In this document: positions 1-63,280 of the stretch, piece by piece | How the letters are laid out: each line of letters begins with the position of its first letter | How positions within the stretch are numbered: position 1 is the stretch's first letter | Assembly: GCA_022822275.1 (NCBI GenBank) | Contig: JAJEBZ010000043.1 | Location: forward strand, 1-63,280 | DNA from: Candidatus Poribacteria bacterium | GTDB taxonomy: Bacteria > Poribacteria > WGA-4E > WGA-3G | Direction: 5' to 3' | Length of the DNA stretch: 63,280 nucleotides | The notes under the pieces: generated by a model | Database searches by the model: none | What the model saw: the letters and a program-made list of their open reading frames with translations, nothing else | What the model was told of the DNA's origin: nothing | Position numbers and translations under genes: made by a program

Positions 1-1
1 C

Positions 2-556
2 GGACTTGCTGATAGTTTTGTCATCGGTTATATCGGTAGACTAATTCAGATGAAAGGTGTTGATACACTTATTGAAGCGGCTGCAACACTCAACTTCCCT
101 TATAAACTCTTGCTCGTTGGTCAGGGAGAAGACAAACCAAAACTTCTTGAGTTAGCAGAAACACATCAAATTGCAGATAAAATTGTTTGGATTGATGTCG
201 TCCCGCCCGAAGAAGTTCCCGATTATCTCAACTGCATGGATACCCTTGTTTTGCCTTCCCGCACAACACCAGAATGGGTTGAGTTTTTCGGCAGAGTTTT
301 GATAGAGGGTATGGCGTGTGAAGTGCCAGTCATCGGATCAGACTCAGGTGAAATCCCACAAGTCATAGGTGATGCTGGTTTAGTCTTCCCAGAAGGAGAA
401 GCAGCTGCTTTAGCAGAAAAGATAAGCCAGATTGCATCCGATCCAACGCTTTGCCAAACCCTCCAAAAACGTGGTTTGGAACGGGTGCAGAATTTTACAT
501 GGGAAACAATAGCACAACGCACTTATGAAGTGTATCAAGAACTGTTAGCAGATTAG
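2..556 (+). CDS. Glycosyltransferase family 1 (GT4-like), C-terminal part; the 5' end lies outside the window
   Basis: Frame is open from base 2 (..FVIGYIGRLIQMKGVD..). EGMACEVPVIGSDSGEIPQVI matches the GT1/GT4 E-x7-E donor-binding region. Stop at 554-556. Confidence 0.85.
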   Translation, partial: GLADSFVIGYIGRLIQMKGVDTLIEAAATLNFPYKLLLVGQGEDKPKLLELAETHQIADKIVWIDVVPPEEVPDYLNCMDTLVLPSRTTPEWVEFFGRVLIEGMACEVPVIGSDSGEIPQVIGDAGLVFPEGEAAALAEKISQIASDPTLCQTLQKRGLERVQNFTWETIAQRTYEVYQELLAD

Positions 557-558
557 TT

Positions 559-718
559 TATAGTAAAACATATAATTAATGGGGAACTTTTGTAGCACAA
601 ACTGTTAGTTTGTGCAGATGCGGACACAAACTAACAGTTTGTGCTACAACACCCTCGGTAGGTTCGGTTTCCTAACCGAACCTAACATAATGTCCAATTA
701 ATTCTAAAGTCTACTATA
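559..718. repeat. MITE-like palindromic element, TATAGT family, copy 1
   Basis: Imperfect terminal inverted repeats: TATAGTAAAACATATAATTAATGGGGA ... ATGTCCAATTAATTCTAAAGTCTACTATA. Internal hairpins GTAGCACAAACTGTTAGTTTGTGC/GCACAAACTAACAGTTTGTGCTAC and GGTTCGGTTTCCTAACCGAACC. A near-identical copy lies at 9897-10056. Confidence 0.7.
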
Positions 719-780
719 AATGCGATAGGTTTACTTCACTGCAATCAAAACATGAGAACAATAGAAGCATCTGGGAAGAA

Positions 781-864
781 TGCCCCCGACTGGACTCGAA
801 CCAGCATGCCAATTAAGGCACAGGTCCTTAACCTGCTGTGTATACCAAATTCCACCACAGGGGC
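781..864 (-). tRNA. tRNA-Leu, type II with long variable arm; the anticodon loop reads UUAAGGA, so the anticodon appears to be AAG; no encoded CCA
   Basis: Reverse complement folds as acceptor GCCCCTG/CGGGGGC, D arm GTGG..ACAC with GG in the loop, anticodon stem GCAGG/CCTGT, variable arm GCC-TTAATT-GGC, and T arm GCTGG-TTCGAGT-CCAGT. Folded by hand. Confidence 0.85.
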
Positions 865-891
865 ATTTTAGACGTTTAGCACTTACTATAA

Positions 892-920
892 AGTATACCT
901 CTAAATAGGTAGAAAGTCAA
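892..920 (-). promoter_or_regulatory. Predicted sigma70-type promoter of tRNA-Leu
   Basis: Minus strand reads TTGACT, a 17 nt spacer, then TATACT, ending about 27 nt upstream of the tRNA 5' end. Confidence 0.5.
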
Positions 921-930
921 ATTTATTGCG

Positions 931-1127
931 GGTGTGTAAAGTTTTTGTCATCCTTTGTGTGCGGAATCACGGATTACGCGGATTTCACGGAGTGCGCGGA
1001 GAAGACCTCTGCATCTAATTGTCCTGCTTAGAGCACACTTATCCGCTGCCGGACGATCTCAGGCCGGTATCTTATCCGCGCACTCCGTGTAATCCGTGTA
1101 ATCCGTGAAATCCGCGATTCCGCACAC
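931..1127. repeat. Palindromic intergenic element: GGTGTGTAAAGTTTTTG border motif plus a long GTAATCCG-type hairpin
   Basis: Border motif at 931-947. Arms GTGTGCGGAATCACGGATTACGCGGATTTCACGGAGTGCGCGGA (957-1000) and TCCGCGCACTCCGTGTAATCCGTGTAATCCGTGAAATCCGCGATTCCGCACAC (1075-1127) are inverted repeats. Related copies at 18639-18869 and a fragment at 36975-37012. Confidence 0.7.
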
Positions 1128-1540
1128 AAAAAACCTATGAACAATCCCTCAAATCTATTAGATAGCTATTGGAAATCCCAATAAACAATCGCCAAAAAAC
1201 TACAAACCCTATCAAAAATCACATATAATAACTTAATCTTCATTCAGTTTGTGCTACAAAATGCCAAACCAACAAACTGGTCCAAAACATAAACAAAAAT
1301 ACACAACAAAAAAACGATAAAAAAGCCATTTAGTTGTTTTTTTTTAATTTCGCAAAAAATAAAAACCCTGCATAAACCCATACCACGACAAGATCGAGAA
1401 CACTTATGAAAAAATTACAAAAAACGCAAAAAAAACAACTAAAAAATTCCACGATTGAGATAGAGTTCACAAACAGAAACATTTTCTACCTACAGAAAAA
1501 GCAAAAACAGGGTTGAAAACACCTACTAAAACAGTACATT
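1128..1540 (+). other. Long A-rich, G-poor non-coding tract, upstream of and co-oriented with the gene at 1704
   Basis: Many A5-A8 runs and very few G. No ORF of 60 aa or more in any frame. Shares TTGGAAATCCCAATAA with the tract at 14190-14395 (reverse strand). A possible TTGACT-17-TATTCT promoter lies at about 1574-1602. Confidence 0.5.
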
Positions 1541-1703
1541 TCAACCATTGAATGTCTCTGAGTGCTATAGTTATTTTCTTGACTTTTGAGTGTATTGGTG
1601 TTATTCTCTAATTGCGTTTAGGATTTGAAATCGCATTTATTAACTCTATAGACTTTTAGCCACTTTTTTACTGTCTGACAGCAAAATATTACGAGGAATA
1701 ATA

Positions 1704-2270
1704 ATGGAAAAACTACACGAAAACCCGTTTGTTGTCCATGAACTGGAACGTATTCTCAAAGAAGATTATCCATTCTTGGAATATAGTGAGCAGGTGTCTA
1801 AAAAATTGTCAGAAGATTTTTTGGAGCGAGTGAGAAGTGATGAACTATATGTCCGAGTAATACCCAAAATGGAGCGGACAGAACGTAACGGAAGTGTTAT
1901 TGAAGATATAAGTGATAAGTTATCCCAAGTGACACAAATACAGTTTATGTCAACAGTATGCCCTCCAGCACGGTACTACAAAAGCGGTTATGAAAGCTCT
2001 CGGCAAAATGTAGATACTGAGTGGACTGCGTTTCGTTTATACAAAGCAATGATAAACCAAGACCCCAACATTCACCACGGAGCAACAGTATTTATCGGCA
2101 CTCGGGTGCCGATACAGTCGCTAATTCACCATCTAAAAGCAGGAGATAGCCTTGATGACTTTCTTGATGGGTTCACTTCTGTGTCGGAAGATCAGGCAAT
2201 CGCATTTTTAGAGTTCGCGTTGACAACAGCAATTGAAGCATACGCACAACAAGATAGGAAATCAAAGTGA
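1704..2270 (+). CDS. DUF433-domain protein (antitoxin-like) with a ~120 aa N-terminal extension of unknown function
   Basis: C-terminus HHGATVFIGTRVPIQSLIHHLKAGDSLDDFLDGFTSVSEDQAIAFLEFA fits the DUF433/COG2442 pattern. GAGGA ribosome-binding site before the ATG. Confidence 0.7.
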   Translation: MEKLHENPFVVHELERILKEDYPFLEYSEQVSKKLSEDFLERVRSDELYVRVIPKMERTERNGSVIEDISDKLSQVTQIQFMSTVCPPARYYKSGYESSRQNVDTEWTAFRLYKAMINQDPNIHHGATVFIGTRVPIQSLIHHLKAGDSLDDFLDGFTSVSEDQAIAFLEFALTTAIEAYAQQDRKSK

Positions 2271-2271
2271 C

Positions 2272-2406
2272 ATGCGCGTTCTACTTGACGAAAACTTAAA
2301 CTGGCGATTGATCGGAAATATGTACCATCTACGAGATCGGATTCCTCTAAAGATTTACTGGTGGAAAGGGCACGGAAAACCTAAACTTTTACAAGAACTA
2401 AAATAA
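2272..2406 (+). pseudogene. Truncated DUF5615/COG4634-like (PIN-like toxin) remnant, 44 codons
   Basis: ATG lies 1 nt after the DUF433 stop. The product starts MRVLLDENLNWRL, the typical DUF5615 N-terminus, then ends after 44 aa. My recollection is that intact family members are over 100 aa. Confidence 0.45.
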
Positions 2407-2423
2407 TATAGAAGGAGATAATA

Positions 2424-2960
2424 ATGAAATTGCGTTTTTGTGAATCCGAAATACCATACTATGCAAAGCGGTTCCTTGAATATTTTTCTAATTACGAGGC
2501 ACAATTCGAGCTTGAACAAGAATTAACAAATAAAACTCTGGTTGACAAAGTGCAACAACAAGAATATCTTGACCTAAACTTATTGAAAAAGGTTGCATAC
2601 TGGAAGTCGCCAAGGCGTGCTGATCGCATCGATTTAAATAGTGAAAGCGATGTAAAAGAAATTACGCACTACGCATTTACAACCCAAAGCGAACGCGTCA
2701 GATACGGGATATTACAACTTCTGGATGGTGTTAGGTTACCAATAGCCTCTGTGATCCTTCAATTCTATCACAAAGAACCTTATCCAATTATAGATGTCCG
2801 TGCTTTGTGGTCTATTGGGATAGATAAAAAAGGTAATAATTATCCATTCCCATTCTGGCAGAAGTATGTGGCTTTTTGTAGAGACCTTGCCAAAAGAAAC
2901 AACGTTGATATGCGAACCTTGGATAGAGCACTCTGGCAGTATTCAAGAGAAAACCAATAA
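2424..2960 (+). CDS. Hypothetical protein; possible helix-hairpin-helix / OGG-fold-like motif
   Basis: GGAGA ribosome-binding site. LLDGVRLPIASVILQFYHKEPYPIIDVRALW resembles the GV-x-P-x-AS-x-IL..P..YPI-D segment of HhH-type proteins. No catalytic residues could be assigned. Confidence 0.55.
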   Translation: MKLRFCESEIPYYAKRFLEYFSNYEAQFELEQELTNKTLVDKVQQQEYLDLNLLKKVAYWKSPRRADRIDLNSESDVKEITHYAFTTQSERVRYGILQLLDGVRLPIASVILQFYHKEPYPIIDVRALWSIGIDKKGNNYPFPFWQKYVAFCRDLAKRNNVDMRTLDRALWQYSRENQ

Positions 2961-2976
2961 TGAAAGGAAATTCGAC

Positions 2977-3489
2977 ATGACAGATCATAACACTTGGACA
3001 GCAGAGACGTTTCTCTACGATAAATTATTAACGGCACGAGCTCTAACTTCTGGTCGTAGAGGAAGCTCACCTATTGATGTCTATGATAGCTATCGGCAAA
3101 GAGATGTCGACATAGACACCTTATGCAATCTGGGGGCTGACATTATGACTATTGTTGAAGCATCCGGGTTAGAAGGTATTGAACCACACTTTCTGAAATG
3201 GTGCGTTTGGTGGCGTTTAAAAAATCAAAATCTCTTTGGTATACACATTACTTCAACAAAACCCCGATTGATGTTTGAGGGTTTATGGTGGGAATACTTA
3301 AGAGACGTTTGTTCAGAGTATGAGTTCACGCCTTATAGGCAATTTCAAGCAGAAGTCTGTCAACGGGATGTAACAGTGCAAGAGCTTGAGGGTGCTTTTA
3401 TAGACAAATTGTGCGATGTAGTATCTGAACAAGATGTCGATTTGGTTGATCACTTAAATAATCTTACAATCAATTGGGCAAAGCGGTAG
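2977..3489 (+). CDS. Hypothetical protein (170 aa, Trp-rich)
   Basis: An internal ATG at 2977 preceded by GAAAGGAAA avoids the overlap created by the 2866 start. No recognisable motif. Confidence 0.55.
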   Translation: MTDHNTWTAETFLYDKLLTARALTSGRRGSSPIDVYDSYRQRDVDIDTLCNLGADIMTIVEASGLEGIEPHFLKWCVWWRLKNQNLFGIHITSTKPRLMFEGLWWEYLRDVCSEYEFTPYRQFQAEVCQRDVTVQELEGAFIDKLCDVVSEQDVDLVDHLNNLTINWAKR

Positions 3490-3638
3490 CGAAATCCGAG
3501 AAAAGTGTGAGGTAATATAATGCAAGCATTGGCACAGATTGAAAGAAAAACAGAATTACAACTCACCGATGAGGTTAAACTACGTATTGGTATTGCGCGG
3601 TATATCCCTTAGGATCAACGCATAGGAACACAAAACAG

Positions 3639-6572
3639 ATGCAAAATTCTGACCCAGCATTAGAACAACTTATCACGAAAGAAATTGAGGGAGAAGTGCG
3701 CTTTGACGCATACTCAAAAGCACTATACAGCACGGATGCAAGCCTCTACCAAATAGAACCCATCGGTGTTGTTGTTCCCAAACACAAACAAGATGTCATC
3801 AAGACAATCCAGATCGCTGCTGAACACAAAATCCCTATACTGCCTCGCGGTGGCGGAACAAGTCTTGCAGGACAGTGTGTCGGCAAAGCAATTGTCATAG
3901 ACATGTCCAAATACATGAATCAGTTGATTGAAGTAAACGCAGCTGAACACTGGGCGCGCGTTGAACCGGGAATCGTTCTTGACGAATTAAATCATCAACT
4001 CAAACCACATGGACTCATGTATGCTCCCGATGTAGCGACCAGTAGTCGCGCAAACGTCGGCGGTACCATCGGCAATAACTCTGCGGGGTCACACTCTCTC
4101 ATATACGGCAAGACAATTGATCATGTGATGTCGTTAGACCTTGTTCTTGCAAACGGAGATGAAATCACTGCTGCCCCACTATCCTTCCCGGAAGTCGCAG
4201 CCAAAAAGGAAGGTAATACCTTAGAAGCACAAATCTATAGAGAACTCTGCAGAATTTGCGATGAGAATGCAGATGAAATTCGTAAACGTTATCCCCGAAT
4301 TTTACGTAGAGTCGCAGGTTATAACCTTGATGAATATGTCTCGGATGCCGGTTCAAAAGAGGTAACCCCCTACCGTCGTGACGGATGCGATGCCCACCGT
4401 CCTTTCAGTCTCTCGAAAATTGTTGTCGGGTCCGAAGGCACTTTAGCAACCACTGTTGAGGCGAAAGTTAATCTTGTTCCCATTCCCAAAATGACCTGTC
4501 TATGCGTTGTTCATTTTAAGTCGCTCATCGCTGCTATGGAGGCAATGCAACCCATCTTAGACTGCAAGCCAACCGCAGTAGAACTCATTGACAAAACAAT
4601 TCTGGGAATGGCACAAGGCTCTTTGGAATTCTCACGATTAACAAGCTTTATTCAAGGTGAACCGGAAGCACTGTTGGCAGTGGAATTTTACGGAGAAACC
4701 GAAACTGAACTACACGAACAAATTGATCATCTCGAAAAGACCTTGAAAAGAGCTGAATTCGGATATGCGTATGTGCGATGTTTTACTGCAGAAGAAAAAG
4801 CACGTGTCTGGGAAACACGAAAAGCGGGGCTCGGTTTATTGATGGGAATGAAAGGCGATGCAAAACCGATCGGCTTTGTGGAGGATGCTGCTGTCCCTAT
4901 AAAAAACTTACCTGAATACGTCCGCAGATTCGATGAAATCGTCACACGTCATGACACAACCGCCTCTTACTACGCACATGCAAGCGTTGGATTACTACAC
5001 AACAGACCCGTAATCAATCTCAAATCCGAATCAGATATCCAAAAAATGCATAACATCGCACGCGAGGTACGAGACCTACTTATGGACCTAAACGGTGCAA
5101 TGAGTGGAGAACATGGAGATGGACTTGTCCGAAGTGAATGGATTGAAAGCATGTTCGGTCCTAAGATTTACCAAGCACTCCGTGAAGTCAAAAACGCTTT
5201 TGATCCTGACGGAATTATGAACCCAGGCAAAATCATTGATCCCCCACCGATGACAGAAAACCTACGTTTCGGTGCAAAATACAATACCATCAAAATTGAT
5301 ACATACTTTGATTTCTCATCACAAGACGGTTTCGGCAGATCCATTGAAATGTGCAACGGTGTCGGTGCGTGCCGAAAAACATTGACAGGTACCATGTGTC
5401 CCTCCTTCATCGCAACACGCGAAGAGGAACACTCAACACGCGGGCGCGCAAACGCACTACGGCTGGTGATCTCCGGTGCTTTACCCCACACTGACTTAAC
5501 AAGTCAACGTCTATATGATGTCCTTGACTTGTGCCTCGGTTGCAAAGCATGCAAGGCAGAATGTCCCTCTAATGTTGACATGGCGAAAATAAAATACGAA
5601 GTGCTTGCACATTACCGAAAGGCAAACGGACTCCCGCTCCGAAATAGACTTTTTGGTGAAATCGGTTCACTTGCAGTTCTCGGCTCAACATTCGCGCCAG
5701 TCTCCAATTGGGCAACGAACAACCCACTTTCCAAGTGGATAGCAGAAAAACTGATGGGGATCGATCAACGCAGGGATATGCCTACCTTTGTCCATCAAAC
5801 CTTTGAAAAATGGTTCAGTAAACGAAAATCAACGCAAACTTCCGACAAAAAAGTTGTGCTATTTCACGACACCTTTATGAACTATAGTGAACCAGATATC
5901 GGCAAAGCAGCCACACACGTTTTAGAATCCGCAGGTTATGAAGTCATCCTACCAAAGAAAAAATGTTGTGGTAGACCGCTTATCTCTGAAGGTATGCTTG
6001 ACAGAGCGATAGAAAACGCTAACCATAATATTGAACAACTCCAAACTTACGTTGAAGCAGGAATACCAATTGTAGGATGTGAACCGAGTTGCACCTCCGC
6101 TTTGACCGATGATTATGTTGATCTTATTGGAACAGCAAGAGCAAAACGCGTTGCTGAGTCTACATACGCGCTTGAGGAGTTTCTACTTCATGAGCATGAA
6201 AAAGGCGAACTCACACTCACTTATGAAACAGAACCACGCGATATTCTATTGCACGGACACTGCCACCAGCGAGCACTGTCAGGCATCAACCCAGTATTGA
6301 ATATGCTTGAATTACCAAAAGCACACAATGTCACTGTCATCGATTCCAGTTGCTGCGGTATGGCGGGCTCATTCGGTTATGAAAAGTCACACTACGATAT
6401 CTCTATGAATATTGGTGAACTACGACTTTTCCCACACATCCGAGAAAAAACAGGAGAATATACACTGACAGCGTCAGGTTTCTCCTGCAGACATCAAATA
6501 GAACACGGAACCGGTATCTTACCAAAGCACCCAATTGAAGTACTAAGTGAAGCAATTAAAACCAATATATAA
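3639..6572 (+). CDS. FAD-linked oxidase fused to 4Fe-4S/CCG domains (YdiJ / GlcD-GlcF-fusion type 2-hydroxyacid dehydrogenase)
   Basis: N-terminal FAD-binding PCMH pattern (PRGGGTSLAGQ), central FAD-oxidase C domain, ferredoxin-type Cys clusters (CxxCxxCxxxCP, e.g. CLGCKACKAECP) and two C-terminal CCG motifs (KKCCGRP, SCCGMAG). Confidence 0.85.
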   Translation: MQNSDPALEQLITKEIEGEVRFDAYSKALYSTDASLYQIEPIGVVVPKHKQDVIKTIQIAAEHKIPILPRGGGTSLAGQCVGKAIVIDMSKYMNQLIEVNAAEHWARVEPGIVLDELNHQLKPHGLMYAPDVATSSRANVGGTIGNNSAGSHSLIYGKTIDHVMSLDLVLANGDEITAAPLSFPEVAAKKEGNTLEAQIYRELCRICDENADEIRKRYPRILRRVAGYNLDEYVSDAGSKEVTPYRRDGCDAHRPFSLSKIVVGSEGTLATTVEAKVNLVPIPKMTCLCVVHFKSLIAAMEAMQPILDCKPTAVELIDKTILGMAQGSLEFSRLTSFIQGEPEALLAVEFYGETETELHEQIDHLEKTLKRAEFGYAYVRCFTAEEKARVWETRKAGLGLLMGMKGDAKPIGFVEDAAVPIKNLPEYVRRFDEIVTRHDTTASYYAHASVGLLHNRPVINLKSESDIQKMHNIAREVRDLLMDLNGAMSGEHGDGLVRSEWIESMFGPKIYQALREVKNAFDPDGIMNPGKIIDPPPMTENLRFGAKYNTIKIDTYFDFSSQDGFGRSIEMCNGVGACRKTLTGTMCPSFIATREEEHSTRGRANALRLVISGALPHTDLTSQRLYDVLDLCLGCKACKAECPSNVDMAKIKYEVLAHYRKANGLPLRNRLFGEIGSLAVLGSTFAPVSNWATNNPLSKWIAEKLMGIDQRRDMPTFVHQTFEKWFSKRKSTQTSDKKVVLFHDTFMNYSEPDIGKAATHVLESAGYEVILPKKKCCGRPLISEGMLDRAIENANHNIEQLQTYVEAGIPIVGCEPSCTSALTDDYVDLIGTARAKRVAESTYALEEFLLHEHEKGELTLTYETEPRDILLHGHCHQRALSGINPVLNMLELPKAHNVTVIDSSCCGMAGSFGYEKSHYDISMNIGELRLFPHIREKTGEYTLTASGFSCRHQIEHGTGILPKHPIEVLSEAIKTNI

Positions 6573-6605
6573 AATGTTATCAGTGACATTACTAAGGAAA
6601 ATAAT

Positions 6606-8045
6606 ATGGCAAAAATATTTGAACCACTTGACGACTTTAAAACTGTTGACTTACCCGAAAAACAGCTACCATTTTGGAAAATAGCTGGCCCAGGTGCTAT
6701 CTTAGTTGGCTTATCTATTGGGGCAGGGGAAATTGTAATATGGCCCCGAATCGCCTCACAATACGGCGGTAGTATGGTCTGGGCAGCTGTCCTCGGTGTT
6801 TTTCTACAACTCTGGATCAACTTTGAAGTCGGCAGATGGACAATAGCAACTGGCGAAACAGTCTACACTGGTTATAGCCGTATTTGGCGTGGTTTTGCAC
6901 CACTGTTTATCTTGCTCACCGTTGTGGGGTGGATCGCCCCCGGTTGGGCACGCGCATCCGGCCTCGCACTCAAAGCACTCCTCATTGGACCTAATGGTTG
7001 GGGTTCAGATACTTTCTGGACAGTCGTTACATTCGCAGCTGTCGCTCTAATTCTATTCGGTCCAAAAATGGTTTACAAATCTGTAGAAAACACGGTAGAA
7101 CTGCTGGTCGCAATTGTTACAATCGGACTGATCCTGGTCGTCATCGCTGTAGGTTCGCTTGATACATGGAAAGAATTGGGAGCTGGTCTAATAAACGTTG
7201 GACATGTAGCAGAAGGAATGAATATCAAGGACCTTTTTATTGCAGTGGTTTTCGCTGGGGCAGGAGGCACTGCAAACCTATTTTATACTTTCTACCTTCG
7301 AGACAAAGATATCGGTATGGGCGCGCGTTTGCCGTCACTCTTAAATCCCCTACGAGGACGAGACGAAACCGTACCTTCAACAGGATACCTATTTGAAGAA
7401 ACCGAAGAAAACAAACATCGATTCGCTGCATGGTGGAAGTATATAAAACAGGACCAAATGCTATTCTTTTGGGCACTCAATACCATCACCATGATGCTAT
7501 TCATTTTTGGAGCTCTCGCTGTTTTACACCCAAAAGGTATTGTACCACAAGCAGGACAACTCATCTATGACGAAGCAAATATACTAAAAGACATCTGGGG
7601 AATGCCAGGGCAATATATCTTTTTACTCGTCGGTGTGGCAACGCTTTTTGGAACACAACTCGCACTCGTTGACGGTGTCGGAAGGTCCATATCTGATATA
7701 ATCTATACCAACTTTAAGGGGGCAAAAAAACGCACTCTAAGCTGGTGGTATCTGCTTGTAATAGGTATATGGATCGTCGCTGGATGTGTGATAACTTTTG
7801 TGATGGAACAGTTAAACGTAAGCGAGCTCGGATTCCTTTTCAGCGCAGCATATATGGGGGGTTTTGCTATGGCAATTTATGTCCCACTTACGTTATATAT
7901 GAATAGACGTTATTTACCAAGTTTCGCCAAACCCAAAAAAATATCAACAACAATGATGTTGATCGCTTCGGCTGTATATATTGGCTTCGCTATTTCAAGT
8001 ATTGTATGGGAAATTAACCGACTCACTGGAGGAATAAATGGATAA
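6606..8045 (+). CDS. Nramp-superfamily-like polytopic membrane transporter, substrate unknown
   Basis: About 11-12 hydrophobic segments. GPGAILVGLSIGAGEIVIWPRIASQYG..LWINFEVGRWTIATGET resembles Nramp-related transporters but lacks the canonical DPGN motif. Confidence 0.55.
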   Translation: MAKIFEPLDDFKTVDLPEKQLPFWKIAGPGAILVGLSIGAGEIVIWPRIASQYGGSMVWAAVLGVFLQLWINFEVGRWTIATGETVYTGYSRIWRGFAPLFILLTVVGWIAPGWARASGLALKALLIGPNGWGSDTFWTVVTFAAVALILFGPKMVYKSVENTVELLVAIVTIGLILVVIAVGSLDTWKELGAGLINVGHVAEGMNIKDLFIAVVFAGAGGTANLFYTFYLRDKDIGMGARLPSLLNPLRGRDETVPSTGYLFEETEENKHRFAAWWKYIKQDQMLFFWALNTITMMLFIFGALAVLHPKGIVPQAGQLIYDEANILKDIWGMPGQYIFLLVGVATLFGTQLALVDGVGRSISDIIYTNFKGAKKRTLSWWYLLVIGIWIVAGCVITFVMEQLNVSELGFLFSAAYMGGFAMAIYVPLTLYMNRRYLPSFAKPKKISTTMMLIASAVYIGFAISSIVWEINRLTGGING

Positions 8046-8859
8046 GAACTCACAAAAAAACTTTTTTGAGAAAGAAGGTTATCTCGTTGTCGAAAATTTA
8101 TTGTCACCTGCAGAGGTAGAGGAATGCCAAGCAGAGATTCAACTACTACATGAGTTTGCCGCAGGGCAAGAATCGGAAGCAGAAAAGGAACGCGCTGATG
8201 TCGCACGCAGGCACGTACAACGTGAACCTTTCGCACAAGACGAAACACAAGGTGACAAATTACCTGTACTGCGAAAAGCAGAAAATACGCGCCAATACTC
8301 AGATGTGTTTAAGAATTTGGCACAACACCCAAACCTTATCGCAGTCCTTCAAAACCTTATCGGAGAAGACCTGATCCTCTTCAGAAGCACATTGATGTTC
8401 AAACCCGCTTACCACGGCTCATCACACGGACTACACCAAGATTCAGCATATTGGCCAATGGAACCACCGAGATTAGTAACCGTCAGTATTGCCCTCAACG
8501 ATGCTAACATAGATAACGGTTGTTTCAAAGTTGTACCGCGTAGTCACTTATGGGGTGTACAAGAGTGGGGTGGAATCGCACGACAACAAGATGCCGAACT
8601 CACCGATCGAAAGGATGTTGCAAAGCAGCAGATGGACGTACCACTTTCGGCAGGCAGCGCGTTGTTCTTCCACAGCCTAATGGTGCACGGTTCCGGCCCA
8701 AACGCTTCACCCCGACCGAGAAACACCGCACTTTACGCATATTTTTCACCAGAAGTCAGGTATGTTACCAAAGACGGTAGAGGTGAGCGCACATTCCCTG
8801 TCGTAGCAGGCCTCGACGGAAAAACCGAAATCACTTTTACTGCACAGAAAGCATCATAG
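8038..8859 (+). CDS. Phytanoyl-CoA dioxygenase (PhyH) family Fe(II)/2OG oxygenase
   Basis: FFEKEGYLVVENLL start, HQD metal motif (GLHQDSAYWP), VPRSH and distal HGSGPN. The ATG overlaps the upstream stop by 8 nt. Confidence 0.8.
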   Translation: MDKNSQKNFFEKEGYLVVENLLSPAEVEECQAEIQLLHEFAAGQESEAEKERADVARRHVQREPFAQDETQGDKLPVLRKAENTRQYSDVFKNLAQHPNLIAVLQNLIGEDLILFRSTLMFKPAYHGSSHGLHQDSAYWPMEPPRLVTVSIALNDANIDNGCFKVVPRSHLWGVQEWGGIARQQDAELTDRKDVAKQQMDVPLSAGSALFFHSLMVHGSGPNASPRPRNTALYAYFSPEVRYVTKDGRGERTFPVVAGLDGKTEITFTAQKAS

Positions 8860-8877
8860 ATATACAAGTGCAAAAAA

Positions 8878-8920
8878 TTGGGTGTGTACACACAAGGCAC
8901 ACATCCAATTTCTTCTCTTA
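8878..8920. terminator. Possible bidirectional terminator hairpin between convergent genes
   Basis: TTGGGTGTG ... CACATCCAA stem with one mismatch, followed by TTTCTTCTCTT. Confidence 0.35.
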
Positions 8921-9014
8921 TACCAAATTAACACGAAGCGTAGCGCGAGGTCTCTGTGCCTCGCAATACTGACCTTATCAGAAAAATAATAATCCCGTTA
9001 ACTTGGTATTATAT

Positions 9015-9764
9015 CTACGCTACAACAGTATTACGCAGGACACCAACACTTTCAATCTCAACTTCAACAACATCACCAGACTTCAAGGCAGTTGTCGTCC
9101 CCGGTGTTCCAGTAAAAACCGCATCCCCCGGTTCCAAAGTGATCGCTTGCGAGATGAAACTAACAATCACTGGGACAGGAAAAATAAGATCGCCAGTCGT
9201 CTGAGACTGAACCACTTCACCATTGATACGCGTCTCTAATTGTAGATCGTTGTAGTCAACATCAGTAGCAATAACCGGTCCTATAGGTCCAAAGGTATCA
9301 GATGCTTTCGCACGCCACCATTGTAAATCATTTTGCTGCCATGTCCGCGCACTCACGTCATTACCACAGGTAACCCCTAAGATGTTTTTTTCTGCTTCTT
9401 CGGGAGTTGCCTTCTGTGTCCGTTCCTTAATTATCACAACCAATTCGCCTTCTGCATGCACATCAGCATCACCCTCTGGCAACACAATATCCCCTTCAGG
9501 ATCATTGATACATGAGGGTGTCTTGATAAAGATTTCCGGATTTTTCGGTTCAGACGCATCACCTAAATGACTCCGATAATTCAAACCAACCGCTAATACC
9601 TTAGACGGCATCGTAGGTGCAAGCAGTTTCACATCCTCTAAAGCAACAGTATCCCCAGTTTCATTATATTCAGTAAATGGACATGCATCCAACACGCGCA
9701 AATGACTTCCTGCAACAATTCCATATCCAATTTTTCCATTCAAATCATATCGTGCTAATTTCAT
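9015..9764 (-). CDS. Fumarylacetoacetate hydrolase (FAH) family protein
   Basis: GLNYRSH, EGELVVII, GVTCGNDVSAR, KASDTFGPIGP and GDAVFTGTPGT motifs. Start moved to MKLARYD (9764), which is preceded by GGAGG. Confidence 0.85.
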   Translation of the reverse strand: MKLARYDLNGKIGYGIVAGSHLRVLDACPFTEYNETGDTVALEDVKLLAPTMPSKVLAVGLNYRSHLGDASEPKNPEIFIKTPSCINDPEGDIVLPEGDADVHAEGELVVIIKERTQKATPEEAEKNILGVTCGNDVSARTWQQNDLQWWRAKASDTFGPIGPVIATDVDYNDLQLETRINGEVVQSQTTGDLIFPVPVIVSFISQAITLEPGDAVFTGTPGTTTALKSGDVVEVEIESVGVLRNTVVA

Positions 9765-9896
9765 AATAATTCCTCCAACATAATTCTTGCATGAATACAC
9801 CATTTTGTCAATTGTTTTACAATCAATGGCAGGTTATTTAGTTTTAGGTATTTTGGTCGTTTTTTATCATAATCGTTAATATTCGGAATATGCAGA

Positions 9897-10056
9897 TATA
9901 GTAAAACTTATAATTATTTGGACATTTCTGTACCGCAAACTGTCAGTTTGCGTCTCATTATGCACAAACTAACAGTTTGTGCTACAACACCCCTGGTATG
10001 TTCGGTTTCCTAACGGAACCGAACATAATGTCCAATTAATTCTAAAGTCTACTATA
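9897..10056. repeat. MITE-like palindromic element, TATAGT family, copy 2
   Basis: Collinear with 559-718, including the terminal inverted repeats and both internal hairpins. Confidence 0.7.
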
Positions 10057-10105
10057 TAGTGTGATTTTCATGCTATATCTGCTATACTTCCCCTTAGTTT
10101 TGGTA

Positions 10106-12586
10106 CTAATTCCGTTTGGCAAAAACGGCATACCAAAACCAGCAGCGCGTGCCATCTGTCTTCAGAGTAATCGCACCGAGTTGATCTGTTCGTAACTGAA
10201 CACAATTACGTTCCTGATACCGCGCTACGACTTCAGCATGCGGCAATTGAAACTGATTTCTTTGTCCCAAAGAAAAGATAGCATAACGCGGTTGAACAGC
10301 ATTCAAGAACGTTGCACTGCTTGAAGTCCGGCTGCCGTGATGCGGAACTTTTATCACATCTGACCTTAAATCTTGCTGAGATTCAATCAATCGGTTTTCG
10401 GCTTTCGTTTCAATATCACCCGTGAACAGGATGTCTACTTCCCCATAACTGAGCTTTATGACAAGTGAGTCATCATTCTTATCATCGTCCCATAGATCAG
10501 TGGACGCAGCATCAATTGGATGCAGGAGATTCAACGTGGCGGTCGGTGTTAGTTCTATTTCATCCTTATATGAGAAATCATAAGGTATGTCCCGTTGCTT
10601 TGCAATGCTCCGTATTTGACGATGGGTTTGGGAATCAAGTGGCATATCGGGTATCCCAAGTACCTGCTTTACCTTATAGTTTTGCAAGATATATGCAAGT
10701 CCGCCGCCGTGGTCAATGTCTGGATGCGTGAGTACCACCAAATCCAGTTCCCGTATGCCGTGTGCATCAAGATAAGGTTCAATGATTCGTTTCCCAACGT
10801 CATATTCAATCTCTCGCTGTCTTTCTTCATCGTAATATGAACGTTGGACACCGCCATCAACCAACATTGTTTTCCCATCAGGAAATCTGACGAATGCGGC
10901 ATCCCCCTGTCCCACATCAAGCGTGACCACCTCTAACAGCCGACCTTTTTCATGAAGTGCACTGTCCCAAACCCAGACAGCTACAACCGATAACCCGATA
11001 AGACTTGCGACTCGCCACTGCTTATACACAAACCGCCAATGTGCAATGCCCAAACATACCGCAATGTAGAGCACGATAAGACCTAATGTCGGTGGTGCAA
11101 CCTTCATAATGCCCCAGTTCTGCCCAAAAATGCCGATGAGTTTGAGAAAAATGAAGAAAAGTGCATGGTTAACCAAAGCGAACAGTTTCGCCAGCGGAAG
11201 CCAGATAAACCCCACACAAACCGATGCCATTCCGACACCAACGATTAAGGAGACAAGTCCAACAGCAAACGGACCTACGATGATACCAAGTGGATATGCT
11301 CTATAAAAGTGAAAAGCGATAAGCACTCCCGTGCCAAGCTGCGCTGCGAATGTCACCAAATAGGATAACACCAGCCATTTCAGAACGGTGTTTTTGAGTT
11401 TGCGTCCAAAGCTGACATCCTCGGATTCGAGAGTTTCCCACATGTGTCGTAAAGGTCTCTCCATTTTAGGCACAAAATAGACAATGGCAGCGACCGCAAC
11501 AAACGACAACTGAAAACCGACATCCCACACCTGAGTTGGGTTTAGTAAGAGTAGTATCAAGGCAGCAACTGCAAGTAGGTTGAAAACATCAGCATCGCGA
11601 TCAATGATGGTTGCAAATAGGTAGAGGGTTGCCATGAGCGCAGCACGGAAAACAGATGGACGGAAACCGACTAAACCCGCATAGATAACGATTGCACCGA
11701 TCGTCAGGAGACATACCACTTTCTCAGGCACCCGAAATGATGTCATCGGAATACGGAGCACAGACAACCCAAGATAACAAAACAGCGCAATGAGTCCAAC
11801 ATGCAGACCTGACACTGCTAACACGTGAAAAGTGCCACTGTTCCGAAAGATTTCCAACGTCTCCGAAGGCACATCTCCCCGTTTTCCAAGTAGAATCCCT
11901 TTTAGCAATTGGGCATGCAGTGCTTCATCCTCTATAGACGTAGTTTGTTCCCTTGAATACGCGGTATCAATAACCCGTTCTGTTTTGTGGCGGAGGGTTT
12001 CTATCCAACGTAACGGAGGAAATCCAGCTTGTTCACCAACGTGTAGTAGTCCTTGATGATATATTATTCCAGTCACATCTTTTCTGGCAAGAAAGGCTCG
12101 ATAGTCAAAACCACCTGGATTTCGTTGTGCATTAGGTTGACGCAAAACGCCTGTGAGTGTGATGTGTTTGCCGTATCGGAGTGGAAGCAGCTCCTGAAAC
12201 CTGATGAGGAACTTTGCGGATACCTGTTGTGATGGGTCTGATAGTAGCTGCACATGTCCAGCTGCATAACACGCGTCCCAATTCTCGCCACGTTCCGGTT
12301 GATAGGTAGTTTCACCTGAAAAACTGACAGGTTGGTCAAAAAAATGGGAGGGGATTTCGGGAACGGTGGCAAGTTCCAGTCTCAACATACCGCAAGCAAA
12401 CACAGCAACATGCAACAAAATGTAACAGAGATACTTTATCCGATTTCGCAACAAGATGCTGCCGACAAAGCAGATTAACACGGACAACCATAACCACAGG
12501 ATCGGAACTGCTATATACCCGCCTGTTATGATGCCAAGTAGAAACGGGATGAGGAAATAGAGCGCGGGACGCGGTTTAAGGTTCAC
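10106..12586 (-). CDS. comEC: ComEC/Rec2 DNA internalisation channel with C-terminal metallo-beta-lactamase domain
   Basis: Multi-pass membrane core with SGLHVG. C-terminal MBL motifs LDVGQGDA and VLTHPDIDHGGG, then VPHHGS. Confidence 0.9.
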   Translation of the reverse strand: MNLKPRPALYFLIPFLLGIITGGYIAVPILWLWLSVLICFVGSILLRNRIKYLCYILLHVAVFACGMLRLELATVPEIPSHFFDQPVSFSGETTYQPERGENWDACYAAGHVQLLSDPSQQVSAKFLIRFQELLPLRYGKHITLTGVLRQPNAQRNPGGFDYRAFLARKDVTGIIYHQGLLHVGEQAGFPPLRWIETLRHKTERVIDTAYSREQTTSIEDEALHAQLLKGILLGKRGDVPSETLEIFRNSGTFHVLAVSGLHVGLIALFCYLGLSVLRIPMTSFRVPEKVVCLLTIGAIVIYAGLVGFRPSVFRAALMATLYLFATIIDRDADVFNLLAVAALILLLLNPTQVWDVGFQLSFVAVAAIVYFVPKMERPLRHMWETLESEDVSFGRKLKNTVLKWLVLSYLVTFAAQLGTGVLIAFHFYRAYPLGIIVGPFAVGLVSLIVGVGMASVCVGFIWLPLAKLFALVNHALFFIFLKLIGIFGQNWGIMKVAPPTLGLIVLYIAVCLGIAHWRFVYKQWRVASLIGLSVVAVWVWDSALHEKGRLLEVVTLDVGQGDAAFVRFPDGKTMLVDGGVQRSYYDEERQREIEYDVGKRIIEPYLDAHGIRELDLVVLTHPDIDHGGGLAYILQNYKVKQVLGIPDMPLDSQTHRQIRSIAKQRDIPYDFSYKDEIELTPTATLNLLHPIDAASTDLWDDDKNDDSLVIKLSYGEVDILFTGDIETKAENRLIESQQDLRSDVIKVPHHGSRTSSSATFLNAVQPRYAIFSLGQRNQFQLPHAEVVARYQERNCVQLRTDQLGAITLKTDGTRCWFWYAVFAKRN

Positions 12587-12637
12587 GACTATTTGTATGA
12601 CTTATGTTTACGTGTCAGAACAAGACGGTAATTGTTG

Positions 12638-13618
12638 TTATGAACATTGGACAACTTTACCTGTTTGTGCGGATTGGTAGGCGGCAGCTAAGATCGCATT
12701 TGCTTTCAGTCCATCGTTACCACTGGCGATCGGTGCAGTGCCTGTCGCAACACACTCCGCAAAATGCTCAAACTGGTGTTGATATAGGTCTTCATATTGG
12801 GAGGCAATGACCTGCTTCTCCCCATTGAAGTGCGTATGGATTTTCCATCCATCATCGTTCAGGACGGTGACTGCACCTTCTGTGCCGTAGAGTTCCAGCA
12901 CGATGTCACACTGTGCGACAGAAAAACTCATATCCGTAAAGCCTTGTGCGCCATTCTCATAACGCATTAGAATACCACCAGTTTCTTCCACCTGATAGTT
13001 ATGGATATTGCTATCGCAAAATGCCGTGACCTCTGTGACCTCACCGATAAGGTATCGCAACATATCAACGCTATGCGGTCCTAAGTCCATCATACAACCG
13101 CCACCGCCTTTGTCCGGTTGTGCACGCCATTCGTCAGCGGACAATAGGTATTTTTTGAGAAACGGCATCCTGCCATGCACTATCTGTCCAAGCTTGTCCT
13201 CTCTAACCCAGTTTCTAATCTGTTGAAAGCAGGAGTGGAATCGGAACAGGAGGCAGACCTGTAGATGTACATTGTTTACATCACAAGCATCGATCATCCG
13301 TTTGCATTCTTCGGTGTTGAGTGCCATCGGTTTATCGCAGAGGACGTGCAGTCCGCGTTCTGCGGCGGCGATGACCTGCTCACAATGGAGATTGACAGGC
13401 GTTGAGACATAGACTGCATCCAGATCGGCATCGGAGAGTAGGTCGTCAACACTACTGTATGCTTTTGTTGCGTTGTGTTCTGTTGCCAGTTGTTGTGCGC
13501 GTGTTGCGTTTCGTGAGAAGAGTGCGTGGAGTTCTGCTCCTGACGCTTTGTGGATAGCGGGCATTGTTCTACGTTGCGCGACACTGCCTGCACCGAGAAC
13601 GCCCCATTTTAATGTCAT
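12638..13618 (-). CDS. Gfo/Idh/MocA family NAD(P)-dependent oxidoreductase
   Basis: N-terminal Rossmann motif WGVLGAGSVAQRR, and EKP-like CDKPMA. Confidence 0.85.
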   Translation of the reverse strand: MTLKWGVLGAGSVAQRRTMPAIHKASGAELHALFSRNATRAQQLATEHNATKAYSSVDDLLSDADLDAVYVSTPVNLHCEQVIAAAERGLHVLCDKPMALNTEECKRMIDACDVNNVHLQVCLLFRFHSCFQQIRNWVREDKLGQIVHGRMPFLKKYLLSADEWRAQPDKGGGGCMMDLGPHSVDMLRYLIGEVTEVTAFCDSNIHNYQVEETGGILMRYENGAQGFTDMSFSVAQCDIVLELYGTEGAVTVLNDDGWKIHTHFNGEKQVIASQYEDLYQHQFEHFAECVATGTAPIASGNDGLKANAILAAAYQSAQTGKVVQCS

Positions 13619-13650
13619 TTATATGACTCCTTGTGTTTTTAATCGCTCAA

Positions 13651-13919
13651 TTAATTTTTCTTGTGTGCCTTTGCCTTTTGTTGCGTTACACGTGTGGCAA
13701 AGTAGTTGCAGGTTCTATACCATCCATCTTTAACATCCTCATTCGTCCAGATGTCCTTAAATTCTGCCCCCTCTGCTGGTGAACCGATAGGTGCTTTCCA
13801 CTGTTTACCCGAATAAAAGGGGGGTCAAGATAGATAAGGTCCACTGTTTGAGAATCTATACCTCGCATAATGTCAAGATTATCCGCTATAAAAAAGGTTC
13901 TGTTTTTAACGTTCATCAC
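13651..13919 (-). pseudogene. Frameshifted and truncated N4/N6 DNA methyltransferase remnant (motif IV region only)
   Basis: MMNVKNRTFFIADNLDIMRGIDSQTVDLIYLDPPF, then a frame change. The adjacent frame continues QWKAPIGSPAEGAEFKDIWTNEDVKDGW, typical of beta-class MTases, and then stops. No motif I region follows. Confidence 0.6.
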
Positions 13920-14017
13920 AGCAACTCCGACATGTATAGATTGTGCAGGCTTTCACATTGCTAATAACATATCATATTCTTCAAATGAAATCAAGGGGAT
14001 TGTGGGGTGTGGAACAA

Positions 14018-14410
14018 GGGTGTGTAAAGTTTTTGCACAGAAGTACAAACTTTTGCTCATTTTTTGTGCTGCTTACAATAGAATTATGTATTCAATTTTG
14101 GGTTGCTCTGATTGTCCATTTCTTACCACGTGGTAAGAAATTTCATACCATGGTAAGATTTGCAAATTGGATTTTAATCCAGTCGTAGTAAGGTCTGAAA
14201 GGTGTTTTTTTCGAAAATACATATTTTTTTCTGAGTTTTTTATTTTTTCTTGAATTTCGTGTGATTTTTTGTTGCGTTTTTATTGTTATATTATACATTA
14301 TTTTAGGGTGAAGAAAATATTTTTTTAGTGTTTGGTTATTGGGATTTCCAATAAGTTTCATGTGTATTTGGATTTATTGAAAAATTCAGTACAACAACTT
14401 TACACACCCC
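14018..14410 (-). repeat. Composite ~390 bp MITE-like element bounded by inverted GGTGTGTAAAGTT motifs
   Basis: GGGTGTGTAAAGTTTTTG at 14018-14035 and its inverse AACTTTACACACCCC at 14397-14410. The interior holds a T/G-rich tract (A/C-rich on the minus strand) and a ~105 bp block shared with 54421-54530. Confidence 0.65.
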
Positions 14411-14464
14411 AAGGGACTGTGGATAGTTGTCTGAATCTCGCATAATCCGCAATTCAGATTTCGG

Positions 14465-14494
14465 TTGACATCAGCTAATCTTGCATGTTATTAT
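14465..14494 (+). promoter_or_regulatory. Predicted sigma70-type promoter of the TPR-UPF0175 gene
   Basis: TTGACA, an 18 nt spacer, then TATTAT, about 35 nt before the start codon. Confidence 0.4.
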
Positions 14495-14528
14495 TACCTT
14501 CAAAAAACTCACGTTGTGCGGGTGAAAA

Positions 14529-15986
14529 GTGATGCTACAACCGAACTCGAATCTTTCTGCTGCCGGCAGCGCATACAACCATATAGGTAAGCCTAACATA
14601 GCACTTGGAGAGTATATAGAGACAGCAACTGGCACTAATGATGAAGCGGATGCGTACAACAAACGTGGTATTGCTTATTGTAAAAACGGTGACTATGACC
14701 GGGGAATCGTACAGTTTAACGAAGCGATCATATTGTCCCCGGAATTTGCCGGAGCCTATCACAATCGGGGACTTGCTTACATCAACAAAAGTGAGTTTAA
14801 TGATGCTATCAGAGACTTCAGTAGGGTGATAGAATTAAAAGAGGACTTTGGTGGGGCAAGATCCCGGGATTTTGAACTTGTTGTCCCTGCTTACATGGGG
14901 CGTGGTTTGGCTTACCATGAATGGGGCAGGTTTCACCGAGCAGTTGATGACTTTAGCAAAGTCCTAAGTCTCACACCGGACGACCCAGCTGCCTACTATA
15001 ACCGCGGGTTGGCTTACCGCAATCTGCAGGTTTTTGAGAAAGCCATCCAAGACTTTAGCAAGGCAATAAGTCTAAAACCCGATGCGGCTGCCTATACCCA
15101 GCGCGGTATAACCTACCACAACAAGGGTGACATAGACAAGGCGATTGAAGACTATAACGCTGCCATAGCGTTGGATGCAGGATTTGCAGAGACTTGGACA
15201 GAACGCGGCAAAGCTTACCGTGATAAAGGCGAGGTAGACAAGGCAATTGAAGATTACAACAAAGCGATCGAACTCAAACCCGAATTTGCTGAGCCCTATA
15301 CCTACCGCGGCACCATCTATACCACACAGGGCAAGATAAACAAGGCGATTGAAGATTACAACAAAGCGATCGCGTGCAACCCAGATTTTGCTGAAGCATA
15401 CCTCAATCGGGGACAGGCTTACTACGTTAAAGGCGAATTGGACAAGGCGATTGAAGATTACGATAAGGCAATACAACTCAATCCAGAACTGGTGGAGGCA
15501 TACACACATCGGGGCAACGCGTATCGTGCCAAAGTTGAGTTAGACAAGGCAGTTGCGGATTATACTGAAGTACTAAAACTCAGACCGAAGGTTGCCGAAT
15601 ACTATTACACACGAGGCGAAGCGTGGCTGCTTGCGAAAGATTGGGAAGAAGCGAAAACCGACTTGACAGTTGCCCTCCTACAAGACGTAGATGTTGCGGA
15701 TGTGTTTCACAGGACCTACGGGAGCATAGATGCCTTTGAACAAAAAATAGGTGAGCGTTTGCCAAAAGAGATTGCGGATCTGTTGACACCACGCAGCGAG
15801 CCGTTTGAAATTGATAAAGAGGCGCGGATAGCATTAGGCATGAAGTATTACGGAGAAGATATACTTAGCAGCGGCCTGGCCTCAAAACTTGCAGGTATCC
15901 CACGCGTGGAATTCATATTTCTGATGGGGGTTTACGGACTCTCACCGTTTGGCGATGAAGAAGAGTACGCCAAGAGCGGATTTTAA
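14529..15986 (+). CDS. TPR-repeat protein with a C-terminal UPF0175 (COG2886) antitoxin-like domain
   Basis: About 10 TPR units (repeated AIEDYNKAI.L.P.FAEAY..RG.AY). Last ~60 aa, ARIALGMKYYGEDILSSGLASKLAGIPRVEFIFLMGVYGLSPF, fit UPF0175. Start is GTG 14529 or ATG 14532. Confidence 0.8.
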   Translation: MMLQPNSNLSAAGSAYNHIGKPNIALGEYIETATGTNDEADAYNKRGIAYCKNGDYDRGIVQFNEAIILSPEFAGAYHNRGLAYINKSEFNDAIRDFSRVIELKEDFGGARSRDFELVVPAYMGRGLAYHEWGRFHRAVDDFSKVLSLTPDDPAAYYNRGLAYRNLQVFEKAIQDFSKAISLKPDAAAYTQRGITYHNKGDIDKAIEDYNAAIALDAGFAETWTERGKAYRDKGEVDKAIEDYNKAIELKPEFAEPYTYRGTIYTTQGKINKAIEDYNKAIACNPDFAEAYLNRGQAYYVKGELDKAIEDYDKAIQLNPELVEAYTHRGNAYRAKVELDKAVADYTEVLKLRPKVAEYYYTRGEAWLLAKDWEEAKTDLTVALLQDVDVADVFHRTYGSIDAFEQKIGERLPKEIADLLTPRSEPFEIDKEARIALGMKYYGEDILSSGLASKLAGIPRVEFIFLMGVYGLSPFGDEEEYAKSGF

Positions 15987-15989
15987 AGA

Positions 15990-16484
15990 ATGCCGATACA
16001 GCCAGTTATTAGCAATACAAGTCCGCTTATTGGACTTTTGGGAATCAATTGCCTTCCGTTATTGCAAGATCTCTACACAGAGGTGTGGATTCCAAGAGAA
16101 GTTGAAGAAGAGTTTTTAGCAGCAGATAAAACATTCTATCAGGAAGTACTCAACAAAGCACCGTGGATTAAAGTTGTAGATGTGACAAATCCCCAAAACG
16201 CTATAATTTATCAAGGTATTATTGACGCTGGAGAAGCCGAAGTTTTAGCACTTGCAGTTGAACATAATGCCCGGCTTGTTATTCTTGATGAAAATAAAGG
16301 GAGACAGAGAGCCACACAAATTGGATTAAAGGTCAAGGGCACATTAGGTGTTTTGTTGGAGGCAAAGGAAGAGGGTTTGATTGTTGCTATCAAACCGCTT
16401 TTAATTCAGTTGCGGGCTAACGGGATACGTCTGAGTGAATCGCTCATCAATAAAGTCTTACAAAAAGCAGGTGAGATAGATTAG
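15990..16484 (+). CDS. DUF3368 (COG2405) PIN-like nuclease, putative toxin
   Basis: ISNTSPLIGLLGINCLPLL..., AGEAEVLALAVEHNARLVILDENKGR, GTLGVLLEAKEEGLI. Starts 3 nt after the upstream stop. Confidence 0.75.
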   Translation: MPIQPVISNTSPLIGLLGINCLPLLQDLYTEVWIPREVEEEFLAADKTFYQEVLNKAPWIKVVDVTNPQNAIIYQGIIDAGEAEVLALAVEHNARLVILDENKGRQRATQIGLKVKGTLGVLLEAKEEGLIVAIKPLLIQLRANGIRLSESLINKVLQKAGEID

Positions 16485-16518
16485 TTGAACTTACTATCAA
16501 AACTATTCAGCGCACCCC

Positions 16519-17304
16519 TTAACTAAACAGTAGTAAATGTATGCCTGTTGCGAATAGGACGATTAACACGATTCTGGAAAAGTCGCTTTCTGAGAAACGA
16601 TTATTCAGGAATACACCGACCTGTACACCGAGTCCAACAAATGGCAGTAGTGCTAAGGCTTCAACGATGATTTCCACCGAGAATAGGCCGAGTTGGAAAT
16701 AAGCGGGAATCTTTGCCAGATTGATGAAGAAGTAGAGTAATGTGGTTGTTGCGACGAATGTGCGGTTACCTAATCTTTGTGGTAGCAGATACATGACGAT
16801 AACCGGTCCAGCCATGTGTGCCAGTGTTGAGAATATGCCAGCGATGCTGCCTAATAAGACCCCGTGCCAGACTTTGAACTGTATTACTGGTGTTTGATCT
16901 GTGGAATCTGGATCGGCGGGTTGCCTTATGCGTGTCCGGACAAATTCTAATACTGCAAATAAACAGGCAATACCTCCAATAATTTTCTTGAGTTGGACAT
17001 CTGATATGTCTTTTAGGATGAAACTCGCTATCGTGATGCCGATGATTGCGCCGGGCACAATACGTCTTATGCTTTGACGATGCCACTGTTTCCAGTAGTG
17101 TCCGAACGAGATAACATCTGTTGAAAAGAGTAAGGGGAGCATGAGTGCGACGACGTTTGTTGCTGGTCGGAATTGTGTGAATAGCGGTACGACTATCATG
17201 CCGACACCGCCCCCGAAACCTGCTTTGCTAACGCCTGTCAACCATGTCCCAAAACAGAGAATTATTATTTCGTAGATAAGGTTTCTCCCGATACTGTTTG
17301 ACAA
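16519..17304 (-). CDS. TauE/SafE (DUF81) family anion exporter
   Basis: About 8 TM segments; GFGGGVGMIVVPLF and a second-half repeat typical of DUF81. Confidence 0.75.
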   Translation of the reverse strand: MSNSIGRNLIYEIIILCFGTWLTGVSKAGFGGGVGMIVVPLFTQFRPATNVVALMLPLLFSTDVISFGHYWKQWHRQSIRRIVPGAIIGITIASFILKDISDVQLKKIIGGIACLFAVLEFVRTRIRQPADPDSTDQTPVIQFKVWHGVLLGSIAGIFSTLAHMAGPVIVMYLLPQRLGNRTFVATTTLLYFFINLAKIPAYFQLGLFSVEIIVEALALLPFVGLGVQVGVFLNNRFSESDFSRIVLIVLFATGIHLLLFS

Positions 17305-17446
17305 GTTGTGCGATTTATGATAACGGATATTGTCGGTTTTGTCAAGAGGGTTATTGGGTAGGGGTGTGTAAAGTTTTTGTACAAGTATTTACTTGAAGAG
17401 AAATCTGGCGAGGTATATATAAAATGGTATCCTTTCCTAATAATCC

Positions 17447-17566
17447 AGGACTTCCGCAATACCTCTTAAAGTCCCCTTGATAAGGGGGATTTAGGGGGTT
17501 AAATACCTAAAATAACGACTTTTTAACCCCCCTAACCCCCTTATCAAGGGGGGATGCGTAAGTCCT
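17447..17566. repeat. Palindromic element, AGGACTTACGCA family, copy 1
   Basis: AGGACTTCCGCA ... CTTAAAGTCCCCTTGATAAGGGGGATTTAGGGGGTTAAA ... TTTAACCCCCC..CTTATCAAGGGGGG..TGCGTAAGTCCT. Second copy at 49913-50032. Confidence 0.65.
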
Positions 17567-17629
17567 AATAATCATAAACAAAGAGAAGATACCTATGTCA
17601 ATTAGCACAAGTCGTTATATTATTTCGTA

Positions 17630-17660
17630 GGCGGGGAATGCCTAAACGGCATTCCCCGCC
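17630..17660. repeat. Perfect 13-bp-stem hairpin GGCGGGGAATGCC-TAAAC-GGCATTCCCCGCC
   Basis: Seen directly. A related half-site, GAATGCCATTTAGGCATTCCCCGCC, occurs inside the element at 26148-26280. It lies just past the stop of the 17678-18631 gene but lacks a U-tract. Confidence 0.5.
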
Positions 17661-17677
17661 CACAAGTTTAACGTGGA

Positions 17678-18631
17678 CTATCCACTGGTAGTTACCGCAG
17701 CAACAATTGCCTCAGCGACCACCTCTGCCGCAAGTATACCAACAGTATTGATACTGCTCCCCGCATGTGCACCTGTTGCAAGCGTAAAAAGCGTATCACC
17801 ATCAAACATTGTATGTGAAGGGCGAATTGCACGTGCCATGCCGTCGTGTGCCATCTCAGCAACCCGCGTCGCTTCTGCGACAGAAAGCACCGCATTTGTC
17901 GCAACAACACCTATGGTCGTATTCGTGCCGGGAACAACATTTGCATCTAAAAGTCGTTCCGTGATGTCCACCAAACAACCGTTTTCTTTACCACCTGCAA
18001 CTATCTCACCTGTAGTAGGAGACACAACGTTCCCCAATGCATTCACAACCGTCAGAGCAGCAACGATTAGACCGTTATCAAGTCGTTTGCATGCTGATCC
18101 CACCCCTCCGATGGAAGGCGTAACACCCGGTGCTTTTCCCACAGTTGCTCCTGTTCCAGCACCGACAACTCCCATCGCAACAGGTTCGGACGTGGCATCA
18201 AAACACGCCTGATAACCCATTTCTCTATTTGGACGCACCTTTGCATCACCAACAAATAGGTCAAAAATGACGGCAGCTGGAACGATCGGCACACGGACGT
18301 TTCCTGAACCAAATCCAACGCCTTTTTCCTCAAGGTATTGGACGACACCGCCTGCAGCATCTAATCCGAAGGCACTTCCACCTGTCAACAGGATTGCATG
18401 TACTTTCTGAATTAAACGTCCGGGACGAATTGATTCTGTTTCTCGCGAGCCGGGGGCAGCCCCGCGCACATCAACGCCTGCTGTTGCTCCTGCTGGACAA
18501 AGGATAACGGTACATCCTGTCCGCGCAGTTGCATCAGTAGCATGCCCGACCTGTATTCCTTCAATTGCAGTAAGCGTCTGGTTTGTTGGTGTCATACTCA
18601 TAACTATAACGGATTTATCTTTATTCCGCAA
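17678..18631 (-). CDS. DmpA/BapA (peptidase S58, P1) family aminopeptidase
   Basis: LTAIEGIQVGHATD..TGCTVIL, and GTNTTIGVVATNA, the self-processing Ntn site region. The true start may be MSMTPT. Confidence 0.8.
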   Translation of the reverse strand: MRNKDKSVIVMSMTPTNQTLTAIEGIQVGHATDATARTGCTVILCPAGATAGVDVRGAAPGSRETESIRPGRLIQKVHAILLTGGSAFGLDAAGGVVQYLEEKGVGFGSGNVRVPIVPAAVIFDLFVGDAKVRPNREMGYQACFDATSEPVAMGVVGAGTGATVGKAPGVTPSIGGVGSACKRLDNGLIVAALTVVNALGNVVSPTTGEIVAGGKENGCLVDITERLLDANVVPGTNTTIGVVATNAVLSVAEATRVAEMAHDGMARAIRPSHTMFDGDTLFTLATGAHAGSSINTVGILAAEVVAEAIVAAVTTSG

Positions 18632-18638
18632 GCGATAA

Positions 18639-18869
18639 GGTGTGTAAAGTTTTTGTCACCTTTTTTGTCAGAATCGCAGATTTCGCGGATTAGGTTCTGA
18701 ATCGCAGATTGCGCGGATTACGCGGAAGGCGCGGAAAAGACTGCTGCAACAAATCTTATTGCTGAGATGATGCATCTACTATACTATATACCCTCATGCA
18801 GGTATCTTCTCCGTGTAATCTGTGTAATCCGTGATTCTGACAACATACATGCCAAAAACTTTACACTCC
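18639..18869. repeat. Palindromic element bounded by GGTGTGTAAAGTTTTTG / CAAAAACTTTACACTCC, with GTAATCCG-type arms
   Basis: Border motifs at 18639-18655 and inverted at 18853-18869. Inner arms GAATCGCAGATT(T/G)CGCGGATTA and GTGTAATCTGTGTAATCCGTGATTC. It fills a divergent promoter region. Confidence 0.7.
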
Positions 18870-18965
18870 CCTTACTGTCAGGGTTATTGTAAAACTTCTT
18901 GACACTTTTCTGCTTTACATGGTATTTTTTAATATCCTAAACCTATTTTTAGACGAGGTGAGAAC

Positions 18966-20714
18966 TTGAGTATTGTTGTTCACGTCACGCACGAAGCCAT
19001 CCAAAAAATGGGGGGTATCGGAGCAGTATTGGAAGGGTTGCTAACAACACACAGCTACAACGAAGGGGTGGAGCGTACCTTTCTCGTCGGTCCGCTTTTT
19101 TCTGGTGCCGATTTAAAAGCGTTGGATTCAGTGTTGTATCACGCAGCAGAAGGTATTCGAACAACACCACACGCTGAGGCACTGAGTGATATTGAAAAGA
19201 CTTACCATGTGGAAATTGTCTATGGACAAAGACGGTTTGAAAGTAAGGACCCCCAGATTACTATACTTGCAGATGTTCTGTTGATCAATGTTTCTAATAG
19301 CAATGTAGAGTTGGCGGGGCAGTTCAAGTGGCTGCTCTATGAACATTTTGGCATTGAATCAAGTCGTTACGAGAGTCAATGGGAATTTGAGGAATATGTA
19401 CGTCTTGCAGAACCCGCTTATGGTGCGCTACGGGTACTCATCGGTGAAGAAACTAAATCCCCAGTGTATATTATATCACATGAGTTTATGGGGATGCCGC
19501 TTGCACTCAAAACGCAGATTGAACGGAAGAACGGAAACGGCGCAGCAAACATGCGTACTATCTTTTATGCTCATGAAGTGGCAACGATACGACCCATCGT
19601 TGAAGGACATCCCGGTCATGATGTGCGTTTTTATAATGCGTTAAATCGGGCAAAAACAGAGGGAATGTTGATCCGAGATGTGTTCGGTGATCCGTTCTGG
19701 TATTATAAACACGCGTTGATTGACAAAGCACACCTCTGTGATACGATCTTTGCTGTCGGCGATCTCGTTGTGGATGAACTCCGTTTTCTGGCACAACCGT
19801 TTGAGTCGTATCCTATCAATCTTGTCTACAACGGAATTCCTGCGTTTAAGATGAGTATAGAGGATAAGTTAGCGTCAAAAGCGCGTCTTCAAAAGTATGC
19901 GAGAACACTTCTTGACTATCGTCCCGATTATGTTTTCACGCATGTTACACGGCTTGTCAAAAGTAAAGGATTGTGGCGTGATCTTCAAGTACTGACGCAT
20001 TTGGATTCCCTGCTTGCATCCAATGACAAAACTGCTGTGCTATTTATACTCTCAACAGAAATTGCTACCGGTCGACCACACGAGGACATCCGTGAAATGG
20101 AACGCGAATATGGTTGGCCTGTCCATCATAAAATCGGTTATCCTGATTTGGTCGGTGCTGAGATTGAATTGAATAACGGCATCTCTGCTTTTAATCTGCA
20201 GTCTAAAGCTATTAAGGTTGTTTTTGTCAATCAATTTGGTTGGGATCAAGCGTCTTGTGGCACGCGAATGCCTATTGATATGGAGTTTATGGACATCCGT
20301 AAGGGGAGTGATGCAGAATTTGGACAGTCAATTTATGAACCTTTCGGAATTGCACAAGTGGAACCGCTCAGTTTTGGTGCGATCTGTGTTGTTAGCAATG
20401 TCTGTGGTTGTTGTGGTTTCATTCAACGTGCTACAGACAACAACGAGGTACCAAATGTCGTTATCGCTGACTATACTCACCTGAATTCAGCTCCGAAGTC
20501 GTTAGAAGATGTCTTGAACATCGGTTTGGCGGAACGAACGCAGATTGAAGTTGAAAATAGCCGTGACATCGCAGCGAAACTGCTGGGGCGTTTACCACGA
20601 AAACAACGTGACGTTGAGGATATGATTAAAGAAGGCTATGAGATTGCCTCCCGTATGAGTTGGGAGGTCGTTGTGAAGGATTATTTCTTGCCCGGATTGA
20701 AACAGACATTATAA
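18966..20714 (+). CDS. Glycosyltransferase, glycogen-synthase (GT3)-like
   Basis: TTG start. N-terminus VHVTHEAIQKMGGIGAVLEGLLT resembles the E-V-x-N-K-V-GGI-x-T-V motif of GT3 glycogen synthases. Family assignment is tentative. Confidence 0.5.
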   Translation: MSIVVHVTHEAIQKMGGIGAVLEGLLTTHSYNEGVERTFLVGPLFSGADLKALDSVLYHAAEGIRTTPHAEALSDIEKTYHVEIVYGQRRFESKDPQITILADVLLINVSNSNVELAGQFKWLLYEHFGIESSRYESQWEFEEYVRLAEPAYGALRVLIGEETKSPVYIISHEFMGMPLALKTQIERKNGNGAANMRTIFYAHEVATIRPIVEGHPGHDVRFYNALNRAKTEGMLIRDVFGDPFWYYKHALIDKAHLCDTIFAVGDLVVDELRFLAQPFESYPINLVYNGIPAFKMSIEDKLASKARLQKYARTLLDYRPDYVFTHVTRLVKSKGLWRDLQVLTHLDSLLASNDKTAVLFILSTEIATGRPHEDIREMEREYGWPVHHKIGYPDLVGAEIELNNGISAFNLQSKAIKVVFVNQFGWDQASCGTRMPIDMEFMDIRKGSDAEFGQSIYEPFGIAQVEPLSFGAICVVSNVCGCCGFIQRATDNNEVPNVVIADYTHLNSAPKSLEDVLNIGLAERTQIEVENSRDIAAKLLGRLPRKQRDVEDMIKEGYEIASRMSWEVVVKDYFLPGLKQTL

Positions 20715-20751
20715 TGTCTTAATTTGTTTAATTGTAAAGGAACTAACGTGT

Positions 20752-21612
20752 ATGAAAAAAGTACGTGATTCTAATGATCCAATGCCACTGGCTCCAGATG
20801 AGAAATTGATGACACCTGAACAAAAGTTCTTCTTTGATCTTCGAGGTTGGATTTTATTACCATCAGTATTATCAGTTTCTGAAATAGAAGATATGAAAGC
20901 GGAAGTGTACGCAGGTGCAAAACACTGTTATCAAGGCGCACTCCAGAATTTACTTGACCATCCTGCTATTGTAGGGATTCTAAACGAAATCCTTGCTGAT
21001 GAACGATTTATCTTTGACGATTGCTACGGCTTTCGGTGTGAGAATTCGATCACAACGGTCAGGAAGCCTGGCTGGACTACCTATTCTGATAGAGGCACTG
21101 CCGTACCACATGTCGTGCGACCTCCGCAACAAGCAAATGCAATGCGGTATCAGGTGGCAGGTGGAAAGATATTTGCAGGACTCACACGTGTGATTTGGGA
21201 ACTTGAAGAGGTGAAAGCTGGACAGGGTGGGACTACTTTTCTAAGTGGGTCTCATAAGGCACATTTCAACTATGGCGGACCGGATCCAAACCGTCCGAAT
21301 ATTAGTGAATCTCCTTGGGAGGATAAAATAAAGGGCATGATGGAGGACTATAGTTGTCCCCCTGGGTCAGTACTTATTTTTACTGAGAGTGTTATACATG
21401 CTACCAACAACTGGACGAACCCCGACAATCCGCGTTGTGCTGTGTTTAATTGTTACAACTCAATCTGGGCTCAATGGTTTCGCTTGAATCTAAGTCATGA
21501 AATAATAGAAAAGATGCCAGAAAAACGCCAATCCTTATTCCGTGGAACTTGGGCAATCGGTGGGGGGCCTGGTGGAAACCGTCAGTATTCATTGGATAAT
21601 ACGACCAAATAA
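20752..21612 (+). CDS. PhyH-like dioxygenase-fold protein, tandem paralog 1
   Basis: EQKFFFDLRGWILLP, LSGSHKAHF, FTESVIHATNNW. The position aligned to HxD reads HVV. Confidence 0.6.
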   Translation: MKKVRDSNDPMPLAPDEKLMTPEQKFFFDLRGWILLPSVLSVSEIEDMKAEVYAGAKHCYQGALQNLLDHPAIVGILNEILADERFIFDDCYGFRCENSITTVRKPGWTTYSDRGTAVPHVVRPPQQANAMRYQVAGGKIFAGLTRVIWELEEVKAGQGGTTFLSGSHKAHFNYGGPDPNRPNISESPWEDKIKGMMEDYSCPPGSVLIFTESVIHATNNWTNPDNPRCAVFNCYNSIWAQWFRLNLSHEIIEKMPEKRQSLFRGTWAIGGGPGGNRQYSLDNTTK

Positions 21613-21649
21613 TTCACCAAATAATTCTAAGACTATTGAAGGAGATATA

Positions 21650-22489
21650 ATGTCAAAAGAAATGTTAAATGATGTACCTGTGCCAATGACTGAAGAACAG
21701 AAGTTTTTCTTTGATCTTCGCGGTTGGATTTTATTACCATCAATATTATCGGACTCGGAAATCGAAGAGATGAAGGGGGAAGTATATGCGGGCGCAAGAC
21801 AAAGTTATCAGGGCTCTCTTCAGAACTTACTTGACCACCCTGCGATTGTTGGTGTTCTGAATGAAATCCTATCTGAAACCCCTTTTGTACGCGATGATTG
21901 CTACGGATTTCGTTGTGAAGGGTCTTTTACCACTGTCCGAGAACCCGGTTGGAGCAAGTCTTCACGAGGTGACAACGGTTTGCCTCACGTCGTGCGTCCT
22001 CCACAACAAGCAAATGCAATGCGGTATCAAGTTGCTGGCGGAAAGATATTCGCTGGATTGACACGTGTTGTTTGGGAACTTGAAGAGGTGAAAGCAGGAC
22101 AAGGCGGCACCTCTTTTCTGAGTGGGTCTCATAAGGCACATTTTAACTATGGCGGACCTGACCCTTACCGTCCGAACATCAGTGAATCACCGTGGGAGAA
22201 TAGCATGCGTGGGATGATGGATGAATATAGCTGCCCACCCGGTTCAGTCGTCATCTTCACTGAAAGTCTTGTGCATGCAGCAAACGACTGGACGAATCCT
22301 GACAATCCACGCTGTGCGGTTTTTAATTGCTACAATTCAATTTGGGCACAGTGGCATCGGTTAAATTTGAGTCATGAAATCATTGAGACGATGCCGCCGA
22401 AAAGACAATCACTGTTCCGCGGGACATGGGCGATTGGGGGCGGTCCTGGTGGAAATCGTGCGTATTCTTTAGAGAATAATACTACGTGA
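21650..22489 (+). CDS. PhyH-like dioxygenase-fold protein, tandem paralog 2
   Basis: Start moved to MSKEMLND (ATG 21650), preceded by GAAGGAGA. By eye, roughly four-fifths identical to paralog 1. Confidence 0.6.
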   Translation: MSKEMLNDVPVPMTEEQKFFFDLRGWILLPSILSDSEIEEMKGEVYAGARQSYQGSLQNLLDHPAIVGVLNEILSETPFVRDDCYGFRCEGSFTTVREPGWSKSSRGDNGLPHVVRPPQQANAMRYQVAGGKIFAGLTRVVWELEEVKAGQGGTSFLSGSHKAHFNYGGPDPYRPNISESPWENSMRGMMDEYSCPPGSVVIFTESLVHAANDWTNPDNPRCAVFNCYNSIWAQWHRLNLSHEIIETMPPKRQSLFRGTWAIGGGPGGNRAYSLENNTT

Positions 22490-22690
22490 TTCAATAGAGC
22501 TTAGAGAGCAATAAGAAGCCACATCTACTGAAAAATGTACACAAAAATGCCAGAGTGTCTGGCTCTGGCAACCCAACATAGACATACCTTGAAGGTAGAG
22601 GTCACGGTTGGCTGTCCCTAGCTTTCCCAGTGGAAAAGCACCGTCCATACGGCACGTATTCGGGCAAAGGTATACTATTTATTAGTTGTA

Positions 22691-23042
22691 ACTATAGTTT
22701 GGACAGTTTTCATCTCGTCCAAGTTGGGTATTCAACGAAACGTCTATTTTCTATAGGTTTCGCATATTCGTGAAACTGACGAAAATGCTGCACTCCAGCG
22801 GAGTGCTATGTTTATAGAAAACGGTATACCCACATTCTCGCACTCCAGCGGAGTGCTATGTGCGGCACCTACATACCGCTCCGCTGGAGCGGAGGTGTCG
22901 GTTGACAATGTAACTATAAACATATTGCTCCGCTGGAGCAAAGAGGGTTTCCGTTATGTTCGTTGTGTCTTGATTTGGTAATATAGACGGTAAACCAATT
23001 TCTTATCAACTCATGTTTGGAAAAAATTGTCCAAACTATAGT
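22691..23042. repeat. MITE-like element with 20-bp terminal inverted repeats and internal CTCCGCTGGAG palindromes
   Basis: ACTATAGTTTGGACAGTTTT (22691-22710) versus AAAATTGTCCAAACTATAGT (23023-23042). Inside, GCACTCCAGCGGAGTGCTATGT occurs twice, plus two inverted CTCCGCTGGAGC copies. Confidence 0.6.
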
Positions 23043-23085
23043 AATTGTAACACAAAAAACTTTGTCAAGTTTTTGCCGAGGTAAC

Positions 23086-23298
23086 TTAACCACCCTGAAC
23101 TGCACGAATTATCTCCACAACACTCCCATCTTCAAGAATGAATGTTTCCCACTTGGATTTCGGTATTACCTCTCTATCCACAGCAACAGCAATGCCTGAC
23201 TTTAGCGGATTCATATTTAGTTGTTTAATCAATTCTGTGATGTTCAAATTCGGCTGAACCTTTTTATCTTCACCATTTATAAGTATTTGCATATTCAA
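23086..23298 (-). CDS. thiS: Sulfur-carrier protein ThiS
   Basis: 70 aa with a ubiquitin-like pattern, ending in VQGG. Confidence 0.85.
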   Translation of the reverse strand: MNMQILINGEDKKVQPNLNITELIKQLNMNPLKSGIAVAVDREVIPKSKWETFILEDGSVVEIIRAVQGG

Positions 23299-23306
23299 AC
23301 CCTATG

Positions 23307-24443
23307 TTATTTCGTAAACCTATCCAATTGAAATAATTCTATTGTGTGAGATGTTTCACCAGTGACAATCAAATTTGCAATTTCATAAGCAGTAAGTGGG
23401 GTTAGTAAGATACCGTTGCGATAGTGTCCAGTGGCATATATCAGATTTTGAATAGGTGTCTTGCCAAGTATAGGTGCGTTATCTCTGCTACCGGGACGTA
23501 ATCCTGCCCATGTTTCCAAGATGGGCAATTCATATATGCCGGGGACGACTTCCCATGCCCCGCGAAGCAACTCAAACATACCCCCTGCGGTGAGACGGGT
23601 ATCAAATCCCATCTCCTCACTCGTTGCTCCTACGATAAGTCTGTTATCTTCACGTGGGACTAAATACACCGAAGTGGGATACTTTGCCCGAACGGTTCGG
23701 ATAACCGTCTTTATTGCAACGCCTCCCTCCATCTGTAATGCCAACATCTGTCCTTTGACAGGGCGTACTGGCGGACACATAGCATCCGGTATGCCTCCAA
23801 CCTGTGCGGACCAACACCCCGCAGAGAGCACGCACACATCACTTTCATGAATTCCATTTTTCGCCTGAGCTCCAATGGCAATTCCGTTTTCAATGACGAT
23901 TTTTTCAATAGGTGTGTTTTCATATAAGACACCTCCGCATCTCTGATAGGCACGTTGTAATGCCGTTAGCATCAATCTGTTATCTACCTGATAATCTGTT
24001 GCACAGTGAATTGCAGCGGTAACGCGCGAAGAAAGTGCGGGTTCAATTTCTCGCACGTCCCGACCAGTCAACCAATTCACATCTAAACCTAAGTTCTGCT
24101 GTGCATCAAAGAGGTGGTGTAGCTGCTGTGCATCATCCTCATCTAAACCGACTATTAGCGTGCCTTCGACCCGATAGCCGATGGACATATCAGCATCTGC
24201 TTCTAATTCCTCAACCCATTTTGGGTAAAGTGCTAAACTCTTGCAGCCTAATTCCAATAGTTCAGATTCTTCGGTATGTGCTTCTGCAAGTGGTGCAAGC
24301 ATCCCCGCTGCAGCCCATGACGCGCCACGTCCAGCACGGTTCTGTTCAAAGATAGCAACAGATGCACCCAACTTCGCAAGCTGCCAACCGATACCCAGCC
24401 CTATCACACCACCACCGATGATGCATATCTCTTTATCTGTCAT
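23307..24443 (-). CDS. thiO: Glycine oxidase ThiO (FAD-dependent)
   Basis: MTDKEICIIGGGVIGLGIGWQLAKLG dinucleotide fold, DAO-family body, position next to thiS. Start moved to 24443, overlapping the upstream stop by 11 nt. Confidence 0.85.
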   Translation of the reverse strand: MTDKEICIIGGGVIGLGIGWQLAKLGASVAIFEQNRAGRGASWAAAGMLAPLAEAHTEESELLELGCKSLALYPKWVEELEADADMSIGYRVEGTLIVGLDEDDAQQLHHLFDAQQNLGLDVNWLTGRDVREIEPALSSRVTAAIHCATDYQVDNRLMLTALQRAYQRCGGVLYENTPIEKIVIENGIAIGAQAKNGIHESDVCVLSAGCWSAQVGGIPDAMCPPVRPVKGQMLALQMEGGVAIKTVIRTVRAKYPTSVYLVPREDNRLIVGATSEEMGFDTRLTAGGMFELLRGAWEVVPGIYELPILETWAGLRPGSRDNAPILGKTPIQNLIYATGHYRNGILLTPLTAYEIANLIVTGETSHTIELFQLDRFTK

Positions 24444-26016
24444 TTTCTTTTGCAGATTTCGCTTCCTCTTCTTCATCAATTAAGTTGACAAACAGATCTT
24501 CTGCCTTAACCGATTTGGAAATCAACCCTTTTTCAAGTGCAAATTTCGTGAATGCGTCCCACTTCTCTTTGGATTGGATCTGTGTTGTAGCAAATAAATC
24601 CAGAGTATCCTTGAATGCCATTTCTTCCAGTTTTTTGTTAGCTTCAGGATTTGCTTTTAAAAACATTTGCAATGCAGCTTCAGGATTCTTCTTTGTCCAT
24701 TCAATCGCATCCTGAATTGCCATCATGAGTTTTTTAGCGGTTTCAGGATGTTCTTCTAAATACTCATCATTCGTGATTATCACTAACTCGTAATAGTCAG
24801 GTATACCGTGTTCCTCAAGCGGGAAAAAGTCTGCTTCAGCCCCTTCCAGTTTTAGCATGTTGATCTCATAGTTACGAAATGGACCGATCACAGCATGGAT
24901 CTGACCACTCAGCAGCGGTGCCAAGATATTTGTACCAACGCTAATCAGTTCGTAATCATCTTTCTTTAATCCCGCATTCTCCGCAATTGCCTTGAACAGA
25001 AGCACATCCAAAGGCGCGACTGTATACCCGATTTTCTTTCCTTTGAAATCAGCAGGGGTCTTAATTCCTGTTTTCTTTAAAAAACTTATCGTGTTCAGCG
25101 GATGATCAACAAGTAATCCTATGGATTTCACAGGTAATTCCACTTCGCTTGCGCGAGCAATCGTAACACTTTGCTGATAACTTACTGCAAACGGTGCTTT
25201 TCCAGCTGCCACAAGTTTTATCGGCGCATCCGGATCCCCACCCCAACGTAAATCTACATCTAATCCGTAAGCAGCAAAGAGCCCTTTTTGTTGTGCAACA
25301 TAAAGCGGGACGTGATCTATATTTGGCAACCACTCCAAAAGCAAAGTCACCTTCTCTCTTTCAGATTGAGGAACTTGGTAACTCGCTTTTACAGCAGCAT
25401 CCACACCGACGAACATACTCCAGTTTCCCCAAGATTGACTTACCTTCACCAGCATCAAGTTATCACCCTTTTTCAGGTTAACTTGAAACATATCATTATA
25501 ACCCCCTGAACCTCGGTCAATTGGGTTTTTATGGACCACTTCACCGTTGAGCCACACTTTTATAGAGTCATCACTGCCAACACTCATCGTCACATCATTC
25601 TGAGCACTTGCAGATTCAAGCGTAATCAAACCATAAGCTGAATAATCTAACACTTCACCATCTGTCCAATCCAATTTCTCAAAGAGATCTGTAAGGTTAT
25701 CAACCTCACCAAAGAAAGCATAAGTGTTTTCAAACCCATTGAAGCGAAGTTCACTGAGTGTCCACGCATATTTGCCAACGAAGTCACCAGCTATTGCTCC
25801 GTTATTTGCAACATCTATCTCTGTGATGTCACCGTCGCTGGCAACTGCAAGAGAATCCACATCGGTGGATTTGGCACCACCCTGATCTGGTTCGGTTGGG
25901 GCGATCATCCAAAGCCAAGGGCCGGATATATATTCTTGAGCATTGCAAGGAGACAAACAGAACATTGAAACCGCAAAAAGTGTAAAGTAAAGAATAAAAC
26001 AAAACCTCGTTTTCAT
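24433..26016 (-). CDS. NMT1/THI5-like (ThiY-type) periplasmic substrate-binding protein with an extra ~240 aa N-terminal beta-sandwich-like domain
   Basis: Signal peptide MKTRFCFILYFTLFAVSMFCLSPCNAQ after an AGGAGG site. C-terminal half LLLEWLPNIDHVPLYVAQQKGLFAAYGLDV fits NMT1/ThiY. N-terminal half (SIKVWLNGEVVH..GDNLMLVKVSQSWGNWSMFVG) looks LamG/lectin-like. Confidence 0.75.
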   Translation of the reverse strand: MKTRFCFILYFTLFAVSMFCLSPCNAQEYISGPWLWMIAPTEPDQGGAKSTDVDSLAVASDGDITEIDVANNGAIAGDFVGKYAWTLSELRFNGFENTYAFFGEVDNLTDLFEKLDWTDGEVLDYSAYGLITLESASAQNDVTMSVGSDDSIKVWLNGEVVHKNPIDRGSGGYNDMFQVNLKKGDNLMLVKVSQSWGNWSMFVGVDAAVKASYQVPQSEREKVTLLLEWLPNIDHVPLYVAQQKGLFAAYGLDVDLRWGGDPDAPIKLVAAGKAPFAVSYQQSVTIARASEVELPVKSIGLLVDHPLNTISFLKKTGIKTPADFKGKKIGYTVAPLDVLLFKAIAENAGLKKDDYELISVGTNILAPLLSGQIHAVIGPFRNYEINMLKLEGAEADFFPLEEHGIPDYYELVIITNDEYLEEHPETAKKLMMAIQDAIEWTKKNPEAALQMFLKANPEANKKLEEMAFKDTLDLFATTQIQSKEKWDAFTKFALEKGLISKSVKAEDLFVNLIDEEEEAKSAKENDR

Positions 26017-26147
26017 CAAAAGTCCTCCTACTTTCAGGAATGGAGATTCAGTTTCTGACAGGTTGTGTGCCTGCATTCTGAAACCGAACTTCAATTATTG
26101 AATTTCATAATTTTTAAAATATTTCTGATCTTTGCATTATATCAATC

Positions 26148-26280
26148 TTATAGTGAAATCCAAAAATATAGGCACACCCCCGGTAGGTGCGGTTAGGAAA
26201 CCGCAAATCAACGGTATGAATGCCATTTAGGCATTCCCCGCCTACCAGGGATGTAAAAGTAATTATAGATTTCACTATAA
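26148..26280. repeat. MITE-like palindromic element, TATAGTGAAATC ends
   Basis: TTATAGTGAAATC ... GATTTCACTATAA termini. Inner hairpins CCCGGTAGG/CCTACCAGGG, GCGGTTAGGAAACCGC and GAATGCC/GGCATTC. Confidence 0.6.
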
Positions 26281-26318
26281 TAGTCTAATACCTTCGCTAA
26301 AAATCTTTGAATACCTTA

Positions 26319-27083
26319 TTAGGTATTTGATATATTTCTCTGATGTTGTCGCCACGGCATGGCAAACCGTTCCAGCAACGACATTATTACAAACAAACCC
26401 AAACCCATCAACGTTAGGCAAAATATAGCTGCGAATACGAGTGAAGTCCGAAATTGGGCGTTTGAATACTCCATCAGAAATCCAAGTCCTTCACTCGCTC
26501 CAACCCATTCCCCAATTACTGCACCAATCGTAGAGATGGAGATCCCAATCTTTGCTCCTGAGAAGATAAATGGCAATGCAGATGGAATCCGCACTTTCCA
26601 TAGAATCTGCCATCGCGTTGCACGAAGAATTCGAAAAATGTTCACCATATCAGGATCTGTTGACTTCAAGCCGTCCATGGTGTTAAGCACGATTGCAAAA
26701 AACACGATTATTGCCGCCATAACAACTTTTGACGCGATGCCGAACCCAAACCAAGTCACTAACAATGGGGCAATTGCAAACACAGGTACAGTTTGTGAAC
26801 CGATAACATAAGGGTAAAAGGCTCTCTCCAATATTGGAAATTCAAACATAAACACTGCTAAAGGAATTCCTACGGTAATTGCCAATAAGAACCCCAAAAG
26901 CATTTCTTGTAATGTCACCCAAGAATGTCTCAACAACGATTCGCGTTCTTCAAATACTGTCACCAATATTTCGGTAGGGGCAGGTAAAATGAAACGTTTT
27001 ATATCAAATAAGTAAACTGCTGCTTCCCATATTCCCAATACTGCTAACAGGATTGCCACTGGCAACACATATTTGCTAAACAT
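26319..27083 (-). CDS. ABC transporter permease, NitT/TauT (ThiX-like) family
   Basis: 6 TM segments and an EAA-like loop (DGLKSTDPDMVNIFRILRATRWQILWKVRIPSALP). First gene after the TPP riboswitch. Confidence 0.8.
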   Translation of the reverse strand: MFSKYVLPVAILLAVLGIWEAAVYLFDIKRFILPAPTEILVTVFEERESLLRHSWVTLQEMLLGFLLAITVGIPLAVFMFEFPILERAFYPYVIGSQTVPVFAIAPLLVTWFGFGIASKVVMAAIIVFFAIVLNTMDGLKSTDPDMVNIFRILRATRWQILWKVRIPSALPFIFSGAKIGISISTIGAVIGEWVGASEGLGFLMEYSNAQFRTSLVFAAIFCLTLMGLGLFVIMSLLERFAMPWRQHQRNISNT

Positions 27084-27100
27084 CCATTTTTGTTCCTAAC

Positions 27101-27152
27101 AAAAAAACCGTCTTCCGTTTTTGGTATAAGAAACATGCCAAAAAGGAAGCGG
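27101..27152 (-). terminator. Intrinsic terminator acting as the riboswitch expression platform
   Basis: Minus strand reads CCGCTTCCTTTTTGG ... CCAAAAACGGAAGACGG followed by TTTTTTT, located between the aptamer and the permease start. Confidence 0.55.
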
Positions 27153-27239
27153 CTCGGCATCTCTATTTAGAAATGCAAAATTACAGAGAAAACTGATATT
27201 CTCCACAATTCCATAGTCGCAGCGGTTAGTTGCCGGTCT

Positions 27240-27330
27240 TCTTTTTATTTCCCTACGCTGGCATGATCCAGATCAGGTTCAATGGGTGTTTTCTCAGCTC
27301 TTTTTCAGTGAAGAGCACCCCTTAAGTATA
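27240..27330 (-). promoter_or_regulatory. TPP (THI-box) riboswitch aptamer
   Basis: Minus strand reads GGGGTGCTCTTCACTGAAAAAGAGCTGAGAAAACACCCATTGAACCTGATCTGGATCATGCCAGCGTAGGGAA. It contains the conserved CUGAGA, ACCUGAUCUGGAU(A/C)AUGCCAGCG and AGGGAA blocks. Confidence 0.9.
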
Positions 27331-27340
27331 TTACAACTCT

Positions 27341-27370
27341 ATTATAACACATATCTTGCATTATAAGCAA
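27341..27370 (-). promoter_or_regulatory. Predicted promoter of the thi operon
   Basis: Minus strand reads TTGCTT, an 18 nt spacer, then TGT-TATAAT (extended -10), ending about 15 nt before the aptamer. Confidence 0.5.
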
Positions 27371-27471
27371 TGATAAAATTCGGTGATGTGTGTAAAAACT
27401 TTGCTATTATACCTTTAAGCATGTTAAAATAAAGATATAGAAAAACTAACGAACCAAAGAATTTAGCGATA

Positions 27472-27828
27472 ATGGGAAAACACTATAAAATTGCACTATT
27501 AGTATATATAAGTTTCATACTGATTCTAATCTGTATCATAATCGGGGTAATAGTAAAATATTCACAATATGGCTCAATCCCAGATACAATGGAAATGGTA
27601 GATTTCCAAGGCATCCTTTTATCATTTTTGGGGGCAGTCGTTCTCTGTCTAATCAGTGTTTTGTTGACCTTCAACTTAGCTCGGACATGGGCAAAAGAAC
27701 AACCAGAAAATACTAAAAACATCTTTCGCCTTGCCTTAATTACCAACATAATGCTAATCGTTATCATAGGTGGTTTGGAAGCTGGTATTATCATTTTACG
27801 GACACTATGGACTATCGGTTATTTTTAG
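27472..27828 (+). CDS. Small membrane protein, 3-4 TM segments, unknown function
   Basis: Hydrophobic segments only; no motif. Confidence 0.45.
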   Translation: MGKHYKIALLVYISFILILICIIIGVIVKYSQYGSIPDTMEMVDFQGILLSFLGAVVLCLISVLLTFNLARTWAKEQPENTKNIFRLALITNIMLIVIIGGLEAGIIILRTLWTIGYF

Positions 27829-28084
27829 TTTGCATTTGTGTAGGATTTGTGATATAATATCATAATTAATATATTGACAGGTTATTTCCGATTGCGGAAA
27901 TAGCGGATATTCACATATTTTCAGGATTGGTATAAAATCGTAACAGACGTATAAACAATGTAAATGTAAGATTTAGGGAAGTGTAGGAAATATCGGGAAT
28001 CTTCTGAGCATATACTAATAGATGGTCCTATCCTGCACTGCTAAGCATTCAGAACCAACAACTAACTACTTGGGGGTGTGAAAA

Positions 28085-28630
28085 ATACACTATAGAGGCA
28101 GACGTAATCAGAAAACGAAGGAAAGACAGACACGTTCAAATTACCAAATTCGTGCTAAAGAGATTTTGCTGATTGACCACGAAAACAAGCAGGTCGGAGT
28201 AATGACACCACGCGAAGCGATGGACCGTGCCGAAGAAGTCGGTTTAGACCTCGTTGAAGTCTCACCGAATGCAAACCCACCCGTTTGTAAAATTATGGAC
28301 TACGGCAAATATCAATACGAAAAGAATAAGCGCGCAAGGGAAGCACGAAAAAAGCAGACCAAGATTGTTCTAAAAGAGATGCAGTTCCGACCCGATACTG
28401 CTGAACATGATTACCAATTCAAAAAACGTCACGTAGAAGATTTTTTGAAGAACGGGTGGAAGGTCAGAGCCACTGTACGCTTTCGCGGCAGAGAACTCCT
28501 TCACACGCAATTAGGGAAAAATATGCTGGCACGCTTGGTAGAAGATCTTGCTGAACTCGCTGAGGTTGAGCAACCTCCAAAGATGGAAACACGCGTGATG
28601 TCCATGCTCTTAACCCCGAAATCTTCGTAG
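28085..28630 (+). CDS. infC: Translation initiation factor IF-3, probably starting at a non-canonical ATA codon
   Basis: NYQIRAKEILLIDHENKQVGVMTPREAMDRAEEVGLDLVEVSPNANPPVCKIMDYGKYQYEK. The conserved N-terminus lies upstream of the first TTG/ATG. The frame opens at 28082, and ATA at 28085 follows GGGGGTG. Confidence 0.85.
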   Translation: MHYRGRRNQKTKERQTRSNYQIRAKEILLIDHENKQVGVMTPREAMDRAEEVGLDLVEVSPNANPPVCKIMDYGKYQYEKNKRAREARKKQTKIVLKEMQFRPDTAEHDYQFKKRHVEDFLKNGWKVRATVRFRGRELLHTQLGKNMLARLVEDLAELAEVEQPPKMETRVMSMLLTPKSS

Positions 28631-28726
28631 ATTACAGTCTATTATGTAGTTTTATACATAGACTGTAACACTGTCTATAGTAAGCAGAATTAACTCGCGT
28701 CACGCCATCAGCAAAGGGAAAATGTA

Positions 28727-28918
28727 ATGCCGAAAATGAAAACACATAAGGGCGCAGCCAAACGTTTTAAATTTACTGCTAAAGGAAAAATACGCCGCAA
28801 TCGCGCATACGCCGGACACTTGTTCATCTCAAAATCCGCAAAACGTAAACGCAGATTAAGACAACCTGCACTGGTTCACCCCAGCAATGAAAAACGTTTG
28901 AAACGCTTGATTTATTAG
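28727..28918 (+). CDS. rpmI: 50S ribosomal protein L35
   Basis: MPKMKTHKGAAKRFKFTAKGKIRR. Confidence 0.95.
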   Translation: MPKMKTHKGAAKRFKFTAKGKIRRNRAYAGHLFISKSAKRKRRLRQPALVHPSNEKRLKRLIY

Positions 28919-28927
28919 GAGTTATAA

Positions 28928-29275
28928 ATGCCACGAGTCAAAACAGGGAATGTCCGACGAAAACGCCGGAAACGCATACTAAAGCATTCCAAAGGCTATC
29001 GCGGTGGAAGAAACAACCTTAAACGTACTGCTATGGAAGCAGTTCAGAAAGGATGGAACCACGCCTACGCACATAGACGCACACGAAAACGCGATTTTAG
29101 ACGACTTTGGATCATACGAATAAACGCCGCTGCAAGACTACACGGTCTCTCATACAGTCGCTTTATACACGGTCTCAAAAACGCTGGCGTAGAATTGGAC
29201 AGAAAAGTACTCGCAGACATCGCAGTCCACGACGCAGATGGGTTTGGACAGCTTGTCGCACTCGCAAAAGGGTAA
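28928..29275 (+). CDS. rplT: 50S ribosomal protein L20
   Basis: [26 protein letters not shown]. Confidence 0.95.
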
Positions 29276-29316
29276 ATTCGTACGATAACACTTGCAAATA
29301 GAACTTTGATGTAATA

Positions 29317-29575
29317 GGCTGTGAAGAGACAAAGTAGGTTGTTGATCCCTCTCAAAAAGAGATGCCGTGCCATTGGCTGGAAGCACGGTTTTGAGAGCAA
29401 CAACTGAATTTCATCTTGGAGCCAAAAAAATATATAATGAAGCGGACAGATTAGATCAATCTGTCAAGCGGGGTGGTACCGCGGAAGTAGATGCCTGTCG
29501 CTTTCGTCCCTAACTGTGCCTCAAGTAAGATATTGAGGCAGCGGGACAGCGTGACGGGCGTTATCTATTTATAAG
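29317..29575 (+). promoter_or_regulatory. T-box leader RNA, apparent Phe (UUC) specifier, upstream of pheST
   Basis: T-box sequence AAGCGGGGTGGTACCGCGG at 29466-29484. Stem I has a GA/K-turn-like GTGAAGA, an AGAGA bulge at about 29358, and a distal hairpin CGTGCC..GGAAGCACG. TTC at 29410-29412 is followed by A in an internal loop (TGAATTTCA). Confidence 0.7.
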
Positions 29576-29581
29576 GGAATT

Positions 29582-30598
29582 ATGAAAAAGGAATTAGAAG
29601 CGATTCAAGCAGAAGTATTACAAGCATTAAAACAGATAAATACACAAGATCAACTTGAATCGCTTAGAATAGAATACTTCGGACGCAAGGGAAAACTCAC
29701 AGATGTCATGAAGGGCATGGGAAAACTCTCAAAAGAGGAACGTCCCATCATCGGAAAACTCGCAAATGAGATCCGTTCCTCGCTATCTGACGCATTTGAA
29801 GCAGCAAAAACTGCATTGGATAGTAAACAACAGGGACAACAACTCAAAGCAGAATCAGTTGACATCACACTCCCTGGAAGAAAACCCACGCTTGGTAAAG
29901 CACATCCTGTCATGCAAATATTACAACGCATTGAAGAAATTTTCATGCAAATGGGGTTTCAAGTCGTGACAGGACCAGAGGTGGAAACTGAACACTATAA
30001 CTTTGACGCACTCAATACACCACCAGACCATCCTGCGCGAGACCTGCACGATACCTTCTATCTAACAGATGGACACCTTCTGCGGACACATAATTCACCT
30101 GTCCAGATACGGGCAATGGAAAATCAACAACCACCTATCCGTATCATTGTTCCCGGTAAAGCCTACCGCGTAGATTACGATGTCTCCCACACGCCAATGT
30201 TCCATCAAGTTGAAGGATTGCTGGTAGATAGGCACGTTACTTTCAGCGAATTGAAAGGGGTTTTGGTCTCATTTGCACGTCAAATGTTTGGTGATCAGAC
30301 ACAGATGCGTTTCAGACCACATTTCTTCCCATTCACTGAACCCAGCGCAGAAGTTGACATCTCATGCACCGTTTGTCAAGGGAAGGGATGTCGGAGTTGC
30401 GGACATACTGGTTGGATCGAAATCTTGGGAGCTGGTGCTGTTGACCCAGAAGTGTTCCGTGCTGTCAACTATGACCCTGAGGAAGTTACAGGTTTCGCAT
30501 TTGGAATGGGAGTAGAACGAATCGCAAACCTACAGTTCCGAATTCCCGATATTCGCACATTCTATGAAAACGATCTACGCTTCCTTAATCAATTTTAA
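29582..30598 (+). CDS. pheS: Phenylalanine--tRNA ligase alpha subunit
   Basis: Class II motifs (HPARD, FRPHFFPFTEPS, GFAFGMGVERI). Confidence 0.95.
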   Translation: MKKELEAIQAEVLQALKQINTQDQLESLRIEYFGRKGKLTDVMKGMGKLSKEERPIIGKLANEIRSSLSDAFEAAKTALDSKQQGQQLKAESVDITLPGRKPTLGKAHPVMQILQRIEEIFMQMGFQVVTGPEVETEHYNFDALNTPPDHPARDLHDTFYLTDGHLLRTHNSPVQIRAMENQQPPIRIIVPGKAYRVDYDVSHTPMFHQVEGLLVDRHVTFSELKGVLVSFARQMFGDQTQMRFRPHFFPFTEPSAEVDISCTVCQGKGCRSCGHTGWIEILGAGAVDPEVFRAVNYDPEEVTGFAFGMGVERIANLQFRIPDIRTFYENDLRFLNQF

Positions 30599-30649
30599 TT
30601 GAGAGTGGTTTAAAACCTTGCTTTTTCTTCCTATGACGAAGGACTTATT

Positions 30650-33076
30650 ATGAACATTACCCTAAATTGGCTAAAAAACTACATAGATTTTGATTTTACT
30701 GCAGAACAACTCGCTGAAAAACTTACGATGTTGGGAGTTGAAGTTGAAACTATCAAACAACTCGGCATAGCGATAGATGGTGTAGTTGTAGGAAAAGTAA
30801 TATCCATCAGACCGCATCCTAATGCTGATAAACTTGTCCTCTGTCAGGTAGACATTGGCAAAGAGGATAAACTACAGATTGTCTGCGGTGCTCCAAATGT
30901 ACGCGATGGAATGGTCGCTCCTGTCGCAACAATTGGCACTGAATTGCACTCAGGCGTATTTATCAAAAGTGCAAAAATACGCGGTGAAGAATCTTATGGA
31001 ATGCTTTGCTCAGAGAAGGAGTTGGGTATCTCTCCCGACGCAGCAGGACTTATGGAGTTAGCCCCCGAGCTTTCTATCGGCACACCACTGGCAGAAGCAT
31101 TAGGTTTGGACGATACAGTATTAGAACTTGAGATTACACCCAACCGTCCAGATTGTCTCAGCTTGATTGGCGTTGCACGTGAGGTGCGAGCAGAAACTGG
31201 AAACGAGTTAAGACACCCACAGATTGAACTCAATGAAAGTGACACTGAAACACAAGGTGTCACATCGGTAACAATAGATGACCCTGAACTGTGCCCTCGT
31301 TACGCAGCGCGTATCATAAAAGACGTTAAAGTCGGTGAATCCCCTGATTGGCTAAAACAACGGCTGGAATCTGTCGGAATCGCTGTAATAAACAATATCG
31401 TTGATATAACAAACTATGTCTTAATGGAATATGGGCAACCCCTCCACGCATTCGATTATCACAAACTCAATGAAAATAGAATCGTCGTACGTCGTGCTGC
31501 AGAAGGTGAAAGGATTACCACCCTTGACGAGTATGAACGCAAACTAACACCCGATATGTTAGTCATCGCTGATGCTGAAAAACCTGTTGCTGTGGCAGGT
31601 GTAATGGGAGGTCATGAGACAGAAATCACCGACTCAACTTGTGATGTGCTGCTGGAAAGTGCATATTTTTCACCATCAAGCATTCGATCAACTGCTAAGA
31701 CTATGGGATTAAACACAGAAGCTTCATATAGATTTGAACGCGGCGCAGACCCAGAAAATGTTATCCTCGCTCTCAACCGCGCAGCACAACTCATCGCAGA
31801 ATTAGCCGGAGGCACTATCTGCAAAGGTATTGTCAATGTCTATCCAGGCAAACAAGAACCTATTCAGATTCAACTTTGTCCTGAACGTGTGAATTTCATA
31901 TTGGGAACCGAACTTGAAACAACTGAAATAGAGCAGATTTTAAGTCGGTTAGGGTTTGGGATCAAAATGGTGCAACAAGAAGGTCTCGACCAGGAGGCCG
32001 CTCCTACAGAAGATAACGTGTTTCAGGTCACCGTCCCTTCATTCCGTGTTGATATTACCCGGGAAATTGATCTAATTGAAGAGGTAGCGCGTGTATACGG
32101 CTATGACAACATTCCCACCACACTACCTAAAGGTGACATCCCCGTACCAGTACCAAACAAACTCGCTGAAGTCCGTAGACGTATCAAGAACTTTTTACTC
32201 AGTTCTGGTATGATGGAAGCAATAAACTACAGTTTCGTCCACCCAAACTGCTTTGAAAAGATAAGGTTATCAGAGGGCAATCCACTTCGCGAGGCATTAA
32301 AACTTCAAAATCCATTAAGTCCAGAGATGTCCATTTTGAGATCAACTCTGATACCGAGTCTGCTAAATAACGCACAGCACAACCATAACCATCAGATAAA
32401 TAATATCGCACTTTTTGAGATTTCTACTGTATTCGTTCAAGATAAAGAACCGACACGCGTTTCTGGAATACTCGCCGGTGAAATCGGTGGCGGTGTCTAC
32501 GGGAATCCATACAAACATCCTGATTTCTTTGACATCAAAGGAATAGCTGAAGGTGCACTTGAGGTTTGCGGAATAACTGATTATGCATTCAAACTAACAG
32601 ATGAACCAACCTTCCATCCTTGGCGTAATGCCGAACTGTTGTTAGATAGCAAACGAATCGGTATCCTTGGAGAAGCACATCCTGAAGTACTGGAAAATTA
32701 CGAACTACCCTATAAGGCGTATCTCTTTGAACTTGACCTTAACGCTCTTACAGAGGCAGCCGATTTTGCTAAACAATTCAAGCCGATACCTATCTATCCA
32801 AGTATACAACGTGACCTTGCAATTGTCGTTGATAAAGAGATGCAGTCGGATTTGCCAATAGATATAATCTATTCTACCGGTGGGAAGCTCGTGGAATCGG
32901 TCAAACTCTTTGACGTATATATTGGCGATCAAGTACCCGATGGCAAAAAAAGTCTTGCCTATACCATCATGTATCATTCCGCAACTGAGACCTTGACTGA
33001 TAAAGTTGTGAATGACCTACACGATAAGGTGATTAGAAAACTAAATCAAGAACTTAATGCAGAGCTGAGAATGTAG
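30650..33076 (+). CDS. pheT: Phenylalanine--tRNA ligase beta subunit
   Basis: MNITLNWLKNYIDF start, tRNA-binding, B3/4, B5 and FDX-ACB regions; 808 aa. Confidence 0.95.
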   Translation: MNITLNWLKNYIDFDFTAEQLAEKLTMLGVEVETIKQLGIAIDGVVVGKVISIRPHPNADKLVLCQVDIGKEDKLQIVCGAPNVRDGMVAPVATIGTELHSGVFIKSAKIRGEESYGMLCSEKELGISPDAAGLMELAPELSIGTPLAEALGLDDTVLELEITPNRPDCLSLIGVAREVRAETGNELRHPQIELNESDTETQGVTSVTIDDPELCPRYAARIIKDVKVGESPDWLKQRLESVGIAVINNIVDITNYVLMEYGQPLHAFDYHKLNENRIVVRRAAEGERITTLDEYERKLTPDMLVIADAEKPVAVAGVMGGHETEITDSTCDVLLESAYFSPSSIRSTAKTMGLNTEASYRFERGADPENVILALNRAAQLIAELAGGTICKGIVNVYPGKQEPIQIQLCPERVNFILGTELETTEIEQILSRLGFGIKMVQQEGLDQEAAPTEDNVFQVTVPSFRVDITREIDLIEEVARVYGYDNIPTTLPKGDIPVPVPNKLAEVRRRIKNFLLSSGMMEAINYSFVHPNCFEKIRLSEGNPLREALKLQNPLSPEMSILRSTLIPSLLNNAQHNHNHQINNIALFEISTVFVQDKEPTRVSGILAGEIGGGVYGNPYKHPDFFDIKGIAEGALEVCGITDYAFKLTDEPTFHPWRNAELLLDSKRIGILGEAHPEVLENYELPYKAYLFELDLNALTEAADFAKQFKPIPIYPSIQRDLAIVVDKEMQSDLPIDIIYSTGGKLVESVKLFDVYIGDQVPDGKKSLAYTIMYHSATETLTDKVVNDLHDKVIRKLNQELNAELRM

Positions 33077-33143
33077 GTAATTGCCTGAACAAGGATTTCC
33101 CTCATGACAAGATATAACTTGAGATGACTCGACAAAGACCATT

Positions 33144-33857
33144 ATGCAGGCACACCGAATTAAAAACCTATTCTCTGCAATCGCTCGACACTACGATTTC
33201 CTAAACTCACTACTAAGTCTGCGATTTGACCGTAGGTGGAGACGAGAAACGGTCAAAGTAAGCAGTGTTACACCAACAAGCAAGGTGCTTGATGTCTGCA
33301 CTGGAACAGGTGAACTTGCACTTGCTTATGCCGACAAAATTGCATCCAGCAATTCTGTCATCGGTTCAGACTTCTGTTATGAGATGTTAGTTGTTGGAAA
33401 GGAAAAGGTGAGACGGCAAGATCGTCAACACATCTTTATTCCGATTGAAGCGGATACACTTTCACTGCCTTTTCAAGATAACACATTTGACATTGTCTCG
33501 GTCGGCTTCGGTATACGGAATGTATCTGACCTGAAATTAGGTATAAAGGAGATGGCACGCGTCGCTGTTCCAGGTGGAAGAATCGCAATCTTAGAGTTTA
33601 CACAACCTGTCAATCCAGTGTTTCGCAGCATTTACTATTTCTATTTTACGAAAATGCTACCGTTCATTGGGAATTGCATATCGCGCAGCAAGGACGATGC
33701 TTATGGGTATCTTCCACGTTCTGTCATGCAGTTCCCCGACTGCGATGCATTGAAACAGACCATGGAGCAGTGTGGATTAACAGACGTGCAGTATTTTCGG
33801 AAAACTTTGGGTATCGTTGCGATTCATGTTGGGAAAAAACGAGTATTTGATCCGTAA
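33144..33857 (+). CDS. ubiE: Demethylmenaquinone / ubiquinone C-methyltransferase (UbiE/MenG)
   Basis: LFSAIARHYDFLNSLLSLRFDRRWRRE and the SAM motif VLDVCTGTGELA. Confidence 0.85.
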   Translation: MQAHRIKNLFSAIARHYDFLNSLLSLRFDRRWRRETVKVSSVTPTSKVLDVCTGTGELALAYADKIASSNSVIGSDFCYEMLVVGKEKVRRQDRQHIFIPIEADTLSLPFQDNTFDIVSVGFGIRNVSDLKLGIKEMARVAVPGGRIAILEFTQPVNPVFRSIYYFYFTKMLPFIGNCISRSKDDAYGYLPRSVMQFPDCDALKQTMEQCGLTDVQYFRKTLGIVAIHVGKKRVFDP

Positions 33858-33934
33858 AACAAGAAACTATCAAGGCTTCAATTCTTACAGAAATACATTT
33901 GTTTAAAATTACATATAGGGTGTGGCAAGTGCTT

Positions 33935-34198
33935 TTATCCAACGGCTACAGCATATTCGGTTAACGCAGGTTGTCTCTTTTTCGCGCGTTTGGCAATCTC
34001 GACGAGCTCCCTGACAGTCACAATTAATGCGTCTACCGTTTCTGGCGTGAAGGAGGGTTCTCCATCTTCGGGGCAGACCCATGCCCAAACATTCTGTACC
34101 TTGACAGATACGCCATCTTCACTATATTCAAATACTGTCTGCTGCCACACTTTTTCTGTGTTGTGTTCAGTGCAGATTGGAGGTGGTTTGGATGTCAT
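33935..34198 (-). CDS. Small hypothetical protein, MqsA/YgiT-like zinc-ribbon topology with degenerate ligands
   Basis: C-x2-H ... CPEDGE spacing resembles the MqsA N-terminal ribbon. Weak. Confidence 0.3.
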   Translation of the reverse strand: MTSKPPPICTEHNTEKVWQQTVFEYSEDGVSVKVQNVWAWVCPEDGEPSFTPETVDALIVTVRELVEIAKRAKKRQPALTEYAVAVG

Positions 34199-34268
34199 AA
34201 ATTATTCCTTGCAGTGAAATAATACTGTTTTAATTTAACACATTTTGTAAATTTTTGCAAAATAAAAT

Positions 34269-35210
34269 TTACCGATTAGCCAAGCGTTCCACATGTGCCA
34301 CAACAGATTCGGAGATACCCTCTAAACTATACCCACCCTCTAACGCAGATACAACATTGCCAGAAGCAATCTCATCCGCAACATCAAGTACCAAATCCGT
34401 CAGAATTGAAAATCCATCTGCAGTTAGATTGATCTGTGCAAGTGGATCAAGGTAATGTGCATCAAATCCTGCGGAGATAAGAATAAATTCTGGTGAATAA
34501 TCCTGTAATGCAGGTATCAGCACATCTTCAAAAATTGTTATATATTCGTCATCACCAATGTCTGATGACATCTGTACGTTGAGTGTTGTCCCGGGTGCCT
34601 TCACACTGCCCCGTTCATAGTTTGAACCAGTTCCCGGGTAGAGTGGATATTGATGAATAGAAAAGAAGAAAACCGTTTCATCATCGTAAAAAATGTCTTG
34701 CGTGCCGTTGCCGTGGTGTACATCCCAATCCACTATTGCGACCTTTCCAACACCGTGTTCTCTTTGAAGATAACGGGCTGCAATTGCGATGTTATTAAAC
34801 AAGCAAAACCCCATACTATGACCGGGCGTCGCGTGGTGTCCGGGTGGACGCACCATCGCAAAAGCATTTTTCGCTTTCTTAGTAACTACTGCATCGGCAG
34901 CACACAGGACACCACCTGTTGAAAGCAGGGCAATATCATAAGAAGCATGCCCAACCGGGGTATCATGAGTCAGTGGAACTTCTGCTTCACAAAATTGGCG
35001 TATGTGTTCGCTATATCCCTGATGATGTGCATAAGCAATCTGTTCAACACTTGCGGGAGTAGGGTCAAGGTGAATCAGTTGCTCCCAAACATCGCTTTGT
35101 TGGAGTGCAGCAAGACTTGCTCTGAGTCGGTCAGGTCGCTCAGGATGTTCCGGACCAGTGTCGTGTTTCAGGTAGTCTGGGTGATAGATGAACGCTGTTT
35201 TTTGTGGCAT
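34269..35210 (-). CDS. Histone deacetylase family (AcuC/HDAC-like) amidohydrolase
   Basis: RPPGHHA, and the IVDWDVHHGNGTQ signature. Confidence 0.9.
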   Translation of the reverse strand: MPQKTAFIYHPDYLKHDTGPEHPERPDRLRASLAALQQSDVWEQLIHLDPTPASVEQIAYAHHQGYSEHIRQFCEAEVPLTHDTPVGHASYDIALLSTGGVLCAADAVVTKKAKNAFAMVRPPGHHATPGHSMGFCLFNNIAIAARYLQREHGVGKVAIVDWDVHHGNGTQDIFYDDETVFFFSIHQYPLYPGTGSNYERGSVKAPGTTLNVQMSSDIGDDEYITIFEDVLIPALQDYSPEFILISAGFDAHYLDPLAQINLTADGFSILTDLVLDVADEIASGNVVSALEGGYSLEGISESVVAHVERLANR

Positions 35211-35245
35211 GATGTTGGGAATTTTTAAACTAACTTTATCATAAA

Positions 35246-35578
35246 CTATTGAGCGTTACATGCTGTTTTATTTACCGCACGCAGGTCAACTTCTTTACGC
35301 AAGCGTGAATTTACGTCGTTGTCTCGATGGACACAGATACAATTAACACCGTAACTGTTTACACAATACCACTTTTCGTGGTTTGGTATTCTCTCCTTCA
35401 GCGAATCAGTTTGACCAATGTATAGAAATGTGTGTGTGGCCCTCCCGTCCGGGTCTTCATCACGTTTAGAGAAAATATAAACTGCACCGACAGAATTGAA
35501 TATTGTATCCGTAGAGAAAACTTCAAAGGCATAAGTTCCAAATTTGCCTTCAAATGTCGCATCAGATATTTTTCCCAT
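35246..35578 (-). CDS. GIY-YIG-like nuclease domain protein
   Basis: GAVYIF ... FLYIGQTDSLKERIPNHEKW resembles GIY..YIG..R..H/E..N, but with a long spacer. Confidence 0.5.
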   Translation of the reverse strand: MGKISDATFEGKFGTYAFEVFSTDTIFNSVGAVYIFSKRDEDPDGRATHTFLYIGQTDSLKERIPNHEKWYCVNSYGVNCICVHRDNDVNSRLRKEVDLRAVNKTACNAQ

Positions 35579-35708
35579 GTTCCTATACCCTAATTTTGAT
35601 GTTAGAAACTATTCCAATTAAGTATAAAATCATTATACTAAGACAACATTGTAACACATCTAAAACTGATATTCAAGAGGGACTGACAATGTTCTCACAA
35701 TATATTGA

Positions 35709-36071
35709 TTATATGGTAGCAGTAGAATTTACAGACCATTCAAATTCCCAAGTTTGTGAGGCAATAGCAAAAGGTTCGTACTGGCGTATTACCTTGTCAT
35801 GGTTAATACCTAAGGGATTTTCTTCTCTTTTAATTCCTTCCTCTAAGTGTTCAGAAGTAAGTAAAGAAGGCTTAGGTTGAGGAATTACATCTCCATGCTG
35901 TTTTGCGGTTTCTATCCAGCATAAGATGGCATCCCTTCCATTTGCAATCGCTTCGTCAATTGTGTCACCATCTGATATACAACCTGGCAAGTCAGGAAAT
36001 TCAATCAGATAACCTCCTCCTTCTTCTGTAGTTAATATATTTATTTTAGGTGGGTATCCTATTTCATTCAT
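35709..36071 (-). CDS. hicB: HicB family antitoxin
   Basis: GGGYLIEFPDLPGCISDGDTIDEAIANGRDAILCWIETAKQHGDVIPQP. Confidence 0.8.
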   Translation of the reverse strand: MNEIGYPPKINILTTEEGGGYLIEFPDLPGCISDGDTIDEAIANGRDAILCWIETAKQHGDVIPQPKPSLLTSEHLEEGIKREENPLGINHDKVIRQYEPFAIASQTWEFEWSVNSTATI

Positions 36072-36348
36072 GATTTTCCTCCAACTGATCGATCATTGTA
36101 ACAAGTTTTCGAATATATACCGGTTTTATTGGTCGGTGATCAGGAATAGTCAATTTAGTGCCTGAATCGTGTCGTAGTGTGACATGACTGCTTCCACGTT
36201 TTGGACGGTTTATTGATAAACCATATCGCCTCGCAAGTGTTTCAACATCTCTCATCCGCCAATCATTGCGCGGATTCTGTCTCATTCGATCCAATAATTT
36301 ATCTCGGCGCATAGAAATAAATCTCCACACAACATCAATTTCTTGCAC
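36064..36348 (-). CDS. hicA: HicA family mRNA interferase toxin
   Basis: RRYGLSINRPKRGSSHVTLRHDSGTKLTIPDHRPIKPVYIRKL. Overlaps hicB by 8 nt. The likely start is the internal MRRDKL at 36312. Confidence 0.7.
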   Translation of the reverse strand: MQEIDVVWRFISMRRDKLLDRMRQNPRNDWRMRDVETLARRYGLSINRPKRGSSHVTLRHDSGTKLTIPDHRPIKPVYIRKLVTMIDQLEENHE

Positions 36349-36474
36349 CGTTGTCGTGTTGGTAATTCAGTTTAATTCCTTCTTAAATCAATTTATTAAT
36401 GAAGACGATGTTAAAATCGTACCATGTTCAAATGTAATTGTCAACTTAGATTTGTTTATACACACACGATAATC

Positions 36475-36750
36475 TCAACCCCGCATACGTCTAACCCGTG
36501 CGGGGGTGTCATCCCCGAATATCAGACGAAAGAATACAAAGATATGTTCACTATAACCGGAGTTATGTGCATAAGCAATCTGTTCAACACTTGCGGGAGT
36601 AGGGTCAAGGCGAATCAGTTGCTCCCAAACATCGCTTTGTTGGAGTGCAGCAAGACTTGCTCTGAGTCGGTCAGGTCGCTCAGGATGTTCCGGACCAGCA
36701 TCGTGTTTCAGGTAGTCTGGATGATAGATGAACGCGGTTTTTTGTGGCAT
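36475..36750 (-). pseudogene. Duplicated 5' fragment of the HDAC-family gene (codons 1 to ~70)
   Basis: MPQKTAFIYHPDYLKHDAGPEHPERPDRLRASLAALQQSDVWEQLIRLDPTPASVEQIAYAH is nearly identical to the N-terminus of 34269-35210, then diverges and stops. Confidence 0.8.
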
Positions 36751-37030
36751 GTTTTCTTTCTTCGTTGTCTGTAGATTAAGATGCTGTCATTTTATCCAAA
36801 TTCCATTTTGTTTTCAAATACTTTTTGGTTTTCAGAATCATAAGAATTTAAGAAACACTCTTATGAGAGGGGTTTTTAACCCAGACTTGTAGTTTCAGCA
36901 CAAGATAATCCTGTCCATCTGGAAATCCTGAAATCCTGGTTCAGACAATTAACTAAGATACTACGAATATACCAAGTTGATAACCCGTGAAATCTGTGTA
37001 ATCCGCGATTCAGACAAGTTCTGAAAAACC

Positions 37031-37059
37031 TTGCCAAAAGCACGATAAACTGTTAATAT
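37031..37059 (+). promoter_or_regulatory. Predicted promoter of the methyltransferase gene; would give a near-leaderless mRNA
   Basis: TTGCCA, a 17 nt spacer, then TAATAT, ending 8 nt before the ATG at 37068. No Shine-Dalgarno sequence is visible. Confidence 0.45.
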
Positions 37060-37067
37060 CTAATCCA

Positions 37068-38558
37068 ATGAAAAATCAGATTGGACAAGTCTTTACCCCC
37101 ATCAAATGGGCAGAATGGCTCATCAGTAAATGGAATATCTTTGACGCGTGGCTTGACGGCGCACATCTATGCGACCCAACAGCAGGACAAGGTGTATTTG
37201 TCATAGCAATGCTGAAGATCGCGCAAAAAAATGGGGTACCTATTACTGCTGAACGTCTATCACGTCTAACCCTCATTGAGATGGTACCATCTCATCTTGA
37301 GCACTTTCAAAGAAAAGTTCAGCAAGACTACGGTATTAATTTTCCACCACCTCAAATCTATCGCCAAGATATAATCACTGAGACACATAAACGTCAATAC
37401 GACATCCTCATCGGCAACCCACCGTGGGCAAACTTTGGAGATTTACCCGACGGTTACAAAACTCAACTCAAACCCTATTTTATTAGGGAAGGACTTGTTC
37501 AGTATAAACAGCGGACATTGTTAGGTTCCTCTCGTGTTGATATAGCGGCATTGGTACTGAAGGTTGCGTTGGGAAAACTACTAAAACAGAATGGGACTGG
37601 TTATTTCTATCTACCCACATCTTTATTCTTTGGAGATGGTGCACATGCTGGATTTAGAAATTATCATGCAAATCAAAGAATGTTCACAATAGATTCTGTC
37701 CATGAATTTACGACAACCAAAGTGTTTAATGGGGTTAGTACCGCTTACTGCTGTGCAAAATTCCAAATTGATACTAAACAGAAATTCCCATTAACCTATT
37801 TCAAGGAAGTCGATGGAAAGTGGATAGAACATCAAGCAGGACCATTTAAAAATTCTACAGATCCGTGGCGGATCGTTCAAAACCTTGATGAAATCAATTT
37901 AGATGAAAAACTTGAGATTAAGTTATCTTTAGAGCAAAAACCGCGACAAGGTGTGAATACATGTGGGGCAAATCGTGTATTTATTTTTGACGGCAAACCT
38001 AAACATCTACCTGAAGAATTCCTGTTTCCACTTGCAACAAAAGAGATTTGGCGACAACATCAATCATCACCACACAAGTGGATTCTGCTGCCATACTCCA
38101 AGGATACGGGAAAACCGCTATCTTGGGATCAGATCAAAAAAATTGACACATTGAGAAACTATCTACAGAACTTTCAAGGGACTTTACAGCACAGAAAAGG
38201 TTCATTATTACGATCATTTATGAAAAATGGGAATTGGTGGGCATTACTTGGAGTTGGACCTTATGCCTTTGCACCATACAAAGTAATATGGCAAGCTTAT
38301 GGAAAAAACCATTTTACACCAATTGTGTTAAGCAGTATCAACGGGCAAATGTGGCAAGGCAATCAGGCGATGCACGCATTTATACCGTGCTGGCGCGAAG
38401 ACGATGCACATAGGATAAAGACAGCACTTGAAAATCCAGAGATTCCGATGCTTCTACAACAACTAAATGGGGCGGGAAAATGCAACTGGGCACAACCGGG
38501 GAAAATTAAGAAAATATTGTCCTTTAGTGAATCAGGATTTGGGAGTTTGTTCGGATAA
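37068..38558 (+). CDS. N6-adenine DNA methyltransferase, Eco57I/TaqI-like gamma class, with a C-terminal target-recognition region; no nuclease domain
   Basis: GQVFTP (motif X), CDPTAGQGVFVIA (motif I), DILIGNPPWANF (motif IV). Confidence 0.8.
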   Translation: MKNQIGQVFTPIKWAEWLISKWNIFDAWLDGAHLCDPTAGQGVFVIAMLKIAQKNGVPITAERLSRLTLIEMVPSHLEHFQRKVQQDYGINFPPPQIYRQDIITETHKRQYDILIGNPPWANFGDLPDGYKTQLKPYFIREGLVQYKQRTLLGSSRVDIAALVLKVALGKLLKQNGTGYFYLPTSLFFGDGAHAGFRNYHANQRMFTIDSVHEFTTTKVFNGVSTAYCCAKFQIDTKQKFPLTYFKEVDGKWIEHQAGPFKNSTDPWRIVQNLDEINLDEKLEIKLSLEQKPRQGVNTCGANRVFIFDGKPKHLPEEFLFPLATKEIWRQHQSSPHKWILLPYSKDTGKPLSWDQIKKIDTLRNYLQNFQGTLQHRKGSLLRSFMKNGNWWALLGVGPYAFAPYKVIWQAYGKNHFTPIVLSSINGQMWQGNQAMHAFIPCWREDDAHRIKTALENPEIPMLLQQLNGAGKCNWAQPGKIKKILSFSESGFGSLFG

Positions 38559-38716
38559 GACTTCTCTATCAACCGTTATACCAGGAGAAAACACAACTTA
38601 TGCAAAACGAACTCATGCTACTAAAAACTATACACACTCAATAAACACTTTTCACTTGTGAAATCATGCACAATGTGCTAAACTTATTCCAAAATACAAG
38701 GCAGGAGGAGAATTAA

Positions 38717-40024
38717 ATGGTTCAAGCCAAACCCCCACGTGCATTTCATGTCATGACAAAACCCATCGGACCCATCTGCAACTTAGATTGCGAATACTGC
38801 TTTTATCTGGATAAAGAGAAATTATATCCTGAAGCCCGTTCATTTCGTATGCAAGACGATACTTTGGAAAAATACGTCAAGCAGTATATTGAGGCGCAAC
38901 AAGTAAACGAAGTTACGTTTGCGTGGCAAGGTGGCGAACCTACACTGATGGGTGTGGATTTTTTCCGGCAAGTTGTCCGATATCAATATAAATATAGACG
39001 CCCCGGCATGACCATACAGAATACATTCCAAACTAACGCTACACTACTTGACGATGAATGGGGACAATTTTTCAAACAGAACAAATTCCTAATTGGCATA
39101 AGTATAGACGGTCCACCAGAGATACACGATAAATACAGGTATGACAAACGCGGTCGTCCTTCATCACATCAGGTAATACGCGGATTGGAAATATTACAGA
39201 AGCATAAGGTTGACTATAACGTGCTTTGTGTCGTCAACAGACACAACGCTGATTATCCTAAAGAGGTGTATTCATATTTCAAAGGTCTTGGCGTGGAGTT
39301 TATGCAATTTATTCCTGCAGTTGAGCATTTTGATGGCGAAAATGTGTCCCCCCGCTCTGTCACAGCAAAGCAATACGGGAAATTCCTATCCACTATTTTT
39401 GATGAGTGGGTGGTAAGTGACATTGGTAAAATATTCGTCCAAATTTTTGATGTCGCATTAGAAGCCTGGTTGGGGTATAACCCAAGTCTCTGTGTCTTCA
39501 ACGAAACGTGTGGCGATGCAATGGCTATTGAGCATAACGGTGATCTCTATTCCTGCGACCATTACGTCACACCTGACTACTTCATCGGCAACATTGAAGA
39601 GACCTCAATTGCAGACATGGTAGATTCACCGTTTCAACGCAAATTTGGCACTGATAAACGCGACACACTCCCAGAATATTGCAAGAAATGTGAAGTCAAA
39701 TTCGTCTGCAATGGGGGCTGCCCTAAAAATAGAATTATCAAGACACCAGATGGAGAGGAAGGTCTTAACTATCTCTGTGAGGGGTATAAGCATTTTTTCA
39801 AACACATTGATGAACCGATGAAACTCATGGCTGAGGCTCTTCAGGCAGGTAAACCCGCAAATAGTATTATACCCATTGTGCGGGAACGTCAACGAGGAAA
39901 AAGAAGAAGTACTCCTGTTAAAGCACAGACAATTTCAACCTTATCGCAGAAAGTTGGGCGAAACTCGCCTTGCCCGTGTGGCAGTGGACGAAAATACAAA
40001 CAGTGTTGTCTGAATAAAACATAG
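38717..40024 (+). CDS. Anaerobic sulfatase-maturating enzyme (radical SAM + SPASM) with a C-terminal SEC-C motif
   Basis: CNLDCEYCFY radical-SAM cluster, QGGEPTL, SPASM cysteines (CDHY.., CKKCEVKFVCNGGCPKNR), tail SPCPCGSGRKYKQCC. Confidence 0.85.
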   Translation: MVQAKPPRAFHVMTKPIGPICNLDCEYCFYLDKEKLYPEARSFRMQDDTLEKYVKQYIEAQQVNEVTFAWQGGEPTLMGVDFFRQVVRYQYKYRRPGMTIQNTFQTNATLLDDEWGQFFKQNKFLIGISIDGPPEIHDKYRYDKRGRPSSHQVIRGLEILQKHKVDYNVLCVVNRHNADYPKEVYSYFKGLGVEFMQFIPAVEHFDGENVSPRSVTAKQYGKFLSTIFDEWVVSDIGKIFVQIFDVALEAWLGYNPSLCVFNETCGDAMAIEHNGDLYSCDHYVTPDYFIGNIEETSIADMVDSPFQRKFGTDKRDTLPEYCKKCEVKFVCNGGCPKNRIIKTPDGEEGLNYLCEGYKHFFKHIDEPMKLMAEALQAGKPANSIIPIVRERQRGKRRSTPVKAQTISTLSQKVGRNSPCPCGSGRKYKQCCLNKT

Positions 40025-40046
40025 TCAGTACCTGAATTGATTACTT

Positions 40047-41291
40047 GTGAAGGAACACGTTACTACTATGCATCAAATACAGAGTGATCTGGTTTCCTTC
40101 CGTGAATTAGTTCCTGAAATCAGTGACACAGGTTATTTGACACACGCAATTTTCTATTACCCTGCAAAGTTCATACCGCAAGTCGTTAGGTATGCAATTA
40201 ACACTTACACAAAGGAAGGAGACTGGATTATTGATCCGTTTGCCGGTTCAGGAACAGTTGGATTAGAGGCATATTTGTGCAAACGCAACGCAGTATTACT
40301 TGACCTGAATCCGCTGTTGAATCATATTATCCCACTAAAAATATGTCCCTACAAAGAACGATTAAAAAAAGGACATTTATTTGAGCTGTTAGAAGAAATG
40401 GTGCAATCAGCACATCATTTCATTCCTTCATGGTCGAATGTGGATTATTGGTATCCCCCTGAAATGTTGGAAGTACTTTCAAAATACTGGGGTTACATCA
40501 AAAATATTGACCGGTCTCCATATACACAGATTGTTGAATCCGCATTGCTAAAAACCAGTAAACACTTCTCTTATGCAGAACACCGAATACCCAAACTATA
40601 CAGATCAAAACGGAAGAAAAGTTATATTGAAGACCTGCTGAAAACAGAATGGAAAGATAAACTGAAAGAGATGGTTTACACGGTATCTTTAAAAACCTTA
40701 CAAGACATCAACAACTTCATTAGCATAACACCAAAACACAAGAATAGGGTTGAGTACAAAGGGGGAATTGATTCATCCCACTATCAAGTCGGTCATGCAT
40801 GTGATGCACTAATTACATCACCGCCCTATCTACAAGCACAAGAATATATCCGCACAGCAAAAATGGACCTGTTCTGGTTAGGTTTTGAGGAAGAAGAAAT
40901 CCGAAAATTAGCACGACTTGAAATACCGTATCGTAAAGCAGATAGAATCATACAGGCAAAAACATTAGACTCTGTCAGAACCGTTTTAGAACGAAAAGAC
41001 CTTATAAACTTATTAGATTCCTATTTCTGCCACACCATCAACGCACTTGAAAATTCAATGAATTCTCTCAAATCTAACGCAACCGCCTGCATCTTCGTAG
41101 GCAACCCTTCAATTGATGGCATAAAGGTAGAAATCTGGAGAATTCTAATGGAATACTTTACACAACGTGGATTCATATTTGAGAAAGTCTATGAAGATAA
41201 AATAAAAACAAGACAACTGTTTGGGGCAAGGAAAAACAAGAACCCCGATGGAATGAAATCAGAATACTTACTGATATTAAGAAAGGCATAA
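40047..41291 (+). CDS. SAM-dependent N4/N6-type methyltransferase (motif I before motif IV, alpha-like order)
   Basis: YPAKFIPQVVRYAINTYTKEGDWIIDPFAGSGTVGLEA (motif I), then DALITSPPYLQAQEY (motif IV) ~200 aa later. Start is GTG 40047 or ATG 40068. Confidence 0.7.
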   Translation: MKEHVTTMHQIQSDLVSFRELVPEISDTGYLTHAIFYYPAKFIPQVVRYAINTYTKEGDWIIDPFAGSGTVGLEAYLCKRNAVLLDLNPLLNHIIPLKICPYKERLKKGHLFELLEEMVQSAHHFIPSWSNVDYWYPPEMLEVLSKYWGYIKNIDRSPYTQIVESALLKTSKHFSYAEHRIPKLYRSKRKKSYIEDLLKTEWKDKLKEMVYTVSLKTLQDINNFISITPKHKNRVEYKGGIDSSHYQVGHACDALITSPPYLQAQEYIRTAKMDLFWLGFEEEEIRKLARLEIPYRKADRIIQAKTLDSVRTVLERKDLINLLDSYFCHTINALENSMNSLKSNATACIFVGNPSIDGIKVEIWRILMEYFTQRGFIFEKVYEDKIKTRQLFGARKNKNPDGMKSEYLLILRKA

Positions 41292-41300
41292 AGGAGATTT

Positions 41301-42812
41301 ATGGATAACACCAGGCCGAACATATTGCTAATCACAAGTGACCAACAACATTGGAACACATTGGGATGTCTAAACCCAGAAATTCAGACACCCCATTTAG
41401 ATGCGATGGCACAGGATGGTACCCTCTTCCATCGCGCCTACTGTCCAAACCCAACATGCACACCAACCCGCGCCTCCATCATCACAGGAAAGTATCCCAG
41501 CCAACACGGTGCATGGTCCCTCGGAACAAAGCTCTTGGAAAATGAACATACCGTCGGTGAAGATTTCATAGACGCAGGCTACAGGACTGCTCTTGTTGGA
41601 AAGGCACATTTCCAACCCTTGCGCGGTTCTGATGAATTCCCATCTCTGGAATCTTATCCTATTCTACAAGATTTGGATTTCTGGAGAAATTTCAGCGATC
41701 CGTTCTATGGATTCGAGCATGTGGAACTGGCGCGGAATCATGCCGATGAAGCACACGTCGGTCAACATTACGCAATATGGATGGAAGAAAAAGGCTGCAC
41801 AAATTGGCGTGACTATTTTTCACCTCCTACTGGCAACGCTAAGGGACAATACAGAAAATGGCCAATCCCTGAAGAATTTCACTATGATACCTGGATTGCA
41901 GAACGCACAAACGCACTCATGGAACAATATCAGCAGAACGGAGAGAATTTTTTCTTGTGGGCAAGTTTCTTCGATCCGCACCCGAAATACCTCGTGCCTG
42001 AACCGTGGGACACCATGTATGATCCAGAAGCATTAACAGTTCCATCTGTAACAGAAGGTGAACATGACAATAATCCGCCGCATTTCCAGATGACACAACA
42101 ACGCAAACCGGACTTCTCCGAATGGCGTGAAACAGGAAAAGGTATTCACGGCTTCAGGTCCCACCTACGAGATAGGGATGAACTTGCAAAGGACATTGCT
42201 GTCTATTACGGCATGGTGAGTCTGATGGATAAGTATATCGGTGAAATCTTGGGAAAACTTGATGAACTCGGTCTTGCGGATAACACGCTTGTAGTCTTCA
42301 CATCTGACCATGGACACTTCTATGGACAGCATGGACTCATTGCAAAAGGGGCATTTCATTACGAAGATGTGATACGCGTGCCTTTTCTCGTACGGTATCC
42401 GGGTGTTGTTCCTGCAGGAAAACAATCTGACGCATTGCAGACATTAGTAGATTTAGCTCCAACTTTCCTCAGTGCTGCTGGGATTGACATTCCACTACAG
42501 ATGACTGGCGTAGACCAGACATCTGTTTGGTCCGGACAGGAAGAGCATGCTCGCGACCATATCATCGTTGAAAACCACCATGAACCAACAACTGTTCACG
42601 TAAAGACTTATGTGGATGACCGGTATAAACTTACCGTTTATTACAATCGGGATTATGGAGAGCTGTTTGACATGCATGAGGATCCGGGTGAAATCAATAA
42701 TCTATGGAATTCACCTGAACATGCTGAATTAAAAGCAGAGTTAGTGATGAAACTATTGTTCGCGGAAATGGGAAAAGAGTCGCTGCCTGTTCCGAGAACA
42801 TCAGGAGCATAA
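41301..42812 (+). CDS. Cys-type sulfatase (formylglycine-dependent), no obvious signal peptide
   Basis: NILLITSDQQ, CTPTRASIITGKYPSQHG (C-x-P-x-R), FTSDHGHFYG. Confidence 0.9.
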   Translation: MDNTRPNILLITSDQQHWNTLGCLNPEIQTPHLDAMAQDGTLFHRAYCPNPTCTPTRASIITGKYPSQHGAWSLGTKLLENEHTVGEDFIDAGYRTALVGKAHFQPLRGSDEFPSLESYPILQDLDFWRNFSDPFYGFEHVELARNHADEAHVGQHYAIWMEEKGCTNWRDYFSPPTGNAKGQYRKWPIPEEFHYDTWIAERTNALMEQYQQNGENFFLWASFFDPHPKYLVPEPWDTMYDPEALTVPSVTEGEHDNNPPHFQMTQQRKPDFSEWRETGKGIHGFRSHLRDRDELAKDIAVYYGMVSLMDKYIGEILGKLDELGLADNTLVVFTSDHGHFYGQHGLIAKGAFHYEDVIRVPFLVRYPGVVPAGKQSDALQTLVDLAPTFLSAAGIDIPLQMTGVDQTSVWSGQEEHARDHIIVENHHEPTTVHVKTYVDDRYKLTVYYNRDYGELFDMHEDPGEINNLWNSPEHAELKAELVMKLLFAEMGKESLPVPRTSGA

Positions 42813-42898
42813 TTCATTGATGGTAGTTATACATTGTGGTATACTATTACGGAAGTTTTACAATATAAGGCAATTAACCCATACTGCATTTAGAATCT

Positions 42899-43633
42899 TT
42901 GTTGCTTTTAGGAGATGGTATGATGATGCGAAAAATACAGTCTGCACCGACAATCTACTATCCCGAATCAGACGGTAAACCTATGGCAGAAACAGATAAA
43001 CATCGCGATTTAATGGTAGCTTTCATTCAGATGCTGCAATACTATTTCAGGAATAAACCGGTTTATGTTTCGGGAAACCTATTGATGTATTACGAACAAG
43101 GTAATATCAAGAAATGTGTTGCGCCGGATGTCTTCGTCGTTTTTGGTGTATCCAAGAAACGCCGCCGCACCTATCTAACATGGGAAGAAGGGAACACACC
43201 AGATTTTGTTCTGGAACTCGCAAGTCCAAGCACTTTTAGAGAGGATATGCGTAGGAAAAAGGATCTCTATGCGTCTGTTCTCAGAGTCAAGGAATACTAT
43301 ATTTACGATCCTTATGGTGAGATAAACCCGTATTTTATTGGGTTTCGGTTAATAGATGGCGAGTATCAAGAGATAGATTTTATCAATGAGCGTTTAGTGT
43401 CCGAGGTGTTAGATTTGGAACTCGGTGAACATAATGGTATTTTGAGGTTATATGACCCACGCGCTGAACAATGGCTGCAACCCCCACCAGAACGGGTAGC
43501 AGACGCTGAAGAACGCGCACAAACTGCTGAAGAACGCGCACAACAAGAAGCTGCTGCCAGACAAAACCTTGAAGCAGAACTTGCTAAAGCACTATTGGAA
43601 ATTGAACAACTACGTGAAAAGTCGGGTAGTTAA
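42899..43633 (+). CDS. Uma2 (DUF820) family endonuclease with a C-terminal coiled-coil tail
   Basis: YPESDGKPMAETDKHRDLM, APDVFVVFGV, PDFVLELASPST (PD-(D/E)xK-like), then AEERAQTAEERAQQEAAARQNLEAELA. Confidence 0.8.
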   Translation: MLLLGDGMMMRKIQSAPTIYYPESDGKPMAETDKHRDLMVAFIQMLQYYFRNKPVYVSGNLLMYYEQGNIKKCVAPDVFVVFGVSKKRRRTYLTWEEGNTPDFVLELASPSTFREDMRRKKDLYASVLRVKEYYIYDPYGEINPYFIGFRLIDGEYQEIDFINERLVSEVLDLELGEHNGILRLYDPRAEQWLQPPPERVADAEERAQTAEERAQQEAAARQNLEAELAKALLEIEQLREKSGS

Positions 43634-43692
43634 GGACAAACTTCTTGGTTAAATCAAGTTTCAGTTGTTCCAGGTTCCTGCGAAATAAACGG

Positions 43693-44517
43693 CTAATATC
43701 TGCGTTTCCAGTGCCAACTATCACTTCCAGAGATTAGCGGACGAATGTCTTCGGGGAGTGTCTCAATAAAATCTGGGCTCACCTCATTGCCAGGCCATTC
43801 ACGTACCATCGGCGGTGTATAACCAGCAATTAAGATAACCCTTTCCTTATCGCTTCGTATAGCAGTGGTGCTGTGAATAAGTGCTTCCGCAAAAAGTAAC
43901 ACTGAACCCGCAGATGCTTCTACTTGATGGATGAGTTTATCATCAGAGAGTGCAGCTTCGATCATCTCATTCTGTTTCCATGTCAAGCGGTGGCTGCCCG
44001 GAATCACACAAGTTCCTCCGTCATCAGGCCCTACATCAGTCAGATATGCCAACGTTTTCACAAAGATACAATGAAATTTATCCTGTTCCATATAGGTACC
44101 CCAACCGTGCTTTGTGCCACGATGGAAACCGGTTGGGTTGTAACGTCGGTTGTGAAGTTCCTCTAAATCTTGATCTGGATTCCTTCTGTTGATAATAGCC
44201 TCTGTCTCTTCAAGGCGGACTTTACCACCGACGACCTCCTCCACAAGCGGAACAAGTTTAGGATGGGCAGCATATTCCAGCAACGCAGGATCGTATTCAA
44301 CGAGATTCCCCATGTGTGCATGGTGTTCACCACGCCAATTGCAATATACTCTTGTGCTGTCAAGATTCTCAGACGCTTTAATTCTGTAAAGCGCGTCCTT
44401 CATTCGCTCAATTTCATCAGTGGTAAGGACGTTCGCCAACAGAACAAACCCATATATATCAAAGTGCAACCTTTGTGCAGATGTGAGATGCACATTTCCA
44501 TTGTCCATAGCCATCAC
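43693..44517 (-). CDS. PhyH-family Fe(II)/2OG oxygenase-like protein with HRG in place of HxD
   Basis: LTSAQRLHFDIYGFVLLANVL, GFHRGTKHG, VIPGSHRL, EALIHSTTAI. Confidence 0.7.
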   Translation of the reverse strand: MMAMDNGNVHLTSAQRLHFDIYGFVLLANVLTTDEIERMKDALYRIKASENLDSTRVYCNWRGEHHAHMGNLVEYDPALLEYAAHPKLVPLVEEVVGGKVRLEETEAIINRRNPDQDLEELHNRRYNPTGFHRGTKHGWGTYMEQDKFHCIFVKTLAYLTDVGPDDGGTCVIPGSHRLTWKQNEMIEAALSDDKLIHQVEASAGSVLLFAEALIHSTTAIRSDKERVILIAGYTPPMVREWPGNEVSPDFIETLPEDIRPLISGSDSWHWKRRY

Positions 44518-44555
44518 CTAAATCGTGTGGAATAGTGTTTGAATGGGTTGCCCTA

Positions 44556-45371
44556 TTACCATACGGATGTTCTTTTGATATTTCCCCAAGTTGTTGCAAG
44601 TTTCCCTTGCGGGTCAACATCAAGATTCAAAGGTTCACTCCCTTCATAGATCAGCAAATCATCTACATAACCCGGTGAAAAAATTCCATAGACATGAAAA
44701 GCAACCCATTGCACAGTTGGATTTACTGCAGCATTCCGAAAAGCAAGCCCATTATATCCTCTATCTTTTAGAGCTTGGTCTCTATCGTTTCCAATGTACA
44801 TTTCAAATTCACTTTTGTCAACATTGGCAACTACACGCACGTATTTCCATGTATCCGTTTCAAAATCGTCAATAGGCACCCATGTAGCACCGTTATAGAG
44901 TCGTACTGTGTTATTGTCCCAATTTATATACACCCCACCATCATTTACCCTGATACTATCAGAAGAAACGACTTTGAAATTGAATGAACGGCCTCCACTT
45001 GCAATATAAACCCAAAATTCAACTGAAATAACAGGATTATCGGTTTCTATCGGTACACCAATTGTATCATCATTGGCACCCCCTAAAATTGCAAGAGATT
45101 TATTATCGGTCTTAACTTGTTCAGTTGACACTTCCATCATCTCTGCCAGTACTTCCCAATCATTAGGTGGATTTCCAACAGTGTCTTTCTCAAACCCAGT
45201 TTGTAAAAACACCTCTTGTGCATTTACCGTTGATATAACGTAAAAACTCAAAGTAAATAGCACAAAGAGTATTGATACCACCACAAGATGAGTCGGTCTT
45301 GCGGTGGTTGTTTCATTTCTAATGCGAACATGATTTTTATACATTGTCTCCTCCTTGAGAGTCATTTTCAA
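44556..45371 (-). CDS. Secreted/anchored LamG-like (concanavalin-type) domain protein, paralog A
   Basis: N-terminal hydrophobic anchor, then ..VISVEFWVYIASGGRSFNFKVV..GGVYINW..TWKYVRVVANV..YVDDLLIYEG. Jelly-roll-like pattern. Confidence 0.55.
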   Translation of the reverse strand: MKMTLKEETMYKNHVRIRNETTTARPTHLVVVSILFVLFTLSFYVISTVNAQEVFLQTGFEKDTVGNPPNDWEVLAEMMEVSTEQVKTDNKSLAILGGANDDTIGVPIETDNPVISVEFWVYIASGGRSFNFKVVSSDSIRVNDGGVYINWDNNTVRLYNGATWVPIDDFETDTWKYVRVVANVDKSEFEMYIGNDRDQALKDRGYNGLAFRNAAVNPTVQWVAFHVYGIFSPGYVDDLLIYEGSEPLNLDVDPQGKLATTWGNIKRTSVW

Positions 45372-45408
45372 GAACTATCATTGCATGCAATCCATAAAAG
45401 AATTGATT

Positions 45409-46200
45409 TTATCTAAATGGGGATTGTTTTTTGACTTGTCCCCAAAAAGTTGTCAGTTTTCCTTTTGGTTCAACAGGTGTTAGAGATGGTGGATCCGCAC
45501 CTTCGTAAACGAATAGGTCATCAACGAATCCTTGTGCGACTGTGGAATAAACATGAAATGAAACCCACTGTGCAGTAGGATTTTCAGCGGCATTCCGGAA
45601 AGCAAGTCCTGAAATCGGATCAGCTAACAAAACTGCTTCACGATCATCACCAACATAGTAATCAAAAACACTATTGGTAGCGTCAGCGACAATACGCACA
45701 TATTTCCAAGTTTCAAAAGGGAAGTCACCAACTGCGACCCAAGCGGACCCGTCGTATAATCGGGTTGCGTTGGCATTCCAGTTGAGATAGACACCGCCAT
45801 CGTTAACGCCAACCGCATCATTTGTAACTACTTTGAAATTAAATGACCTACCAGCACCTTTGACGTATGCCCAAAATTCTACTGAGATGATGGGGTTTTC
45901 TGTTTCTATTGCCACCCCTACATTATCGTCATTGTCTCCCAAAATACCGAGTGCTTTCTCACCATTTTTAACAGTGTCGGCTGACACGACTATCTGAGAC
46001 CCTCTTACCGCCCAATCTGTTGGCGCAGCACCGAGATCGAATTCCTCAAATCCGGTTTCAACTAAGACCGTCTGAGCAGTTGTAGTCTGTACCAGAAATA
46101 GACAAAAAACGATTAAAACTAAAAAAGACATTGAAAAAACAGAGTTGTGGTATTTCCCACATGTTAATGTTGACATATTTCGATCAAGATATTGGTTCAT
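45409..46200 (-). CDS. Secreted/anchored LamG-like domain protein, paralog B
   Basis: Collinear with paralog A (IISVEFWAYVKGAGRSFNFKVV..GGVYLNW..TWKYVRIVADA..FVDDLFVYEG). Confidence 0.55.
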   Translation of the reverse strand: MNQYLDRNMSTLTCGKYHNSVFSMSFLVLIVFCLFLVQTTTAQTVLVETGFEEFDLGAAPTDWAVRGSQIVVSADTVKNGEKALGILGDNDDNVGVAIETENPIISVEFWAYVKGAGRSFNFKVVTNDAVGVNDGGVYLNWNANATRLYDGSAWVAVGDFPFETWKYVRIVADATNSVFDYYVGDDREAVLLADPISGLAFRNAAENPTAQWVSFHVYSTVAQGFVDDLFVYEGADPPSLTPVEPKGKLTTFWGQVKKQSPFR

Positions 46201-46209
46201 TTGATCCTC

Positions 46210-46971
46210 CTAAATTAAGGTTATAAGTTTTTCGTTATTAGTGATTGAATTTACTAAACAATAATAGATGTATCTATAACTATTAATTTTACCTGAATAT
46301 ACAGGATAAGAAATTTGAATTTCCAACCATTCTATTCCCACGCACGCCCTGAGACCTTCAACAAACACTTGAAAACTATTCGATCTATTACGACTCGGTT
46401 TCATGTGATGTGCTATGTTTTGTGCGACTTCAATTTTTGGAATTTTTTCAACATAATCTCGAGTTTTTATTAGTAAACGTTCTAATGCTTCGTACGTCCC
46501 ACCAGTAATCGCATCGGGATCTCGGTACTTTTTCTGATATTGAAGGTTTTTGGATACACTGGGATATGCTTCATGTAATGCCTCTATGTCACCAAAAAAC
46601 CATGCCTCTAATTCCTCTATGGCTAATCGATTCACTACTTGAAAATCACCGTTTGGAAGAGTCCTTGATTTTGTCACAAGACCTGATTGATGCGCTGCAT
46701 TTTCTAATTGTGTCTTGAGTTCTTGGCAATTTTTTCGATCTTCATCAATTAGCACCACAATCCGCCAATCAGCTGGCATCCATTTTGAGTAACCTTTCAA
46801 CCGTGCCGAAAGTTTTTTTAGCAAATCTGGTTTTCCGTTAAAAACATGAAAGTTATAACTGACATCATCGGGAAGTATCTTAGGTAGTATTAACTTTAAT
46901 GTGACTTCGGCAGAACGTTCTTCCAATAGGAATTCAATATGCATGTTTTTATACCTTTGGACCTCCTGCAT
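46210..46971 (-). CDS. DUF4276-like protein (possible Toprim-like effector), partner of the upstream ATPase
   Basis: [52 protein letters not shown]. Start is either 46971 (23-nt overlap with the ATPase) or MHIEF at 46944 (4 nt after its stop). Confidence 0.6.
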
Positions 46972-48157
46972 TAGTCAAAGGATCTCCGAATTCAAAGTAC
47001 CCTTCCATCCAAAGTTCCCCCAACTTCGCCCCTTCGTCCAAAAACTCCTTGATTCCCTGCATGTCAGAGGTGCGTTTACATACCGTAAATCCGTTATCAT
47101 CTCGATAAAGCACCCATACCTCATTTGCACGAAATTCGTTAACAAAGTGCGGCGAATGGGTTGTAATCATGAGTTGGGACAATGCTGTAACCTTATGACA
47201 TTCCTCAGCTAATCCGGATAACAAGCGAGGGTGTAGATAGTTTTCAGGTTCTTCAATACCAATTAACTGCGGTGGTTCTGGGTCATATAATAAGGTCAAA
47301 TAAGACAACATTTTCAGCGTTCCATCAGAAGCAAACTTTGCCAAAATGGGATGATCAAACGGTGCGTCTTTTATTTGTAACAATAACCTTCCATCTGCCA
47401 TGATTTCAGCATCTACTTTCTCTAAACGAGGGACTCTTTGAGATAATATTGATAGAATCTTCTTCAAACGCGGTTGATATTGCTCTTTTAAATATTGAAT
47501 AACATTTGGCAAATTATCACCTGATTCGGATAATCTTTCTTGAGGTCCGGCTTCAGGAACACCTCGTGTCGCATCTGCAGAAAGATAGGAAAGGTGCCAT
47601 CCTGTAATAAAGCGACGCAATGCACTGACACGTGGATGCCTCGCTAATTGTCCCAATGTGCTTACAGCAAGCATTGATGGGTCATCAAGTTGTTCATTGA
47701 TTCGCTCTTCTCCTTCATCAGGTGTTTCACCACCTATTACACGACCAGCACCTTCTTGAAAATCAAGAAAGCGAAAAGGTTTTCCTCTACTACCACGTCG
47801 CCATTGCAACCATTCAGCATCAACATAAGGTCCTTTTTTGCCTTCATAAATAGATAAATGGTAAGTGATAATTGGTGTCTTAGGTTTTTCACGATATTTC
47901 AGTTCAAATTCAATTGGTTCATTGCTTCCGCGTGTCCTTAACTCTTTAAAACGACCTCTCTTGTCCCATGCTCTTCGCATCCCCTCCGTGAAACATTCTG
48001 CAAGAAATGCAAAGACATCAAAAAGCGTTGATTTTCCGCTACCGTTTGAACCTAAAAAGGCTGTTAATGGTGTGATTTTTTTTAATTCTACATCACGTAA
48101 TGCGCGATAATTTTTCACTCGTAATGATTCAATGCGAGGTACAGTTTGTTGTGGCAT
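46949..48157 (-). CDS. ABC-type (AAA_21/AAA_15-like) ATPase
   Basis: [28 protein letters not shown] (Walker A), [13 protein letters not shown] (Walker B / D-loop), MITTHSPHF (H-loop). Confidence 0.8.
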
Positions 48158-48206
48158 TATTTACCTCAAATACCTAATTGTCTTAATTACACTTTTCTTA
48201 TACTGT

Positions 48207-48986
48207 TTACGGCATCCAGATATTCCACTCTCCTTTTTTCTGCCATGCGCGGCAATCATAGCACAGGCACATAAAACGAATTGCGAAACGAGGCGAAGTA
48301 TCAACATTCATCGTACCAGCATGCGGCAATAGGTGATGAAAAAAGAGGACATCTCCTTGTTTAGCGACAACTTCCATCGGTTCACCTAAATCCAACTCTG
48401 TAAACTGGGCACGCATATCATGAACATGGTCAGAAAACTTTGGATTCTTTTTCCGAAATGCCCGAATCCGTTCTGGTCCTTCAGGCCAAATCATTGTCGT
48501 GCCTTGATGCTGCTTTGCATCAGTAAGATATGTTAAGCTGGTCGCTCGGAATGTGCCAGGGTCCAATCGTAAATCCCGAAAGTCTCCATCGAGATGGGGT
48601 GTAGGAGGTTTCCACTTCGCATTTATTGGAAATTGATTAATTGCCCAAATACCATCAGGTTCATGACTCTTACAGTGTGGGATAGACGGATATTTTTGAG
48701 CAAGTTGTTTTAGGACATCAAGATAATCTGGTGTGCAACATGCTAACACGTCTGGATGTGTTAAACCGTATAGTTCAACCCGCTTCCCTTTTGCGAGTTT
48801 TTCTATATAGAAACCTGTGAGAAATGGCCGTTTGAAGTGTTGCCATGTATCAGGAGCATCAGCATCCATACCCAGCGAATGCCACATCGCTTGTTCCGCT
48901 TTTTGGATAGTGTCAATCGGAATCAAACCAGAAAGTAGTAAAAATCCCTGTTCGTCAAAGTGCCTTAGTTGTGAAGTAGATAGCAT
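48207..48986 (-). CDS. PhyH-family Fe(II)/2OG oxygenase
   Basis: LSTSQLRHFDEQGFLLLSGLI, PHLDGDF (HxD), FFHHLLPHAGTMN. Confidence 0.7.
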   Translation of the reverse strand: MLSTSQLRHFDEQGFLLLSGLIPIDTIQKAEQAMWHSLGMDADAPDTWQHFKRPFLTGFYIEKLAKGKRVELYGLTHPDVLACCTPDYLDVLKQLAQKYPSIPHCKSHEPDGIWAINQFPINAKWKPPTPHLDGDFRDLRLDPGTFRATSLTYLTDAKQHQGTTMIWPEGPERIRAFRKKNPKFSDHVHDMRAQFTELDLGEPMEVVAKQGDVLFFHHLLPHAGTMNVDTSPRFAIRFMCLCYDCRAWQKKGEWNIWMP

Positions 48987-49005
48987 TCTATGTGCCTTAT
49001 AAAAC

Positions 49006-49845
49006 TCAGACTATAGTAAGTTTTGAAACATCAGTATTGGGTTCAGGGAATTTCATTTTCAAGTTTTCAAGGGTTTTGACAATGCGTTCAGTGATGACAA
49101 GGTCTCGGTACCATTTTTTATTTGCAGGAATTATATACCAAGGTGCCCATTCAGTACTACATTTCTCAAGAACGACTTCATACGCCTGCATGTATTTCTC
49201 CCAGTAGGTGCGTTCGTAGAAATCACCTTCGTTGACCTTCCAATGCTTTGAAGGCGTGTTTATGCGGGATTCAAGCCGTTCCTTTTGTTCATCTTTTGAT
49301 ATATTTAGGAAAAACTTCAAGATTACCGTTCCATTTTCCACAAGCATTCTTTCAAAATCATTGATTTGTTGGTAACGTTTTTCCCAAACTGACTTCGGAA
49401 CGAGATCGTGAACACGAACCACCAGTACATCCTCATAATGTGACCGGTTGAAAATTCCAATCTTGCCTTTCCGCGGCACAGATTTATGTACTCGCCACAA
49501 GTAATCACGGGAAAGTTCATCTACTGTGGGTGCTTTAAAATTTACAACTTCACAACCCTGCACGTTGATACCTGCCATTACTTTCCTAATGGTACCATCT
49601 TTGCCGCATGTGTCCATACCTTGCAAAATAATAAGCAGAGCATGTTTACCTTCTGCGTACAGTATTTCCTGAAGTTCAAGCAATTCTTTATGTAGTTTTT
49701 TCAAAGGTTTTTTCGCATCATCTTTTTTATTGTAAGAACCAGTATTATCGGGATTACGATTAGATGAACGACTCTTTTTTCCACCACCTATAAGGCTGAT
49801 ACTTTCTCCTGGTTTTACAATAAAAGGTTGTTCCATAATACACAC
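49006..49845 (-). CDS. ppk2: Polyphosphate kinase 2 (PPK2) family protein
   Basis: ALLIILQGMDTCGKDGTIRKV (P-loop), RDYLWRVHKSVPRKGKIGIFNRSHYEDV, WYIIPANKKW. Confidence 0.9.
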   Translation of the reverse strand: MCIMEQPFIVKPGESISLIGGGKKSRSSNRNPDNTGSYNKKDDAKKPLKKLHKELLELQEILYAEGKHALLIILQGMDTCGKDGTIRKVMAGINVQGCEVVNFKAPTVDELSRDYLWRVHKSVPRKGKIGIFNRSHYEDVLVVRVHDLVPKSVWEKRYQQINDFERMLVENGTVILKFFLNISKDEQKERLESRINTPSKHWKVNEGDFYERTYWEKYMQAYEVVLEKCSTEWAPWYIIPANKKWYRDLVITERIVKTLENLKMKFPEPNTDVSKLTIV

Positions 49846-49912
49846 TCCATTAGATTCTATGTAGTTTTATTTGCAAAATAAAAAGTGTTAGTCAATTTAT
49901 CAAATACTTAAC

Positions 49913-50032
49913 AGGACTTACGCATTTTCTCTTAAAGTCCCCTTGATAAGGGGGACTTAGGGGGTTAAATCGCTAAAATAACGCCTTTTTAACCCCCCTT
50001 ATCAAGGGGGGGATGGGGGATGCGTAAGTCCT
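49913..50032. repeat. Palindromic element, AGGACTTACGCA family, copy 2
   Basis: Collinear with 17447-17566; termini AGGACTTACGCA / TGCGTAAGTCCT. Confidence 0.65.
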
Positions 50033-50113
50033 GCCTAATTCAAATTCACAATATCGCGTGTGCGGTAACTCGGGGTTAGAAACCCCTCGGACGATTTATG
50101 AGATAGGTTGTAA

Positions 50114-50156
50114 AATTGTAGGGACAACCGGGAACTTCCGTATTGTCCCTACAATT
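50114..50156 (-). terminator. Perfect 14-bp-stem hairpin just downstream of the 50176-53664 gene
   Basis: AATTGTAGGGACAA, 15 nt loop, TTGTCCCTACAATT. Only a weak T-tract on the minus strand. Confidence 0.4.
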
Positions 50157-50175
50157 ATTTATAAAATAGAAATTC

Positions 50176-53100
50176 CTATTTCGCTAATGACTCATAATAG
50201 TTATCAACAAGTTTGCGGTATTCAGGTGGGACATCTTCTTTTGCAACTTGCGTCAATTGCTTTTTCTCTTGAAGTTGATTCAAACGTTCCTCTAAAGCGG
50301 ATTCTAACTTCTGTAAAGACCGTATTGCAAGTTCATAATTCGGTAAGGGACGTGAACGATTACTTCTTGATGGCGGCTGCATGGAATCCAGCATTTCAAG
50401 CCACAACTCTTTTATCTCGCGATACGATTCAACACCACCACGCGCCATTTCAGTATCGTTTTCTGTTTGCCCTTCCTGTCCGGGTTGTTGTCCCTCCTGT
50501 CCGGGTTGTTGTCCTTCCTGAGCATTTTGCATGGCTTCTTGGGCTTCTTGCATACGTTCTGTCAATTGTTGATTCTGCTCAGCAAGTTGTTGTTCACGTT
50601 GCTGTTGTTCTTCGCTCTGTTCTTGTCCTTCCATCCCCTCTTGTTCACGCTGCATATCTTGCATCTGCTCTTCAAAGGTTTCAAGTTGTTCAAGGGCAGC
50701 TTCAAGTTGCTCTTCTTCGGTTTGTGCCATATTGGCCCTCGCTTGTTGAAGATCCGCTTGTGCTTGTTCAAGTGTTTCAACAACTTCCTGTTGATTCAAA
50801 TCAGCAGATTGTAAACTACGCCATTGCAATGCACGCTGTGCTGTTGCCATATCCTCTGCAGTCTGTTCTTGTGAAAGTCTTTCAGAGGCATCAGCAACAT
50901 TTTCAGCAGCTTCAGGATTTTCCTGATTCAACTGTTCTTGAAGATTATCCAAGTTCTCCTCAAGTGACTCTAAGTCACGTTGAAGTTGCCGCTGTTGATT
51001 AGCAAGTTCGGAGGCTTGCCGATAATCCTCAGTACTCATCCCACCTTGTTGCTGAGACCGATTTCTCAGTTCTTGTGTCTGCTGTTGTACTTGAGATTGT
51101 TCCTCAGTCATCTGTTGAAGTTGCTGTGCTGCTCTTTCTAATGCGTTATCTGTAAATTCAGCAGATGCTTTTTCAAGTTGTTCAATCGCTTCCTCAAGTC
51201 TTTCTTCAGCCTTTTCACCCTTTGCAGCACTCATTTGGGGTTGCTGCTGTTGCATCCCTTGCGATGCTTGTTGCATCTGTTCACTCGCTTGCTGCATGGA
51301 CTGTCCTGCTTGTGCAAGACGTTGTTGTTGTGGATCTTGTGCATTACCCTGCATTTGACCGAGTTGTTGCGACATCTGTTGTGCTTGTTGTGACAACTGC
51401 CCCTGTTGTTGACTGTTCTGTTGCATATCGCTTGGAGAGGGTTGATCTTGTCTACCCATCTCTTGACTCTGTTCATTCAGATTCTGTTGTTGTTCCAGCA
51501 TTTCACGTGCTTGGTCCAACATCTGCTGCGTCTGTTCCTGCAATTGCTCATCAAGTTCTTCTTGGTTCTGCTCCAACTCGTTCTGCAAGTCCTCCAATTC
51601 CATCTCAAGATTTTCAGCCATCTGAGGTTGGTTTGACCTTGCTTGCTGCAGAACTTTGGGCATTTCAAGATCCACTTTAATCAGCAATTCAAGTGCAGCT
51701 TGTTCAGGTGGAATTGCTTCCATAGGTTTGGTAGCATTTAACTCATCCATCGCTTCACCCATTTTGTCAACTGCCTCCTCAAGGTTCATCATAATTTCTG
51801 GAGGTATAGATTGTTCCTGCATCTGCATGCTGAAGTTATCTACTACCTCTTGCGTTTTATCCTTGACTTCACCCTGTTTTTCCGCAGTTTTCTTAACATC
51901 TGATGCAAATTCTTCTGTAGCAATTTCCGGTTGGCTGTTAACATGAGTCCAAGTTTCCCGAATCACCTGCTTCTGAAGAGCGATCAATCCTGGCATAGGG
52001 TTAGGCATGCCTTCCATATCCATAGGTTCTTGATCCTCATATCTCCGATTGAAAGGTTTGACCTCTATGAAGTAAATATCACTTCTTGCTTCACTCGGTC
52101 CTGTTAACGTATTATTGTCAACCGCATGTGCATAGTAAGAAATGACTTGACCAGGTTCAATGTCAAATTCCTCCAGATAAAACGTATAGGTCCCGCTGCG
52201 CACCTTTTTACCTGATTGCATATCTGTTGCCTCTACTGCAAACTCACCTGTCGCTTCTAATGCAACCTCTTTCAATTCCCCCGCACCTATGCGATACTTC
52301 AGATTAAGCTCTTCAACGCCAAAATCATCCGTAGCCTCAGCAACGATTTTAACCTCTTCCAGTTTTGTCGCTTTCACATCGCGCCCGGGTTCCTTAACAA
52401 CCACTTTCGGGGGTTTATCAGGTATCGCTTTGATAGAATATTCAATTGGAATTTCATTGTGGAATTCATCAATACAGAATAGGTCTACAGTGTATTTGCC
52501 ATTTTCGGTGACTTCAATTGTTGTCGTGAGTGTATTTCCATCTGCAATAGTCATCTCAAGAGAATTTGTAGAAGCGGTATCACTTTCACCAACATCTTCA
52601 GTTGTAGCAGCTTTCTTCTTACTTTGCATGGTGAACGTGGCTTTCTGGATTGCCTTATTCGTAGTAAATCTAATTTCTGCTGAAGTGCCGACAATCGCCT
52701 TAATATCGCCACTACCTTGCTGAACAACTGGGGATAAATCTGTATATTCAGGATAGGTATAAGAAACAGAAACATCCTCTACACGCGGCATCTCAAAGAC
52801 TTCTACAGTAAAACTTTCAGATGTCGTCTCATTCGCTACAACGTAATACTCCATCTCCTTTTCAATATTGAAAATCTCATAAGCAAAACCCCGTTTGTCA
52901 TCAGGATTCTGCAACATATTGATTTCCTGCTTGCTACCTTCGTCTTCTGCCGTTGGTGGATTGTCCTTATCATAGTAGGCCAAGACAACCTTATCTGCAT
53001 CTTTACCTGTTACAGTTACTTTAATGGGTAAACTCTTGCCGCGAAGGATACGAGCGTCCCCTGGGGTAACATCAACCTTAGTTGTCATTATTGGGTCGGT

Positions 53101-53664
53101 CTTTTCCCACGGCACAAGCAACCGCATCAGACTCGTCTGAGTTTCTGTTGGAAAAAGAAGTGTTAGTAAACCACAAGCAGCAATCACTAATGCAGCAATG
53201 CCGACATACTTGCGTGTTCTACTGTGGTCAACCGTGGCTTTGAAATCAATGCCTTTAATACGATCAACGGTATCCGTAAGCAAACGTTGAAGCATGTGTG
53301 CCTCAATCGGATCATCAGTCTCTCTTGAGCCAAATTGGACAGCACTCACGAGACGATCTTCAAGGTCCGGATGACTCTGTTCAACGTTAAGTGCAACATC
53401 CCGAAGACTCAGCGCAGCTCTAATCGGAACAATCAAGTGTCTATACAAAAGGTAAATAGTTGCACCAACGATCCCTACCAACAATACGATCCGAACCGCA
53501 CTTGGAAGCGGCATCAACCAATCTACAATTGAACCCCCTACCAGAATTGCCAACAATCCTATCAGGACTATCGCAGCCCCAGTCCAGAACAGGCTTCGTT
53601 TCCACACACGCCGCGCAGCTAATATCTTCGTTTGTAGTTCTGTATATTCTTCTCTTCTTTCCAT
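50176..53664 (-). CDS. DUF4175-like membrane-anchored protein with a ~450 aa Gln/Glu-rich coiled-coil region
   Basis: Two N-terminal TM segments, a beta-rich middle and a Q/E low-complexity region. The C-terminal PPEYRKLVDNYYESLAK recalls proteins I remember from Bat/MoxR-vWA type operons; this is a family recollection and is unverified. Confidence 0.6.
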   Translation of the reverse strand: MERREEYTELQTKILAARRVWKRSLFWTGAAIVLIGLLAILVGGSIVDWLMPLPSAVRIVLLVGIVGATIYLLYRHLIVPIRAALSLRDVALNVEQSHPDLEDRLVSAVQFGSRETDDPIEAHMLQRLLTDTVDRIKGIDFKATVDHSRTRKYVGIAALVIAACGLLTLLFPTETQTSLMRLLVPWEKTDPIMTTKVDVTPGDARILRGKSLPIKVTVTGKDADKVVLAYYDKDNPPTAEDEGSKQEINMLQNPDDKRGFAYEIFNIEKEMEYYVVANETTSESFTVEVFEMPRVEDVSVSYTYPEYTDLSPVVQQGSGDIKAIVGTSAEIRFTTNKAIQKATFTMQSKKKAATTEDVGESDTASTNSLEMTIADGNTLTTTIEVTENGKYTVDLFCIDEFHNEIPIEYSIKAIPDKPPKVVVKEPGRDVKATKLEEVKIVAEATDDFGVEELNLKYRIGAGELKEVALEATGEFAVEATDMQSGKKVRSGTYTFYLEEFDIEPGQVISYYAHAVDNNTLTGPSEARSDIYFIEVKPFNRRYEDQEPMDMEGMPNPMPGLIALQKQVIRETWTHVNSQPEIATEEFASDVKKTAEKQGEVKDKTQEVVDNFSMQMQEQSIPPEIMMNLEEAVDKMGEAMDELNATKPMEAIPPEQAALELLIKVDLEMPKVLQQARSNQPQMAENLEMELEDLQNELEQNQEELDEQLQEQTQQMLDQAREMLEQQQNLNEQSQEMGRQDQPSPSDMQQNSQQQGQLSQQAQQMSQQLGQMQGNAQDPQQQRLAQAGQSMQQASEQMQQASQGMQQQQPQMSAAKGEKAEERLEEAIEQLEKASAEFTDNALERAAQQLQQMTEEQSQVQQQTQELRNRSQQQGGMSTEDYRQASELANQQRQLQRDLESLEENLDNLQEQLNQENPEAAENVADASERLSQEQTAEDMATAQRALQWRSLQSADLNQQEVVETLEQAQADLQQARANMAQTEEEQLEAALEQLETFEEQMQDMQREQEGMEGQEQSEEQQQREQQLAEQNQQLTERMQEAQEAMQNAQEGQQPGQEGQQPGQEGQTENDTEMARGGVESYREIKELWLEMLDSMQPPSRSNRSRPLPNYELAIRSLQKLESALEERLNQLQEKKQLTQVAKEDVPPEYRKLVDNYYESLAK

Positions 53665-54109
53665 TATATTCTCCTCTTTTCACATCAACTCTTATTTTAA
53701 TAGGTTTTCAACTACTTGTGCATTATTACATTTTATTCTTATGAAACAGTTTTGCATGCACAATTATCATCAGAAGCAGGCACGGTTTTGACTCAATCAA
53801 TACCACATGCAGTAGTTAGACAAGTGTTAATTCGGCATACGGATATATTAGAATCAAGTGAGTTTTGGTTTTGCTGAACGCGTCTGTCTATTTAATGTTA
53901 ACCCTAAACAGTAATTCAAGTTCCAAATTAGTTTTTTCGGCAAAAAGTAGTATGCTGAATCTTTAATATATAAGACCTAATTGTAACCAAAAAGTTGGAA
54001 AATTGGTTTGCTTATATAGAATGATAAATGAATAATGAATACAATGTACAGCCTTGAATAATAATATAACAGAAAAAGTTAACTTTAAGCAAGCGTTTTT
54101 TGCAGAAAA

Positions 54110-54640
54110 AGGTGTGTAAAGTTTTTTGGCACCTCACACTATTGGATATATATTGAATATATATTGGATATATATTGTTCCCAATCCCGATTAAGTTAGA
54201 ATAATCCTTCACGATCACTTATAATATTATGGCAAAAATACAAACATATAACATTCAAAATAATGAAAACACAATGCAAACATTCAAAACTACAATAAAC
54301 CTGACTCACAATGGACAGAAAATAAATCAAAAAAACATCAATATAAACGGACAAAAAAAGGGACAAATTCCAAAAAGCTAATTAAAAAAATTGCAATTTG
54401 CAAAAAAACCTTAGTCAGCCCTTACCACAACTGGATTAAAAGCAAATTTGCAAATCTTACCATGGTATGAAATTTCTTACCACGTGGTAAGATTTGCAAA
54501 ATCAGAGCAACCCAAAATTGAATGTATTTATCGGTAAAAAAAAACACTAAAAACTTGTCAAATAGGTTAGTAAAGTTTGCCCTATTTGACTTTAAGTTAA
54601 ACTGATTAAACACCTTCACCGATTTCACGTCAAAATGAAT
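54110..54640 (+). repeat. Composite intergenic element: GGTGTGTAAAGTTTTTT border, AT tandem repeats, A-rich tract, palindrome block
   Basis: Border motif at 54110-54126. TGGATATATAT/TGAATATATAT x3 at about 54143-54178. A-rich, G-poor tract at 54230-54420. The block at 54421-54530 is an inverted copy of 14085-14190. Confidence 0.55.
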
Positions 54641-54762
54641 ACCCGTTCTAATCCACAGAACGAGAAAGTTTTTCCTGGAGGATTCTCACCATTCGCAGTC
54701 TATTCGGTCTAAAAAAATACGTCAAACGATACCGATACGCCATACTGTTTAGTTTCATTTTA

Positions 54763-56454
54763 GTGATTCTAACCAATGGGTTGCTGCTAATTAGTCCAAT
54801 AATACTACGAGTATTTTTCAATGAGTTGGAACAGGATTTCAGGGACCCAGATTTTTCAATATCTCAAAGACGTGTTTTATTTTTTGCAGCCTTAATATTT
54901 GGTGTTGCACTCGTCGGTGGTGTTTTCCGTTTCGGGCAACGGCGTATTATCCAAGGAGTAGCAAGGCAGATAGAATTCCATCTGCGGGCAGACTTTTTTC
55001 TCCACCTTCAAAAACTCTCTGCCTCATATTTTGACAACATCCGAACAGGCGATCTGATGACGCGTGCCACAAGCGATCTGAACGCAATAAGAATGGTGCT
55101 GAGTAGTGCTATCATTTATACTGCTGATGCAATAGTGTTTTTTGGGTTTGCACTTGTGATTATGGTTCGCATTGATACATCCTTGACTCTTGTTGCCTTG
55201 TTACCGTATCCAATTCTTGCGTTTATTATACGGCTACTTGGTAAACACATTCACGCTCATTACGAACGCATACAAGAGGCGTTTTCTACGATGAATACCA
55301 AGGTGCAAGAGAACTTATCAGGTGTACGTGTCGTCAAAGCGTATACGCTGGAGGCGAATGAGGTTGAACATTTCAAGGAATTGAATCAAGAGTTTGTACA
55401 TCGAAACCATAAACAGATACGTTTGATGACCTTTTTCTTCCCACTGTTTCGTTTTTTGCCGGGAATAGGTGGGGTTGTACTTCTATGGATGGGGGGAGTC
55501 CATGTGATTCAGGAGAAAATAACACTGGGTGACTTTGTTGCTTTCAACGCTTATCTCATGATGCTTGTGCGTCCAATGATAATGCTGGGGTTTATTGTGA
55601 ATACCTTTGAACGTGGTGCTGCATCAATGGGTAGGATAAACGCAATTCTGAGTGAAAAACCAGAAATATATGATGGTGAAAACGTTCAATATAATAAAAA
55701 AAGCATTGAAGGTGAAATAACTTTAAAACACCTGAATTTCAGTTATCCTGATGGGCAACCTGTTTTAAAAGACATTAACCTAACTATACAAAAAGGCACT
55801 ACACTTGCGATTGTTGGAGGTACAGGTTCAGGGAAATCAACGCTTGTAAATCTCATTCCACGTATTCGGCAAGCAGAACGTGGCACTATATTTATTGATG
55901 GTGTGGATATTCAGGATATACCCCTAAACGTTCTCCGTTCCAATATCGGTTTTGTTGAACAGGAACCCTTCCTGTTTTCTGACTACTTGAGGTATAATAT
56001 AGCCTATGGTGTTGAGGCACCGAACGATGATGAAATTAGGGATGCTGCACATACAGCAGACCTGTTGGCACAAATTGAGGAGTTTCCTGATGGATTGCAG
56101 ACCTTCCTTGGTGAACGGGGTATGACGATTTCAGGTGGACAACGACAACGGAGCGCGCTTGCGCGGGCTATTTTGATAAAACCAAAAATCCTTATCCTTG
56201 ATGACGCATTTGCCAATGTGGATACACAAACAGAGGATACAATACTCAGCAGACTTTCAGAAATTATGAAAGATCGAACGACAATACTTATTTCACATAG
56301 AATTTCTACGGTAAAAAATGCGGATCATATCATCGTATTGAACGATGGGAGTATTGTTGAGTCTGGAACACATGAACAACTCCTTGACAAGCGCGGTATT
56401 TATGCGGGTATATATGAAACGCAACTGTTGCAGGATGAACTTGAAGAACTATAG
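54763..56454 (+). CDS. ABC exporter, fused permease-ATPase (MdlA/MsbA-like half transporter); the true N-terminus probably lies upstream of the GTG
   Basis: Six TM segments, GGTGSGKST, ISGGQRQR, ILILDDA. The in-frame upstream sequence from 54652 (IRSLFGLKKYVKRYRYAILFSF) looks like the genuine N-terminus but contains no canonical start codon. Confidence 0.85.
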   Translation: MILTNGLLLISPIILRVFFNELEQDFRDPDFSISQRRVLFFAALIFGVALVGGVFRFGQRRIIQGVARQIEFHLRADFFLHLQKLSASYFDNIRTGDLMTRATSDLNAIRMVLSSAIIYTADAIVFFGFALVIMVRIDTSLTLVALLPYPILAFIIRLLGKHIHAHYERIQEAFSTMNTKVQENLSGVRVVKAYTLEANEVEHFKELNQEFVHRNHKQIRLMTFFFPLFRFLPGIGGVVLLWMGGVHVIQEKITLGDFVAFNAYLMMLVRPMIMLGFIVNTFERGAASMGRINAILSEKPEIYDGENVQYNKKSIEGEITLKHLNFSYPDGQPVLKDINLTIQKGTTLAIVGGTGSGKSTLVNLIPRIRQAERGTIFIDGVDIQDIPLNVLRSNIGFVEQEPFLFSDYLRYNIAYGVEAPNDDEIRDAAHTADLLAQIEEFPDGLQTFLGERGMTISGGQRQRSALARAILIKPKILILDDAFANVDTQTEDTILSRLSEIMKDRTTILISHRISTVKNADHIIVLNDGSIVESGTHEQLLDKRGIYAGIYETQLLQDELEEL

Positions 56455-56468
56455 AGAGGAATCTGTCT

Positions 56469-58289
56469 ATGTTTGGCATGGGTAGCGACCTATATGAATA
56501 TAGTGACGAAGAACAGGATCTTGGAAAAGTCTACGATTGGGATCTGATGAAGCGTTTGCTTACATATCTCAAACCCTATACTTTTCAATTGTTTTTCATT
56601 GCCTTTCTTATGATAGGAACGACTCTTTCGCGTTTAGTTGGTCCCTATTTGATGCAAATTGCAATTGATAGTCATATTATCCCTCGTGAGTTAGAAGGTT
56701 TGGGGTTAATCGCTACTTTTCTTGTTCTTGCCTTGATTGGTGAGTTTGTGTTTGCGTACTTTGAAGAATATCGTATCCAAATGATCGGACAACATGTCAT
56801 GCACGATCTACGTCAAACGCTTTTTTCACACCTACAACGTTTGGACGTGCAGTATTTTGACAAAAATCCGGTAGGTAGATTGATGACACGCGTCATGGGT
56901 GATGTTCAGGTACTAAACGAACTTTTTACATCTGGTGTCATTACGGTATTTGGAAATTTGCTGAGTATTCTGGGTATAATGGTAGCGATGTTATTATACA
57001 ACTGGAAACTGGCGTGTGTTACATTCGCGGTTATTCCGATTATCTTCGGAGCGACACTTGTCTACCAAATATACTCACGTCGTGCTTTCCGTGAACAACG
57101 CAAGCAGCTGGCACGAATCAACGCATTTCTGCAGGAAAACATCGTTGGTATGACGACTATGCAGTTATTTACACAGGAACGCAGAAGTTATCACCGTTTT
57201 AACGAACGCAACCGTAGATATCTTGCAGCAAACCTTCGTAGCATTTTTTACTTTTCAATATTCCATCCTATGATAGAAGTAACTGCATCCCTTGCGACAG
57301 CAGTGATCATCTGGTATGGCGGTGGGCAGATTGTGCAAGGGGCATTGACTTTTGGTGTGTTGGTGGCGTTTATCAGATATGCAGAACGTTTCTTCTGGCC
57401 GATACGCGAACTTAGCGAAAAATATACTATCTTCCAAAACGCAATGGCTTCCTCAGAACGAATATTCCAGCTTTTGGACACGGAACCGACTATTGTTTCC
57501 ACTGTGGACAAAAGCGGTACAGATACACTGAAAGGTGAGATTGAGTTCCGGAATGTCTGGTTTGCATATAATGATGAAGATTATGTGCTGAAAGATGTGT
57601 CTTTCAAGGTGAAACCGGGAGAGAAGGTCGCACTTGTGGGACACACTGGGGCAGGAAAAACCTCTATCATCAACCTATTATGCCGTTTCTATGAAATTAA
57701 TAAAGGGCAGATTCTGATTGATGGTGTAGACCTAAGAGAGATGAATTTGGAAGAACTGCGGAGTGCTATTAGTATCGTGCAGCAGAACATTTTTCTGTTC
57801 TCCGATTCCATTGAACGGAATATTAGTTTAGGTGATTCATCAATATCATCAGAGAAGGTTGTACGCGCTGCAGAAGATGTGCATTTGGATCGGTTTGTCC
57901 AAAAGATGTCTGATGTTTATGACACCGAGATCAAAGAGGATGGCGGGGGACTATCTGTTGGACAGAAACAGCTGGTTGCATTTGCACGTGCTTTAGCTTC
58001 CGATCCGAGTATTCTTATTCTTGACGAGGCGACTTCAAGTGTTGACACCGAAACAGAAATATTGATTGAAGATGCACTCAGTCGTCTGATGGAAGAGCGG
58101 ACATCTGTTGTCATTGCACACCGACTATCTACTATCCAGAACGCAGATAGAATCATCGTGATGCATCGCGGGGAAATTCGTGAGACCGGAACGCATAATG
58201 AGCTGTTACAAAAGGAGGGTATCTATTATCGGTTGTATCAACTGCAATACAAAGGACAAGAAGGCAAAACGTGTAGAGGTGTTTTTTAG
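56469..58289 (+). CDS. ABC exporter, fused permease-ATPase (MdlB-like partner)
   Basis: GHTGAGKTS, LSVGQKQL, ILILDEATS. Confidence 0.9.
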   Translation: MFGMGSDLYEYSDEEQDLGKVYDWDLMKRLLTYLKPYTFQLFFIAFLMIGTTLSRLVGPYLMQIAIDSHIIPRELEGLGLIATFLVLALIGEFVFAYFEEYRIQMIGQHVMHDLRQTLFSHLQRLDVQYFDKNPVGRLMTRVMGDVQVLNELFTSGVITVFGNLLSILGIMVAMLLYNWKLACVTFAVIPIIFGATLVYQIYSRRAFREQRKQLARINAFLQENIVGMTTMQLFTQERRSYHRFNERNRRYLAANLRSIFYFSIFHPMIEVTASLATAVIIWYGGGQIVQGALTFGVLVAFIRYAERFFWPIRELSEKYTIFQNAMASSERIFQLLDTEPTIVSTVDKSGTDTLKGEIEFRNVWFAYNDEDYVLKDVSFKVKPGEKVALVGHTGAGKTSIINLLCRFYEINKGQILIDGVDLREMNLEELRSAISIVQQNIFLFSDSIERNISLGDSSISSEKVVRAAEDVHLDRFVQKMSDVYDTEIKEDGGGLSVGQKQLVAFARALASDPSILILDEATSSVDTETEILIEDALSRLMEERTSVVIAHRLSTIQNADRIIVMHRGEIRETGTHNELLQKEGIYYRLYQLQYKGQEGKTCRGVF

Positions 58290-58393
58290 AGTATATGTAT
58301 GCTAAATTGTAGTTGTGTCAAAACGACAACCTACTTCTACCTATAGAAATGATCTATTCTGCGGCGAGGGTCAGGTTTATCCATAATCCTGGG

Positions 58394-61300
58394 TTAGTAA
58401 ACTATCTCTAGATCACTCAAGGGCCTAGCGGGACCGACTTGCTTGAGGAGATCTTTGAGGTAATTTACAGGAACAGCATAATTTAGATTTTGTCCGCCGC
58501 CTCTGTAACCAACAGAAACTCCTATAACCTCACCCTTGTTGTTTAGAACAGGACCGCCACTGTTTCCCCCAGAAATCGGAGCGGTCATCATGAGCAATTT
58601 GTGAGGTGTATCATTTCGCTGGACATCACTTACCAGTTCTGAACTATTGTTTATAAATGCCCTAATACTTTCAACCCATTGGATACTACTTATCTGACCA
58701 TCTGAAACTACGTTTACTAAACCTAATGGGTTACCCACGGGGTAAACAGTATCTCCCTGATTGACCTCATCACTGTTTCCAAGCGGGATCGGTTTTACAC
58801 CAAAAGCCCTAACTTTCAGAATTGCCAAATCTCTATCGGGATCGACTACCGTATAACCAACTATAGCGTATTTCCTGTTTGTTCCAACCAATCTGGCACT
58901 CCCTTTTTCTAGTGGATGGATAGAAACAACTTTATCTTTTCCATCATCTTTTTTATTCCAGGGAAAATACGAAGGTTCGGATTTAACAACATGATAGTTA
59001 GTTGCAATCAAGCTATGATCAACAAAAAAACCACTACCGGATCCAACTCTACCCTCAATTCGCTTGCCACTCTCATATTCCAATATCCCTTCCATTTCTA
59101 TGAACACCGTAGAACCAGAAGCTATTTCGGCAACATCCTGGGCAGTCAATTCCGTGCCAATTTTGGATTTTTCCGACGAGTCGAATTTGCCTAATGCGTT
59201 TGCGGAACTCTTTAGGCGTTCCGCTTTATCCCCCAGGTTGCGACGGGCCTTCTCTATCTTATCCCGAGCAGTTTTGATCATTTCTTTAAACTTTTGAAGT
59301 TCAAACTTTTCAAACTTTTCATGCTCGCGCCCTGCTCTCTTCAAGAATTCCTCAAATTTATCAATCGCTTTTTTAAACTGATTTGTGGCGAAATAGGAAT
59401 TGCCTGCATAATAGTAGGCAGTTTGAATGCAGTAGTCAAACTGCTCTTTAGGGACGTTCGATACATCAATGTTTGGGTTATCAACGAGAGGTCTAAAAAT
59501 TGAATCAAACAACTTTATGGATTCTTGGTACGCTTCAACCGATTTATTGGGTGTCGTCCCCTTTTCATAGCAGAAACCTTCGTAATATTTCCCTCGTAAT
59601 TTGATGAGTTCTAGTCTTGGGTACTGTTTCGTAGGATATCCCTGTAACTTGGCATATTCTTCTGCAGCTTTATCGTATGCAGCTTTATCATTCTGCTTAA
59701 GTTCTTCACGGAGTATATCAGCGAATTTAAATTGTGCTTCTGCGGAAAGAATTAATTCATGATCATTAAGCTCGTTGATATTGCCAAGCTCGTTGATGTA
59801 GGTAGTGGCGAAGGTTTCCAATTCGTCTTTGCGACCAAGTTTGCGGAGTGCCACCATAGCATCATACAAAGCAAAAGGGGCAAGTGGATCTTTTCGAAGG
59901 TCCTGCTCATCACCTGCCGGTTTTGTCAAAATACGCGCATACGCATTGAAGGCTTTTTCAAAATCTTTTTTTATAGAGAAGGCCTCACCGATCTCACTAT
60001 AACTTGCCGCAATGAGGTTTCCCCACAGTGGAAACCCATCGTCCATAATTAAACTAAAGTAAACTGGTTTTCCTTCGGCATGATTTGCAATGATGCTTTC
60101 GCAAGCACGAATTGTCTTGTCTACCCTTTTCTCTTTCCTATGGATATAAGCAATCAGCAGCCTAGCCATCAAAACCTGTTCACTCTCCGGATATTTTTGT
60201 AATAGCATATCGTAAACATTACTTGCTTTTTCAAAATTACCCTGATTGTAATAAGTATGTCCAATCTGCAATTGGATTTCGGCTTTACTATGGTTTGGAC
60301 TCTCCGGGCTATGCAAGGCGCGATTGTAGTTGAAGCGAGCAAGTTCATAGTCATTCTTACTATCGGCATAAAAAGCTCCCAGGTCAAAATACGCGTCAGT
60401 GATATGTTCACTGTCAGGGAATCGCGTCATAAACTCCGTATATCGCCCTAGTGCTTCATCATTATCCCTAAGTTGTTTTAAGCAGTAAGCGGTTTTATAC
60501 ATTGCTTCTGCCTGAAGATCGATATCGTTTTTAAACTCTGCGGTAGTCAACTTATCAAATCTGAGATAGGCTTGATTATGATTCTTCTGATCGAGGTATG
60601 ACTGTGCAATTAAACGCTGTGCTTCACTTTTAAGGCTTTTAAGATCAGAACCAGGAAAAGTAAGAAAATTTTTAAGTGATTTCCGAGAGATTTTATATTC
60701 TTCTAAGTGATAGTTGGTCTCACCAATGAGATACGTTGCGATGGCTACAAGTTTACTTTTAGGGAATACATCAACTAAGGCAGTAAAGGCTCGCAAAGCC
60801 CCTTTGTAGTTTTGTTGGTTACGGTTTTCATACCCGATTAAGTACAAATCAGTGTCTAGTATAGAAAAAGTGGGATTTTCTTTGAATAGGTCGTCTGACA
60901 GCTTCTGAAGAGTATGATCGGCCTGATCATAGTTCTGCTCTTTATAACTAACTTTCAAAATTTCGCTCAAATCTCGTTGTATAGCCCAATCAAACCTGCC
61001 AGGAAAGTCCTTTAAGGTTTTCTCGTACCATTCCAAAGCTTGGTTAAAATTATCGGGATTTTCCCTGCCTGCTATAATTGCTTGTATGTCCAAATTATCC
61101 GAACTTTTTGGCATTTCATCCTTTCTATCGTTCTCTGTTGGTTTGGCACTGAGTTTGTAATAGGCCTTACCAATCCGATAGGAGGATTTTGAAAGGGCAT
61201 ATTTTTCTGAATGTTTGTCAAGGACACTTTTGTACCCAGCAATGGCATCTTCCCACCTCTCCATAGCGAAATAAACGTCGGCAATACCCACTTTTGCGTT

Positions 61301-62005
61301 GGCAAGATTGAGTTTTGCTTCGGCTATCTCATCGCTTTTTGAATCTTCTTTCGATTCCAATTCAAAAGAGGCAATTGCATTATCAGAAGTAGCGATTGCA
61401 TTTTCAAAAATGGTAATCGCATTTTGATAATCTTCTTGTTGATGATAGATTCGCCCAATGCGAAGTTGGATTTCGGCCTGGCGGTTTAAATCCTGCGTAC
61501 TTTTCAAGGAAAGTTCGTAATTTTTAAGTGCAGCCTCATAGTTTTGCTGTCTGTTATAAGTTGCTCCTTGATTAAAATAAGCAAGCGTGAAGTATTCACT
61601 TTGACTTTCAGGAAAACGGTTCACTAAGGCCTCATACTGTTTAAGTGCTTCATCATCTCTACCAACTTGTCCTAGACAATAAGCAGTTCTAAACATCGTT
61701 TCTTCTAAGTAATCATTTTCCGGGAATTTGTCAATGAACTCTTGAAGGGTAGATAAAGCCTGTTCGTAATTTTCCAGTTTTCGGTAGTAAGTCCACCCAA
61801 TGAGATACAGCGCACGTTCTTTTACAGAAGCTTTGGTTGATATTTTAAGTACTTGGTTATATTTGGCGATCGCGCCCTCGTAATTTTCTTGAGCATATAA
61901 AGTTTCTGCTTCTTCAAAAGACTTGTCAGCCTCGCTGGCACACCCCATTAAAAAGACCGAGAGTGTAAAACAATTTATTATTAAAAGCATGCGTGTGACT
62001 TTCAT
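58394..62005 (-). CDS. Lipoprotein with ~900 aa of TPR repeats and a C-terminal trypsin-like (S1) serine protease domain
   Basis: Lipobox LMGC; numerous TPR units. C-terminus GSGSGFFVDHSLIATNYHVV (His), DLAILKV (Asp), GGNSGGPVLN (Ser). Confidence 0.85.
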   Translation of the reverse strand: MKVTRMLLIINCFTLSVFLMGCASEADKSFEEAETLYAQENYEGAIAKYNQVLKISTKASVKERALYLIGWTYYRKLENYEQALSTLQEFIDKFPENDYLEETMFRTAYCLGQVGRDDEALKQYEALVNRFPESQSEYFTLAYFNQGATYNRQQNYEAALKNYELSLKSTQDLNRQAEIQLRIGRIYHQQEDYQNAITIFENAIATSDNAIASFELESKEDSKSDEIAEAKLNLANAKVGIADVYFAMERWEDAIAGYKSVLDKHSEKYALSKSSYRIGKAYYKLSAKPTENDRKDEMPKSSDNLDIQAIIAGRENPDNFNQALEWYEKTLKDFPGRFDWAIQRDLSEILKVSYKEQNYDQADHTLQKLSDDLFKENPTFSILDTDLYLIGYENRNQQNYKGALRAFTALVDVFPKSKLVAIATYLIGETNYHLEEYKISRKSLKNFLTFPGSDLKSLKSEAQRLIAQSYLDQKNHNQAYLRFDKLTTAEFKNDIDLQAEAMYKTAYCLKQLRDNDEALGRYTEFMTRFPDSEHITDAYFDLGAFYADSKNDYELARFNYNRALHSPESPNHSKAEIQLQIGHTYYNQGNFEKASNVYDMLLQKYPESEQVLMARLLIAYIHRKEKRVDKTIRACESIIANHAEGKPVYFSLIMDDGFPLWGNLIAASYSEIGEAFSIKKDFEKAFNAYARILTKPAGDEQDLRKDPLAPFALYDAMVALRKLGRKDELETFATTYINELGNINELNDHELILSAEAQFKFADILREELKQNDKAAYDKAAEEYAKLQGYPTKQYPRLELIKLRGKYYEGFCYEKGTTPNKSVEAYQESIKLFDSIFRPLVDNPNIDVSNVPKEQFDYCIQTAYYYAGNSYFATNQFKKAIDKFEEFLKRAGREHEKFEKFELQKFKEMIKTARDKIEKARRNLGDKAERLKSSANALGKFDSSEKSKIGTELTAQDVAEIASGSTVFIEMEGILEYESGKRIEGRVGSGSGFFVDHSLIATNYHVVKSEPSYFPWNKKDDGKDKVVSIHPLEKGSARLVGTNRKYAIVGYTVVDPDRDLAILKVRAFGVKPIPLGNSDEVNQGDTVYPVGNPLGLVNVVSDGQISSIQWVESIRAFINNSSELVSDVQRNDTPHKLLMMTAPISGGNSGGPVLNNKGEVIGVSVGYRGGGQNLNYAVPVNYLKDLLKQVGPARPLSDLEIVY

Positions 62006-62169
62006 CGTATATCTCCTTTTTCTTTGGAAAGTGTAGCAGAAATCTACTTAACTTTACAGCGTTCCCAAATAGGGCAGTATAAATATAAAACATTTCAATA
62101 ACGAGATTGAAATCTATCTCTATGGATAAAGCGATAGGTAGTAACACTCGAGTTTGGTATCCCAAGTCT

Positions 62170-62883
62170 CTACTTGCAATTTGCTATTTTTCCCTTTAAT
62201 GCTTCTGCGCCTTTATGCTTGCCTGTCGGAGCAAGCTCAATAGCTCTTTTCGCATGATCACAAGCATCTTTAAAGTCTGCCTCCCTACGTTTAGCCAATC
62301 TATAGTAAGCACGAGCAAGGTAATAATGAGCATCTGAAGACTCATTACCCTTTATCACTTCTTTTAATGCATCTTTTGCTTGGTGATACAGACTCACTGC
62401 TTCCTTGGTTTTTCCTGAATCCTCTTTGATAACACCGAATTCGAGAGAAACACGTCCAAGTTCAAAATAGGTACGGATAGATGGTTCTCTGCTTTTGATT
62501 AACGCCTCGTGTTTTTCCTTAAGTTGCCGGTGTCCCGTTTTCTCGGTTGCCAGTTCCCGCCGAGTGCCAGCGTGTGCCGTTTCCTCGGTTGCAAGTTCCC
62601 GCCGAGTGCCAGCGTGTGCCGTTTCCTCGGTTGTAAGTTCCCGCCGAGTGCCAGCGTGTGCCGTTTCCTCGGCTGCAAGTTCCCGCCGAGTTCCAGCGTG
62701 TGCCGTTTCCTCGGTTGCAAGTTTCTGCCGAGTGCCAGCGTGTGCCGTTTTCTCGGTTGCAAGTTCTTCTAGAGTATGATTGTGTACCACTACGAGTTTG
62801 TTGTACCGTATTTCCCAAATGGACGGTCCACACCCACAAATAACAAATAACAGCATCACGGATAACCACCTATTTATTAACAT
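62170..62883 (-). CDS. Putative lipoprotein with a 14-aa tandem repeat array and a C-terminal TPR-like region
   Basis: Start moved to MLINRWLSVMLLFVICGCG (ATG 62883 after a GGAGG site). ~5 copies of LATEETAHAGTRRE. The end resembles TPR (YYLARAYYRLAKRREA). Confidence 0.6.
   Translation of the reverse strand: MLINRWLSVMLLFVICGCGPSIWEIRYNKLVVVHNHTLEELATEKTAHAGTRQKLATEETAHAGTRRELAAEETAHAGTRRELTTEETAHAGTRRELATEETAHAGTRRELATEKTGHRQLKEKHEALIKSREPSIRTYFELGRVSLEFGVIKEDSGKTKEAVSLYHQAKDALKEVIKGNESSDAHYYLARAYYRLAKRREADFKDACDHAKRAIELAPTGKHKGAEALKGKIANCK
62537..62765. repeat. 42-bp tandem repeat, ~5.4 copies, in frame within the lipoprotein gene
   Basis: Unit GTTTCCTCGGTTGCAAGTTCCCGCCGAGTGCCAGCGTGTGCC starts at 62537, 62579, 62621, 62663 and 62705, with a partial unit at 62747. 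1-4 substitutions per unit relative to the unit-2 sequence shown. Confidence 0.9.
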
Positions 62884-63158
62884 AAACTTCTTTACCTCCA
62901 AGAATATGAAACCTAACTTGTAACAAATTAGGTAAAAAGAAAATAACCTCAATTTCATGTTCTGCCTCGTAAGCAGAACATGCATCAATGTCAATAAAAT
63001 TTCGCGAAAATGTCTGAATTTCTTAAAACTTAAAAGCGAGTTGCTCAATCTCCATTTCCGAGTGCAACCTAAAACCAAATATTTCTGGAGGCATCAACTC
63101 ATTATGGGTGCTATTCCGCGACAGTAAATATAAATTCACAACTAGTGGTCTGTCTATA

Positions 63159-63280
63159 CTAAAAGTTTGGGTATAGATGTTTTAATTTGACCCGTGCATC
63201 TTCTGTTGTAAATTGCCAATCTACTTGTTTTTGTTCTGCATTTCGCCTTTTTTGCCACGCTTTTGTCTCTCTACGAAGTG
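63159..63280 (-). mobile_element. 3' end of a transposase gene (IS630-like tail motif); the rest lies outside the window
   Basis: Minus frame reads ..LRRETKAWQKRRNAEQKQVDWQFTTEDARVKLKHLYPNF then stop. From memory, the W-x-F-T-x-x-D-A-R-x-K-L-K-x-L-Y-P ending is typical of IS630-type transposases. Confidence 0.45.

Follow-up and report, generated by a model that had tools for sequence, protein, structure and literature searches.

The window analysed here, a stretch of 63,280 nt from the genome of a sponge-associated member of the Poribacteria (a metagenome-type assembly of 320 contigs), contains a two-gene pair that raises the question of what a long TPR array is doing on an antitoxin. The first gene (14529..15986, + strand; supported by the ORF list, Pfam and an AlphaFold model) encodes a TPR-UPF0175 fusion protein of 485 aa from a GTG at 14529. 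A conserved ATG lies one codon inside, at 14532, giving a product of 484 aa, and the homolog P0001 begins with MLQPNS. The second gene (15990..16484, + strand) encodes a DUF3368/COG2405 PIN protein of 164 aa, with a Pfam DUF3368 match at 16332-16469. The stop codon TAA (15984-15986) is followed by the nucleotides 'aga' and then by the ATG at 15990, an intergenic gap of 3 nt; the preliminary description of this stretch had placed both ORFs, and the start of the PIN gene 3 nt past the stop of the fusion gene, at these same positions. Public records label the fused protein with the generic name 'TPR repeat protein', and its antitoxin nature is therefore currently invisible to annotation. Neither the PIN nor the UPF0175 tail is covered by an NCBIfam model, and neither protein had a PHROG match.

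The fusion protein consists of a TPR array of about ten repeats (residues ~40-396; 14646..15716, + strand; Pfam TPR_1/TPR_2 and the AlphaFold model), which is the variable part of the family, and of a constant module (15717..15983, + strand) comprising a linker (AFEQKIGERLPKEI...) and a full UPF0175 domain (Pfam match at 15762-15965). TPR_2 matched 10 stretches and TPR_1 matched 9 (E 9.8e-87), and the AlphaFold model (pLDDT 86.9) showed about ten helical hairpins, with helices at residues 25-396 (pLDDT mostly >90), followed by a small helical module; both methods agree with the repeat number proposed earlier. The model contained no non-TPR globular domain ahead of the tail, and the TPR-S match on the window's array fell just under the cutoff (25.6 vs 27.6 bits). 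At the DNA level, Tandem Repeats Finder detected no repeat within the TPR-coding region, so the repeats are not recent duplicates, and very recent slippage was dropped as their source.

The C-terminal segment scored as UPF0175 in Pfam, as the preliminary description had anticipated, with 40.4 bits (cutoff 27.9) for residues 412-479 against positions 2-68 of the 75 in the profile. The last 78 aa alone gave 45.2 bits against the same cutoff of 27.9, and a whole-genome profile scan gave 44 bits for UPF0175 (PF03683 / COG2886) at 15762-15965. The tail was also matched by PDLC05076, the small-partner model of the PADLOC candidate PDC-S70 (E 2.7e-5). Stand-alone antitoxins align over their full length with approximately the last 80 residues of the fusion; the C-terminal position assigned earlier to the domain is therefore right, but the size given for it, the last ~60 aa, was slightly low. 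That UPF0175 proteins are normally small holds for the partners found in other phyla, which have 72-138 aa at 42 loci (8 more loci have short tail matches), and agrees with Makarova 2009 (PMC2701414), where COG2886/UPF0175 is a predicted HTH antitoxin and the proteins are small. Within the source genome, 4 of the 5 UPF0175 matches lie within frames of ~100 aa, and two canonical small pairs are present alongside the fused pair. A UPF0175 antitoxin is expected to be a small single-domain protein of about 80-130 aa and this one has 485 aa and about ten TPRs; the fusion was therefore filed as a variant.

The PIN protein matched DUF3368 at residues 115-160 (Pfam, 57.8 bits, cutoff 27.3) and the PIN model of PDC-S70 (PDLC05073, E 1.6e-49). 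With its structural model (pLDDT 94.6), the top Foldseek matches were all PIN/VapC structures (TM 0.63/0.72 to 5h4g), the closest being VapC4 of P. horikoshii and VapC11/VapC15 of M. tuberculosis; 2mdt, the solved COG2405 family member named in PMC5499597, ranked 37. The acidic catalytic residues, whose presence the preliminary description had made a test of its proposal, are retained in part: E41, E82 and D100 are kept, but the first Asp is replaced by Asn. Among the family members, E41 and E82 are each found in 45/45, E84 in 43/45 and D100 in 44/45, with T118 in 33/45, and the first canonical acidic position (9) is Asn in 30/45 and Asp in 15/45. N9 is invariant among the 19 closest homologs, and Asp appears in some fused relatives. 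Mutating the first PIN Asp serves to inactivate VapC. A crystal structure of Shigella VapC carrying D7N (PDB 5ed0) is in the Foldseek list, and it is possible that the PIN is weak or inactive, given N9 in place of the first catalytic Asp. According to PMC5499597, 2-5 active-site residues are variably kept in the COG2405 family.

A predicted structure of the pair, a check suggested in the preliminary description, placed the UPF0175 tail across the catalytic pocket of the PIN with an ipSAE of 0.75 in three runs, vs 0.24 for the best of three controls; this score is the model's own confidence, computed from our own alignments, and in a benchmark its mark was reached by 116/157 solved complexes vs 2/215 mismatched pairs. 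The runs had at least 79% of contacts in common, with a partner pLDDT of at least 73. The predicted interface involves tail residues 60-101 and PIN residues 10-11, 41, 82, 100-101 and 118, with tail R75 (R459 of the full-length protein) contacting PIN E41. R459 and the loop S472-P473-F474 are the elements predicted to obstruct the pocket. A PDB sequence search with the PIN and the tail revealed no similar complex, the PIN giving one chance match at E 2 and the tail none. The upstream product would act, on this model, as an inhibitor of the PIN, its C-terminal UPF0175 HTH-like domain binding the PIN and covering the acidic pocket, and the PIN product would be VapC-like, most likely a Mg-dependent RNase.

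Upstream of the pair, a sigma-70-like promoter (TTGACA-18-TATTAT with an extended TG; 14465..14494, + strand; 11/12 matches) lies 35 nt before the start codon and is near-identical in the related loci L001, L002 and L022. Promoter-like sites occur in the region at chance level (7 observed vs 6.6 expected), so the support for this promoter comes from the quality of the site, its position and its near-identity in relatives. An imperfect palindrome with 14-nt arms 1 nt apart (14430..14458; 79% complementary arms) abuts the -35 box on its upstream side. In the alignment it is conserved at L001 and L002, two syntenic loci with arms closer to perfect. The palindrome is a candidate operator for the HTH-like UPF0175 domain, which probably binds it in addition to the PIN and would thereby autoregulate the operon. 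Three studies have yielded RNA-library contigs covering related loci, two of which span both genes, although this evidence is weak because DNA carry-over is possible. Small shares of the locus were also observed in coral, marine and viral metagenome runs, from which no conclusion about habitat was drawn. The flanking genes encode housekeeping functions (ComEC, a GFO/IDH/MocA oxidoreductase, TauE and a peptidase S58), and no defence island was found among those examined. An upstream methyltransferase-like fragment was discounted as a defence neighbour, since it lacked a Pfam match.

The long ORF might be suspected to result from an assembly or gene-calling error merging a small antitoxin gene with a TPR gene, but nothing was found in favour of this and it is effectively refuted: the uninterrupted fused architecture recurs in 21 genomes assembled independently, among them several single-contig chromosomes, the fused form occurs in protein clusters of up to 38 members, each on separate contigs, and an independent DNA run contains the TPR part with 1 mismatch across 1063 nt. 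The search for other TPR-UPF0175 fusions proposed in the preliminary description found them at related loci beyond chance. In all 24 evaluable loci of the Poribacteria clade, the gene preceding the PIN is a TPR-UPF0175 fusion (21 by Pfam and 3 by tblastn, the latter being L011, L013 and L016, with TPR and tail immediately upstream of the PIN), and the fused partners range from 170 to 1301 aa. The 55 loci outside the phylum yielded no long partner with a UPF0175 tail. The PINs with fused partners formed one clade of 22 rows (SH-aLRT 100, quick IQ-TREE) nested among the canonical pairs of Chloroflexota and Acidobacteriota. At the level of the sequences compared, a single origin of the TPR fusion to the antitoxin is shown, and the fusion has been kept across PINs down to 58% identity. 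The module is patchily distributed (83/176 genomes of the phylum and 20/39 of the genus), with one to three copies per genome and a tandem triple module in one relative. Some copies have decayed, with partial PINs at L016, L035 and L047 and in-frame stops in the PINs of genomes G102, G132, G139 and G110. This patchiness, together with the copy variation, tandem modules and decay, points to accessory TA or defence traits rather than housekeeping.

The length of the array varies among very close relatives. The window's locus is syntenic with L001, L002 and L022, and the antitoxins there have 1012, 476 and 306 aa, respectively, compared with 485 aa in the window; the PINs of these closely related orthologs are nearly identical. 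Compared with the tail and the PIN, the TPR part changes more rapidly, with dN/dS values of 0.36 and 0.42 vs 0.05-0.10 in the flanking genes (the flanking controls exclude TauE for the comparison of the window with L002, in which TauE identity was 84% by tblastn). At 0.36-0.42 the array is still constrained, and since selection on it is purifying, though relaxed, it is likely to be functional. Slippage or recombination can lengthen or shorten repeat arrays even when length is not under selection. Conservation of the last TPR and of the linker extends to all members, including the shortest forms of 170 aa. At the other end of the protein, N-terminal TIR domains have been repeatedly added (P0002, P0137 and L012), and the TIR of L012 aligns to NADase TIRs. 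A search for longer fused forms yielded just two more TPR-only proteins, of 865 and 883 aa; this is weak evidence for TIR as the sole extra head, because the word index used is insensitive for long proteins. In L007, Pfam reported EST1_DNA_bind (29.1 bits, cutoff 22) overlapping generic TPR matches.

The pair resembles the UPF0175 (COG2886)-COG2405/DUF3368 pairs (PDC-S70) in both families, in the antitoxin-first order and in its tightly abutting genes. According to Matelska 2017 (PMC5499597), UPF0175 is found exclusively beside COG2405 PINs, which are classed as potential TA toxins; PDC-S70 is an unvalidated candidate that is counted with the more prevalent of the candidate defence systems (PMC12988326), and PDCs are candidate defence systems (10.1101/2024.01.29.577857). 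Unlike the antitoxins of those pairs, of about 80-130 aa, the Poribacteria antitoxins reach 170-1301 aa, the extra length coming from the TPR array at the N-terminus and, in certain members, from TIR domains. The partners described in the available parts of PMC5499597, PMC2701414 and PMC12988326 are small single-domain proteins or belong to HTH-DUF955 three-component forms, with a TPR fusion unmentioned there. No TPR-PIN pair is described in PMC7159879, and our literature search, made outside subscription journals and for most hits in listings and abstracts, retrieved no published TPR-antitoxin fusion or description of a Poribacteria TA. Judged from its sequence, the fused-antitoxin architecture is thus a new variant of the UPF0175-COG2405 TA and defence-candidate family. 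With VapBC it shares a PIN-fold toxin, an antitoxin whose predicted position blocks the acidic pocket and sets an Arg against a catalytic Glu, and a palindrome close to the promoter. However, the antitoxin fold is UPF0175 HTH-like rather than AbrB, RHH or Phd, an Asn stands here in place of the first catalytic Asp, and VapB has no TPR extension.

The TPR-GreA/B-C-PIN system (Kaur et al. 2021, PMC8195603; PF20698) is likewise built from a variable N-terminal effector (TIR is listed), TPRs, a small adaptor and a PIN. It is, however, a single polypeptide with GreA/B-C, whereas the pair has two genes and UPF0175 in that position. The window's PIN scored 15.4 bits against PF20698, below the cutoff of 27.8, and no GreA/B-C match was found among the Pfam families listed (best 25 of 50). 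By predicted domain content, this system is an analogue of which the window's pair is not a member. Avs/STAND NTPases with TPR sensors offer a further parallel, since in them a domain restraining the effector also recognises an invader protein. In CapRel SJ46 (10.1101/2023.12.08.570793), too, one domain restrains the effector and recognises an invader protein. Unlike in such sensor antitoxins and Avs proteins, the toxin and the putative sensor are separate proteins here and there is no NTPase switch; the likeness is conceptual only.

We consider a TA-like operon with the TPR array as a sensor or adaptor on the antitoxin to be the best explanation, and somewhat better than an even bet. This would be a two-gene type II TA-like operon of the UPF0175-COG2405(DUF3368) kind (PADLOC candidate PDC-S70), whose antitoxin would have gained an N-terminal TPR superhelix once, in Poribacteria. 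The array would since have expanded and contracted, from 1-3 to >25 repeats, sometimes with TIR heads, and may bind a protein ligand, such that inhibition by the antitoxin or its stability, and hence PIN activity, would be ligand-dependent. We infer toxicity, RNase activity, autoregulation, ligand binding and a defence role for the pair. The sensor-type logic put forward in the preliminary description is plausible but unproven: the phylum-wide fusion, the antitoxins of 306-1012 aa at one locus, the fast-changing TPRs, the TIR heads and the predicted covering of the pocket provide some evidence for it, whereas the lack of a defence island and the TPR dN/dS below 1 point against it. The same two observations would suit an ordinary addiction pair in which the array is lineage-specific baggage, fused once, drifting by recombination and at most stabilising or oligomerising the antitoxin, without any sensing. 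Poribacteria are rich in TPR proteins, and a single fusion origin confined to one phylum, a window array devoid of non-TPR domains, with TPR-S below its cutoff, and the two canonical small pairs in the same genome all fit with baggage. We nevertheless regard baggage as rather unlikely, given that the fusion persists in every evaluable locus despite PIN divergence, that ORFs of up to 1301 aa are intact with a constrained array, that the last TPR and linker are conserved even in the 170-aa forms, and that TIR domains were gained repeatedly.

A more specific form of the sensor reading is a minimal pattern-recognition module, in which the TPR array (in some members with an NADase-type TIR) would recognise a phage or other foreign protein, with UPF0175 then pulled off the PIN or proteolysed, leading to RNA cleavage and abortive infection; as a complete scenario, we hold this to be unlikely. 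It is quite improbable that the PIN is no toxin at all, acting instead either as a housekeeping RNase that is regulated or targeted or as an RNA-binding protein lacking catalytic activity, with TPR-UPF0175 as an adaptor to a substrate complex. In eukaryotic SMG5/SMG6, PIN domains occur together with TPR-like domains, and such a role would be consistent with the Asn at the first catalytic position, the housekeeping neighbours and the Est1/SMG-type match in L007, though the latter overlaps generic TPR matches. However, the patchy distribution, variable copy number, tandem modules and decayed copies argue against it, the nearest relatives are canonical two-gene TA-like pairs, and in the predicted complex the tail closes off the catalytic pocket instead of leaving it open.

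Bacteria and archaea commonly carry UPF0175-COG2405 pairs, and the Poribacteria branch is a candidate family with a putative input-type domain, a design that may couple the release of an RNA-cutting enzyme to the recognition of another protein. As a phylum-wide branch, it constitutes a natural experiment on the wiring of a TA module to an input, and the orthologs with antitoxins of 306, 476, 485 and 1012 aa are ready-made constructs with which the role of the array could be probed. The pair thus adds a concrete and testable case to the debate on chromosomal TA pairs as immunity sensors, and bears on the role of the abundant TPR proteins in sponge symbionts. If the pattern-recognition reading were true, it would amount to NLR/Avs-like sensing without an NTPase switch, and would give the PDC-S70/UPF0175-COG2405 family its first trigger mechanism.

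The two ORFs of the preliminary description were recovered where it had placed them, both on the forward strand: the TPR-UPF0175 fusion gene (14529–15986; 485 aa from a GTG, with a conserved ATG one codon further in) and the DUF3368 PIN gene (15990–16484; 164 aa), with the 3-nt gap borne out by the TAA-aga-ATG junction. The homolog P0001 starts with MLQPNS, matching the second-codon ATG of the fusion. The domain assignments also held in Pfam searches, with UPF0175 at residues 412–479 (40.4 bits; cutoff 27.9), or 45.2 bits against the same cutoff for the last 78 aa by themselves, DUF3368 in the PIN protein (57.8 bits; cutoff 27.3), and 9–10 TPR stretches where about ten repeats had been described. 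The tail (the C-terminal UPF0175 part) and the PIN had no model in NCBIfam, and neither protein was matched in a PHROG search. The PADLOC models for PDC-S70, a candidate defence system (PMC12988326; 10.1101/2024.01.29.577857), matched the PIN (E 1.6e-49) and, through the small-partner model, the tail (E 2.7e-5). By sequence, the pair falls within the UPF0175(COG2886)-COG2405 family of predicted toxin-antitoxin systems (Makarova 2009, PMC2701414; Matelska 2017, PMC5499597), which corresponds to PDC-S70; the antitoxins of this family are small and single-domain, and that of the window departs from them in this one trait.

A near-consensus sigma-70-type promoter (TTGACA-18-TATTAT, 11/12, extended TG) was identified 35 nt 5' of the fusion start, in a region where the total count of promoter-like sites is at chance level. 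A palindrome with 14-nt arms adjoins its −35 box, and both elements are nearly the same in three syntenic relatives. Residues 1–33 of the fusion (14529–14627; MLQPNSNLSA...) form a disordered peptide that close orthologs share in both protein and DNA sequence; it might serve as a degron or docking motif.

The full-length fusion, modelled from the ATG (numbering in the model is therefore one below that used elsewhere), gave a pLDDT of 86.9, with a disordered N-terminus (residues 1–32), an unbroken TPR superhelix (helices 25–396, pLDDT mostly >90) and a small helical C-terminal module (399–481). When the tails of 15 fusions were aligned with 27 partners encoded on their own in other phyla, the first residues of the latter (M..L.I.YP.EVL...) aligned to the fusion at ...KIGERLPKEIADLL... 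and the alignment continued to the GLSPFG motif. By this alignment the tail corresponds to a whole antitoxin, so an already complete antitoxin was extended at its N-terminus and no mere fragment of one was captured. The PIN model (pLDDT 94.6, pTM 0.88) had only PIN/VapC folds as closest PDB matches: Pyrococcus furiosus 1y82, P. horikoshii VapC4 5h4g (TM 0.63/0.72) and Mycobacterium tuberculosis VapC11/15. SSO1118 (2mdt), named as the solved COG2405 member (Matelska 2017, PMC5499597), ranked 37th.

Sequence searches of the PDB returned no UPF0175-COG2405 complex. The complex modelling proposed in the preliminary description was carried out with author-built alignments of tail and PIN, and three runs gave ipSAE values of 0.75, 0.75 and 0.74, against 0.24 for the best of three controls; this mark was reached by 116/157 solved complexes and 2/215 mismatched pairs. 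The runs had at least 79% of contacts in common, with a partner pLDDT of at least 73, and the prediction supports binding of the tail to the PIN. In the model, the confident interface comprises PIN residues 10–11, 41–46, 76–82, 100–106 and 115–120, corresponding to the predicted catalytic pocket, and tail residues 60–101 (full-length 444–485); tail P74-R75-V76 (full-length 458–460) contacts E41, and S88-P89-F90 contacts D100 and T118. The modelled tail thus lies over the pocket in a manner resembling VapB-like silencing.

The acidic catalytic residues expected of the PIN were found in part: E41 and E82 are invariant (45/45 family members), and D100 (44/45), E84 (43/45) and T118 (33/45) are less strictly kept, but Asn replaces Asp at the first canonical acidic position in the window PIN and all 19 close homologs. 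Asp mutants such as VapC D7N are made to inactivate the enzyme, PDB 5ed0 being the D7N mutant of Shigella VapC, and a dead site might be supposed on this basis. Over the family, this position is N in 30/45 and D in 15/45 members, and fused relatives in genome G013 (locus L089) have Asp. A dead site fits poorly with these repeated switches between D and N and with the otherwise strictly conserved pocket, and nuclease activity of the PIN is judged likely. The COG2405 family is described as keeping two to five active-site residues, variably (Matelska 2017, PMC5499597). At L016, L035 and L047, and in G102, G132, G139 and G110, the PIN is partial or has in-frame stops and the upstream TPR-UPF0175 gene is retained; toxin-gene decay or assembly error could account for these copies.

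The related-locus search yielded 80 loci with PIN relatives, 25 of them from the Poribacteria clade (L001–L023, L035 and L047), with 24 evaluable, as L014 ends at a contig edge. An intact ORF of 219–1301 aa lies directly 5' of the PIN in 21/24, and all 21 encode a TPR array and a C-terminal UPF0175 above the Pfam cutoff; at L011, L013 and L016, TPR and tail were located immediately 5' of the PIN by tblastn. Other TPR-UPF0175 fusions, which the preliminary description had proposed to seek, were thus found at 24/24 evaluable loci. Outside this clade, at the 55 loci of other phyla, no long ORF ends in a UPF0175-like tail: 42 partners are 72–138 aa with a UPF0175-like end, eight loci have a short tail-like match just 5' of the PIN (tblastn), and the last five are partial or ambiguous. 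An exhaustive representative protein search with the 78-aa tail returned 65 proteins (E ≤0.001), and 10/20 scanned carry TPR and UPF0175 (P0126, P0127, P0131, P0133, P0136, P0137, P0139, P0146, P0150 and P0161), with like matches in P0149. Clustered at 90%, they fall into groups of up to 38 members on separate contigs, for which the sole source name is 'tetratricopeptide (TPR) repeat protein'. P0132 (516 aa) gave eight separate tail matches, with tail residues 33–67 recurring and neither UPF0175 nor TPR by Pfam; the protein may consist of HTH-like units in tandem. The PIN (E ≤1e-30) occurs in 83/176 genomes of the phylum, 64/133 of those of high quality, and 20/39 genomes of the window's genus, at one to three copies per genome.

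In a quick IQ-TREE phylogeny of 72 full-length PINs, which excluded 11 loci where the PIN is partial or broken, the 22 fused-partner PINs formed one clade (SH-aLRT 100) within a group (98) including small-partner PINs of Chloroflexota and Acidobacteriota, a topology that indicates a single origin for the fused form. The window's own genome also has two canonical small UPF0175 and DUF3368 PIN pairs (C42, ~790–1487, and C306, ~3963–4678, both on the minus strand), whose PINs are distant paralogs, with N at the first catalytic position in one and D in the other, and lie far from the fused-partner clade in the tree.

The syntenic relatives L001, L002 and L022, with PINs 88–92% identical to that of the window, have partners of 1012, 476 and 306 aa, respectively, versus 485 aa. 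The shortest fused forms (170–193 aa) keep the last TPR/cap, linker and UPF0175, which sets a constant C-terminal module apart from the variable array in front of it. The antitoxin is modular: [TIR]-(TPR)n-constant linker-UPF0175. An N-terminal TIR was found in P0002, P0137 (30-member cluster) and L012 (two TIRs); the first TIR of L012 retains the W-x-x-x-E motif, the Glu of which we take to be catalytic, and aligns to the bacterial NADase TIRs 7uxr and AbTIR (8g83). No non-TPR heads were found in the other scanned long forms or two further long proteins, which are TPR throughout, and TRF detected no DNA-level repeat in the TPR region. At L089 (G013:C35:179500-184500, minus strand, 1707–4979), three modules lie in tandem, each consisting of a TPR-UPF0175 of 170, 177 or 193 aa followed directly by a PIN of 162–163 aa; module spacing is the same in G014.

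Pairwise Nei-Gojobori comparisons of the window with L002 and L022, two pairs only and with an error-prone repeat alignment, gave dN/dS values of 0.36 and 0.42 for the TPR part (dS 0.78 and 0.54), 0.27 and 0.26 for the tail (dS 0.42 and 0.52), 0.29 and 0.29 for the PIN (dS 0.18 and 0.15), 0.066 and 0.050 for the GFO flank (dS 1.5 and 1.7) and, with L022 only, 0.105 for the TauE flank (dS 1.3), the faulty L002 row for TauE being excluded. The array (0.36–0.42 versus 0.050–0.105 in the flanks) is thus constrained, several-fold less than housekeeping genes, with no overall positive selection in these two pairs. The dS of the PIN is about ten-fold below that of the flanking housekeeping genes (12638–13618 and 16519–17304), where it is near saturation, and climbs via the tail to the TPR part within the module (14460–16484), the promoter region of which is nearly identical across genomes. 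The low dS and similar promoter suggest, from two pairs, a recent allelic exchange or sweep of the module among Poribacteria lineages. In X2, an independent sponge-metagenome DNA run, one contig corresponds to 14475–15537 (1 mismatch/1063 nt) and another to 15508–16497 (48 mismatches), and several stop or branch at 15508–15537, a pattern resembling a mosaic breakpoint at strain level, close to where the variable array meets the constant module.

The pair has ComEC, a GFO/IDH/MocA oxidoreductase, TauE, a peptidase S58 and a glycosyltransferase as neighbours, with no defence island around it in the window; the oxidoreductase and TauE are shared with L001, L002 and L022, and a methyltransferase-like fragment with L001 and L002. 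This 77-aa ORF (13686–13919, minus strand) has an N-terminus resembling, by eye, a DNA methyltransferase start (…DLIYLDPPF…) and no Pfam match. In L001 and L002 it is conserved as two pieces that overlap and differ in frame, and it could be what is left of an old pseudogene beside the module. Between it and the promoter lie ~550 nt of AT-rich intergenic DNA (13900–14460; GC 0.37–0.39 versus ~0.46 around) with long T runs. The locus DNA is present in sponge metagenome runs, and RNA-library contigs from three studies contain relatives 85–95% alike; two of them (X14 record 5 and X19 record 13) run from the 3' end of the antitoxin gene into the PIN gene, which hints at expression and co-transcription of the pair and is also compatible with DNA carry-over.

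STAND proteins with TPR sensors are a parallel to the pair in concept only. The CapRel sensor antitoxin (10.1101/2023.12.08.570793) is likewise only a conceptual parallel, and the nearest architectural analogue is the TPR-GreA/B-C-PIN family (Kaur et al. 2021, PMC8195603), a single polypeptide described as [effector, e.g. TIR]-TPR-GreA/B-C-PIN; however, the window PIN falls under that family's Pfam cutoff and the fusion has no GreA/B-C domain among the best 25 of 50 Pfam families. No published TPR-fused UPF0175 antitoxin, nor this Poribacteria family, was found in literature mainly outside subscription journals, supplements aside. Most likely, the tail would cover the pocket of a VapC-like putative RNase, inhibiting the PIN, and the TPR array would tie this inhibition to a protein partner. 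A sensor or immune version of this mechanism, drawn solely from architecture and evolutionary pattern, is attractive and, in our judgement, rather improbable. The fusion itself is real and much broader than could be seen in the preliminary description, forming one phylum-wide clade of a toxin-antitoxin and defence-candidate family that was already known.

Follow-up and report, generated by a model that had tools for sequence, protein, structure and literature searches.

The locus lies within a window of 63,280 nt (the whole stretch of DNA that was analysed) from the 320-contig draft genome of a sponge-symbiotic Candidatus Poribacteria bacterium, referred to here as G000. All open reading frames (ORFs) of the locus are on the minus strand, as are the other features given below, and positions within the HDAC-family gene are counted from the first base of its ATG (HDAC nt 1). 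This gene is intact (34269..35210), encodes 313 aa with a Pfam Hist_deacetyl match (E = 1.2e-95), and has its nearest relative in genome G016 at 84.8% nucleotide identity. A spacer of 35 nt (35211..35245) separates its start codon from a gene encoding a protein of 110 aa (35246..35578), followed further upstream by hicB (35709..36071), hicA (36064..36348), an intergenic region (36349..36474), and an ORF of 91 aa (36475-36750) that begins with a second copy of the HDAC 5' end. Beyond this dead fragment lies the native divergent intergenic region between an Eco57I-like methyltransferase gene and HDAC (36751..37067), recognised by homology to G016 and G049. This region, with a promoter-like site at 36817-36789 that is a consensus match only, is now in a position to drive the dead fragment only.

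Alignment of the two copies placed direct repeats of HDAC nt 1-213 at 34998-35210 (proximal, heading the intact gene) and 36538-36750 (distal); a repeat search returned 35002-35211 and 36542-36751 (210 nt, 94% identity, spacing 1540). Chance cannot account for a repeat of such length and identity. In nt 1-186, which occupy 36565..36750 in the distal copy and 35025-35210 in the proximal one, 181 of 186 positions are the same, with mismatches at nt 15, 30, 51, 52, and 140. This part of the dead copy is of the host-lineage type. The following 27 nt (nt 187-213; 36538..36564 in the dead copy) agree at 15 positions, and past nt 213 similarity is absent. By its codon choices and identities this tail is of a foreign, crown-clade type and has remained unconverted. 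At the other border similarity stops at the ATG, with a single matching base 5' of it.

Immediately 3' of the tail, HDAC nt 213 is joined in an illegitimate junction to the last ~63 nt, including the stop codon, of a Gfo/Idh/MocA oxidoreductase gene, here called Q (36475..36537), and the dead-fragment ORF terminates at Q's own stop codon. The remnant was assigned by its colinearity with genomes in which Q, hicA, hicB, the 110-aa gene, and HDAC follow each other (type III arrangement): the series of Q 3' end, intergenic region, and hicA corresponds to that in G053, G050, and G024, where the sequence upstream of hicA is conserved as well. It matches crown Q ends at 50-54 of 60 positions and G000's own Q gene on contig C260 at 36 of 45. 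A hairpin within the remnant (36479-36505) is formed by coding sequence at the end of Q, and an attC-like or terminator element was rejected on this ground.

In the intergenic region, a promoter scan revealed a promoter-like site for hicA (TTGACA-17-TACGAT, 36444-36416). Pfam matches identified the toxin gene hicA (HicA_toxin, E = 1.4e-6, 28.7 bits at a cut-off of 27) and the antitoxin gene hicB (HicB_lk_antitox, E = 2e-13, 50.9 bits at the same cut-off), which overlap by 8 nt; from these domains and the overlap of the adjacent genes, they are predicted to form a HicAB type II toxin-antitoxin pair. The longest ORF for HicA starts at GTG 36348 (94 aa), and the likely start is ATG 36312, resulting in a protein of 82 aa, the length at which hicA is also called in contigs L084 and L094. 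The 110-aa gene is preceded by a promoter-like site at 35676-35648. Its product scored under the Pfam GIY-YIG threshold (E = 0.042, 14.6 versus 22.6 bits), and a search of the PDB with a profile of the family yielded no significant match. The AF2 model (pLDDT 94.1) gave as its top two Foldseek hits the UvrC GIY-YIG domains 1yd6 and 1yd5 (probability 1.0, TM 0.52-0.64). Y34, Y53, G55, H67, E96, and N108 are invariant in the family and R63 is at least 90% conserved; Y34, Y53-G55, E96, and N108 cover motif positions. The model and the conserved Tyr, Tyr-Gly, Arg, Glu, and Asn residues suggest that this is a single-domain protein with the GIY-YIG catalytic fold. The original prediction, derived from the sequence of this stretch, had described repeats of ~187 bases with five mismatches, weaker similarity over ~25 more, and an end at the HDAC ATG, with a GIY-YIG-like gene and a hicA-hicB pair in one orientation between a dead distal copy and the intact gene; this anatomy was borne out throughout.

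To determine what abuts the HDAC ATG elsewhere, we surveyed 40 genomes of the genus and found four alternative arrangements. In the type I arrangement, the methyltransferase gene and its intergenic region precede HDAC. The G000 locus consists of a type I left part and a type III right part. The original prediction had pointed to related genomes as the place to look for empty sites, and these are present in the closest relatives, G016 and G049, where methyltransferase gene, intergenic region, and a single HDAC follow each other. The region upstream of the dead copy is the native one common to G016 and G049, and the sequence upstream of the intact copy is the 3' flank of the GIY-YIG gene common to G019. 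Accordingly, the 35-nt spacer is cassette-derived: it is homologous to the G019 upstream sequence and the same in L084. The insert is foreign, as the Q remnant and dead-copy nt 187-213 are of the crown-clade type and not G000's own.

An exact search with the junction sequence in genome and metagenome contig collections gave 0 matches; the junction was located in other assemblies through the fragment ORF in a protein collection. The same joint of HDAC nt 213 with the 3' end of Q is present in four to five contigs of two further lineages (L084, L094, L085, L092, and L093), namely in three ENA metagenome assemblies and two Logan contigs. L093 contains the entire unit, extending from the GmrSD genes upstream as far as the intact HDAC, and L085 covers the junction and the cassette. 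The tail of G000 is identical to the fragments of L084, L094, and L092 at 25 of 27 positions, and its codon choices match those of crown genomes. Analogous junctions of independent origin occur at the same locus: in the single-contig genome G020, HDAC nt 216 is joined to methyltransferase nt ~195 and the methyltransferase 5' end is duplicated over 210 bp, in G017 hicAB lies between duplicated Q ends, and in G023 a 3'-end fragment is found. A genome-wide scan of G000 for bracketing repeats returned 116 local direct repeats. The two that were inspected, on C209 a set of tandem paralogs with a common N-terminus and on C153 an interspersed repeat that flanks a sulfatase gene, are of other kinds than the HDAC locus.

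Comparison of G000 with the L084/L094 lineage revealed a recently exchanged block (35194..36588) that starts at nt 163 of the dead copy, includes the cassette, and ends at nt 17 of the intact copy. It contains 23 differences in 1395 nt (98.4% identity). Between G000 and L084, the flanks are 88.9% (fragment nt 1-162) and 89.4% (HDAC nt 18-942) identical, and ubiE, pheT, and the methyltransferase gene 89%, 83%, and 78%. The block borders are sharp and recur at nt ~17 and ~163 in L084, L094, and L092. Their position near the homology edges fits minimal-homology conversion as well as a unit with fixed ends. Of HDAC, the cassette thus carries along no more than 17 nt from the intact copy and, from the dead copy, the stretch from nt 163 or 187 to nt 213.

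Lineages carrying both copies are G000, L084/L094, L092, and G020. Copies within a genome are closer to each other (157, 156, 159, and 142 of 162 positions) than copies of different lineages (120-147), and at 12 sites the two copies covary by genome when G000 is compared with L084. In a tree built on HDAC nt 1-162, fragment and full copy of the same genome are paired in G000 (96/81) and G020 (84/77). All four sequences of L084/L094, a fragment and a full copy from each, group together (98/98). Both copies of L092 likewise share a clade (97/90), in which the single-copy G044 stands beside the fragment. Between the near-identical strains L084 and L094, five differences occur within 43 nt of the fragment, and at four of them L094 has the state of the full copy; this cluster is a conversion patch. 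Across nt 18-162, both copies carry the substitutions of their host lineage in all four lineages and only the tail is foreign. This pattern points to concerted evolution, presumably by gene conversion, and not to an imported 5' end. What escapes homogenisation is some 17-24 nt at each homology edge and the diverged tail. The original prediction had taken the mismatches as a sign that the two copies have different histories; however, those at nt 30, 51, 52, and 140 are private to the G000 dead copy, and that at nt 15, common to L084/L094, lies in the edge that escapes conversion. A separate history is confined to the tail of 27-51 nt. The original idea of an insertion that brought a replacement 5' end therefore stands in part: the insertion at or into the 5' coding end is real and the gene has remained intact, but the data do not support an import of the 5' end of the intact copy, except perhaps for up to ~17 nt at its start.

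As in insertion- or tandem-duplications, target repeats flank the insert, one novel non-homologous junction is present, and the copies group by genome. Since a foreign cassette has recombined in and its flanking copies are kept alike by conversion, the locus is probably an ordinary recombination scar (insertion-duplication) that arose by illegitimate joining and homologous recombination at a hypervariable island hot spot 5' of HDAC, and not a new kind of mobile element. At this hot spot, the gene sets that abut the HDAC start differ between species, with the conserved first ~200 nt as the anchor of exchange. In the order of events that we favour, a type III piece from Q nt -63 to HDAC nt 213 would first have been joined head-to-tail, once, by illegitimate recombination, the joint being either that of a circularisation or that of a tandem duplication. 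The permuted or circular piece, with a circle as the preferred intermediate, would then have integrated by homologous recombination at the HDAC 5' end of a type I genome. The outcome would be the observed series of native promoter, dead HDAC(1-213), Q remnant, hicAB, GIY-YIG gene, and intact HDAC. The structure has since been kept and passed between lineages by homologous recombination, with gene conversion presumably homogenising the copies except for the edges and tail, and the cassette has decayed in some lineages. Recombination between the repeats would restore a single copy, as in G016 and G049. A circle with one crossover is insufficient as the full account: single-step models predict a donor-type 5' end of the intact copy, and this end is host-type, so a second process, either conversion or gap repair from the recipient, is required. 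Neither an excised circle nor a filled/empty polymorphism within a population was observed. The GIY-YIG gene and hicAB are cargo of the insertion and not its machinery.

A tandem duplication from Q(-63) to HDAC(213) in a type III ancestor, inherited vertically, is the less probable though still credible alternative. The cargo of the left unit would later have been overwritten by homologous recombination with the dead fragment as the right-hand anchor, the incoming DNA being, in G000/L084, the methyltransferase gene with its intergenic region and, in L092, a pair of GmrSD genes; neither a circular intermediate nor a de novo integration would be needed. In accordance with such a replaced first unit, L092 has a complete Q gene on the left side of the island and fragment (Q, GmrSD, GmrSD, fragment/Q end), and the topology of G020 is exactly that of two units, each consisting of methyltransferase 5' end, island, and HDAC 5' end. 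The cassettes of G000 and L092 are 74-77% identical at a genome baseline of 72-78%, and the junction is therefore old. However, HDAC, ubiE, and the methyltransferase gene of G000 belong to the type I clade while its cassette and Q remnant are of the crown type, so at least one transfer between clades is required under a tandem duplication as well. Furthermore, this course of events and the circle or ends-in model lead to the same sequence outcome.

Very unlikely, by comparison, is a discrete mobile cassette (tail, Q end, hicAB, GIY-YIG gene) that targets the HDAC 5' end site-specifically, with the nuclease perhaps a free-standing homing endonuclease or an mORF-type element, and that either brings a replacement 5' end or makes a long host-derived target duplication. 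Free-standing GIY-YIG homing endonucleases include the Seg proteins of phage T4, and gene-end replacement of the mORF type is known from Allomyces atp6; there, too, a small GIY-YIG gene adjoins a conserved gene, part of which is present nearby as a dead copy. The sharp, recurrent block borders would suit such an element, as would a GIY-YIG gene that in all cases lies no more than 35-50 nt from the HDAC ATG and two junctions, at nt 213 and 216, that are only 3 nt apart. Two independent junctions this close have a chance of roughly 1%; a shallow conservation trough at nt ~215-245 explains the coincidence weakly. Yet nuclease and duplication are unassociated across genomes. Orthologs of the GIY-YIG gene lie 5' of HDAC in four species (G050, G045, G019, and G053), none of which has a duplication within 1.5 kb; conversely, G020 and L092 have the duplication but not the gene, which is deleted in L092. 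The GIY-YIG gene is thus a passenger, and a role in the duplication, as considered in the original prediction, was not corroborated. At ~25 paralog loci, no copy of the downstream gene's 5' end (0 cases) was found upstream of the GIY-YIG gene, and in total ~30 contexts of family members gave 0 instances in support of a homing or selfish cassette. The paralogs that were inspected stand first in modules of two genes, the other gene encoding an ATPase or a membrane protein; a few short repeats occur at the paralog loci L039, L051, and L100. The 110-aa protein is devoid of a DNA-binding domain, the nuclease gene is separated from the dead copy by hicAB, and the hairpin consists of 3' coding sequence of a housekeeping-type gene. 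HDAC 5' ends of GIY-YIG-bearing genomes do not cluster in the tree, indicating that no co-conversion occurs, and the patchy conversion between near-identical strains accounts for the homogenised repeats. Highly improbable, finally, is a self-propagating cassette (HDAC-like tail, Q-end hairpin, hicAB, GIY-YIG gene, and spacer) that is specific to the HDAC 5' end and creates a host duplication of ~150-190 bp; to this end the small GIY-YIG nuclease might, for example, place staggered nicks close to nt 17 and to nt 163-213.

In a 320-contig draft, and at a locus polymorphic among relatives, one could suspect that two strain variants in a metagenome bin were joined into a chimera, but such an artefact is extremely unlikely, because the junction recurs with the same gene order in the other assemblies of two further lineages, an analogous structure exists in a single-contig genome, substitutions separate the two copies, and HDAC nt 213 and the Q end have no common k-mer for a false join.

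Several known systems share features with the recombination scar proposed here. Campbell-type (single-crossover, ends-in) insertion-duplication and transformation-induced merodiploidy likewise place an insert between direct repeats of target homology, leave the gene intact, and revert to the empty site when the repeats recombine. In merodiploidy by alternative pairing (Johnston et al. 2013, PMC3784515), a permuted pairing of the donor arms is expected to duplicate the recipient's own sequence. In contrast to these, the HDAC locus is natural, evolutionarily old, and formed between species, its duplication spans only ~200 bp, and its repeats are kept by gene conversion across species-level divergence; moreover, Poribacteria are not known from experiments to be transformable. 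A process named 'C-terminal displacement' has been described for Rhs genes (Jackson et al. 2009, as cited in PMC5361080), and T6SS effector-immunity arrays have been attributed to homology-facilitated illegitimate recombination (Kirchberger et al. 2017, PMC5361080). In such displacement arrays (Rhs, orphan CdiA-CT/Rhs-CT modules, T6SS), a conserved gene part likewise serves as the anchor without an integrase, and an incoming module displaces a fragment together with a conserved piece by homologous and illegitimate recombination. At the HDAC locus, however, the 5' end and not the 3' end is displaced, the cargo lies outside the gene, and the displaced fragment is without evident function. The gene encodes a metabolic or regulatory deacetylase and not a toxin; the Hist_deacetyl enzyme thus does not belong to an Rhs/CDI/T6SS-type array, and the likeness is one of mechanism only.

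The original prediction had drawn an analogy to integrase islands that restore a tRNA or protein gene. There, gene-end repeats (attL/attR) likewise bracket foreign DNA, the target is intact, and empty sites occur. The analogy failed in two respects: the intact end at the HDAC locus is host-type and not element-type, and a recombinase is absent. By ORF and Pfam analysis, no recombinase ORF was found in or beside the cassette, the insert of 1.33 kb containing hicA, hicB, and the GIY-YIG gene and the neighbours being the methyltransferase gene and HDAC. In addition, the repeats are not an identical att core, and the junction partner is the remnant of a chromosomal gene. An integrase-mediated island restoring a gene end was rejected on these grounds; of its features, the empty site is present.

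The HDAC locus reveals no new mechanism. It represents a clean natural case of a small defence/toxin-antitoxin cargo moving between uncultured symbiont species without a dedicated mobility gene, in which recombination is anchored in the conserved beginning of a chromosomal gene and an illegitimate junction leaves a dead gene fragment behind. Gene conversion then keeps this fragment nearly identical to the live gene despite species-level divergence. For annotators, this means that a repeat-bracketed cassette beside a nuclease gene is not necessarily a mobile element and that near-identical repeat copies tell little of the age of a duplication.

A repeat search of the window returned a direct repeat of 210 nt at 94% identity (35002-35211 and 36542-36751, spacing 1540). 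The layout given by the original prediction, a duplicated HDAC 5' end bracketing a GIY-YIG-like gene and hicAB, proved accurate, and its five mismatches were reproduced. All genes lie on the minus strand: the intact HDAC-family deacetylase gene at 34269-35210 (Hist_deacetyl, E=1e-95), a 110-aa ORF detected by ORF scan at 35246-35578, hicB at 35709-36071, hicA at 36064-36312/36348, and a dead 91-aa ORF at 36475-36750. Counting from the HDAC ATG, the dead and the intact copy differ at five positions within nt 1-186 (nt 15, 30, 51, 52, and 140) and are identical at 15 of 27 positions within nt 187-213. In the alignment, no similarity between the copies was observed beyond nt 213, and only a single base matches 5' of the ATG. 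On the 3' side of HDAC, an 87-aa ORF (33935-34198) matches the MqsA/YgiT zinc-finger antitoxin family only weakly, with a score under the cut-off. Immediately 5' of its homologue in the metagenome contigs L084 and L094 lies a DUF4258 gene, absent from the genome of the window (G000), which is possibly the toxin partner.

The source is a species of Candidatus Poribacteria, and a survey of its genus (all 40 species representatives) found four arrangements abutting the HDAC start codon. In type I, present in basal lineages and in G016 and G049, the genomes closest to G000, radical-SAM and methyltransferase genes are divergent from HDAC across an intergenic region. In type II, HDAC is preceded by a Gfo/Idh/MocA oxidoreductase gene (Q). 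Type III has the order Q, hicA, hicB, the gene of the 110-aa protein (GIY), and HDAC, all in one direction, and occurs in G053, G050, G045, and G019, in decayed form in G024, and on the metagenome contigs L086 and L087. In type IV, an ATPase/HEPN-like island lies between Q and HDAC. By sequence comparison, the G000 locus is a composite of types I and III. Upstream of the dead fragment is a type I intergenic region, homologous to the upstream regions of G016 and G049. From the fragment end to the intact HDAC, the locus is colinear with type III, comprising in order the last ~63 nt of Q, an intergenic region with a hicA promoter-like site, hicA, hicB, GIY, and a 35-nt spacer. The Q remnant matches the Q ends of the crown clade at 50–54 of 60 positions, versus 36 of 45 for G000's own Q gene, which adjoins a sulfatase gene on a separate contig. 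Nucleotides 187-213 of the dead copy have crown-type codons, those of the intact gene the G000/G016/G049 type. The crown-type Q remnant and tail together show that the cassette (Q remnant, hicAB, and GIY) was imported from a type III lineage. A search for empty sites in relatives, as had been proposed, was successful: G016 and G049 have the single-copy arrangement to which recombination of one repeat with the other would return the locus.

Within nt 1-162, the two copies of one genome agree at 157 of 162 positions in G000 and at 156, 159, and 142 in L084, L094, and a third metagenome contig, L092, compared to 120–147 for orthologous copies across lineages. Between G000 and L084, 12 sites covary, each genome having one state in both copies. 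In a maximum-likelihood tree, fragment and full copy of the same genome are paired for G000 (support 96/81) and for G020, another member of the genus (84/77). All four L084 and L094 sequences, fragments as well as full copies, form one clade (98/98), and fragment and full copy of L092 fall into another (97/90), with the single-copy G044 inside it, beside the fragment. Across 2.7 kb, L084 and L094 share 99.4% identity and differ at 15 positions; a 43-nt stretch within the fragment holds 5 of these, and at 4 of the 5 L094 has the full-copy state, a clustered switch that we read as the signature of gene conversion. Another five are grouped within ~100 nt where GIY ends at its 3' side (L084 6240-6343) and may represent a small recombination patch. 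Nucleotides 163-186 and the tail are identical or nearly so among all fragments, unlike the full copies of L084 and L092. Conversion appears to spare both margins of the homology, ~24 nt on the side of the heterology and ~17 nt starting at the ATG, as expected if minimal flanking homology is required. The five mismatches had been taken to indicate different histories of the copies; four (nt 30, 51, 52, and 140) are private to the G000 dead copy, and nt 15, common to L084/L094, lies in the protected 5' edge, giving no sign of a separate origin.

Scars independent of that in G000 occur at the HDAC locus of G020, G017, and G023. In G020 (contig L015), duplications affect the 5' ends of both the methyltransferase gene (210 bp; 2506-2715 and 6946-7154) and HDAC (218 bp; 6718-6935 and 8233-8450). 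These adjacent duplications create a tandem pair of units, each made of the 210-bp methyltransferase 5' end, an island, and the 218-bp HDAC 5' end. The units differ in cargo, a 4-kb ATPase/HEPN-like island versus hicAB, and at the junction HDAC nt 216 meets methyltransferase nt ~195 with an AAT microhomology. In G017 (L017), a degenerate second copy of the final ~50–70 nt of Q flanks hicA-hicB and lies about 75-25 nt 5' of the HDAC ATG; this is another insertion-duplication. G023 (L021) has a mirror-image scar of the HDAC 3' end: a dead fragment (7902-8292; nt 550-942) with three stop codons, 1.8 kb 3' of the intact gene, past an inserted antisense 536-aa ATPase gene. G051 (L068) has, 70 kb away from its intact HDAC gene, a second, truncated copy (8001-8450; aa 1-149) located after a type IV island; the ORF adjoining its end, read by eye, is presumably an IS630-like DDE transposase. 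The independent illegitimate junctions at nt 213 in G000 (window 36538) and nt 216 in G020 (L015 ~6934) are 3 nt apart in a 942-nt gene, and both partner sequences are roughly RTATTCYTTT..TCG. HDAC conservation has a shallow trough at nt ~215-245, explaining this coincidence at best in part. The two junctions, together with exchanged-block borders close to the homology edges, leave some small likelihood that the unit has defined ends.

The simplest account combines an illegitimate junction, homologous integration and exchange, and concerted evolution. A single head-to-tail junction would have formed in a type III genome, the fragment being circularised or tandemly duplicated; homologous recombination in the HDAC 5' anchor would have led to integration and subsequent exchange, and the repeats would then have evolved in concert. 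To give the intact copy its host-type 5' end, either subsequent conversion or ends-in/gap repair that draws on the recipient would be required; duplication of recipient sequence is also the outcome of the alternative-pairing model for transformation-induced merodiploids (PMC3784515). A plain single crossover was rejected as the whole account, since the intact copy would then have a donor-type 5' end, and none was observed. The idea in the original prediction that the insert brought its own replacement 5' end is likewise not supported. The G000 scar is alike in mechanism to Campbell-type insertion-duplications and to Rhs/CDI/T6SS displacement arrays, the latter attributed to homology-facilitated illegitimate recombination (PMC5361080). 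Interspersed short repeats abound in G000, as at window ~36900-37020; megablast gave 50,816 non-self hits, and 116 local direct repeats were counted. On its contig C153, a 228-bp repeat (99.6%; 3211-3438 and 5164-5391) flanks a sulfatase gene. On C209, tandem paralogs of 240 and 255 aa share a 96.6% identical 205-bp 5' end (19261-19465 and 21344-21548) encoding the same N-terminal transmembrane segment, while the remainders have diverged, which may reflect further gene conversion or module swapping.

The junction of HDAC nt 213 with the Q end recurs in L084, L094, and L092, each an ENA metagenome assembly, and in two Logan contigs: L085, which matches window 36607-35162 at 98% identity, and L093, covering the whole unit. 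This recurrence makes an assembly artefact very improbable. The crown-type L092 has the order Q, GmrSD, GmrSD, fragment/Q end, truncated hicB, and HDAC, with hicA and GIY deleted and the spacer kept. Over the block that begins at nt 163 of the fragment and ends at nt 17 of the full copy, G000 and L084 are 98.4% identical (23 differences in 1395 nt), compared to 88.9% for fragment nt 1-162, 89.4% for HDAC nt 18-942, 89% for ubiE, 83% for pheT, and 78% for the methyltransferase, indicating that cassette and junction moved between the lineages after their divergence. The cassettes of G000 and L092 are 74–77% identical, approximately the genome baseline, indicating that the junction itself is old.

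For the 110-aa ORF, Pfam GIY-YIG scored below cut-off (E=0.042), but the predicted fold (pLDDT 94) has as its best two structural matches the UvrC GIY-YIG domains 1yd6 and 1yd5 (probability 1.0, TM 0.52–0.64), and the conserved residues agree with the GIY-YIG-like label. The family keeps its length tightly across several phyla, with Y34, Y53, G55, H67, E96, and N108 invariant and R63 at least 90% conserved. The protein is a minimal member of the GIY-YIG fold and lacks a DNA-binding domain. The orthologous gene lies 35–50 nt 5' of HDAC with no duplication in G050, G045, G019, and G053, and the duplication occurs without it in G020 and L092. At ~25 other paralog loci, the 5' end of the downstream gene is not copied 5' of the GIY gene, and short repeats are few (L039, L051, and L100). 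The paralogs inspected are first genes of two-gene modules with an ATPase or small membrane protein, and in other phyla the gene lies within islands carrying ParDE or PIN genes. In relatives within the genus (L027-L029, L037-L043) these modules are conserved: the second gene is ATPase-like (MAILEGFRVRNYGVL...) behind paralogs of ~60–68% identity, and encodes a ~165-aa protein starting MKS.IRRFWR behind those of ~40% identity. With a weak PADLOC PDC-S14 match, they may be small defence modules.

Speculatively, hicAB may slow loss of the structure through addiction; L092 kept the scar although hicA was lost. The G000 locus is neither an integrase island nor a homing-endonuclease element. We concluded that the feature is real and is an instructive instance of an already known type of recombination scar.

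Follow-up and report, generated by a model that had tools for sequence, protein, structure and literature searches.

The window, the whole 63,280-nt stretch of DNA analyzed here, comes from the chromosome of a sponge symbiont, Candidatus Poribacteria, and includes five plus-strand open reading frames (ORFs) coding for a methyltransferase (MT1), a radical SAM maturase (anSME), a second methyltransferase (MT2), a sulfatase, and a Uma2-family protein (Table 1). The first-pass annotation described five co-directional genes separated by 158, 22, 9, and 86 nt, which matches the ORF list exactly, and its five domain calls are all upheld by Pfam, TIGRFAM, and PADLOC profile matches together with sequence motifs. 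Two of the gaps are wider when more likely start codons are used: the anSME-MT2 gap is 43 nt from the conserved MT2 start at ATG 40068, which is backed by orthologues and by a 407-aa database protein, and the sulfatase-Uma2 gap, within which lie two promoter-like sites, is 107 nt from the likely Uma2 start, an ATG preceded by AGGAG. Both MT2 junctions are crossed by independent contigs of metagenome run X1, and the anSME-MT2-sulfatase order is present in six further assemblies, so misassembly does not account for the arrangement. The sequencing runs located were short-read DNA assemblies, with none from RNA. Neighbouring genes in the window include pheST, ubiE, HDAC, HicAB (upstream of the cluster), PhyH, LamG-like proteins, an HEC-01 pair (downstream), PPK2, and ABC transporters.

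Table 1. Features of the five-gene cluster, with positions in the window
Feature	Position	Strand	Basis
MT1, solitary gamma-class N6-adenine-type DNA methyltransferase, 496 aa	37068..38558	+	PF07669, PADLOC REase_MTase_IIG
MT1 motif I, D36-P-T-A-G-Q-G-V-F44, SAM-binding	37173..37199	+	translation; invariant columns
MT1 motif IV, N117-P-P-W120, catalytic	37416..37427	+	translation; invariant columns
anSME, radical SAM/SPASM, 435 aa	38717..40024	+	TIGR03942, PF04055, PF13186, PF02810
anSME radical-SAM CX3CX2C, C21-N-L-D-C25-E-Y-C28	38777-38800	+	translation
anSME C-terminal SEC-C zinc motif	39959-40012	+	PF02810
MT2, solitary alpha-class N4-C/N6-A DNA methyltransferase, 407 aa (414 aa from GTG 40047)	40068..41291	+	PF01555, PADLOC MTase_II
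MT2 motif I, D-P-F-A-G-S-G-T	40233..40256	+	invariant in 26 sequences
MT2 motif IV, S-P-P-Y	40818..40829	+	TSPPYLxAQEY invariant in alignment
Sulfatase RBS, AGGAG, directly after MT2 stop codon	41292..41296	+	sequence comparison
Cys-type (formylglycine) sulfatase, 503 aa	41301..42812	+	PF00884 171.8 bits, SGSH_C 96.7 bits
Sulfatase FGly motif, C53-T-P-T-R57	41457-41471	+	translation
Promoter-like sites before Uma2	42817-42885		promoter-like sequences
Uma2-family (PD-(D/E)xK-like) protein, coiled-coil tail	42920..43633 (ORF from TTG 42899)	+	PF05685

The anSME and the sulfatase are predicted to be the sole functional pair among the five genes. The anSME scores 524.7 bits against TIGR03942, above the equivalog cutoff of 349.45, and contains a Radical_SAM domain (PF04055, 57.8 bits) with the expected cluster motif as well as a SPASM domain (PF13186, 44.8 bits; TIGR04085, 68.1 bits). 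The sulfatase has the fold and motif of S1 sulfatases, with PF00884 spanning residues 6 to 395 and the sequence C53-T-P-T-R-A-S-I-I-T-G63; its Pfam matches are Sulfatase, SGSH_C, and Phosphodiest, and its match to the arylsulfatase model NF010322 (252.5 bits) is below cutoff. The equivalog score and the CTPTR motif, along with the adjacency of the two genes in two relatives (L026 and L027), bear out the earlier view of an ordinary anSME and Cys-type sulfatase pair, and the proposed lack of a signal peptide also stands, as the Pfam match begins at residue 6 and leaves no room for one. The candidate substrate of the anSME is the downstream C-T-P-T-R sulfatase, to which it is immediately adjacent in L026 and L027; judging from family membership, the anSME would oxidize Cys53 to C-alpha-formylglycine in the cytoplasm, and the matured cytoplasmic sulfatase would then cleave sulfate esters. 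The dN/dS values are 0.04 to 0.07 for the anSME and 0.02 to 0.03 for the sulfatase.

Known pairs of the anSME/AtsB type are represented by Klebsiella AtsB-AtsA, Clostridium perfringens anSMEcpe, and Bacteroides ChuR. The Poribacteria pair is similar in its CX3CX2C motif and SPASM domain, its equivalog-level TIGR03942 score, and its neighbouring sulfatase with C-x-P-x-R followed by xxxLTG-like residues, but differs in that the maturase bears a C-terminal SEC-C zinc motif, the sulfatase is without a signal peptide, and a methyltransferase gene splits the two in this lineage. The SEC-C tail is also present in 50 to 58% identical anSME homologues from other environments, with matches reaching query residue ∼430.

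MT2, which lies between these two genes, matches PF01555 (49.4 bits) and, at full length (residues 27 to 412), PADLOC MTase_II (104.6 bits), and its motif order (DPFAGSGT, then TSPPY) is the alpha arrangement. Both of these DNA methyltransferase motifs are invariant in 26 homologues, one of which is a Firmicutes homologue with 34% identity, and dN/dS for MT2 is 0.09 to 0.20.

MT1 matches PF07669 (Eco57I-type methylase, 28.6 bits) and PADLOC REase_MTase_IIG (92.6 bits, over profile positions 603 to 739 of 1,100 only), and its DPTAGxGxF and GNPPW motifs are invariant in 26 sequences. It has a gamma-class methylase module like those of Eco57I and other type IIG enzymes but is not itself type IIG, as it is 496 aa rather than ∼1,000 aa long, has methylase motifs from residue 36 onward, and has no nuclease domain; a true type IIG enzyme of 1,041 to 1,043 aa adjoins MT1 in two genomes (L111 and L113) and has nothing in common with it beyond the catalytic motifs. 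Orthologues with 67 to 88% identity are present in more than 100 Poribacteria clusters, full-length relatives (∼500 aa) form ∼128 50%-identity clusters at E<1e-30, and dN/dS is 0.08 to 0.17. MT1 lies beside HDAC in the window, L001, L024, L110, L111, and L112, and what follows it varies by genome (anSME, LarA/UbiA, or BacA). MT1 would thus be another solitary methyltransferase, passed on vertically throughout the phylum and fixed beside pheST-ubiE-HDAC, with its adjacency to anSME probably reflecting neighbourhood synteny limited to part of the phylum. An insertion hotspot is located upstream of MT1.

Uma2 matches PF05685 with 62.9 bits over residues 30 to 169 (gathering cutoff, 27). It is present in only two of nine related loci, those of the window and L018, and neither the gene nor a relic of it was found in L001, L026, L027, and L107 to L110; it is probably a late or recent solitary insertion, independently promoted from the promoter-like sites.

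A genome scan identified MT2 orthologues (65 to 88% identity) in 22 Poribacteria species, with one MT2 locus per assembly, and in 20 of these the gene lies downstream of genes for a Rieske protein and cytochrome b. The order in these 20 species is oxidoreductase, Rieske, cytochrome b, a 376-aa protein (in four species), MT2, amidohydrolase, and nitroreductase. Only L001 and L018 among the 22 have the order anSME-MT2-sulfatase, and four more assemblies, with 78 to 82% identity in MT2, are organized as MT1-anSME-MT2-sulfatase. The location of MT2 between anSME and the sulfatase is thus restricted to one sub-lineage (seven assemblies), in all seven of which MT2 and the sulfatase are separated by 9 to 12 nt; both position and spacing have persisted over a dS of ∼1.3 to 1.5.

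Two close relatives, L026 and L027, have the order MT1-(LamG)-anSME-sulfatase-PhyH, without MT2 and without Uma2. Their sulfatases are 92% identical to that of the window, the L026 sulfatase shares 97% identity with its counterpart in L107, which has MT2, and in the tree L026 is sister to the MT2-bearing L107 to L110. The final 41 nt of MT2 can be aligned to the L026 anSME-sulfatase spacer with a Smith-Waterman score of 54, compared with 18.4 ± 2.1 for shuffled sequence (maximum of 27 in 300 shuffles); as read from this alignment, L026 evidently deleted MT2 except for a 3′-terminal relic of 41 nt. In L018, MT2 is frameshifted by a 2-nt insertion, and MT1 is replaced at the locus.

Outside Poribacteria, Microcystis and a deltaproteobacterium both encode a conserved 374- to 377-aa protein just before an MT2 homologue, the two genes being either 9 nt apart or overlapping by 20 nt, and the methyltransferases that follow are 60 to 61% identical to MT2. 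This partner is present beside MT2 orthologues in L006, L010, L015, L021, and L114 to L116, and a 64-aa relic of the 376-aa version lies upstream of MT2 in L008. The 376-aa protein has no match in Pfam, PADLOC, or PDB and is a candidate endonuclease, by position and patchy distribution only; as a by-product of this analysis, it represents a candidate for an unclassified restriction enzyme family, belonging to none of those described. MT2 would then be one half, the methyltransferase, of a mobile type II restriction-modification (R-M)-like pair, candidate endonuclease first and methyltransferase second, of which Poribacteria would carry either the pair or, more often, the methyltransferase alone after the genes for the Rieske protein and cytochrome b. 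Like type II R-M systems, it occurs as a gene pair with the candidate restriction enzyme (in Microcystis, the deltaproteobacterium, and four Poribacteria species) and has the patchy cross-phylum spread typical of R-M modules; unlike them, the methyltransferase is alone in the window, and the partner is a putative nuclease of no described family. A tblastn search of the window gave no significant match to the candidate restriction enzyme, and MT2 is flanked only by anSME and the sulfatase.

The first-pass annotation offered two interpretations of the cluster. The first, R-M remnants nested in a sulfatase operon, holds in essence for MT2, which sits partnerless between anSME and the sulfatase, although "remnant" is too weak a word, as MT1 and MT2 are both intact, phylum-conserved, and under purifying selection, and MT1 is not nested at all but anchored to the neighbouring pheST-ubiE-HDAC block. 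The other, an integrated modification system loosely like BREX, is extremely improbable, also when extended to a defence role in which the methyltransferases would mark self DNA and the matured sulfatase and the Uma2 nuclease would act on foreign DNA. The co-directional and tightly spaced genes, the predicted cytoplasmic location of all products, and the abundance nearby of genes for defence and toxin-antitoxin functions (HicAB and the HEC-01 pair) are in keeping with such a system, although location of five genes on one strand is weak evidence, being expected about 1 time in 16 by chance. BREX systems combine a PglX methyltransferase and a PglZ phosphatase with BrxA/B/C/L, and the resemblance here, an Eco57I-like adenine methyltransferase module and an alkaline-phosphatase-superfamily enzyme on one strand, is only superficial. 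The sulfatase, with its strong PF00884 match and canonical FGly motif, matches no PADLOC family and is not a PglZ; MT1 (496 aa, compared with ∼1,200 for PglX) has type IIG and type II methyltransferases as its best PADLOC matches and no PglX match; the only PglX-type match of MT2 is to PglXI, scoring 22.8 bits and limited to the 44 residues of motif I; and no BrxA, BrxB, BrxC/PglY, or BrxL was found within ∼10 kb of the cluster. Synteny largely refutes the proposal, as the five-gene set is not conserved in relatives. The methyltransferases are absent from orthologous anSME-sulfatase loci, which the annotation had held would count against it: MT2 is missing from L026 and L027, close relatives with 92 to 97% identical sulfatases that also lack Uma2, with the relic of the deleted gene in L026, and MT1 is missing from L018, where MT2 is frameshifted. 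Moreover, respiratory genes are the usual neighbours of MT2 in most of the phylum.

Two further explanations concern what the methyltransferases do. MT2 could provide an epigenetic link, selected in the sub-lineage, by which orphan DNA methylation affects expression of the sulfatase regulon or is affected by it; the persistence of the arrangement and its RBS-overlapping junction in seven assemblies, the low dN/dS and invariant motifs of MT2, and the conservation of both methyltransferases across the phylum like core genes fit this, but it is unlikely given that L026 has cleanly deleted MT2 and L018 carries a frameshifted copy while anSME and the sulfatase were kept and strongly constrained, and that in 20 species the same orthologue belongs to an operon of quite another kind. 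It is less likely still, and indeed very doubtful, that MT1 or MT2 methylates RNA or protein (such as the sulfatase or anSME) rather than DNA. Enzymes with (N/D/S)PP(Y/F/W) motifs include HemK and rRNA m2G methylases, MT2 has weak matches to PF01170 (RlmKL-like, 24.8 bits) and TIGR01177 (23 bits), both in the motif I region only, and structure models of both methyltransferases are too poor for assignment. Against this, MT2 matches type II DNA methyltransferase profiles at full length, its sole PDB sequence match is a DNA cytosine-N4 methyltransferase, and in three phyla its homologues form a pair with the candidate endonuclease; the profiles matched by MT1 are those of type II and IIG methyltransferases, and both enzymes mostly occur away from any sulfatase.

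The five-gene cluster is thus very likely a chromosomal gene mosaic and not a single system; it is not a new DNA modification system, and its methyltransferases and Uma2 arrived, moved, and were lost independently in relatives. The ancestor of one sub-lineage would have gained the MT2 gene alone, by relocation or copying, in its anSME-sulfatase spacer, 9 to 12 nt before the sulfatase start, where transcription from the anSME promoter probably extends into it. There it appears to have been kept under purifying selection, yet to be dispensable for the anSME-sulfatase pair, since one descendant has lost the gene by deletion and another carries it with a frameshift, and its position may confer some benefit.

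Solitary DNA methyltransferases derived from R-M systems include Dam and CcrM, to which MT1 and MT2 are related by shared motifs only, the match to the CcrM model being 16 bits. A cyanobacterial example is given by the orphan methyltransferases of Synechocystis, as outlined in PMC6105098. MT1 and MT2 share with such enzymes the lack of a partner endonuclease (within the window), conservation across the lineage, and purifying selection, but MT2 differs in that a minority of Poribacteria, as well as members of other phyla, still have its candidate R-M partner intact. Because of the purifying selection seen in their sequences (dN/dS, 0.08 to 0.20), MT1 and MT2 are probably active orphan enzymes, and MT2 most likely methylates some DNA site in this capacity, with its SPPY motif suggesting m4C or m6A.

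The five-gene cluster of MT1, anSME, MT2, sulfatase, and Uma2 had the appearance of a new radical-SAM/sulfatase-based DNA-modification system, but is best read, from comparative genomics, as an unremarkable pair of sulfatase and maturase accompanied by passenger genes. The layout reported in the first-pass annotation, five co-directional genes with gaps of 158, 22, 9, and 86 nt between the + strand ORFs, is reproduced exactly, and profile searches recover all five of its domain assignments. The conserved MT2 start is ATG 40068, giving an anSME-MT2 gap of 43 nt, and the most likely Uma2 start is ATG 42920, after an AGGAG, giving a sulfatase-Uma2 gap of 107 nt; that spacer holds two promoter-like sites. 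Consensus scans for promoters and terminators return counts at chance (22 versus 20.9 and 6 versus 6.2 in the shuffled expectation, respectively), so the operon evidence is that of spacing, and Rfam and tRNA scans give no match inside the cluster. Both MT2 junctions are spanned by independent source-metagenome contigs, and the gene order is therefore not an assembly artefact. The flanks are chromosomal housekeeping genes (pheS, pheT, ubiE, PPK2, and ABC transporters), and the region is found in metagenome runs from sponges and reefs, with no RNA run containing it; Candidatus Poribacteria are sponge symbionts.

Features of the cluster, its surroundings, and related loci (L-numbers, homologous loci in other genomes; positions without an L-number are in the window)
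Feature	Position	Strand	Match or description
MT1, 496 aa	37068-38558	+	Eco57I methylase domain PF07669, weak, 28.6 bits
anSME, 435 aa	38717-40024	+	TIGR03942, 524.7 bits (cutoff 349.45; equivalog level)
SEC-C zinc-binding motif	39959-40012		C-terminal end of anSME
MT2, 407 aa	40068-41291	+	PF01555
Sulfatase, 503 aa	41301-42812	+	PF00884, 171.8 bits; C53-T-P-T-R-A-S-I-I-T-G
Uma2	42920-43633	+	Uma2, 62.9 bits
PhyH-family paralogues	43693-44517; 48207-48986; 20752-22489; 8038-8859		Fe/2-oxoglutarate dioxygenases
HEC-01 candidate defence pair	46210-48157	-	DUF4276 protein and AAA_21 ATPase; PADLOC 289 and 558 bits
TPP riboswitch	27231-27332	-	RF00059, 66.6 bits (Rfam)
HDAC-MT1 spacer	35211-37067		Insertion hotspot
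Direct repeat, 210 nt	35002-35211; 36542-36751		94% identical copies
Repeat-flanked cassette	35212-36541		HicA, HicB, 110-aa GIY-YIG-like ORF
AATCC-N(2-5)-TTCAGACA	36932-36947; 37000-37016		Just upstream of MT1
Partner protein, 374-377 aa	L006:8809-9939; L114:5001-6134; L115:5001-6134; L116:5001-6125		Also in L010, L015, L021
758-codon ORF	L021:8948-11224		Nucleotidyltransferase-like region running into MT2

The anSME contains a C21x3C25x2C28 motif, a SPASM domain, and a C-terminal SEC-C motif; the same SEC-C tail is present in 50-58% identical anSME homologues from soil and sediment metagenomes. As proposed earlier, the sulfatase lacks a signal peptide, since its Pfam match begins at residue 6. 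By analogy with these families, the maturase would oxidize sulfatase Cys53 to formylglycine in the cytoplasm, and the matured sulfatase would then hydrolyse sulfate esters. Pairwise dN/dS values are 0.04-0.07 for anSME and 0.02-0.03 for the sulfatase, and the two are predicted to form a functional unit whether MT2 is present or absent. Sulfatases are notably enriched in sponge symbionts and are thought to serve the use of sulfated host polysaccharides (PMC5735121). One of the several PhyH-family paralogues lies directly 3' of the sulfatase and is kept in all related loci, hinting at a common catabolic role.

MT2 matches PF01555 and type II methyltransferase profiles across its full length, and its motif order, DPFAGSGT followed by TSPPY, is the alpha arrangement; the only match in a PDB sequence search is a cytosine-N4 methyltransferase, covering motif I alone. 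In a species-level genome collection, nearly all of its relatives come from Candidatus Poribacteria (22 species, 65-88% identity), and just two of the 22 Poribacteria loci (L001 and L018) keep the anSME-MT2-sulfatase order. The orthologue in the other 20 species sits in a different, strongly conserved neighbourhood, ordered Gfo/Idh/MocA oxidoreductase, Rieske protein, cytochrome b, MT2, amidohydrolase, and nitroreductase. Four further assemblies (L107 to L110; MT2 identity 78-82%) have MT1-anSME-MT2-sulfatase, with a transposase separating MT1 from anSME in L107, and the synteny of these loci thus defines a single sub-lineage by its anSME-MT2-sulfatase arrangement. The MT2 stop codon is followed at once by the sulfatase AGGAG, with the sulfatase ATG 9 nt on, and because all seven MT2-bearing assemblies share this junction, MT2 is most likely transcribed by read-through together with the anSME-sulfatase pair.

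Within the sub-lineage MT2 is not fixed. Loci L026 and L027 are organized as MT1-(LamG)-anSME-sulfatase-PhyH and have neither MT2 nor Uma2; their sulfatases are 92% identical to that of the window, and their anSME-sulfatase spacers are 88 nt and 63 nt, respectively. In a tree built from anSME, sulfatase, and PhyH, the loci fall into three groups, (window, L018, L001), ((L107-L110), L026), and L027. L026 is thereby nested among loci that carry MT2, and its sulfatase shares 97% identity with the L107 enzyme. The L026 spacer aligns to the final 41 nt of MT2 in L107, stop codon included, with a Smith-Waterman score of 54 (shuffles, 18.4 +/- 2.1, maximum 27, n=300). The nested position and this 3'-end relic together indicate that MT2 was ancestral here and was deleted in L026; an alignment search for an MT2 relic in the L027 spacer scores as the null. 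In L018 the MT2 reading frame is broken near residue 280 by 2 inserted nucleotides. Uma2 is confined to the window and L018 among the related loci, and no Uma2 relic was found in relatives.

Four Poribacteria species offer a clue to the origin of MT2, as they encode a 376-aa protein between it and cytochrome b; a further locus (L008) has a 64-residue C-terminal relic of this protein just upstream of MT2. Homologues with 54-59% identity are present in Microcystis (two complete genomes) and a deltaproteobacterial MAG, where a 422-437-aa methyltransferase, 60-61% identical to the window MT2 across its whole length, follows after a 9-nt gap or with a 20-nt overlap. In all of these groups the partner protein is directly upstream of an MT2-family methyltransferase, and it contains an invariant LDxD...K..IQxRSRDDTGGTTAK block; Pfam, PADLOC, and PDB sequence searches give it no match. 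A two-gene module found in three phyla, with one gene coding for a DNA methyltransferase, has the signature of a type II restriction-modification (R-M) pair, and the 376-aa proteins probably represent a type II restriction endonuclease family not described before, a role assigned from this context. Microcystis is noted for its many R-M systems (PMC8262939). The window contains no homologue of the partner, and none of its best 120 database matches (to 53% identity) is on large contigs of the MT2-bearing sub-lineage, so MT2 is an orphan here. A scan of the genome collection finds a single MT2 locus per assembly, which favours relocation of MT2 over duplication. When contigs of the source metagenome runs X1 and X2 are compared with the cytochrome b-MT2 locus of L005 (80% likeness), as a check for an empty site in the window organism, the clear collinear contig is at ~60x and is from another Poribacteria population, and low-depth contigs are unassigned; the window organism is at ~9x. 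A 325-aa ORF following a Firmicutes MT2 homologue (L023) is unrelated to the 376-aa protein and is without a Pfam match. In L021, a nucleotidyltransferase-like N-terminal region of ~350 aa runs stop-free into MT2, and this single 758-codon ORF could be a fusion or two same-frame genes.

Against PADLOC type IIG profiles, MT1 aligns with the methylase region only (92.6 bits; positions 603-739 of 1100), and it belongs to a modest family of stand-alone ~500-aa proteins (at E<1e-30, 128 clusters of 50% identity). Its spread within Poribacteria equals that of MT2 (>100 clusters, 67-88% identity). A pheS-pheT-ubiE-HDAC block is its fixed upstream neighbour (window, L001, L024, L110, L111, and L112), and the downstream genes vary: anSME in part of the phylum, sometimes with a LamG gene in between and sometimes with a sulfatase; LarA-UbiA-AP endonuclease and another sulfatase in L111 and L112; and BacA in L025. 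MT1 is thus a solitary gene passed on vertically, its adjacency to anSME being local synteny. L018 has a different 260-aa type II methyltransferase and a 546-aa ORF in its place. Partnership of MT1 with the adjacent type IIG enzyme of L111 and L113 was rejected because only catalytic motifs are common to both.

The HDAC-MT1 spacer is an insertion hotspot across Poribacteria (also L024, L107-L109, L111, and L113), with cargo that varies by genome and includes HicAB, a 1041-1043-aa type IIG R-M enzyme (PADLOC 794 bits), GmrSD, and AAA_35 or nSTAND1 ATPases. Through the direct repeat, the window has the 5' end of the histone-deacetylase-family gene twice. An X2 contig skips exactly 1540 nt (35160 to 36701), showing the HicAB cassette to be polymorphic in natural populations; it is absent in L001. 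The AATCC-N(2-5)-TTCAGACA motif also occurs in intergenic DNA of L001, L024, and L025, and its metagenome depth of ~500x versus ~9x around it indicates that it belongs to a dispersed repeat. Elsewhere, the window, L018, and L027 have the HEC-01 pair, L001 and L026 lack it, and the TPP riboswitch is upstream of NMT1/THI5-like and FAD-oxidoreductase genes.

Two readings of the cluster had been put forward, an integrated modification system loosely echoing BREX, or R-M genes nested in a sulfatase operon. The first is refuted by comparative genomics, as the five-gene set is not syntenic in relatives. The BREX echo is likewise not supported: the sulfatase shows neither a PglZ signal nor any PADLOC match, MT1, a methylase module of 496 aa, does not match PglX, and there are no Brx genes nearby. 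The second reading is right in outline, but the methyltransferases are conserved orphans rather than decaying remnants. Pairwise dN/dS is 0.09-0.20 for MT2 and 0.08-0.17 for MT1, and the SAM-binding and catalytic motifs are invariant in both, which argues that most genomes carry both as working genes, less tightly constrained than the sulfatase pair; both most likely methylate DNA. AlphaFold2 models from shallow Poribacteria-only alignments are too poor to add to this (mean pLDDT, 51.4 for MT1 and 53.5 for MT2). A bolder combination, in which MT1 and MT2 are Dam/CcrM-like orphans with a housekeeping epigenetic role in the phylum, MT2 is wired into the anSME-sulfatase operon, and the 376-aa protein founds a new restriction endonuclease family, is improbable as a whole. 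If true, both methyltransferases would owe their retention to a role in regulation, or in replication and repair, and genome methylation would track the use of sulfated host glycans in the sub-lineage with MT2 in the operon.

Reading the cluster as a sulfatase-maturase pair with passengers removes a false lead, as there would be no new radical-SAM/sulfatase-based DNA-modification system here. It offers instead a worked example of an R-M methyltransferase that appears to have outlived its endonuclease, become a phylum-wide orphan, and moved within the chromosome, with a dated insertion, the relic of a deletion, and a broken reading frame all seen in natural populations of uncultured sponge symbionts. 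Among the leads are two conserved orphan methyltransferases, whose motifs could be recovered from sponge metagenomes sequenced with long reads, and a candidate restriction enzyme, as yet unclassified, common to Poribacteria and Microcystis.
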